Source: an uncultured virus (IMG/VR IMGVR_UViG_2898099943_000001) (Duplodnaviria > Heunggongvirae > Uroviricota > Caudoviricetes). Taken from it: a stretch of 20,000 nucleotides of DNA. The stretch is taken from positions 107,336 through 127,335 of IMG/VR virus record IMGVR_UViG_2898099943_000001; one strand, written 5' to 3'. Positions 1 to 20,000 of the stretch are shown here, one piece after another. Every line of letters begins with the position of its first letter. The stretch's first letter is position 1. The position numbers were made by a program, and so were the translations under genes. A model generated the notes under the pieces. The model was given only the letters and a program-made list of their open reading frames with translations. It searched no databases and had not been told where the DNA came from.

Positions 1-69
1 AGAGTTACAATTTCAATGTTGGTTGATAATTTAGCACAAGAAGAAGGGTGGAATAAGCTAGAATGGTAG
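1..69 (+). CDS. 3' end of an upstream CDS (RVTISMLVDNLAQEEGWNKLEW*), truncated by the window edge
   Basis: Frame 1 is open from base 1 to TAG at 67-69 and overlaps the start of the next gene, as in a coupled operon. Confidence 0.45.
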   Translation, partial: RVTISMLVDNLAQEEGWNKLEW

Positions 70-749
70 AAGGTAAAAATTACACACATATTCTCAATAT
101 CAAGGTTGGTATGAATATTGACGAAGCTATCAGTCCAGAAAATATTCATGGGGTAATGTATATGCTTGGTGTTAATGACCCAGATGATGTTGAGAAAGTA
201 TTTCTACAACACAAGTATGATGAAATACAAACTACATTAGGTGCATTACATTTTGATGTGTTGCAAGGTGAAGTAGAACCTTTAAATCAAGGTCAAGCTG
301 TTGATACTAAACCAGAAACAACACAAGAAATGAAACAAGTTGAACCAGAAGAATTACCAGAAGAAAATGGTGAAATCGCTGGTGCAACAGCCACACATAT
401 CGAACCTAATGAAAACATGGAAGATGATGGAATGTTCATGACAGAACCTCCAGAAAACTTACATGATGACGACAAAATCGTACAAGATATGACAGATGAA
501 GAACAAGAGTTAATCGGTGATTACTTTGGTTACTTACAAGACCACGAAGCAGATGATGTGGTGACTTTTGTCGTAAATAAATCTTACAAAGATAAGATTA
601 ACGAAGGTGTTGTCAAAGCATTTGTTAGTGGCTTAACTGTAGTGCCTTTTATACACGAAGATTTAGGTGAACATGTATTAGCTGGAATTAAATACCTAAA
701 TAAAGAAACAAATAAGGTCGAAACGATTAAGTACGACACACTACTGTAG
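63..749 (+). CDS. Acidic hypothetical phage protein (228 aa)
   Basis: Long ORF, ATG preceded by AAGGGTGG, D/E-rich middle; no family recognised. Confidence 0.8.
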   Translation: MVEGKNYTHILNIKVGMNIDEAISPENIHGVMYMLGVNDPDDVEKVFLQHKYDEIQTTLGALHFDVLQGEVEPLNQGQAVDTKPETTQEMKQVEPEELPEENGEIAGATATHIEPNENMEDDGMFMTEPPENLHDDDKIVQDMTDEEQELIGDYFGYLQDHEADDVVTFVVNKSYKDKINEGVVKAFVSGLTVVPFIHEDLGEHVLAGIKYLNKETNKVETIKYDTLL

Positions 750-775
750 AAAACAATAAGGAGGGATTGCCTTAG

Positions 776-1930
776 TTGGCAGAATTAGAAAAAGAATTGA
801 AAAGAGGTCAAGCACGTTTTGAAGTGTTTGGCGAATTAAGAGTAAATGAAGACTCATGGGGTGAAGTTAGACAATCAGCTTCATCAACATATAAATATCG
901 TAGAGCTGCTTTGTCCGTAGACTTAGGAGAAGGACGCTCAACTTTCGTAGAATTGATGGGTGGGTATGACCCCAACCGTCCTATCTTACGTAGACTTTCT
1001 AAAACACAAGGCGAAGGCTTAATGGATATTCCCTGGGCTAACCGCCTTAACGAAAACATTGTAGCTAACGTTTCACCACAAAGTTTGATTTCAGTAGGTA
1101 AATTAGACGAAAATGGTAACATCGCTCGCAAAGTTTTTGTATCTGAATTAGACGCTATCGAAGAAATGGAAAAGACCTTTAAGAATGGTGACTCAGTTCA
1201 CATTTGGGGTGATGTTGAATATCATCGCTACAACGGTCAAATCCAAAGACGTCTAAGTATTCGTGGTATTTCTCAAATCGTACCAGACAGTTCATCAGCT
1301 GGTCGCCACGAAGCAACACTTAGACAATCATTCTTATTCTCTAAGAACTCAATTTCCCCAGATTATGAAGATGAATTAGAAGAAAAAGGCAAGACAACTA
1401 TTACAGTACACGTACCACAATATGTTGGTAAAGAAGAAGGTGTAGAAGTACGTAAAGTCTTACCATTCCCACAAACATTAGTATATAAAGCTAATAATGA
1501 AGATGAAATCAAGCGTGCAAAATTTGTTATTGAAAAATTCATGACAGTTGAAGATGACGATTTAGTACGTGAAGTTGTCTTAGTCGTTGATATGTATGAC
1601 GGTGTTGAAACATCTACTGGCGACTTTGAATTAACAGATGACTTAAAAGATTTATTAGATTTAGGTGTGGTTACAGAAGATGAATTGAAACGTACATCAA
1701 CTGTAAGTGGCAAGCGTATTCGTGAAAATATTGTATTGAAACCATACATATACAAAGACCCACGTACACAACAAATTACAGTAATGTCTAAAGACCGTTA
1801 CGATATTTCGGTTTTGAATACATCTGTTAAGGAAGAAGAACCAGAAGAGGCTTCAATCGCAGATATGTTTGGTGAAAGTGATGTTGACACACCAAGCAAA
1901 AGTGAATTAGATGAATTAGATTTATTCTAA
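776..1930 (+). CDS. Putative phage single-stranded DNA-binding protein (384 aa)
   Basis: TTG start after AAGGAGGG; OB-fold-like segment (GDSVHIWGDVEYHRY); acidic C-terminal tail ending ELDELDLF; lies just before an AAA ATPase in a replication operon. Confidence 0.6.
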   Translation: MAELEKELKRGQARFEVFGELRVNEDSWGEVRQSASSTYKYRRAALSVDLGEGRSTFVELMGGYDPNRPILRRLSKTQGEGLMDIPWANRLNENIVANVSPQSLISVGKLDENGNIARKVFVSELDAIEEMEKTFKNGDSVHIWGDVEYHRYNGQIQRRLSIRGISQIVPDSSSAGRHEATLRQSFLFSKNSISPDYEDELEEKGKTTITVHVPQYVGKEEGVEVRKVLPFPQTLVYKANNEDEIKRAKFVIEKFMTVEDDDLVREVVLVVDMYDGVETSTGDFELTDDLKDLLDLGVVTEDELKRTSTVSGKRIRENIVLKPYIYKDPRTQQITVMSKDRYDISVLNTSVKEEEPEEASIADMFGESDVDTPSKSELDELDLF

Positions 1931-1977
1931 ATTAAATTGTGCAATACAAATAAATAATAAGGTGGGATTTAGGAAAA

Positions 1978-2955
1978 ATAGCATTAAAATTTAGAAAACC
2001 AGAAAAGAAGAAAAAAGGTGCAACATTCTTAGTTTACGGAGAAAGTGGTTCTGGCAAGACATTGTTTGCTTTAGGTTTCCCTAAGTCAGCATACATTGAC
2101 GCAGAAAACGGTACTACTTTCTATGAAGGTACTGATAAAGCAGAACAAGTAGTAGGTTTCTTGGAAACACAATCATTCCAAGATATTACACAACAAACAA
2201 AAGAGTTGGTTAAGTTAATGAAGAAAGGTGATAAGACCTTTGAAACATTGGTAATTGACTCAGAAACAAAAATCTACGAAAACTTACAAGAAGCATTGTT
2301 AACAGTTGATGAAAAGCGTGCTAGAGAAAAGGGTCAAGACGCATTAGACGCAAATATTTCTATGCGTTCTTGGGGTAAGATTAAACAAAAGGCACGTTCA
2401 ATGCAAAACATGAAGTTACAATTAGCTTCTACTGGTATGAATATTGTTTCTATTGCACAACCTAAAGACACAATGGAAGATTTAGGTAATGGCAAGCGTA
2501 TCAAGGTTGGTATTGAACCAGATATGAAGAAACAAGCTAAATTTGATTATGATGTAGTGTTACGTTTCTATACGGAAGATGGCAAGTATTATGCACAAGT
2601 TGAAAAAGACCGTACAGAAGCACATTTACGAGATGAAATCATTGAAAACCCTAGCTTTGAAGATTGGGCAGAAGTAATTGCAGACCGTAAAGATTTAAAG
2701 GCGGTTGACGTTGATTACAATGTTGATACAGAAAAAGCTAAGGCAAGTTATGAAAAAGAATTAGATAACGAAGACTTGGATAGCTTACCAAAGACAGAAC
2801 AAATCAAGGTTATGTTGGGTGAGTTATCACAAGATGATAAGAAAGAGTTCGCTGGACGAATTAAAACAGAAATTGGCATTACAGGCACATTAAGTAAAGC
2901 TAGTGACGACCAATTAACACAAGCATTAGAACTCCTAAAGACTGATTTTGCTTAA
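1978..2955 (+). CDS. AAA-family (AAA_24/Sak4-like) ATPase, probable non-canonical ATA start
   Basis: Walker A GESGSGKT (2038-2061) is in frame but upstream of the track's TTG 2062; Walker B TLVIDS; no ATG/GTG/TTG between in-frame TAA 1951 and Walker A; RBS AAGGTGG at 1959-1965. Confidence 0.8.
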   Translation: MALKFRKPEKKKKGATFLVYGESGSGKTLFALGFPKSAYIDAENGTTFYEGTDKAEQVVGFLETQSFQDITQQTKELVKLMKKGDKTFETLVIDSETKIYENLQEALLTVDEKRAREKGQDALDANISMRSWGKIKQKARSMQNMKLQLASTGMNIVSIAQPKDTMEDLGNGKRIKVGIEPDMKKQAKFDYDVVLRFYTEDGKYYAQVEKDRTEAHLRDEIIENPSFEDWAEVIADRKDLKAVDVDYNVDTEKAKASYEKELDNEDLDSLPKTEQIKVMLGELSQDDKKEFAGRIKTEIGITGTLSKASDDQLTQALELLKTDFA

Positions 2956-2956
2956 T

Positions 2957-2989
2957 AAAAAGGGACTCACTTTGATAGTGGGTTCTTTT
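2957..2989 (+). terminator. Intrinsic terminator-like hairpin (possibly bidirectional)
   Basis: AAAAGGGACTCAC-TTTGATA-GTGGGTTCTTTT directly after the stop codon. Confidence 0.7.
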
Positions 2990-3020
2990 CATATTAATAG
3001 ATAAGGTGGTTTTATGAAAG

Positions 3021-4265
3021 ATTTCAAGAAGATATAAAAATAGCAAAGGCGAAACAGTTACTGTAAGTGACGAACATCTCGCTGCTGCGATTAAAATCAA
3101 GGAAGAACTACAAAAAGCCAGTCCTGGTAGACGTACAAGTTGGAAAGAACACAAAAAGTTGATGATAAAATCAGGATTTTATGATAGCGACTCAAACGAA
3201 AGCTATCGCTGTTTAATCAAAGCTGTACAAAAAGAACAAGGTAGTTTACCAAGTGTAGAGAAACACGCTGACATGTTGTCTAGCAACAAGTTACAGGGCT
3301 TAAAAGAGAAAATAGGCGAACTACATTATGCTAAGTTTGCTGAACAACAAGAACGTAGAGAACTAAATAAGGTTAAACGTGATATGTCTAAGGGTGCTTT
3401 GGTGGCAGATAGTATTAGTAATTTAGTTGCTGATATGAATTTCGCTAAATTACCTAAGAGTAAGATTTACAAAAATCAAGTTAAATCACCTAGCTCATTG
3501 ATTATCTGCTTATCTGATATTCATTATGGGGCTGATTTTTCAATTCCACAAAATGAATACAACCCAGAAATGTCTGCTAGATTACTAGATGAATACGCTG
3601 GGAAATTAATTAGTTTCATTAAAATGCGTAAAGATATTATCCACGTACATGTGGTTAATTTAGGTGACTCCATTGAACATGCTCAAATGCGTCAACAAAA
3701 TACATTTGAAGTACGTAAGACTGTATCGGAACAAGTTACAGAAATTGCTAGATTGATTTGGAAATTCTTAGCACGATTAAGTGAAGTGGCATATGTAACC
3801 TATGAAGGTATTGCTGGTAATCATGACAGATTAAATGGTAACTATAAGAATGCTTTAACTGGTGATACAGCCTCTACATTAATTAATCAAATCATTCGTA
3901 GCTTAGCAGAAGTTACTGATGGACGTGTTGAATATATCGAGGCTAAAGATTACTACTTTACTGATATTGATTTGATGGGACATAGCTTTGCTTTTGTACA
4001 TGGGGACAAACATAAGGTGGATAGTAACAACAGTGTGTTATCTAAGTTAGGTGATATTCATAACAAACATTATGACGCTGTAATTGCTGGACATATCCAC
4101 CATTACAAGATGACAGAAGTTGGAGAAAATCGTTTCCAAGTTAACTTTGGCTCATTTAAAGGTATTGACCCCTATGCAGTACAACAAGGTTTTGCATCCA
4201 GTCGGTCGCAAGGCATAATTGTAGTAAATAAAAAAGGCTACGAAATCAGACGTGTAACTCTTTAG
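3021..4265 (+). CDS. Calcineurin-like metallophosphoesterase/nuclease with N-terminal helical extension; start probably ATT 3021 (track start 3159)
   Basis: Motifs SDIHYG, LGDSIE, GNHD, HGD, GHIH; frame open from 3018; RBS AAGGTGG at 3003-3009; no clear RBS before 3159. Confidence 0.8.
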   Translation: MSRRYKNSKGETVTVSDEHLAAAIKIKEELQKASPGRRTSWKEHKKLMIKSGFYDSDSNESYRCLIKAVQKEQGSLPSVEKHADMLSSNKLQGLKEKIGELHYAKFAEQQERRELNKVKRDMSKGALVADSISNLVADMNFAKLPKSKIYKNQVKSPSSLIICLSDIHYGADFSIPQNEYNPEMSARLLDEYAGKLISFIKMRKDIIHVHVVNLGDSIEHAQMRQQNTFEVRKTVSEQVTEIARLIWKFLARLSEVAYVTYEGIAGNHDRLNGNYKNALTGDTASTLINQIIRSLAEVTDGRVEYIEAKDYYFTDIDLMGHSFAFVHGDKHKVDSNNSVLSKLGDIHNKHYDAVIAGHIHHYKMTEVGENRFQVNFGSFKGIDPYAVQQGFASSRSQGIIVVNKKGYEIRRVTL

Positions 4266-4276
4266 GTAGGTGGAAT

Positions 4277-5128
4277 ATGGCAAAGAGAGCTAAAACGTGT
4301 TTCTACTGTGGTGGAACTTTTGAAGATGAAATGGATGTTGTAGAGTTTAGAGTTCCTTATACAAGTGGGAAATCAGCTCACAGAAGATTTCATGAGAAGT
4401 GTTTGCCAGAATTTAAAAAGGTATTAGAAGAACAGGGTGGGGAAATCGAGTCAGCCTCATATCGTAAGAAGTTGAATGAGAGAAGAACTGCCCAGAAAAA
4501 GCCTAATTGTACGTATTGTGGAAGATTATTCGTTGATACAGACGAGTCATTAGTGTTGTATAACCAGTTTGGTAATAGTTATGGCAAGTATCACCCTAAT
4601 TGTTATATCAAGTACATTAACAACATGCAAAATGCAGACTTGAGAAAGCAAGAAAACAAGGAATGGGAAGAAGTATACGACTACTTTGCTTATGAAATTC
4701 TAAATATGCGACCATCGCAAGCAAGAGAGAATAAAGCTATTGTTTACAGGCTCGCAGCGTTACGAATTGGTAAGAAAAGACTTAACCGAGGTGACGTTAT
4801 TATGGGTGTTGAGGCTGGTTATTCTTATAAGACTATCCTTTACACTATGAAATACGTTAAGACACAAATCACCGAAGAATTTGCAAGTCGTAGATTTCAT
4901 GATATGAACCATAAGATTAACTATGCAATGGTTATCATCTGGAACAATATTGATTTCATTAACGGTAGAGTAAAAGCGATGGAACGTCAAAAGGAATTGA
5001 CTGAAATTGAAACTAAGAAACGCTTGGCAGAAAAAGAGAGATTGAAAGATATTAAGAAATTACCATATCAACGCAAGTCTAAAACAGGTGGTAAAGCTAA
5101 ATGGCAATGGCTTGAAGATGAGGAATAA
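4277..5128 (+). CDS. Zinc-finger protein, possibly a replication initiation/helicase-loading accessory factor
   Basis: Two CxxC...HxxC motifs (CFYC..HEKC, CTYC..HPNC); RBS AGGTGG; sits upstream of the DnaB-like helicase; function inferred from position only. Confidence 0.65.
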   Translation: MAKRAKTCFYCGGTFEDEMDVVEFRVPYTSGKSAHRRFHEKCLPEFKKVLEEQGGEIESASYRKKLNERRTAQKKPNCTYCGRLFVDTDESLVLYNQFGNSYGKYHPNCYIKYINNMQNADLRKQENKEWEEVYDYFAYEILNMRPSQARENKAIVYRLAALRIGKKRLNRGDVIMGVEAGYSYKTILYTMKYVKTQITEEFASRRFHDMNHKINYAMVIIWNNIDFINGRVKAMERQKELTEIETKKRLAEKERLKDIKKLPYQRKSKTGGKAKWQWLEDEE

Positions 5129-5145
5129 GGAGGGCTATGTTTTAG

Positions 5146-5460
5146 TTGGATAGAACTAGCGAATTAGAGTATGTAAAGAATGAACTTGAACGTAACAAAA
5201 TGTTGTTGCTATCAAGTTTTGGATTAGAAGGTATTGTTAAATCAGAAAACAAGGAACGTATTTTCATGAAGATTATAGACAATACACATAAATATTTTAA
5301 TGTTTCTAATGGAGCGGTATTGAATATGCTGTTTAACACTTTGGAAATTATGTATCGAAGTGATAAAGCACTTAAATCATTATACGACCCAGAAACATTA
5401 AGTAAATTTGCAGCCGAAGAAAAAGCATATATAACAAATAATTTGATGAAAGTAGGGTAG
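5146..5460 (+). CDS. Hypothetical protein (104 aa)
   Basis: TTG start after AAGGAGGG; tightly packed in the operon. Confidence 0.75.
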   Translation: MDRTSELEYVKNELERNKMLLLSSFGLEGIVKSENKERIFMKIIDNTHKYFNVSNGAVLNMLFNTLEIMYRSDKALKSLYDPETLSKFAAEEKAYITNNLMKVG

Positions 5461-5464
5461 AAAC

Positions 5465-6946
5465 TTGCCAAAGAAAATAGAAGAGTTGTCAGATTTTGAA
5501 AAGAACTTAGTATACGACCAACAGCGTGAAGAAGGTTTGTATGTATTATCCATATACAAAGACACAGAATTGTATTATGAATACAAATTAAAACCAGAAA
5601 TGCTTGTTAGCAAAGGTTGGAAGGTATTCTATAGTATTGCACAAGACTTAATAGATAACAGTGGTGTGCACAAACTAGACGCTGTTACAGTGGGAACTTA
5701 TGTATCTGGACAAACTGAAAAGTTTCAAGACCTATACAATTCTTTTGGTGGTTATCAAGAAATCGCTGATGGTATGGATGTGGTTGAAGAAAGCAATATC
5801 GAAACATACTACAACAATATCCAAAAATACCAAGTGTTGAGAATTTTGTACAAGAAAGGTTTCCCTATCGAAAGTCAATGGAAAAAACTTAAAAGTATGC
5901 CTTTAGAAGAACTCAACGACTATTTTACTACTGTAATCAACAATGCTTTTATTGATACAGATAGTCAAAACGAAAAGGTTGGAGATATTTTTAGAGGCAT
6001 GGACGAAATGATAGAGTCCGCTAATCTTGGTAAGGAAGCTGGTTTACCACTAAAGTCAAAGCTAATGGAAAATATACAACATGGCTTACGTTTGGGTAAT
6101 ATTACTATGCTGGCAGCTCATTCTGGTGTTGGTAAAAGTTTCTTAACAACCTTAATTCATGTTCAATCATGTATTGAGAATAAAGAGTCTGTATTAATTA
6201 TTGCTAACGAAGAAGATAGAAGTAAATGGCAACAGGAATTGTTGGTTAGATTTATTAATACAAAACATAAGAATGCTTATTTCAATAAGAACCGTTTCTT
6301 TGATGGCAATTTTTCAGATAAGGAAATGGAGTATCTAAAAGAAGCAAGTAATTGGTACAAAGCCAACATTGAAGAAAACACTATACGATTTGTAAGTATG
6401 GAAAGTTTTAGTATGGCTAAGACAATCAGATTGATTAAGAAGTATGCAACAATGTATGATGTTAAGTATTTCGTATTAGATACGTTAAAGTTAGATAATG
6501 ACACAGGCTCACATGTTAGTGATAAAAGTTGGTTAGTTATGCAACAAAACATGGTTAGATTGTATAACGTTATCAAGGAATCCAGCTTGAATGTTCATGT
6601 CTGGGTTACAGCTCAATTATCTAAAGGTGGACGCAATTCAAGATATTTAGACCAATCACAATTAGGTGTTTCTAAAAATATCATTGACGTTGCCTCATCT
6701 GTTATGTTAGTTCGTGATGTAACTCAAAGTGAAAAAGACCCAAAGGCTAAGGCTTCTGAAAGATTAACGGTGCATAATGCAGCTGGATATGAAGTTGAAT
6801 TACAACCAGAAGATGATTATGTGATTGTATTCTGGGACAAGAACCGTCAAGGGACAACTAATGAACAAGTTGTATTAAAGGTAAATCGAGGTTTAAATAC
6901 CTTTACAGATGTAGGAACTTGTCGTTTAGATAGAGCATTGGTATAG
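5465..6946 (+). CDS. dnaB: DnaB-like replicative helicase (phage type)
   Basis: Walker A AHSGVGKS, Walker B YFVLDTLK, TAQLS motif, C-terminal KNRQG arginine-finger motif. Confidence 0.85.
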   Translation: MPKKIEELSDFEKNLVYDQQREEGLYVLSIYKDTELYYEYKLKPEMLVSKGWKVFYSIAQDLIDNSGVHKLDAVTVGTYVSGQTEKFQDLYNSFGGYQEIADGMDVVEESNIETYYNNIQKYQVLRILYKKGFPIESQWKKLKSMPLEELNDYFTTVINNAFIDTDSQNEKVGDIFRGMDEMIESANLGKEAGLPLKSKLMENIQHGLRLGNITMLAAHSGVGKSFLTTLIHVQSCIENKESVLIIANEEDRSKWQQELLVRFINTKHKNAYFNKNRFFDGNFSDKEMEYLKEASNWYKANIEENTIRFVSMESFSMAKTIRLIKKYATMYDVKYFVLDTLKLDNDTGSHVSDKSWLVMQQNMVRLYNVIKESSLNVHVWVTAQLSKGGRNSRYLDQSQLGVSKNIIDVASSVMLVRDVTQSEKDPKAKASERLTVHNAAGYEVELQPEDDYVIVFWDKNRQGTTNEQVVLKVNRGLNTFTDVGTCRLDRALV

Positions 6947-6953
6947 GAAAATT

Positions 6954-6978
6954 AGCACTCAAAAACGAGTGCTTTTTT
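6954..6978 (+). terminator. Rho-independent terminator
   Basis: AGCACTC-AAAAAC-GAGTGCT followed by TTTTT after the helicase stop. Confidence 0.85.
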
Positions 6979-6990
6979 CATGTTTAATTA

Positions 6991-7018
6991 TTGACTTAAT
7001 ATGTATATATGTTATAAT
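6991..7018 (+). promoter_or_regulatory. Sigma-A type promoter
   Basis: TTGACT (6991-6996), 16-nt spacer, extended -10 TGnTATAAT (TATAAT 7013-7018). Confidence 0.75.
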
Positions 7019-7029
7019 GTAATAGTTAA

Positions 7030-7059
7030 GTTAAGAGTTTAAAGAATAAACAAATAACT
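7030..7059 (+). repeat. Dispersed 30-nt motif, copy 1 (GTTAAGAGTTTAAAGAATAAACAAATAACT)
   Basis: Near-identical copies at 15434-15463 and 17679-17708. Confidence 0.75.
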
Positions 7060-7080
7060 TACAAGCACGAAATAAGGAAG

Positions 7081-7584
7081 GTGAAAATTCTGCTTAGTAA
7101 CTCTTTCTACGAGCATTTAAAAAACGCAGAGTATAAGAACGGTTTAGATGTTGAATGGACATTAGATGATAATGACCCAGACCTAGTATGGTGCAGAGAA
7201 TATCTAAGCAATCGTTATTTCTATCAAAGATATTACGCATTTGCAAATATGGTGATGGAGAACTTAACTCTACGAACAAAACCAACTCTCAAGCAAGTCC
7301 TTTCTAAATTTGCTGGTAAAAAGACGGATGAGCCATTCATAAAGAAGTTGAAAACAGATAAACACTTCAAAGAATATGTAAGTCTTGTCAAAAAACACCA
7401 AAATCATTATGTATTATCTAGTTCGCTCGGCATAGATGATACTACTATCTTTTCTAGTAAGGCAAAAGCCCTTAAATATATCCGTACAAATAATTTACAA
7501 GGCTATATTCCTTACCCCTACAACAAGTTACTTTGCAAGAAATACTTGAGAGGGAGGAGGGACATTGATGGAAATTGTAACTGA
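7081..7584 (+). CDS. Basic hypothetical protein (167 aa)
   Basis: GTG start after AAGGAAG; first gene after the promoter. Confidence 0.7.
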   Translation: MKILLSNSFYEHLKNAEYKNGLDVEWTLDDNDPDLVWCREYLSNRYFYQRYYAFANMVMENLTLRTKPTLKQVLSKFAGKKTDEPFIKKLKTDKHFKEYVSLVKKHQNHYVLSSSLGIDDTTIFSSKAKALKYIRTNNLQGYIPYPYNKLLCKKYLRGRRDIDGNCN

Positions 7585-7870
7585 TGAAGGTCGTGGAACT
7601 TTCAAGTTAAGACGTGATTTTAACATGGCAAAGTTCAAGTCGATTATTCATTATGAAATGTTCACAACTCTTGACCTTAAAGAGTATCACCGTTCTAAAG
7701 GTGCTATATCAGCTGTTTTAAGTAAAGATGATGTGGACAGGGCTATTGAGTCTGGTAGACCAATTTTGGTTTATCATGAAACAAGTAATCATGTAGCAGA
7801 TATGCTAGATTATTACAATGTTGATGACGCTCAAGCATTGAAAATAGTAAAGGCTGTGAAAAGCTCATGA
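7565..7870 (+). CDS. Hypothetical protein (about 100 aa; start may be ATG 7568)
   Basis: Strong RBS GGGAGGAGG; stop overlaps the next ATG (ATGA). Confidence 0.75.
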   Translation: MMEIVTDEGRGTFKLRRDFNMAKFKSIIHYEMFTTLDLKEYHRSKGAISAVLSKDDVDRAIESGRPILVYHETSNHVADMLDYYNVDDAQALKIVKAVKSS

Positions 7871-10188
7871 GAGATGGAATTAAATTTGTAGGAACGCTTA
7901 ATAACTATATTTTTTCTTCCAAAACAAGTGATTTTAAAATTGCTAGTATTAACGTTCTTGATGAGCTAGAAGGCTTATTCAGATACAACAATTATGGCAA
8001 TATCACACTTAAAGGTGGTATGGAGCTACTACCAAAAACAGAGTATGAAATTGTTGCCTCATACATTGTTGATAAGAAATATGGTGAGCAATATAATATC
8101 GAATCATACAAGCGTACACGTGCTATTGAAGATATGAGTGCAGAAGACTTTAACGAGTTTATGGCTAGTCTAGGTAATAGTGCTGATAAGGTCGCTGAAC
8201 ACTTTGGTGAAAAGACTAAAGATATTATGAATAAAGCTCTCGAACAAAACGATACCAGTGAACTTGAAAAGGTAAACGGTATTGGTAAGGTTAAGGCTTC
8301 AAAGATATTAGATAAGTATGGCAGCCAACGTGATTATAGTATGGCTATTGCAGTATTTGGTAAGTGGGGCTTTACTCATTCTAAGATTAAAACTATCGTT
8401 AACAAATATCGCAATCAAGATTTGGCTATTAAAAAGCTAAATGAAAATCCATATAATCTATATCTTGACCGTATTCCTGGCATAGGGTTCAAAACTATTG
8501 ATAACAAAGCGTTAGAAAATGGTGTTGCCCCTAATGACAGAAGACGTGTTGAGGCTTATATCTATAATTTCTTTGATGATTTAAGCATGTCTGGTGACTC
8601 ATATATTCCTATTGAAAAGCTACGTAATCATCTACGTACCGAAGTCTACAATGTTGATTTAGATAGTGCTACTAACTTTATCTTAGGCAATGAAGACTTT
8701 AAGATATTCAAAAAAGATGGTGTTAATTGCGTAGCTTTAAGGGAAACATATGAACTTGAGAAGAAAACAGCTTATGAACTATTAAGGGTTCAAAATGCTT
8801 GGGATAACAAAAAGAGTATTGATGATATTGATACCTACATATCAGAAGTCGAAGAAGAACAAGGCTGGAAGTATGGGAAGCAACAATTAGAAGCTATCCA
8901 TACCATCGCCACAAATAACGTCTTCTTATTACAAGGTTATTCTGGTACAGGTAAATCATCTTTGCTTAAAGCAGTGGTAAGAGCTATGCAAGCTAATGAC
9001 TTTACAATAGCTCAATGTGCTTTATCTGGTAAGGCAGCGGACAACTTAACCAAAGTTACAGGGTTGCAAGGTATGACTATTCATAGATTATTGCAATACA
9101 ACCCTAGTTCAGATTCCATGTTTAATTATTGGAAGAAGAACCCATTGCCTTATGATGTAATTATTTTAGATGAAGTTTCAATGGTTAATTTAGACCTGTT
9201 TTATAGTTTGGTTAGTGCAATCAAAGATGGGGCTAAGTTAATCATGGTAGGTGACTCGGGTCAGCTTGACTCAATCGGTATCGGTGTTATGTCTGGCATT
9301 TTAGACTCGCAAGTTATTCCTACAATCACCTTAACTGAAATTCATAGACAAGCAGAAGAAAGTGCCATTATATCTCATTCTATTACGTATCGTAAAGGTG
9401 TTATGCCAAAGGAAGTAAACAAAGAAGGCTTATTCCTATGCGGCACTAAAAAGGACTTAGTATATAAGTTACTTGAGAATGAGAAGGAACATGATAATCA
9501 AGGTAGAGTGGTAGATAATCTAATTCCTAACGCTTTAGTCTTTTTCAAGAAAGCCTTGAGCAAGTATAACGTGAAGGATATTCAGATTATCACACAAACT
9601 ACAAAGAATTGTAATGCGTTAAATGCCCTTTGCCAACAGATTGCCAACCCTAAGAATAGGGAAAAGGAAGAGTATGTCGTTTCATTCCAAAACAAAGATG
9701 ATGATTATGTTTTACGTGTAGGTGATAAGGTTATCAATACAGTAAACAATAGACGTACTGTTTCTGCTGAAAAAGGTAATACTATTACTCCTATCTATAA
9801 TGGTAACACTGGGATAATTGAGTCTATTACAAAACAAGTTGACGAAGATGGCGATGAATATATCGAGTCTGTAATCAACTTTGACGGTATTGGTAGAGTT
9901 CTTTTAACCAGTGGTGATTTGAGAAGTATCAGACTTGGATATGCTATTACAGTACATAAATCACAGGGTTCTACTATTCCATGTGTAATTGTGGTATTGC
10001 CATTCCAATTCATGTTGAACAGTCGTGAGTTGGTTTATACAGCTATTACACGTACAAGTGAATTATGTTTTGTAATATCTAGTTATGCTACTTTGGCTAA
10101 GGCTATTAAGAAGTCCACAAACAAGGTGCATAAGACAAATCTATCTGCATTCATGTCTTTGGAAGCCAGAAAGAGAGGTGAAATTTAG
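7867..10188 (+). CDS. recD2: RecD2-like SF1B DNA helicase
   Basis: N-terminal OB-like region with YGEQY, HhH motifs (VNGIGKVKA, IPGIGFKTID), Walker A GYSGTGKS, TIHRLL, DEVSMV, VGDSGQL, HRQ, YAITVHKSQGS, YTAITR. Confidence 0.92.
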   Translation: MRDGIKFVGTLNNYIFSSKTSDFKIASINVLDELEGLFRYNNYGNITLKGGMELLPKTEYEIVASYIVDKKYGEQYNIESYKRTRAIEDMSAEDFNEFMASLGNSADKVAEHFGEKTKDIMNKALEQNDTSELEKVNGIGKVKASKILDKYGSQRDYSMAIAVFGKWGFTHSKIKTIVNKYRNQDLAIKKLNENPYNLYLDRIPGIGFKTIDNKALENGVAPNDRRRVEAYIYNFFDDLSMSGDSYIPIEKLRNHLRTEVYNVDLDSATNFILGNEDFKIFKKDGVNCVALRETYELEKKTAYELLRVQNAWDNKKSIDDIDTYISEVEEEQGWKYGKQQLEAIHTIATNNVFLLQGYSGTGKSSLLKAVVRAMQANDFTIAQCALSGKAADNLTKVTGLQGMTIHRLLQYNPSSDSMFNYWKKNPLPYDVIILDEVSMVNLDLFYSLVSAIKDGAKLIMVGDSGQLDSIGIGVMSGILDSQVIPTITLTEIHRQAEESAIISHSITYRKGVMPKEVNKEGLFLCGTKKDLVYKLLENEKEHDNQGRVVDNLIPNALVFFKKALSKYNVKDIQIITQTTKNCNALNALCQQIANPKNREKEEYVVSFQNKDDDYVLRVGDKVINTVNNRRTVSAEKGNTITPIYNGNTGIIESITKQVDEDGDEYIESVINFDGIGRVLLTSGDLRSIRLGYAITVHKSQGSTIPCVIVVLPFQFMLNSRELVYTAITRTSELCFVISSYATLAKAIKKSTNKVHKTNLSAFMSLEARKRGEI

Positions 10189-10571
10189 TGACAAAACCAT
10201 ATCGTTGGTATAAAGGTGAACCTGTTATCATGAAGCGTGTTTACTACATAGGCAATCAAATGTTTACTAGGTTGGAACACTTCTATACTAAGGAAGTAAT
10301 TCCAGCAGTTGATGTTCATGATGTTAAAGATACTCGTGAAGAAAGCCTAGAAATTGCTAGTGATTTACAGGAAGAACCAAAGCAAGAAGAACAAACACAA
10401 GTCAATAAGATTAAATTTACTGACGCAGATGGTAATGAAAATGTGTTTGAAGAAAACAGCGAAGAATACCAAAAGTTTGTTGATAACAACAAGCTAAAAG
10501 ATGAGTTTATTGGACGTGTCTTAGATGGCAAAATCAATAAACATAAAGGTTTTAATATCGAACGTGTATAG
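10188..10571 (+). CDS. Hypothetical protein (127 aa); C-terminus weakly resembles a NUMOD1/HTH-like DNA-binding motif
   Basis: GTG start after GAGGTGA; ends IGRVLDGKINKHKGF. Confidence 0.7.
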   Translation: MTKPYRWYKGEPVIMKRVYYIGNQMFTRLEHFYTKEVIPAVDVHDVKDTREESLEIASDLQEEPKQEEQTQVNKIKFTDADGNENVFEENSEEYQKFVDNNKLKDEFIGRVLDGKINKHKGFNIERV

Positions 10572-10604
10572 CCTTAACATTCGGGAAGTGTGCAAGGGTA
10601 TGTA

Positions 10605-10751
10605 ATGTTTGATGATTATGAAACTTCTGAATTATTAGATATACTCAATTACATTTTACGTTCTGGAAGATGGAAAGAGTTGGAGTATGTCTATTCAGAG
10701 TTAGTTTTAGAACTACGAAAGCGTAGTGAATTGATGGGTATGATTTATTAA
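10605..10751 (+). CDS. Small hypothetical protein (48 aa, MFDDYETSELLDILNYILRSGRWKELE...)
   Basis: Translated by hand (below the track cutoff); weak RBS AAGGG; fills the intergenic gap. Confidence 0.5.
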   Translation: MFDDYETSELLDILNYILRSGRWKELEYVYSELVLELRKRSELMGMIY

Positions 10752-10756
10752 GGCAT

Positions 10757-10923
10757 AAAAAATAGGATAGCCTTATCAGAATCAGCTATCCTAGAACCTC
10801 GTGAGTGTACCGACCTTTTTTAATTCCGAATATTAGGTTTACAGGATGGAAGTAAGAAAGGTGTTTTTGACATTTTTCGTTTCAGTTTCAGTATGTTAAA
10901 ACAATTAGAGGTACACTCGGTTC
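10757..10923. ncRNA. Candidate multi-stem structured RNA upstream of the pnuC-family gene
   Basis: Hairpin 10763-10793; closing stem GAACC..GAGTGTACC / GGTACACTCGGTTC (10794-10923) enclosing stems 10813-10862 and 10863-10902. Confidence 0.5.
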
Positions 10924-11040
10924 ATACCTATTATACCTTAAATTCATTACGTTTTCTATAACAAATTAAGAAGCGATGTTAATCGTGGATAAGCAAGTCG
11001 TAAGACTGAAAGCTAAAGAGAAGAAAGAGGTTGAATTATT

Positions 11041-11808
11041 TTGGAAAACAATACAATAGATAAGTTTGATAACACAGGTGCATGGTATAACGTGTTGAAA
11101 CCAACATGGTATGTAGAACAAATGAAAGGCTGGTCTTTTCCTAGCTACATGCTGTTGATGTTTGGTTTGGGTGCAATTATTGGTATGACAGCTGCTAGTG
11201 GTATCAATGGTATCTCAATTTTAACTTTGTTGGCTGGTACATTAGGTTTCACATGTACTATTTCTATCACAAACGCTAAACCATTAAACGGTATTTTTGG
11301 TTTGGTTAGTGCTTTGATTTACATTACAGTAGCTATTCATGCTAAGAACTTCAATGATGTTTTATTGCAAACTGTTTATATCCTGTTATTAGACTTACCA
11401 GTATTGCTTATGCCATCTTGGGCAAAGAACGTTGAAGAAAAGGTACGTTTCTTACATGAAGGTGGTAAAGGTAAGCGTAATTGGTTATTAACATTAGTAT
11501 TCTTTGTAGTAGTTGCTTTGGTGTTGTACTACTCAGATACACATTGGTTCATTAGCCCACGTCCAGTTGTAGATAGTGTGGCAGCAGCTATTGGTATTAC
11601 AGGTGCTATGTTAACTACATTACGTTTCTCAGAAAGTTATTATTTCTGGATTGCACAAGGTCTTTCTTCTGTTGTTTTATGGGGAATTACCGCAGCAAGT
11701 GGAGCAGTTAACTGGGTATTATTCGTAACATACCTATTGTACTTATCTAATGACGCAGTTGCATTATTCGATAAGAAGATTAGCTGGTTTCACCATACTA
11801 ATAAATAA
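11041..11808 (+). CDS. pnuC: PnuC-family (nicotinamide riboside / nucleoside-type) membrane transporter
   Basis: About 7-8 hydrophobic helices; motifs KPLNGIFGLVS, PVVDS and LTTLRFSESYYFWIAQ typical of Pnu transporters; TTG start after GAGGT; substrate not determinable from sequence. Confidence 0.8.
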   Translation: MENNTIDKFDNTGAWYNVLKPTWYVEQMKGWSFPSYMLLMFGLGAIIGMTAASGINGISILTLLAGTLGFTCTISITNAKPLNGIFGLVSALIYITVAIHAKNFNDVLLQTVYILLLDLPVLLMPSWAKNVEEKVRFLHEGGKGKRNWLLTLVFFVVVALVLYYSDTHWFISPRPVVDSVAAAIGITGAMLTTLRFSESYYFWIAQGLSSVVLWGITAASGAVNWVLFVTYLLYLSNDAVALFDKKISWFHHTNK

Positions 11809-11908
11809 GACTCCTATTTGCTAAAAGAATAATGGTTGTTGTAGACTGGTTTTCCAGTCTTTTAGAAGCAGTGGACATGAGCTACTGTTTCTAAAAGGAG
11901 GGAAAATA

Positions 11909-12088
11909 ATGAAAGTGTTGAAAGTGTTTGTAGGAACTTGTGCACTCACATTAGCTTTGCTTTTCTTTTACATATCAAGTAGAGCATTCATGGTAGGCAT
12001 GTTTGTGATTAGTTTCATGTCTGCGTTAATCGTAATAGGTATGGGTCATCTATCATATTCAATGTTAGTAGATTTGTTTGAAGATTAA
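11909..12088 (+). CDS. Small two-TM membrane protein (59 aa, MKVLKVFVGTCALTLALLFFY...)
   Basis: Translated by hand; RBS AAGGAGGG; stop overlaps the next RBS. Confidence 0.75.
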   Translation: MKVLKVFVGTCALTLALLFFYISSRAFMVGMFVISFMSALIVIGMGHLSYSMLVDLFED

Positions 12089-12101
12089 GGATGTGATAAC
12101 T

Positions 12102-12314
12102 ATAGCAAGGAAGATAATTGACGGAATGCTATTAGGACTATTAACGGTTGCGTATTTAGTTCTAATAGCTTGTGTAATATATTTCTTTCCACATATAATC
12201 CATGTATATTTTGGATTGGGTTGGTTAATACTATATTGGCTATTCTTTGGCATACAAACTACGATTGGTTTAGTTGTAGTGCTGTTGATTATAATAGGTA
12301 GCTTAGGTGATTAA
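12102..12314 (+). CDS. Small membrane protein (track start TTG 12078; RBS position favours ATA 12102)
   Basis: Hydrophobic ORF; RBS-like AAGGATGTGA at 12087-12096. Confidence 0.65.
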   Translation: MARKIIDGMLLGLLTVAYLVLIACVIYFFPHIIHVYFGLGWLILYWLFFGIQTTIGLVVVLLIIIGSLGD

Positions 12315-12373
12315 TCCAATGCGACTATAATAGATTGAAACAAATAAATATGTTATCAGAGGAGATGTAGGAT

Positions 12374-12775
12374 ATGACATTACAGTTAGGCAATTTTGAT
12401 AGTCTGACGCTAGATACCAAGTATGAGTATAAATATTGTATGCTTGTCTATATCAAAAGTAAATTGTATGATACACACGTTGTTCAGTTCACATACTTCG
12501 ATAGTTTGTTTGGATTAGAAAAAGGGTATAAAACACTTGTTGACACATTAGAAGGGCATACTAGATGGGTTAATACAGACGGTGGTGCGTTTCGTGTAAA
12601 AGATATTGAATGTGTTGCACCAATAGTTGGCTATAACGTCCCAGATGGAGAAGTTGATGAAGGGACTTACAAAGGCTGTTTGGATTTTGACACAACTAAA
12701 GGGGACACTTTTGACGGTTGGTACAATCATGTTAAACACGTTCCTATTGATTTGATACGTGCTAGTGAAAGATGA
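12374..12775 (+). CDS. Hypothetical protein (133 aa)
   Basis: ATG with RBS GAGGAG. Confidence 0.75.
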   Translation: MTLQLGNFDSLTLDTKYEYKYCMLVYIKSKLYDTHVVQFTYFDSLFGLEKGYKTLVDTLEGHTRWVNTDGGAFRVKDIECVAPIVGYNVPDGEVDEGTYKGCLDFDTTKGDTFDGWYNHVKHVPIDLIRASER

Positions 12776-12813
12776 GTGCGTGAATAAAATGGATATTTTA
12801 TAAGGAGATTTTT

Positions 12814-13080
12814 ATGGAAATAATAGACAATCGTAACGTAATTGTTGATGAAAACATTAAAATCGGCGATGTTTTAGAAGTGATTAACCCAGAAGACCAT
12901 CGCCACGAATACTGGATTGTTGGTTATAACGGAGAGTTTGTTGCAGAAGGTGAATACTCACTTGTTAACTTAGAAACTGGGGTAGCTTTATTATCCAAAG
13001 ACCTTAACTCAGCACTTAAATGCTATTGTTTAGGCTGCGACATTAGAGTAGTAGATACTGAATTGTTTATTCATGATTAG
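12814..13080 (+). CDS. Small beta-rich phage protein, tandem paralogue 1
   Basis: RBS AAGGAG; motifs GDVLEV, YWIV, YSLVNLETG, VVDTEL. Confidence 0.8.
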   Translation: MEIIDNRNVIVDENIKIGDVLEVINPEDHRHEYWIVGYNGEFVAEGEYSLVNLETGVALLSKDLNSALKCYCLGCDIRVVDTELFIHD

Positions 13081-13092
13081 GAGGAATTACAT

Positions 13093-13377
13093 ATGGAAAT
13101 TGTAAAAGGTTTAAGTCGCAACAAGATTGTTGGGGCTGGTGACGTAATCAAAATCTTGTTTTCCGACACCGAAAACGAAGAGGCTTTGTTTATTAAAATA
13201 GAAGAATGCTATGTCATAGTAGTACATGACCATGGTGTAGGCGAGTACCATCTAGTTAATTTAGAGTCTGGTAGTATCGTGTTTTCAATAGATTTTGAAA
13301 GAGATATTTGTGATGAATTAAACGCTCGTGTTGATGACTGGGAAGTTGTAGACGCTAAGTTAAGCGTATCTAAGTAG
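13093..13377 (+). CDS. Tandem paralogue 2
   Basis: RBS GGAGG; motifs GDVIKI, YVIV, YHLVNLESG, VVDAKL. Confidence 0.8.
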   Translation: MEIVKGLSRNKIVGAGDVIKILFSDTENEEALFIKIEECYVIVVHDHGVGEYHLVNLESGSIVFSIDFERDICDELNARVDDWEVVDAKLSVSK

Positions 13378-13387
13378 AGGTGTTTTG

Positions 13388-13651
13388 ATGAAGATTAATA
13401 AAAGGGTCTTAAACAAAAGAAGAATAGAATGCGGTGACGTGATTAAAGTTGTTTATAACGGTGAAAGTGCGTACGAAGAATACTGGTTTGTAATAAAAGA
13501 ACTTGGGGGTAAACGGTATCACGCAGTCGATATAGCTACGGGTGTAGCTGGAATATCAGCTGATACACCATCAGAGATTGAAGCAATTTTATGTGGTGAC
13601 GCTATTGTAGATTGGGGTATCGTGGACGCGGAAATAGACGTGTCTAATTAA
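13388..13651 (+). CDS. Tandem paralogue 3
   Basis: RBS GAGGTG; motifs GDVIKV, YWFV, YHAVDIATG, IVDAEI. Confidence 0.8.
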   Translation: MKINKRVLNKRRIECGDVIKVVYNGESAYEEYWFVIKELGGKRYHAVDIATGVAGISADTPSEIEAILCGDAIVDWGIVDAEIDVSN

Positions 13652-13666
13652 GTGGAGGAATTACAT

Positions 13667-13924
13667 ATGTCAGTACGTAGAAATGTGAATATTATCAAGA
13701 GCCTTAAAAGTGGAGATATAATCGACCTCGGTTTAAACGGGCATAACGAATACTATATAGTAGCGTACCAAGCGGTTGGTGGAAAATATTGTTTAACCAG
13801 TTTGCAAGATGGCTACACAAGTGTATATGGGGATAGCTTAGAATATATTGAAGACTTCTTGCGTGGCTTAGGTTATGAAATTGTAGAAGATACAGAAACA
13901 AAAGAGTTTGAATTTAGTTTTTAG
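13667..13924 (+). CDS. Tandem paralogue 4 (ATG 13667)
   Basis: RBS GGAGG 13654-13658; motifs GDIIDL, YYIV, YCLTSLQDG. Confidence 0.75.
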   Translation: MSVRRNVNIIKSLKSGDIIDLGLNGHNEYYIVAYQAVGGKYCLTSLQDGYTSVYGDSLEYIEDFLRGLGYEIVEDTETKEFEFSF

Positions 13925-13937
13925 GAGGTGTTGGATA

Positions 13938-14204
13938 ATGAAGATTAAAGAGATAATTGACGAATACGGTTTACGTTTCGGCGATATAATCTACGTTAGA
14001 GACAACGATAGCTTCTACATGTTTACGCTAGAAACAAACAATTCATGCGTTGTTAATCTTCATAATGGGCATATTCATATACATTATTGGGAACACGATA
14101 TTAAAGAAACTGCGTTAAGGTTCTTTGATAACAAGAATTGCGTACTCATTAACAAGGGTTCACTTCTTAAAAGTGCGACTAACATGGAGGGAGGAGTTCT
14201 ATGA
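13938..14204 (+). CDS. Tandem paralogue 5, divergent (ATG 13938)
   Basis: RBS AGGAGGTG; motifs GDIIYV, FYMF, VVNLHNG. Confidence 0.7.
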   Translation: MKIKEIIDEYGLRFGDIIYVRDNDSFYMFTLETNNSCVVNLHNGHIHIHYWEHDIKETALRFFDNKNCVLINKGSLLKSATNMEGGVL

Positions 14205-14353
14205 GAGTATGGAAAATTTTAACAACAATAGTATTCATATTAATAACTGTAGGTATAGCTTTTTCAGAAATAGATACAGTCATGAAAACTTCAGCTGCAA
14301 TGTTGGTTCTAATTTATTGGGAACTTGAAGATATTTTGAGAAAACTTGATTAG
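14201..14353 (+). CDS. Small membrane protein (50 aa, MRVWKILTTIVFILITVGIAFS...)
   Basis: Translated by hand; RBS GGAGGAG; ATGA overlap with the previous gene; stop overlaps the next RBS. Confidence 0.7.
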   Translation: MRVWKILTTIVFILITVGIAFSEIDTVMKTSAAMLVLIYWELEDILRKLD

Positions 14354-14365
14354 GAGGGATAGCTC

Positions 14366-14776
14366 ATGGATAGACCGTTACAGAATATAAACGATATAGA
14401 TACATCTAAGATTGTAGAAGTCTATGATAATTTAGTGTGGTATAAATTGCCATTAGATAATGGATGGACATCTTATACGCTGCGTGCGGTAGATTGTATG
14501 CACGATAACGTGGAAATCTATAACAAGGATAATATCTATTCTGATGATGGATATACCCTCGGTATTAATTTCTCTCATATTCCTTCTGAACGCTATGACG
14601 AGCTACGTCCCATTGTTAAATGGTATGGATGCAAAATTGAAGACGATGGTGAAATTGTATTAAATGCTTATAAGATGAGATTTGGGAATCCATTATTGAA
14701 TATGACGTTAGCCCTTAGCACAATCGAAAACTATTTTGAATTTAGTGATAAGAAGGAGGATTATCCATATAAATGA
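14366..14776 (+). CDS. DUF1828-like protein
   Basis: RBS AGGAGG; IEIY..SDDGYTL..YG..EDDGEI pattern recalled for DUF1828; not verified by search. Confidence 0.55.
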   Translation: MDRPLQNINDIDTSKIVEVYDNLVWYKLPLDNGWTSYTLRAVDCMHDNVEIYNKDNIYSDDGYTLGINFSHIPSERYDELRPIVKWYGCKIEDDGEIVLNAYKMRFGNPLLNMTLALSTIENYFEFSDKKEDYPYK

Positions 14777-15147
14777 CAAGTGCTGAAAGAAAGTTCAATA
14801 AAGCAGTACGTAGATTAGACATGTACTTAGAAGATGGTAATATGGTCTCTGCTGACATTGAACTAAAATCTATGCGTAGAGTATATGATGAAATGAAGAA
14901 ACTAGAAAGTCATAGTGTTACCTTCTGGCTTTTTGTTACAGCAGCTCTAGTTGTGTATATTGGTATGGGGTGGGGTAAGTATGAAATACCAACCATATTT
15001 GTTACAGGAGTAGAGGCAATATCATTTGCTTTGATGACTTATGTTTCTAATATAGTAGACAATTTCATTGATAATATTGAATACTGGGAAAATGAGTATA
15101 ACAGACATAAGGAGGTGAATAGAACGGTTGACGACAGTATCAACTAA
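14773..15147 (+). CDS. Two-TM membrane protein (124 aa)
   Basis: RBS AAGGAGG; two hydrophobic segments. Confidence 0.75.
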   Translation: MTSAERKFNKAVRRLDMYLEDGNMVSADIELKSMRRVYDEMKKLESHSVTFWLFVTAALVVYIGMGWGKYEIPTIFVTGVEAISFALMTYVSNIVDNFIDNIEYWENEYNRHKEVNRTVDDSIN

Positions 15148-15388
15148 TAATGTAGTAACAGTATATACTAAGAATAATTGTCCGCAATGCAAGATAACAA
15201 AACGTAAGTTGCATTCTATGGGAATTGACTATCATGAATACAATGTAGATGAAGACCCCAAAGCATTAGATTATTTGTTAGAAAGAGGCTTGCGTAGTTT
15301 ACCTGTTGTAGTTACAGAAGATGATACATGGACTGGGCTACGAATGGACAAGTTAAACAATCTTCAAAAAAAGATGAATATTTCTTAG
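15128..15388 (+). CDS. nrdH: Glutaredoxin-like NrdH redoxin
   Basis: VTVYTKNNCPQCKITK, GLRSLPVV and WTGLRMDKL motifs; RBS AAGGAGGTG. Confidence 0.9.
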   Translation: MTTVSTNNVVTVYTKNNCPQCKITKRKLHSMGIDYHEYNVDEDPKALDYLLERGLRSLPVVVTEDDTWTGLRMDKLNNLQKKMNIS

Positions 15389-15395
15389 TTTTCTG

Positions 15396-15426
15396 TTGAC
15401 TTTTATTTTTTATATGGTATTATAAT
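15396..15426 (+). promoter_or_regulatory. Sigma-A type promoter at the head of the ncRNA/tnpB region
   Basis: TTGACT 15396-15401; TGnTATTAT (15418-15423) or TATAAT (15421-15426). Confidence 0.7.
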
Positions 15427-15433
15427 ATATGTA

Positions 15434-15463
15434 GTTAAGAGTTAAGAGAATAAACGAATAACT
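15434..15463 (+). repeat. Dispersed 30-nt motif, copy 2
   Basis: GTTAAGAGTTAAGAGAATAAACGAATAACT, just after the promoter like copy 1. Confidence 0.75.
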
Positions 15464-15543
15464 CAAGGCTACAACAAAACAATTAAATAAATCTATTATA
15501 TGTGTAGAACTTACAAAATGTGTCCTGTTAAGTGAGTTCAACA

Positions 15544-15622
15544 ATCGGATAGCTTAATGGCAGAGCGTACGAGTATGATAACGATACTTGTAAGGTTTGG
15601 TGTTCAATTCATCAATCCGATA
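15544..15622 (+). tRNA. Aberrant tRNA-like RNA with 9-bp anticodon stem (possibly tRNA-Ile derived)
   Basis: ATCGGAT/ATCCGAT acceptor, D arm GCTTAATGGCAGAGC, stem TACGAGTAT/ATACTTGTA with loop GATAACG, T loop GTTCAATTC. Confidence 0.6.
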
Positions 15623-15771
15623 TTTGTCACGATAACTATAATGATACTTGATTTTGTGCATTCACAATGAATGTGCATCCTTTTACTAAAATATTTTGTT
15701 TATTTTCTTTACTTATGTAGCGGTTATCGTGGCGACACCTCCAAAAGATTGGTAGGTGGGTGATTAACGGA

Positions 15772-15858
15772 TTTGCCCATCTACATAGGGTTTGGTTAGA
15801 ATATTGGTTTACAACTCCTTCCGTCAAGAAGTTACCAAATCCTATGTAGGTGAACAAA
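15772..15858 (+). ncRNA. 25-bp stem with 37-nt loop carrying an anti-SD motif
   Basis: TTTGCCCATCTACATAGGGTTTGGT / ACCAAATCCTATGTAGGTGAACAAA; G-U wobbles favour the + strand; loop contains ACAACTCCTTCC. Confidence 0.55.
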
Positions 15859-15910
15859 ACTTAGTTTACCTAAACAACTTTCGCAAATTTAAAAAAGGGT
15901 GGTGAGTAAG

Positions 15911-17068
15911 ATGTTAAAAGGTATTAAGTTGCGTATATATCCAAATAAGAAACAACGTGAACAACTAGATATTATGTTTGGGAATAGTCGTTTTGTTTGG
16001 AATAATATGTCAGCTATGATGAATGAGCGTTATAAGAATAACAAAGATTTGCCTATATTGAGTGGTTATGACTTGAATAACTTACTAAAGCCATTGAAAG
16101 TTGAATATCCATTTTTGAAAGAGAGTGATAGTTCTGCTTTACAAGTAGATTGCCAAAATCTATATCAAGCGTGGAAGAACTTCTTTAATTCTGGTTTTGG
16201 CAAGCCTAGATTTAAATCTAGGAAATTCTATAAGCAATCATATACGGGTAAGTTGGTAAGTATCCATGTAATAGCTAAAAGATATATGAAAATGCCTAAG
16301 CTAGGATATATTAAGTCTAGCAAAACATCCCAGCTCACCGATTGTAAGATTAAACGTTATACACTAAGTCATGATACAACTGGTCGTTATTATTTATCTT
16401 TACAGGTAGAATGTGAAAATCAAGCATTGTTACCTAAGACAAATAAATCAGTTGGACTAGATTTAGGTGTAGCAGACTTAGCTATTTCTTCTGATGGAAT
16501 TAAATATAATACATTTCATGTGGAAGATTTAGAAGATAAAGCTAAATTGTGGCAACGTAAGTTTTCTAAACGTAGACATCAAGCTAAAGTTTGTATTGAG
16601 AGTGATAAATACTCTAAAGTATTAGTACCTAGAGATTTTGATGATTTTAAAAATCTGCAAAAAGCTCAAAGAGCTAAAGCTAGATTACAAGCTAAAATAG
16701 CCAACACACGCAAAGATTACTTGCATAAATTAACCACAATGTTAGTTAAACAATACGATATTATCGTTATTGAAGATTTAAAGGCTAAGAATATGATGAA
16801 AAATCATAAACTAGCTAAAGCAATAGCTAACGGTTCATGGTATTTGTTCCGTTCTATGTTGGAATATAAGTGTAATTGGTATGGCAAACAACTAATAGTA
16901 GTTAGTCCCAAATACACTTCACAAGTGTGTTCTAACTGCGGTGTAAATACAGGTAAGAAACCATTAGATGTTCGTGAGTGGACTTGTGATAATTGTGGTA
17001 TACATCACGATAGAGATATTAACGCTGCTAGAAACATCTTGGCTAAAGGATTAAAAGAAGTAGCTTAA
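15911..17068 (+). CDS. tnpB: IS200/IS605/IS607-family TnpB RNA-guided endonuclease (TnpB-1)
   Basis: N-terminal HTH ([10 protein letters not shown]), RuvC-I GLDLG, RuvC-II IEDL, Zn finger CSNC/CDNC, Ruv[17 protein letters not shown] 15911 after GGTGGTGA (track start GTG 15899). Confidence 0.93.
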
Positions 17069-17187
17069 ATAAACATAAAGGTATGGGACGTGCCTCGGTA
17101 ATATATCTAGGTTCTGTAAGTTAGGCTTAGTTCTAAATACTACCTAGAGTTCCCAGAAACCACCGTTTTTAATCGGTGTGTAGTCCA
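17069..17187 (+). ncRNA. TnpB-1 omegaRNA scaffold / element right end; putative guide starts near 17188
   Basis: 5' hairpin 17079-17095 with loop GGGAC complementary to terminal GTCC (17183-17186); central TCTAGGT/ACCTAGA stem; end hairpin CACCG/CGGTG 17161-17178. Confidence 0.7.
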
Positions 17188-17294
17188 TCAGCGAGTAGAC
17201 GGTTTACTTTTCAATGTATTTTTTATGCTCTTGATTATATATTTCCATTTTTAAGCTACTCGTTGATATATCCATCTTAATCGGAGGTGTAAGT

Positions 17295-17510
17295 TTGGAT
17301 AAATTAAGTAATATGATTGATAGATTTCTCTTAACGAGAACATGGTATTTAATTCAATGGTTGTTTATTATGACTGTTGCGTTTGACCTAATCTTTTATA
17401 GTTATGGTTTTTGGACTAAGTTATTCTATTTAGCTGGTTTGGCAGCTGGGTTTAGTAATATAAAAGAATGGCATAAAAAGCATATCTATCAATCAAAACG
17501 TAAACATTAA
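17295..17510 (+). CDS. Small two-TM membrane protein (71 aa)
   Basis: TTG start after GGAGGTG; two hydrophobic segments and a basic tail. Confidence 0.7.
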   Translation: MDKLSNMIDRFLLTRTWYLIQWLFIMTVAFDLIFYSYGFWTKLFYLAGLAAGFSNIKEWHKKHIYQSKRKH

Positions 17511-17521
17511 AATACATAGGC

Positions 17522-17655
17522 AGCTTTGATGGTTGCTAAAGGGAACGGGTTGGTTTTTCACATCCTTTCAATGAATATAGATAATTAACCCCTATTTACT
17601 AATACGATACTGACAAAGTTTTTCGTCCCGTTCTCTCTAGGAGCTATCAAAAGCT
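17522..17655 (+). ncRNA. Long imperfect stem enclosing an anti-SD loop
   Basis: AGCTTTGATGGTT..GGGAACGGG / CCCGTTCTC..AGCTATCAAAAGCT; loop contains TTTTTCACATCCTTTC. Confidence 0.5.
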
Positions 17656-17678
17656 CTCCCAAAACAAGTCTACTATAT

Positions 17679-17708
17679 GTTAAGAGTTTAGAGAATAAAC
17701 GAGTAGAC
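17679..17708 (+). repeat. Dispersed 30-nt motif, copy 3
   Basis: GTTAAGAGTTTAGAGAATAAACGAGTAGAC, enclosed by a GTCTACT/AGTAGAC stem. Confidence 0.7.
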
Positions 17709-17873
17709 ATTTGGTATGTAAAATGTTGGACTGTCGGGAACACTATACCACACAAGCTAATATGCGGCTTTTACATACCACGCTCACAGACTTTAAAGGG
17801 AATGTGGGAGCGGATAGGCGAACGCGAATAGTGTAGTTAGTAAACCTATGCGTAATTATTTATCCTAGTTGGT

Positions 17874-17948
17874 AGTCATGTGGTGTATTCGGGTAACACG
17901 CTCGTCCTTGAAACGAGAGCAGCAAGGTTCAATTCTTTGCCATGACAT
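17874..17948 (+). tRNA. tRNA-Gln(TTG)-like, atypical
   Basis: GTCATG/CATGAC acceptor, D stem GTGT/ACAC, anticodon stem CTCGT/ACGAG with loop CCTTGAA (C33), T loop GTTCAATTC; no encoded CCA. Confidence 0.7.
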
Positions 17949-18048
17949 AGAGGTGGAAACACCTCGAAACAAACATTTATTAATTCGTTCATTTTTTATT
18001 GGTTGATTATTTTGCGTATTAATCAACACTCCTTTTTAAATTATTTTG

Positions 18049-18100
18049 TTGCCGCAGATGTAAAAGGTACATTTTATGAGTTCGACTCCTAATGTGGTAA
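18049..18100 (+). ncRNA. Degenerate tRNA-like RNA lacking an anticodon arm
   Basis: TTGCCGCA/TGTGGTAA closing stem, ATGTA-AAAGG-TACAT D-like arm, GAGTTCGACTC T-like arm. Confidence 0.45.
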
Positions 18101-18244
18101 TAGGGGGTAGGGCATGACTACCCCGAGATTATAACTTTGCGTTAAGTAATAATGCGACATTAATAAGTTAATTCATGAACAGGTTCATTACGACTTACGG
18201 ATTGGTTCATGGTTTAGATTTCCTCCTTTTAGAATTAGAAGGTT

Positions 18245-18305
18245 AGCAACGTAGCTCAACTGGTAGAGCGGAAGGATGATGTGGGTTCGAGTCCCACCGT
18301 TGCAA
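18245..18305 (+). ncRNA. tRNA-like RNA with canonical D and T arms but no anticodon arm
   Basis: GCAACG-TA-GCTCAACTGGTAGAGC-GGAAGGATGAT-GTGGGTTCGAGTCCCAC-CGTTGC. Confidence 0.75.
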
Positions 18306-18351
18306 TTAGCCAATATGGCTATAAATATACAATAGAAAAGAGGTGAGATAG

Positions 18352-19608
18352 ATGAAGACAATGAGTGAGTTGAAATACCATTATGGTTTAAAGATGTGCA
18401 TTCATCCTAGTACAAAGCAAAAACAAATCATTAAGATGAACAGTGATGTATCTAGGGCTGTATATAACGCTATGGTTGCGATTGATAAAGAGTTGTATCA
18501 ACTCAAACAGGTAAAACTACCTATTGATACAATCCAAACACGTATTGTTGAATTGGAACAACGCAAGAAAGCTCAAAACTATTTAGCAACGCACTATACT
18601 TACATGAAACACCCTTATATTGATAGTCATTGTCGTTCTATGGCAATGCGTTCTTATAAAGCTGCATGGAATATGTTTAGAAAAGTTCATAACGCTGGTA
18701 CACCTAATTTTCATAAGAAAACTTACGAGGAGAAGTATCAAACAAGTGGAGCTTATACGAGTAAGAAGAAACCAGTTAATATGTGGACTGGCTCAATTAG
18801 ATTTGTAGACAATAAACATATTAATATTCCTAAGCTGGGTATTATTCGTGTGAGTGGTTCGTATAGAAAACTACTAGATAATAAAGATGATATTAGAATT
18901 GGCACAACTACTATTTCTAAAAATGCTTTTGGTATCTACTACGTTTCTATGCAGTTGGGTTCAGATACACCTTTTGTTAAAGAATTGCCTAAAACAAATT
19001 CTCAAATCGGAATCGACTTGAATACAGATAACTTCTTAACAACAAGCGAAGGTAATGTTATAGCTAACCCGAGATTTTATAGAACAATCAAGGGTAGATT
19101 AGCTAAGGCTCAACGTAAGTTGTCACGTAGATACGTTAGAGCTAAAAAAGAAGGTCGTTCCTTGCGTGACAGTAAGAATTACCAAAAACAACGCATAGTG
19201 GTATCAAAACTTATGAATAAAGTGCGTAATCAACGTAATAAATTCTTGGACGAGATGTCGATAACACTTATCAAGAACCACGATTTGGTTGTGGCAGAAA
19301 ATCTAAGAAGTAGAAATATGCTCAAAAATCACGCTTTAGCTATGTCTATTAGTGATGTAGGTTGGCGAACATTCCTACAAAAACTAGAATACAAAGCTGA
19401 ATTATATGGTAAGACTTTTATTACTGTAAATCCTAAAAATACTACACAAACATGTAGCGAATGTGGACATGTTATGGGAACAAAAGATACGGATAAGCTA
19501 ACACTAAGAGATAGAAGTTGGGCTTGTCCTAGCTGTAACACTTACCATATACGTGATGTAAACGCAGCGAAGAATATCCTAAGTAAAGGATTAAAACAAT
19601 TAGCCTAG
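18352..19608 (+). CDS. tnpB: TnpB-family RNA-guided endonuclease (TnpB-2), CRISPR-array-associated; candidate nascent Cas12
   Basis: HTH (GLKMCIHPSTKQ), RuvC-I GIDLN, RuvC-II VAENL, Zn finger CSEC/CPSC, RuvC-III RDVNAAKNI; RBS GAGGTGA; no tnpA adjacent. Confidence 0.92.
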   Translation: MKTMSELKYHYGLKMCIHPSTKQKQIIKMNSDVSRAVYNAMVAIDKELYQLKQVKLPIDTIQTRIVELEQRKKAQNYLATHYTYMKHPYIDSHCRSMAMRSYKAAWNMFRKVHNAGTPNFHKKTYEEKYQTSGAYTSKKKPVNMWTGSIRFVDNKHINIPKLGIIRVSGSYRKLLDNKDDIRIGTTTISKNAFGIYYVSMQLGSDTPFVKELPKTNSQIGIDLNTDNFLTTSEGNVIANPRFYRTIKGRLAKAQRKLSRRYVRAKKEGRSLRDSKNYQKQRIVVSKLMNKVRNQRNKFLDEMSITLIKNHDLVVAENLRSRNMLKNHALAMSISDVGWRTFLQKLEYKAELYGKTFITVNPKNTTQTCSECGHVMGTKDTDKLTLRDRSWACPSCNTYHIRDVNAAKNILSKGLKQLA

Positions 19609-19750
19609 CAATAGGTAGTCCGTTTGTCTGTTGCGGACTTTAAAGCATTTGGTAATTATCATGTAAGACCTTTATTTCAGATTTTTCTGATACGAAGGCA
19701 ACGATGTATCTAATGAAATTTTGGCAACCCTAAAAAATTAGGAGTTCCCA
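19609..19750 (+). ncRNA. omegaRNA-derived scaffold (candidate tracr-like RNA) of TnpB-2
   Basis: Hairpin AGTCCG/CGGACT (19617-19639) with loop TTTGTCTGTTG; shares GGTAAT, TGTAAG and GAGTTCCCA landmarks, in the same order, with the TnpB-1 omegaRNA. Confidence 0.65.
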
Positions 19751-19790
19751 AAACCCTAGTACTGTGGGATTTATTGGTCTGATTTTTAGT
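19751..19790 (+). promoter_or_regulatory. Short CRISPR leader-like segment
   Basis: 40 nt between the scaffold and repeat 1, ending TTTTTAGT, similar to the ends of type I-E leaders. Confidence 0.5.
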
Positions 19791-20000
19791 GTGTTACCCA
19801 TATGTACGTGGGACAGACTTCATTGTCATATCGTATTATTTAACATTTAAAGTGTTACCCATATGTACGTGGGACAGACTATCAAGAAACTATAAAGAAT
19901 TGCAGGAGGTTAGTGTTACCCATATGTACGTGGGACAGACTCATAGCTCACAAGCAATCACCATGCGATATATGTGTTACCCATATGTACGTGGGATAGA
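19791..20000 (+). CRISPR. CRISPR array: repeat GTGTTACCCATATGTACGTGGGACAGACT (29 nt), 32-nt spacers; runs off the window end
   Basis: Identical repeats at 19791-19819, 19852-19880 and 19913-19941; fourth at 19974-20000 (truncated, C>T at 19997); three unique 32-nt spacers; exact 61-nt period; internal hairpin CCCAT/GTGGG. Confidence 0.95.

What the first reader, a model, noticed from the sequence alone, without database searches (positions are those of the whole stretch)
19617..19819. Scaffold loop GTCTGT pairs with repeat 3' end ACAGAC: omegaRNA pseudoknot rebuilt between scaffold and crRNA
Seen: the first hairpin after tnpB-2 (AGTCCG/CGGACT) exposes GTCTGTT (19626-19632), complementary to GACAGAC at the 3' end of each repeat, 1 nt before the spacer (6 Watson-Crick pairs plus one G-U). 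No ACAGAC occurs between the scaffold and the first repeat. The one repeat variant (C>T, 19997) turns a C-G pair into U-G and keeps the pairing. In TnpB-1 the equivalent loop (GGGAC) pairs with GTCC just before the guide. Known: omegaRNAs form a pseudoknot between a 5' loop and the bases preceding the guide. Inference: scaffold and repeat are co-adapted, so each spacer sits in the guide position (in cis for spacer 1, in trans for later ones). This argues against chance juxtaposition.
Basis: partly seen in the sequence, partly recalled or inferred. Interest (0 to 1): 0.9.

Follow-up and report, generated by a model that had tools for sequence, protein, structure and literature searches.

The report
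Guide-RNA pseudoknot kept in phage TnpB-CRISPR
A small transposon-type RNA-guided nuclease on a phage-like plasmid has turned the end of its guide RNA into a short CRISPR array, and the six-base pairing that normally locks the guide in place is kept between the constant RNA scaffold and every repeat.

Summary
The hairpin AGTCCG/CGGACT (19617-19639) exposes GTCTGT. It is complementary to ACAGAC, which ends each 29-nt repeat one base before the spacer.

It is more than chance. TnpB-2 is an IS605-family TnpB, and its 182-nt downstream region aligns end to end with the omegaRNAs of about 70 array-less Lactobacillaceae relatives (48-73% aa). In those, the same loop pairs in the same register with positions -7 to -3 before the guide. 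That pairing covaries: CAACC/GGTTG in 51 sequences, CAACT/AGTTG in 15, none mixed. The array-bearing clade (6 loci) has a third pair of sequences, GTCTGT/ACAGAC, still in register.

Each repeat is a copy of the omegaRNA's last module: stem-loop plus pseudoknot strand. The array has 5 repeats and wraps the end of the record. Spacers differ in every relative.

Best reading: a TranC-like transposon-to-CRISPR intermediate with a short, scoutRNA-like dock-anchor tether.

Not shown:
- that later spacers are used in trans;
- any cleavage;
- any target, since no protospacer was found.

Against: one relative (L106) has an uncompensated loop change. A second GTCTG lies just before repeat 1.

The kind is already described (TranC, V-U), so this is a new member with an unusually clear ancestry.

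The parts
18352..19608 (+). tnpB-2, 418 aa, IS605-family TnpB-type RNA-guided nuclease (effector)
   Evidence: Pfam OrfB_IS605, Cas12f1-like_TNB and HTH_OrfB_IS605. D222/E316/D402 and the two CxxC pairs are present, and the frame is intact, in 6 of 6 clade members.
19609..19790 (+). omegaRNA-derived scaffold (tracr/scout-like constant RNA)
   Evidence: Aligns over its whole length with the omegaRNAs of array-less relatives. In those relatives the family structure covaries: 0 of 500 shuffles reach the observed score. RNA-library contigs from 4 studies cover it.
19617..19639 (+). hairpin 1: stem AGTCCG/CGGACT, loop TTTGTCTGTTG
   Evidence: I19. MFE and centroid folds keep it with an open loop. 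It is homologous to hairpin 1 of the relatives.
19626..19631 (+). dock GTCTGT, the 5' strand of the pseudoknot
   Evidence: Loop positions L-8 to L-3. Pairs in register with positions -2 to -7 of each repeat. P(unpaired) 0.98.
19719..19753 (+). scaffold helix TTTTGG (19719-24) / CCAAAA (19748-53) enclosing an inner hairpin
   Evidence: Homologous to TTGTGG/CTCACAA of relatives. Within the clade, G19724:C19748 becomes A:T in L009, L106 and in the RNA contigs of X7 and X11.
19753..19769 (+). the scaffold's own degenerate copy of the repeat stem-loop (ACCCTAGTACTGTGGGA)
   Evidence: In L009 this segment is followed directly by ATAGACT and a 32-nt spacer.
19770..19790 (+). 21-nt tail before repeat 1, containing a second GTCTG (19777-19781)
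   Evidence: A form of it is kept in 5 of 6 clade members and absent in L009. Role unexplained.
19791..19819 (+). repeat 1: GTGTTA + stem-loop CCCAT..GTGGG (19797-19812) + anchor ACAGAC (19813-19818) + T
   Evidence: The repeat stem keeps pairing through changes in relatives: CCCACA/TGTGGG and CCCATG/CATGGG.
19820..19851 (+). spacer 1 (32 nt)
19852..19880 (+). repeat 2 (anchor 19874-19879)
19881..19912 (+). spacer 2
   Evidence: One marginal hit to an hsdS-like ORF.
19913..19941 (+). repeat 3 (anchor 19935-19940)
19942..19973 (+). spacer 3
19974..20000 (+). repeat 4, variant ATAGAC (T at 19997), cut by the window end. The array continues at the start of the record with spacer 4 and repeat 5.
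15899..17188 (+). tnpB-1 (389 aa, 36% identical to TnpB-2) with its own omegaRNA. Hairpin loop GGGAC at 17085-17089 and GTCC at 17183-17186, two bases before the point where relatives diverge.

Best explanation
TnpB-2 is a domesticated IS605-family TnpB on a roughly 127-kb phage-like plasmid. An identical-type locus sits on a named Ligilactobacillus salivarius megaplasmid.

Its omegaRNA has become a constant scaffold followed by a 5-repeat mini-CRISPR array. Each 29-nt repeat is a copy of the omegaRNA's last module: a short stem-loop (the counterpart of ISDra2 stem 4), the 6-nt pseudoknot strand ACAGAC and one more base. The 32-nt spacer therefore sits exactly where the transposon-flank guide sits in ordinary omegaRNAs.

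The loop of the first scaffold hairpin (dock, GTCTGT) pairs with that strand (anchor). This rebuilds the pseudoknot that TnpB and Cas12 proteins recognise next to the guide. One scaffold can in this way present any repeat-spacer unit to the nuclease, much as a scoutRNA or tracrRNA presents a crRNA. That would give a 418-aa TnpB several guides, most likely for conflict with other mobile elements.

Shown here:
- homology of the scaffold to omegaRNAs;
- covariation of the pseudoknot in the family;
- in-register complementarity in the array-bearing clade;
- origin of the repeat from the scaffold's 3' end;
- conserved layout with changing spacers;
- an intact catalytic triad;
- presence of scaffold plus repeats in RNA libraries.

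Inferred:
- that the pairing forms in the RNP;
- that units after the first are used, whether in trans or by long-range cis pairing followed by trimming;
- how the RNA is processed;
- DNA cleavage;
- the biological target.
For: 1. Protein. Pfam TnpB domains are present. The D/E/D triad and zinc-finger cysteines are intact in 6 of 6 clade members.

2. Scaffold homology. The alignment of 75 distinct omegaRNA/scaffold sequences shows the conserved blocks TTGGTAATTA, GTAAGACC, GTATCTA and AAATTGTGG...CTCACAAGC.

3. Pseudoknot in register. Loop positions L-3 to L-7 are set against omegaRNA positions -7 to -3.
   - 66 of 75 have five Watson-Crick pairs.
   - 4 of 75 have one wobble.
   - 5 of 75 have at least one mismatch.
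   - The pair L-3:-7 is C:G in 51, T:A in 15 array-less and 6 array-bearing sequences, T.G in 3, and never C:A.

4. On a 56-row alignment the pseudoknot helix is 98.5% paired. Pair 36:214 reads CG 42, UA 10, other 3. The whole structure beats 500 of 500 shuffles and all slid controls.

5. On the quick tree the T:A type sits at four separate places among C:G rows.

6. Against its nearest type (CAACT/AGTTG), the array-bearing clade changed four of the five pairs on both sides. It also turned the G.A at -2 into G:C. ISDra2 has the same register: -5 to -3 are Watson-Crick and -2A:-106G is non-canonical (PMC10097598, passages read).

7. Chance of 6 of 6 pairs in register: 0.0003.

8. The repeat derives from the scaffold end. 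In L009 the scaffold stem-loop plus ATAGACT runs straight into a spacer and then true repeats. Similarity test: 0 of 2000 shuffles reach the observed score.

9. Spacers differ completely among the window, L007, L008, L009, L105 and L106. RNA-library contigs X1 and X7 run from repeat 1 into yet other sequence.

10. Contigs from metatranscriptome libraries of 4 studies cover the gene's 3' end, the scaffold and repeat 1. One of them reaches a further repeat.

11. The loop and anchor are predicted to be unpaired.

12. Short dock-anchor pairing just 5' of the guide is an established design in Cas12c/d (PMC9522604, passages read).
Against: - Within the array-bearing clade there is no compensatory change in the pseudoknot, only wobble variants (ATAGAC). 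So the within-clade data do not test it.
- L106 (91% aa) has the loop GTCCGT against ACAGAC, a central C.A mismatch. Its array and scaffold end also look decayed.
- A distant array-less group (L176, L178, L179; about 49% aa) fits the register poorly: u x W W x. I left it out of the alignment used.
- A second GTCTG in the tail before repeat 1 is kept in 5 of 6 members and could pair with CAGAC(T) instead.
- The lowest-energy scaffold-repeat duplex is not the pseudoknot. It is the scaffold's degenerate stem-loop against the repeat stem-loop, at -20.3 kcal/mol.
- Contigs in RNA libraries may stem from DNA and cannot show RNA ends.
- No Cas1 is found in the record, so the route by which spacers are gained is unknown.
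Confidence: 0.7

Rival explanations
1. Complementarity by descent only. The repeats are tandem copies of the old omegaRNA 3' end, so they match the loop simply because the ancestor did. Only a unit fused to the scaffold, or none, is functional, and the array is a neutral or decaying by-product.
For: - Repeats are copies of the scaffold end.
- In the window the scaffold's own unit has lost its anchor.
- L106 looks decayed and carries a loop mismatch.
- No Cas1 is present.
Against: - Units are regular (29 + 32 nt), with entirely different spacers in each of six relatives whose proteins are 91-97% identical.
- Repeat stems keep pairing through changes.
- The anchor is kept in all full repeats, while the spacers are not.
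- ORFs and the catalytic triad are intact in 6 of 6.
- The scaffold helix shows a compensatory change within the clade, 19724:19748.
Confidence: 0.15
2. A conventional anti-repeat is the real tether. Either the scaffold's degenerate stem-loop (19753-19769) or the tail (19776-19782) base-pairs with the repeat as a tracrRNA does. The loop-anchor match is then secondary.
For: - The best predicted duplex is 19753-19769 with repeat positions 6-23, at -20.3 kcal/mol.
- The tail motif AGTCTG/GGTCTG is kept in 5 of 6 members.
- Published TranC and Cas12f systems use anti-repeats (secondary sources).
Against: - The scaffold segment does not follow repeat changes. L105 and repeat 2 of L007 have CCCACATACGTGTGGG while the scaffold is unchanged. 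The repeat's own two arms do covary.
- L009 lacks the tail.
- The loop-anchor pair is the homologue of a pairing that covaries in about 70 relatives.
- A further candidate, GTAACAC in the ORF against the repeat 5' end, does not covary.
Confidence: 0.12
3. Chance juxtaposition of a TnpB element and an unrelated orphan CRISPR array.
For: None beyond the absence of cas genes.
Against: - The layout is the same in 6 of 6 clade members and in RNA-library contigs.
- The repeat is homologous to the scaffold end.
- The complementarity is in register.
- The host species' chromosomal CRISPR repeat is 36 bp, by the paper on the named sibling plasmid's strain (PMC4165912, passages read).
Confidence: 0.01

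Closest known systems
ISDra2 TnpB omegaRNA (Nakagawa et al. 2023, PMC10097598; passages read)
   Same: One long RNA encoded after the gene. A pseudoknot joins a 5' element to the bases just before the guide: -5 to -3 are Watson-Crick and -2A is non-canonical. A last stem with a UUUA loop precedes it. The array-less relatives found here have the same layout, down to a TTTA loop and an A at -2.
   Different: Here the 3' module is repeated five times with 32-nt spacers. The scaffold's own module has lost its anchor. The element has no transposon right end and no adjacent tnpA.
TranC, transposon-CRISPR intermediates (Jin et al., Cell 2025; paper not held, known through PMC13565253, PMC13639567 and bioRxiv 10.64898/2026.03.27.714800, passages read)
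   Same: A TnpB-like effector next to a short CRISPR array without adaptation genes. The ancestral omegaRNA/reRNA is functionally split into a constant RNA and crRNAs. Some examples are phage-borne and TnpB-sized: CauTranC9 has 5 repeats.
   Different: - Repeats here are 29 nt, against 32-38 nt reported for clades 3, 9, 11 and 20.
- The repeat carries a whole stem-loop, and the only pairing with comparative support is 6 nt.
- Whether this lineage is one of the published clades could not be tested.
scoutRNA / short dock-anchor pairing of Cas12c and Cas12d (Harrington et al. 2020 as described in PMC9522604; passages read)
   Same: A structured non-coding RNA holds the crRNA by 3-5 complementary bases of the repeat immediately 5' of the guide, forming a pseudoknot.
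   Different: Those effectors are large Cas12 proteins with other RNA folds. In the Cas12c2 structure further pairings were found. Here the scaffold is a recognisable omegaRNA.
Cas12f tracrRNA:crRNA (as compared in PMC10097598)
   Same: The pseudoknot equals repeat:anti-repeat duplex 1, next to the guide. The effector is miniature.
   Different: Cas12f also forms a second repeat:anti-repeat duplex in place of stem 4. Here the repeat supplies both arms of that stem itself.
Type V-U6 to V-U45 candidates (Altae-Tran et al. 2023, PMC10691335; passages read)
   Same: TnpB branches associated with downstream arrays and no cas1. The paper proposes that arrays arose by serial duplication of omegaRNA segments.
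   Different: That proposal is general. Here the duplicated segment and its register can be named. The one supplementary file held did not contain the sibling's accessions, so membership is unknown.

Membership tests
IS200/IS605-family TnpB (protein) | OrfB_IS605 RuvC core with D/E/D, a zinc-finger TNB domain and an N-terminal HTH/WED region | tested here: met
   Pfam hits above cut-off. D222, E316 and D402 are invariant. Motifs and CxxC pairs are present in 6 of 6 clade members.
omegaRNA of TnpB | Structured RNA encoded from the gene's 3' end, with a pseudoknot between a 5' element and the bases before the guide | tested here: met
   Full-length alignment to relatives' omegaRNAs. Pseudoknot in register in 70 of 75 sequences, counting wobbles. 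Covariation shown.
Mobile IS605-type element | Left and right ends, often tnpA, several copies, and a guide that equals the flank of the right end | tested here: not met
   - Upstream lies a tRNA-like sequence, not tnpA or a left end.
- The record holds only two TnpB genes, of different lineages.
- The right end is replaced by the array.
- Array-less relatives do have tnpA or conserved left ends.
CRISPR array | At least 3 regular direct repeats with unique spacers of constant length | tested here: met
   5 repeats of 29 nt with a 61-nt period and 4 unique 32-nt spacers.
CRISPR-Cas with adaptation module | cas1 (and cas2) nearby | tested here: not met
   No Cas1 (PF01867) in the 127-kb record. 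cas2 was not searched.
TranC / type V-U | Conserved association of a TnpB-like effector with a downstream array across relatives | tested here: met
   6 of 6 members at 91-97% aa keep the layout with different spacers.
TranC / type V-U | Guide RNA split into a constant RNA and crRNAs, both able to guide cleavage | not testable with these tools
   Only sequence inference is available. RNA-library contigs cannot show RNA ends.
TranC / type V-U | Placement in a published clade | not tested
   The Cell 2025 paper is not held. The PNAS supplement that is held lacks the sibling's accessions.
scoutRNA systems (Cas12c/d) | A Cas12c or Cas12d effector | tested here: not met
   The effector is a 418-aa TnpB. 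The likeness is in RNA design only.

The most novel reading that the evidence does not exclude
This lineage shows a separate route of omegaRNA splitting. The cut lies upstream of the last stem, not in its loop. Each crRNA therefore carries a whole stem-loop and is held on a complete omegaRNA scaffold by the 6-bp pseudoknot alone. Both states survive in close relatives: fused scaffold-guide plus array in L009, and scaffold with a dead first unit plus array in the window. New units may arise by duplication or recombination of the omegaRNA end, without Cas1-Cas2. That would be a living series for the birth of a type V array on a phage-plasmid.
Probability: 0.35. Interest if true: 0.75.

Novelty: new member of a known kind. 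Interest (0 to 1): 0.55.

Why it matters
- It gives a readable series from mobile single-guide TnpB elements (about 60% identical, same omegaRNA) to a TnpB-sized effector with a multi-guide array. The duplicated RNA module and the conserved pairing register can both be named.
- A sequence-identical copy of one sibling locus lies on a named megaplasmid of a cultivable commensal strain. Dock and anchor mutants, RNA end mapping and interference assays are therefore straightforward.
- If the 6-bp dock-anchor contact suffices, it suggests a simple way to run compact TnpB editors with one constant scaffold and short programmable crRNAs.
- It adds a case of a phage-like plasmid carrying such a system.

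Tried and rejected
Spacer targets were sought and none was found:
- GenBank phages, BLAST with spacers 1-3 and with spacers 3-4: nothing, or chance-level matches (E 0.6).
- The record itself and all fetched loci: only the arrays themselves.
- Three sibling records: only their arrays.
- 401 Lactobacillaceae genomes: one marginal hit (25 of 28 bases, E 8e-4 per genome, so about 0.3 expected overall).
- 33 Ligilactobacillus genomes: only E of about 0.03.
- PLSDB plasmids: only the sibling array.
- Exact 22-mers of four spacers in IMG/VR: three found only their own array and one found nothing.

Other dead ends:
- Rfam has no omegaRNA-type hit in 15000-20000, only tRNA.
- A second anti-repeat, GTAACAC at 19535-41 in the ORF against the repeat 5' end GTGTTAC, was rejected. 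L009 has GCAACAC with GTACTAC/GTGCTAC repeats, so there is no covariation, and the site is a coding zinc-finger motif.
- The scaffold stem-loop as anti-repeat has no covariation with the repeat variants.
- Promoter scan: no convincing separate promoter for the array. Four promoter-like sites were found against 7.5 expected.
- The TAM could not be derived without protospacers. The left flanks of Companilactobacillus copies share TTCAT at the junction. I did not pursue this.
- The window's locus and a helicase gene were compared with GenBank phages. There was no DNA match, and the best protein match was 34% identical.
- The TranC paper could not be read.
- MAFFT could not bring the 3' ends of the array-bearing and array-less rows into the same columns. 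The cross-clade pseudoknot count was therefore done in a script, anchored on the loop and on the guide junction.
Full report
**What is there**

The window is the last 20 kb of a 127,335-bp IMG/VR virus record. Two TnpB genes lie near its end. TnpB-1 is at 15899-17068 (389 aa) and TnpB-2 at 18352-19608 (418 aa). Both have the Pfam domains of IS605-family TnpB and they are 36% identical to each other.

After TnpB-2 come three things:
- 182 nt of non-coding sequence;
- repeats of 29 nt (GTGTTACCCATATGTACGTGGGACAGACT) every 61 nt;
- the window end, which cuts repeat 4.

The record's exact 94-nt terminal overlap lies inside the array. Read as a circle, the array has 5 repeats and 4 spacers of 32 nt. 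No Cas1 is found in the record, and it holds no further TnpB.

**The observation**

- GTCTGT at 19626-31 matches ACAGAC in repeats 1-3.
- The fourth repeat has ATAGAC, which gives a U.G pair.
- There is no ACAGAC between the gene and repeat 1.

A second GTCTG lies at 19777-81, in the 21-nt tail before repeat 1. The scaffold also keeps a degenerate copy of the repeat stem-loop at 19753-69.

**Relatives**

Protein-guided searches gave three sets of loci:
- 9 loci in IMG/VR;
- 80 kept of 111 in one-genome-per-species bacteria;
- 80 kept of 85 in metagenomes.

Six loci form the array-bearing clade at 91-97% aa identity: the window, L007, L008, L009, L105 and L106. All other loci are 48-73% identical. 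They are mostly Lactobacillaceae insertion elements, several with a divergent IS200-type tnpA or a conserved left end.

To inspect the downstream sequence I printed the 240-260 nt after the stop codon for:
- 70 of the 80 genome loci (10 lacked the gene's 3' end);
- 8 viral loci;
- 39 of the 80 metagenome loci.

None of the array-less ones shows the repeat in that stretch.

A quick IQ-TREE run (the careful search did not finish) used 50 rows; three rows were dropped for internal stops. It places the six as one clade with support 100, nested among array-less elements.

The L007 locus is sequence-identical over 1,700 nt to a named PLSDB record, a 129-kb circular megaplasmid of Ligilactobacillus salivarius. 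I count the two once. The paper on that strain describes the plasmid as a putative chromid. It reports a CRISPR only on the chromosome, with 36-bp repeats (PMC4165912, passages read).

**The scaffold is an omegaRNA**

I aligned 75 distinct sequences that run from the stop codon to the guide junction. The phage-type scaffold aligns over its whole length with the omegaRNAs of the array-less elements.

For a cleaner alignment I took 56 of the 75. The 19 rows dropped were:
- five array-bearing rows, whose 3' ends MAFFT cannot place;
- 14 rows with long insertions or high divergence, among them the poorly fitting L176 group.

On this alignment I tested a four-helix structure that I named myself: hairpin 1, an internal closing helix, the last stem and the pseudoknot. 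The result:
- 96.6% of cells are paired.
- 16 of 24 pairs show changes on both sides.
- 0 of 500 shuffles reach any measure.
- All slid controls are far lower.

The last stem of the array-less elements has a TTTA loop and is followed by T-GGTTG-AC and then the flank. This matches the ISDra2 description: a UUUA loop, pseudoknot pairs at -5 to -3, and a non-canonical -2A (PMC10097598, passages read).

**The pseudoknot test**

I anchored the loop on the 3' arm of hairpin 1 and the partner on the guide junction. I then set loop positions L-3 to L-7 against omegaRNA positions -7 to -3 for all 75 sequences:

| Outcome | Sequences |
|---|---|
| Five Watson-Crick pairs | 66 of 75 |
| One wobble (L009, L086, L094, L161) | 4 of 75 |
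| At least one mismatch (L106, L038, L176, L178, L179) | 5 of 75 |

Three pairs of sequences occur:
- CAACC with GGTTG, in 51 sequences;
- CAACT with AGTTG, in 15 array-less sequences, at four separate places on the tree;
- GTCTGT with ACAGAC, in the six array-bearing loci.

No sequence combines C at L-3 with A at -7.

I compared the array-bearing clade with CAACT/AGTTG, the type that shares its hairpin stem AGTCCG/CGGACT. The clade changed four of the five pairs on both strands. It also made the -2 position a sixth Watson-Crick pair. The chance of 6 of 6 pairs in this fixed register is 0.0003. The hairpin lies after the stop codon, so coding constraint plays no part.

**Limits of that test**

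- Inside the array-bearing clade the pseudoknot varies only by wobble (ATAGAC) or loss of one base (GCAGAC in repeat 2 of L007). The clade itself gives no compensatory event.
- L106 has GTCCGT, an uncompensated central mismatch. Its scaffold end and array also look decayed.
- The L176 group, about 49% identical, ends in AGCTTGAC and fits the register poorly.

**Where the repeat comes from**

In L009 the scaffold's last stem-loop is followed by ATAGACT. It then runs directly into a 32-nt spacer and into repeats GTACTACCCATGCGTACATGGGATAGACT. The scaffold end and the repeat are clearly the same sequence: 0 of 2000 shuffles reach the alignment score.

In the window, L007, L008, L105 and L106 the corresponding scaffold unit has lost the anchor. 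A conserved tail..(G/A)GTCTG(A/T/G)TTTT(T)AGT, follows it before repeat 1. In the window the scaffold-repeat similarity is weaker: 88 of 2000 shuffles reach the score.

The two arms of the repeat keep pairing through changes:
- CCCAT..GTGGG in the window;
- CCCACA/TGTGGG in L105 and in repeat 2 of L007;
- CCCATG/CATGGG in L009.

This supports an intramolecular stem-loop in the crRNA, the counterpart of the last omegaRNA stem.

**Signs of function**

- All six ORFs are intact, with the D/E/D triad and the zinc-finger cysteines.
- Spacers are entirely different in all six loci while the repeats are kept.
- The scaffold helix pair G19724:C19748 is A:T in L009 and L106. The contigs of X7 and X11 show the same two changes.
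- Contigs from metatranscriptome libraries of four animal-gut studies cover the last 30-130 nt of the gene, the scaffold and repeat 1 at 88-97% identity.
  - Those of X1 and X7 run on into other sequence after repeat 1.
  - The X11 contig reaches a further repeat after 142 other letters.
  - Such contigs may contain DNA and cannot show RNA ends, so this is a weak hint of expression and of co-transcription.
- The loop and the anchor are predicted to be unpaired.

**Rival tethers**

The lowest-energy scaffold-repeat duplex is the scaffold's degenerate stem-loop against the repeat stem-loop, at -20.3 kcal/mol. That scaffold segment does not follow the repeat variants of L105 and L007.

The tail GTCTG could pair with CAGAC(T) of repeat 1, but L009 lacks the tail.

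A 7-nt match between the ORF (19535-41) and the repeat 5' end does not covary and lies in a coding zinc-finger motif.

I keep these as minority readings. The role of the tail is unexplained.

**TnpB-1**

Its downstream RNA has a hairpin with loop TGGGACG. At the 3' end it has GT(C/T)C, followed by AT and then divergent sequence. This holds in five sequences: the window and four relatives at 57-89% identity. The result is consistent with a 4-bp pseudoknot (GGAC/GTCC), with wobble variation only.

**Targets**

No protospacer was found in any collection searched (listed under Tried and rejected). The TAM and the biological role therefore remain open.

**Comparison with what is known**

- The pseudoknot next to the guide is described as common to omegaRNA and Cas12 guide RNAs. 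In Cas12f it is repeat:anti-repeat duplex 1 (PMC10097598).
- Short dock-anchor pairing just before the guide is known from Cas12c/d scoutRNAs (PMC9522604).
- TnpB branches with downstream arrays and no cas1 were catalogued as V-U6 to V-U45, with the proposal that arrays arise by duplication of omegaRNA segments (PMC10691335).
- TranC systems are reported as transposon-CRISPR intermediates with a functionally split RNA. They include a TnpB-sized, phage-borne example with 5 repeats (bioRxiv 10.64898/2026.03.27.714800 and two reviews, passages read). The primary paper is not held.
I did not test that note.

**Verdict**

The system is a new member of the TranC / V-U kind, with unusually legible ancestry. 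Its RNA design may be distinct: a whole stem-loop in the repeat and a 6-bp tether. Use in trans, RNA processing, cleavage and targets are inferred, not shown.

Noticed in passing
window 19881-19912 (spacer 2); L189 1501-1528: There is one marginal match: 25 of 28 bases, E 8e-4 per genome over 401 genomes. It lies inside a minus-strand ORF that looks to me like a type I restriction-modification specificity subunit; that label is recalled, not tested. The reverse complement of the spacer reads PPAILYSFLI against TPAYLYSFFI in the ORF. This may hint that the true target is an hsdS-like gene, or it may be chance.
   Followed up: partly
window 19770-19790: The tail between the scaffold and repeat 1 carries a second GTCTG (19777-81). 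It is kept in 5 of 6 clade members and absent in L009. It could pair with CAGAC(T) of repeat 1. Its role is unexplained.
   Followed up: partly
G000:C1 1-94 and 127242-127335 (window 19907-20000): The record's 'direct terminal repeat' is an exact 94-nt overlap lying inside the CRISPR array (repeat 3, spacer 3, repeat 4). It is an assembly overlap of a circular molecule rather than a phage terminal repeat.
   Followed up: yes
window about 15430-15460 and 17676-17705; G000:C1 22288, 67725, 106699, 122761, 125014: A motif of about 30 nt (TATATGTAGTTAAGAGTT.AG.GAA.AAACGA) recurs on both strands of the record and also just after the array of L007. It may be a promoter or regulatory repeat of the element.
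   Followed up: no
window 15544-15622 and 18245-18305: Rfam scores two further tRNA-like sequences (32 and 44 bits) that ARAGORN does not call. Only tRNA-Gln at 17875-17947 is called by both. The one at 18245-18305 lies directly upstream of tnpB-2.
   Followed up: no
window 15899-17188: TnpB-1 has its own omegaRNA, with a GGAC/GTCC pseudoknot candidate two bases before the junction. Relatives of it (89% and 59% aa) also lie on the contig that holds L009.
   Followed up: partly
window 1-12000: The element carries phage-type replication and recombination genes by PHROGs: exonuclease, DnaB-like helicase, a RecD/Dda-like helicase and a PnuC-like transporter. The nearest GenBank phage protein is only 34% identical. 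A sequence-identical sibling locus lies on a record published as a megaplasmid or putative chromid, so the family may be phage-plasmids.
   Followed up: partly
L030, L043, L046, L053, L092, L093 (first 50 nt after the stop): Several Lacticaseibacillus and Paucilactobacillus copies carry about 50 extra nt before hairpin 1. The insertion starts like hairpin 1 (AGTCCGTCTGGC..) and then diverges, so it is a partial duplication of the dock hairpin.
   Followed up: no
L016, L019, L056, L085 (upstream flanks): The left junctions of solo-tnpB copies in Companilactobacillus all read TTCAT at the point where homology begins. This is a candidate target or TAM motif for the family.
   Followed up: no

What the first reader, a model, noticed from the sequence alone, without database searches (positions are those of the whole stretch)
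19751..20000. Array has type I-E geometry but an altered repeat 3' end: possible use of host Cas1-Cas2
Seen: 29+32 nt units with an exact 61-nt period, a GTGTT start, a CCCA..TGGG hairpin and a leader ending TTTTAGT, all I-E-like. The 3' end GACAGACT differs from typical I-E handles (E. coli ATAAACCG). Known: in type I-E the last repeat base derives from the PAM. Inference: the phage could acquire spacers through host I-E adaptation (and perhaps Cas6e processing) while loading them on TnpB. If so, the TnpB TAM should be compatible with a host PAM ending in T.
Basis: inference. Interest (0 to 1): 0.75.

Follow-up and report, generated by a model that had tools for sequence, protein, structure and literature searches.

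The report
Phage TnpB array mimicking host CRISPR
A large phage-plasmid of the gut bacterium Ligilactobacillus salivarius carries a small RNA-guided nuclease (TnpB) followed by a CRISPR array whose repeats look like the host's own type I-E repeats at the front and like the nuclease's guide-RNA tail at the back, which suggests that it borrows the host's machinery to collect new targets.

Summary
In detail: 29-nt repeats and 32-nt spacers at an exact 61-nt period. The array runs across the record's 94-nt end overlap: 5 repeats plus one degenerate copy.

It follows a 418-aa TnpB with intact RuvC residues. The 182-nt "leader" is a full homologue of the omega-RNA scaffold of array-less IS200/IS605 relatives (47 bits).

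The element belongs to the pMP1046B family of L. salivarius. That species has type I-E systems with 29-bp repeats, 32-bp spacers and an AAT PAM. The I-E repeat matches the phage repeat at 19 of 29 positions, 10 of the first 11, with the same hairpin base and last two bases.

The altered 3' tail ACAGAC is complementary to the loop GTCTGT of the scaffold's first hairpin, where relatives pair loop and tail.

Best reading: hybrid repeats, with spacers probably supplied in trans by host I-E Cas1-Cas2 and guides used by TnpB. Adaptation in trans is unproven: only one protospacer was found (flank TATAAT), and strain JCM1046 lacks I-E. New variant of a known kind.

The parts
18352..19608 (+). TnpB-2: a 418-aa TnpB-type RNA-guided nuclease gene directly upstream of the array
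   Evidence: Pfam finds HTH_OrfB_IS605, OrfB_IS605 and Cas12f1-like_TNB. It aligns to ISDra2 TnpB (8BF8/8EXA), E 3e-35, over residues 17-413. D222, E316 and D402 align with D191, E278 and D361; that these three ISDra2 residues are the catalytic ones is recalled, not from a call. The CxxC..CxxC zinc finger is kept. The same gene sits before an array in L007, L008, L009, L037, L038 and pMP1046B.
19597..19774 (+).
   Evidence: Covariance model R1 was built only from the omega RNAs of 14 array-less relatives. It matches here over its full length (model positions 1-186, 47.2 bits, E about 1e-11), and likewise in L007, L008, L009, L037 and L038. No sigma-70-like promoter lies between the gene and the array on the + strand, apart from a 9-of-12 match inside repeat 1.
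19618..19638 (+). First scaffold hairpin GTCCG-TTTGTCTGTTG-CGGAC; its loop bases GTCTGT (19626-19631) are complementary to the repeat tail ACAGAC
   Evidence: The chance of a 6-nt complement is 0.003-0.006. In the homologous loop of array-less relatives, CAACC pairs with the omega-RNA tail GGTTG, with compensatory variants.
19754..19769 (+). Vestigial terminal hairpin of the scaffold (CCCTAGTACTGTGGGA), homologous to omega-RNA stem 4 and no longer followed by the AGAC tail
   Evidence: In the model alignment, GGGAUUUAU stands in L008 (whose scaffold end reads the same as the window's) where relatives have GGUGGUUGAC. In L009 the same place reads GGGATAGACT plus 32 nt plus repeat 1, which is an intact omega RNA.
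19770..19790 (+). 21-nt linker between the scaffold hairpin and repeat 1 (ends TTTTAGT)
   Evidence: It is nearly the same in L007, L008 and L037 and is replaced in L009.
19791..19819 (+). Repeat 1 (29 nt), GTGTTACCCATATGTACGTGGGACAGACT
19820..19851 (+). Spacer 1 (32 nt)
19852..19880 (+). Repeat 2
19881..19912 (+). Spacer 2 (32 nt)
19913..19941 (+). Repeat 3
19942..19973 (+). Spacer 3 (32 nt), part of the 94-nt end overlap of the record
19974..20000 (+). Repeat 4 (variant GGGATAGACT), cut by the window end. The array continues at the record start (locus L006): repeat 4 ends at 96, spacer 4 is 97-128, repeat 5 is 129-157 (ends ACA), a 33-nt spacer is 158-190, and the degenerate repeat is 191-219

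Best explanation
The array is the guide store of a TnpB-derived, TranC-like (type V-U-like) RNA-guided nuclease. It is carried by a circular phage-plasmid of about 127 kb of Ligilactobacillus salivarius (pMP1046B family).

The DNA between gene and array is the old omega-RNA scaffold. In the window it has lost its own tail and guide, so it would act like a tracrRNA.

Each repeat is a hybrid. Its first 22 nt (GTGTTA plus the hairpin CCCAT..GTGGG) copy the host's type I-E repeat in sequence and geometry. Its last 7 nt (ACAGACT) are not the I-E handle. They are the omega-RNA tail, which pairs with the loop GTCTGT of the scaffold's first hairpin (the pseudoknot next to the guide).

Inferred mechanism. 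New 32-nt spacers are put in by the host's I-E Cas1-Cas2 when the element sits in an I-E-positive strain. These come from AAT-flanked DNA, and the T becomes the last repeat base. The transcript runs from tnpB through scaffold and array. Repeat-spacer units dock on the scaffold through the 6-bp pseudoknot and guide TnpB to DNA with a (T)AAT-type motif, probably in competing sibling elements or phages.

Shown here: anatomy, homologies, host species, the host I-E repeat, geometry and PAM, and the complementarity. Inferred: acquisition in trans, RNA processing, loading and cleavage.
For: Gene and scaffold: TnpB has intact D222, E316, D402 and its zinc finger. A covariance model of array-less relatives' omega RNAs hits 19597-19774 at 47.2 bits over the full model length.

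Linkage: all 3 close relatives in IMG/VR (92-97% identity) and both in metagenomes (91-94%) have the array after the same gene. The 5 assessable IMG/VR relatives at 59-60% identity have an ordinary omega RNA and no array.

Intermediate form: L009 keeps an intact omega RNA (..GGGATAGACT plus 32 nt) followed by the array.

Pseudoknot: the tail ACAGAC is complementary to the loop GTCTGT, chance 0.003-0.006. In the same loop, 13 of 16 relatives have a Watson-Crick complement of at least 5 nt to their own tail, with compensatory variants: GGTTG:CAACC, GGGTTG:CAACCC, AGTTG:CAACT, TCGTTG:CAACGA. One more has 4 pairs plus a G-U, and 2 have none (read from the printed sequences). The G003 paralogue also fits. 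Published structures place a pseudoknot next to the guide in omega RNA and in all Cas12 guides (PMC10097598, passages).

Host: PnuC is 99.2% identical to that of pMP1046B of L. salivarius JCM1046, which carries the same TnpB, scaffold and array.

Host I-E: 29-bp repeats, 32-bp spacers and an AAT PAM (PMC11288051, passages). Repeat GTGTTCCCCATGTATGTGGGGGTGATCC(T) in 13 of 13 L. salivarius rows seen (supplement S1). By hand, it equals the phage repeat at 19 of 29 positions, 10 of the first 11, with the same C-G, A-T and T-G stem base and the same last CT.

No cas genes of its own: no Cas1, I-E Cas2 or Cas6e family match in 0 of 4 element records.

Turnover: no spacer is shared among the 4 elements. 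A metagenome contig joins repeat 1 directly to the trailer spacer, which is a shorter array.

Last repeat base: T before each of the window's spacers 1-4, but A in repeat 5 before the terminal 33-nt unit. This fits a PAM-derived base (I-E hallmark, preprint 10.1101/2023.06.23.546257, passages).

Motifs: 14 of 15 distinct insertion sites of the IS relatives are preceded by TTTAAT. Spacer 3 of L007 and pMP1046B matches the window's element at 29 of 33 positions, with a perfect 17-nt 5' part and the flank TATAAT.
Against: No acquisition, processing or cleavage was observed.

Only one protospacer was found, and it is imperfect (4 mismatches). No other spacer matched GenBank phages, PLSDB plasmids, the four sibling elements or, for the two spacers tried, IMG/VR.

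I-E is the rarest of the three L. salivarius systems (18 against 109 and 62). JCM1046, which carries the element, has only type III-A.

The host I-E leader could not be compared.

The hairpin sits 1 nt further 3' than in the host repeat, and its loop is 6 nt instead of 4 nt. The 6-bp pseudoknot is a weak link for a two-RNA guide. Its register is shifted by 2 nt relative to the relatives.

In L038 the loop reads GTCCGT, giving one mismatch.

The TAM of TnpB-2 itself is unknown; TTTAAT comes from relatives only 59% identical.

The host of the window's own record is inferred from a named relative, not known.
Confidence: 0.58

Rival explanations
1. TranC-like array born and maintained without any host Cas1-Cas2. 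The repeat arose only by tandem duplication of the omega-RNA terminal hairpin plus guide. Spacers change by recombination. The likeness to the host I-E repeat is coincidence or convergence on a stable hairpin.
For: The repeat tail and hairpin resemble the omega-RNA 3' ends of relatives, for example the G003 paralogue CCCCATGTCTTTAGACTGGGGCAGTTGAC. L009 shows an omega RNA directly continued by repeats. The literature proposes serial duplication of omega-RNA segments as the origin of type V arrays (PMC10691335, passages). JCM1046 has no I-E. The arrays are short, 3-5 repeats.
Against: Duplication does not explain the exact 32-nt spacers of unrelated sequence, or the complete spacer turnover between elements whose TnpB is 92-97% identical. 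It does not explain the 29+32 geometry identical to the host's I-E arrays, or 10 of 11 identical bases at the repeat's 5' end (GTGTTnCCCAT). That 5' end has no counterpart in relatives' omega RNAs, which read CTCACAAGC there.
Confidence: 0.22
2. Ordinary phage mini-array. The crRNAs are made by host Cas6e and loaded into host I-E Cascade to attack competitors. The neighbouring TnpB is unrelated.
For: Host-like I-E geometry, 5' end and hairpin. The element has no cas genes.
Against: The part that would become the Cascade 5' handle differs from the host's. ACAGACT against GTGATCCT agrees at only 3 of the last 7 aligned positions (hand comparison). It is instead complementary to the TnpB scaffold loop. 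The array always follows TnpB plus scaffold, in 6 of 6 close relatives. No genome among 185,579 species representatives holds this repeat apart from one single-copy chance match. JCM1046 has no I-E.
Confidence: 0.08
3. RNA anti-CRISPR decoy. The host-like repeats soak up Cas6e or Cascade subunits and so blunt host I-E immunity against the element.
For: Repeat mimicry by phage-borne repeats is a described strategy (PMC10651486, seen only as a search listing and the start of its abstract). The hairpin and 5' end mimic the host I-E repeat.
Against: Decoys need no uniform 32-nt spacers, no spacer turnover and no tail matched to a TnpB scaffold. It could be a side effect and not the main role.
Confidence: 0.05

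Closest known systems
TranC (transposon-CRISPR intermediate) and type V-U systems, including the phage-borne CauTranC9
   Same: A TnpB-sized RuvC nuclease without cas1 or cas2, a short array downstream of the gene, and a guide scaffold derived from the transposon's right-end (omega) RNA. CauTranC9 was found in a Caudoviricetes genome, has no expanded domains, has 5 repeats and targets phages (preprint 10.64898/2026.03.27.714800, passages). Typical TnpB clades have CRISPR associations without adaptation modules (PMC10691335, passages).
   Different: The repeats here are 29 nt, against 32-38 bp reported for TranC clades 3, 9, 11 and 20. Here they mimic the host's I-E repeat. The repeat holds the whole terminal hairpin plus the pseudoknot strand. 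It is not one strand of a split stem. LaTranC (9JFO) aligns only to the C-terminal 130 residues, whereas ISDra2 TnpB aligns end to end. Membership in a named TranC clade was not tested. The founding TranC paper was not in the library; I saw only citations of it.
Plasmid type IV-A3 CRISPR-Cas acquiring spacers in trans with host type I-E Cas1-Cas2e
   Same: A mobile element with an array but no adaptation genes. Repeats and leader resemble the host I-E array. The last base of the acquisition motif is built in with the spacer. The interference motif is compatible with the I-E PAM. The targets are rival elements (preprint 10.1101/2023.06.23.546257, passages).
   Different: There the effector is a multi-subunit type IV complex with its own Cas6, and acquisition was shown by experiment. 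Here the effector is a single TnpB-like nuclease with an omega-RNA scaffold, only the front of the repeat is I-E-like, and nothing has been tested at the bench.
Chromosomal type I-E arrays of Ligilactobacillus salivarius
   Same: 29-bp repeat, 32-bp spacer, GTGTT start, the CCCAT..GTGGG stem with a T-G pair, final CT, and a PAM ending in T.
   Different: No I-E cas genes on the element. The 3' handle differs. The hairpin is shifted by 1 nt and has a 6-nt loop. The arrays have 3-5 repeats, against 9-26 in the host rows seen.
IS200/IS605 TnpB with omega RNA (ISDra2 type)
   Same: Protein architecture and catalytic residues. A scaffold downstream of the gene. The order guide, pseudoknot, stem.
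   Different: No tnpA is found next to TnpB-2 in the window, whereas the 59% relatives have a divergent tnpA. The locus is fixed in all relatives. There are many guides instead of one. The scaffold has lost its own tail and guide in the window.

Membership tests
CRISPR array (generic) | At least 3 near-identical direct repeats separated by unique spacers of uniform length | tested here: met
   5 repeats of 29 nt and 4 spacers of 32 nt, plus a 33-nt terminal spacer and a degenerate repeat
Type I-E CRISPR array | 29-nt repeat with 32-nt spacer, and a 5' GTnTT plus C-rich stem hairpin like the host's I-E repeat | tested here: met
   19 of 29 positions and 10 of the first 11 are identical to the L. 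salivarius I-E consensus. The geometry is identical (comparison by hand)
Type I-E CRISPR array | Conserved 8-nt 3' handle of the repeat (host: GTGATCCT), which becomes the Cascade 5' handle | tested here: not met
   The tail is ACAGACT. It agrees at 3 of the last 7 aligned positions, and the hairpin is shifted by 1 nt
Type I-E CRISPR array | Adjacent cas3, cas8e, cse2, cas7, cas5, cas6e, cas1 and cas2 genes | tested here: not met
   No Cas1 (PF01867), I-E Cas2 (PF09707) or Cas6e (PF08798) match in 0 of 4 element records. The other Cascade genes were not searched
Type V / TranC-like system | A TnpB/Cas12-type RuvC nuclease with intact D-E-D directly upstream of the array, on the same strand | tested here: met
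Type V / TranC-like system | A scaffold RNA between gene and array that derives from the transposon's right-end (omega) RNA | tested here: met
   Covariance model of array-less relatives: 47.2 bits over its full length at 19597-19774
Type V / TranC-like system | Repeat to scaffold (anti-repeat) pairing that rebuilds the guide-proximal pseudoknot or stem | tested here: inconclusive
   Only a 6-bp complement (ACAGAC:GTCTGT) in the homologous loop, chance 0.003-0.006. No long anti-repeat was found
Type V / TranC-like system | RNA-guided, TAM/PAM-dependent DNA cleavage with array-derived guides | not testable with these tools
   Needs expression and TAM assays
Mobile IS200/IS605 element | tnpA or transposon ends, and presence/absence polymorphism or several copies | tested here: not met
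   This holds for TnpB-2: same locus in all relatives and no tnpA nearby. By contrast, the second TnpB of the window (15899-17068) is missing from three metagenome variants
In-trans adaptation by host I-E Cas1-Cas2 (as in type IV-A3) | The host species encodes I-E adaptation genes; repeat similarity; PAM compatibility; the last PAM base is kept as the last repeat base | tested here: met
   repeat 5 ends in A before the terminal 33-nt unit. But I-E is in a minority of strains and absent from JCM1046
In-trans adaptation by host I-E Cas1-Cas2 (as in type IV-A3) | Leader similarity to the host I-E leader, and observed Cas1-Cas2-dependent spacer insertion | not testable with these tools
Insertion needs an experiment

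The most novel reading that the evidence does not exclude
This family may show the birth of a type V CRISPR system caught in the act, driven by a foreign integrase. The terminal hairpin of a phage-plasmid TnpB's omega RNA happened to resemble the host's I-E repeat. A sister TnpB in G003 still has an ordinary omega RNA whose stem shares CCCCATGT with the host repeat. Host I-E Cas1-Cas2 then integrated spacers there. This made a new array with hybrid repeats, and the omega RNA became split exactly where Cas6e cuts an I-E repeat, at the 3' base of the hairpin. A Cas6e-cut unit (ACAGACU plus guide) could then dock by the pseudoknot onto a scaffold that keeps its own hairpin but has lost its tail. 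L009 (intact omega RNA plus array) and the window (tail-less scaffold plus array) would be successive stages.
Probability: 0.25. Interest if true: 0.9.

Novelty: new variant of a known kind. Interest (0 to 1): 0.72.

Why it matters
How TnpB transposon nucleases acquired CRISPR arrays, and how array-bearing but cas1-less type V and TranC systems obtain new spacers, are open questions. The published proposals are duplication of omega-RNA segments or landing next to an existing array.

Here the repeat itself carries the signature of two parents. The front matches the host's I-E repeat, which is the side an I-E integrase and Cas6e would read. The back matches the nuclease's own guide RNA, and the scaffold loop has changed to stay complementary.

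That makes in-trans adaptation by a class 1 system for a TnpB-level class 2 effector directly testable, in a culturable and genetically tractable lactobacillus with a known I-E PAM and TXTL assays already set up.

It also recasts pMP1046B, described in 2014 as a putative chromid, as a phage-plasmid with its own RNA-guided weapon, probably aimed at sibling elements. A compact 418-aa nuclease with natural multi-guide arrays may also interest genome-editing work.

Tried and rejected
Protospacers. The window array against GenBank phages gave only chance hits of E 2-8. The L008 array gave none. The L009 array gave three weak low-complexity hits. The window array against PLSDB matched only the repeats of pMP1046B. 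24-nt parts of window spacers 3 and 2 against IMG/VR gave 0 hits each. There are no self-targets in the window's own record within 7 mismatches. Cross-searches among the four elements found only the L007 spacer-3 match. A TAM consensus from protospacers could therefore not be derived; n = 1.

Repeat elsewhere. A degenerate repeat pattern found only the three known sibling records in IMG/VR. In 185,579 species genomes it found one single-copy match in a Sulfurovum MAG, taken as chance.

Whole-region DNA searches against GenBank phages found nothing. Portal and helicase searches showed only distant relatives at 24-34% identity. The endolysin pointed vaguely to Lactococcus and Streptococcus phages and was superseded by the PnuC hit. 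Rfam found only tRNAs in 15000-20000. Earlier findings of this scan gave nothing.

Hypotheses dropped. I first read the repeat as purely omega-RNA-derived and its I-E look as coincidence. I dropped that after seeing the host repeat. An internal pseudoknot between the repeat's 5' end and its tail folds well only in L009 and shows no consistent covariation. G003's extra 50 kb is not host flank: it holds phage-like genes, and its ends do not align to the window's record except at TnpB copies.

Sequencing runs. Parts of the stretch without contig cover are not interpreted. A possible orphan omega-RNA piece at 17686-17795 was not matched by model R1.
Full report
**1. Observation**

Window 19791-20000 holds four copies of GTGTTACCCATATGTACGTGGGACAGACT. 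They start 61 nt apart and are separated by 32-nt unique spacers. The fourth copy reads GGGATAGA and is cut by the window end.

The window is the last 20 kb of a 127,335-bp virus record. The first 94 bases of that record repeat window 19907-20000, unique spacer 3 included. The "direct terminal repeat" of the record is therefore an assembly overlap of a circular molecule that happens to lie inside the array.

The whole array has 5 repeats and 4 spacers of 32 nt. It ends with a 33-nt unit and a degenerate sixth repeat. The hairpin is kept across 7 repeat variants: 95.2% of cells are paired and 2 of 6 pairs change on both sides. Slid controls reach at most 64% paired. The shuffle control is weak, 44 of 500.

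**2. The gene and the "leader"**

Directly upstream, on the same strand, lies a 418-aa TnpB (18352-19608). It has the three Pfam domains of the family. It aligns end to end with ISDra2 TnpB (E 3e-35). D222, E316 and D402 stand opposite D191, E278 and D361, and the zinc finger is intact. That these three ISDra2 residues are the catalytic ones is recalled knowledge.

I built a covariance model from the sequence downstream of 14 array-less relatives. It matches window 19597-19774 over its whole length (47.2 bits, E about 1e-11). It matches the same place in L007, L008, L009, L037 and L038. The 182 nt between gene and array are thus a homologue of the omega-RNA scaffold, not a CRISPR leader. Between the gene and repeat 1 the scan found no promoter-like site on the + strand. 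Its only + strand sites there are 9-of-12 matches: one inside the gene and one starting in repeat 1.

**3. Relatives**

- Of 9 IMG/VR loci encoding relatives, the 3 at 92-97% identity all carry an array after the gene.
- The 5 assessable loci at 59-60% identity carry none and end in an ordinary omega RNA (...stem-TTTA-stem-TGGTTGAC, then the guide). One locus is cut right after the gene.
- Of 80 metagenome loci, the 2 at 91-94% identity have the repeat: L037 is cut in spacer 1, and L038 is a decayed array.
- I printed the downstream sequence of the others (43 distinct segments) and saw omega-RNA ends and no arrays. I did not run a repeat finder on them.
- The 59% relatives are canonical IS200/IS605 elements with a divergent tnpA. 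14 of 15 distinct insertion sites are preceded by TTTAAT, and one by ATTAAT. By the usual rule this gives their TAM.
- No spacer is shared among the four element records.
- L009 is an intermediate. Its scaffold still ends ...GGGATAGACT, followed by exactly 32 nt and then the first repeat. The array ends in a terminator-like hairpin with a T run. In the window, L007, L008 and L037, the scaffold keeps its last hairpin (19754-19769) but has lost the AGAC tail.

**4. Why the 3' end is "altered"**

In omega RNA the bases just before the guide form a pseudoknot. This feature is conserved in all Cas12 guide RNAs (PMC10097598, passages).

In 13 of 16 relatives that I tabulated, the loop of the first hairpin after the stop codon holds a Watson-Crick complement of at least 5 nt to that element's own tail. 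The versions are compensatory: CAACC:GGTTG, CAACCC:GGGTTG, CAACT:AGTTG and CAACGA:TCGTTG. One more relative has 4 pairs plus a G-U, and 2 have none (read from the printed sequences). A paralogue in G003 fits as well.

In the window the homologous loop reads TTTGTCTGTTG. GTCTGT (19626-19631) is the exact complement of the repeat tail ACAGAC. The chance of this is 0.003-0.006. No other part of the repeat is complementary to the loop.

The tail is therefore best read as the pseudoknot strand of the omega RNA, now supplied by each repeat.

Caveats: the helix is only 6 bp, its register is shifted by 2 nt relative to the relatives, and L038 has one mismatch.

**5. The host and its I-E system**

The PnuC gene of the window (11041-11808) is 99.2% identical to that of NZ_CP007648.1. 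This is plasmid pMP1046B of L. salivarius JCM1046: 129,218 bp, circular by PCR, and described in 2014 as a putative chromid. That record has the same TnpB, scaffold and a 3-repeat array.

The window's record encodes a portal, a terminase, an endolysin, a 3,091-aa open frame beside the tail genes and integrases. The family therefore looks like phage-plasmids. Contigs of four animal-gut runs, three labelled chicken gut and one a feces run, from four studies, carry close relatives.

For L. salivarius, PMC11288051 (passages) reports 109 II-A, 62 III-A and 18 I-E systems. The commonest I-E repeat is 29 bp and the commonest spacer 32 bp. The PAM 5'-AAT-3' was confirmed in cell-free assays.

Its supplement S1 gives the I-E repeat as GTGTTCCCCATGTATGTGGGGGTGATCC(T) in all 13 L. 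salivarius rows that I saw. I aligned it by hand, without gaps, to the phage repeat:

- 19 of 29 positions agree.
- 10 of the first 11 agree (GTGTTnCCCAT).
- The stem base is the same (C-G pairs, then A-T, then T-G).
- The final CT agrees.
- Only 3 of the last 7 positions agree.

The repeat is thus a hybrid: a host I-E front and an omega-RNA tail.

The four element records have no match to Cas1, I-E Cas2 or Cas6e families.

**6.

In type I-E the last base of the acquisition motif enters the array with the spacer (preprint 10.1101/2023.06.23.546257, passages).

- Here the host PAM ends in T, and the repeats end in T before each of the window's four 32-nt spacers.
- Repeat 5, which precedes the terminal 33-nt unit, ends in A.
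- The relatives' TAM TTTAAT ends in AAT.
- One protospacer was found. Spacer 3 of L007 and pMP1046B matches window 15427-15459 and the same site in G002 at 29 of 33 positions. The first 17 nt match perfectly, and the 5' flank is TGGTATTATAAT.
- The carrier's own copy of that site has a 1-nt insertion at position 8. This would protect it and suggests that sibling elements are targets.
- A metagenome contig joins repeat 1 directly to the trailer spacer, which is a shorter array in a close variant.

All this fits acquisition in trans by host I-E Cas1-Cas2, as shown experimentally for plasmid type IV-A3 systems.

It does not prove it. There is one imperfect protospacer, no leader comparison and no experiment. 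I-E is the rarest system in the species, and JCM1046 has only type III-A. Two of that strain's III-A spacers match pMP1046B perfectly.

**7. Mechanism proposed, with odds**

| Step | Status | Odds |
|---|---|---|
| TnpB-linked array with an omega-RNA-derived scaffold | shown | about 0.9 |
| Repeat tail pairs with the scaffold loop to rebuild the guide-proximal pseudoknot, so the scaffold works like a tracrRNA | inferred | about 0.6 |
| Spacers come from host I-E Cas1-Cas2 | inferred | about 0.55-0.6 |
| Host Cas6e cuts at the 3' base of the hairpin, leaving ACAGACU plus guide, which is what the tail-less scaffold lacks | speculative | about 0.25 |
| Targets are competing sibling elements or phages | one data point | about 0.5 |

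**8. Comparison and novelty**

TnpB-like nucleases with arrays and no adaptation genes are known. These include V-U variants, TranC, and CauTranC9 from a phage genome with 38-bp repeats. In-trans use of I-E adaptation by a mobile element is known for type IV-A3.

I found no description of a TnpB or TranC array with host I-E-type hybrid repeats, nor of this array on pMP1046B. The 2014 genome paper mentions only the chromosomal CRISPR in the passages read. A search of the 2024 paper's supplement file 2 for the plasmid's accession found it only in sheets S3 and S4, not in the array table S1. The founding TranC paper was not held, and supplements of bioRxiv preprints are closed, so a listing there cannot be excluded.

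I rate it a new variant of a known kind.

Noticed in passing
window 19907-20000 = record start 1-94 (L006): The record's 'direct terminal repeat' is a 94-nt assembly overlap lying inside the CRISPR array (repeat 3, spacer 3 and most of repeat 4). The element is circular, as shown by PCR for the named relative pMP1046B.
   Followed up: yes
window about 15896-17208: A second TnpB (389 aa, 15899-17068) with its own omega-RNA-like tail (...CAGCGAGTAGAC at 17200) behaves as a mobile insertion. Contigs of three metagenome runs join about 15895 to 17209-17256 without it. In one, 189 other letters stand there; in the other two it is not known what lies between.
   Followed up: partly
window 7030, 15434, 17679; record 22309(-), 106700 and others: A dispersed motif GTTAAGAGTTTAGAGAATAAAC(G/A)A sits a few bases downstream of strong sigma-70-like promoters (TTGACT..TATAAT) at five or more sites of the element. 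It looks like a shared 5' leader of its transcription units. Its function is unknown.
   Followed up: partly
L007 4593-4625 (= pMP1046B array, L121 about 6077-6109) against window 15427-15459: The third spacer of the sibling element matches the promoter-proximal motif of the window's element (29 of 33 positions, perfect 17-nt 5' part, flank TATAAT). The carrier's own copy has a 1-nt insertion in the seed. This suggests conflict between sibling phage-plasmids.
   Followed up: partly
L117 8019-9455 (-), record G003: G003 holds a paralogous TnpB (66% identical to TnpB-2) with an ordinary single-guide omega RNA. Its terminal stem shares the 8-mer CCCCATGT with the L. salivarius I-E repeat. This may be a pre-adaptation for I-E integrase mis-integration.
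   Followed up: partly
NZ_CP007648.1 (pMP1046B) positions 7684 and 23503: According to supplement S3 of PMC11288051, two spacers of the chromosomal type III-A array of JCM1046 match its own plasmid pMP1046B perfectly. The host therefore carries immunity memory against the resident element.
   Followed up: no
whole record G000 (L029-L034): The family to which pMP1046B belongs was published as a putative chromid. It encodes a portal, a terminase, an endolysin with LysM repeats, a 3,091-aa open frame beside the tail genes, a split DNA polymerase and two integrases. It is better described as a phage-plasmid.
   Followed up: partly
window 17686-17795: A stretch with omega-RNA-like pieces (CATTTGGTATGTAAAATGTTGGAC, CACACAAGC, and an end CTCACAGACT) may be a decayed orphan scaffold between the two TnpB genes. 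Model R1 did not match it.
   Followed up: partly
window 17875-17947; L006 703-794: tRNA-Gln(ttg) lies upstream of the TnpB-array unit and tRNA-Ser(gct) lies downstream. In L008 the array's last repeat is joined directly to sequence near the tRNA-Ser end, which is a deletion of about 640 nt.
   Followed up: no
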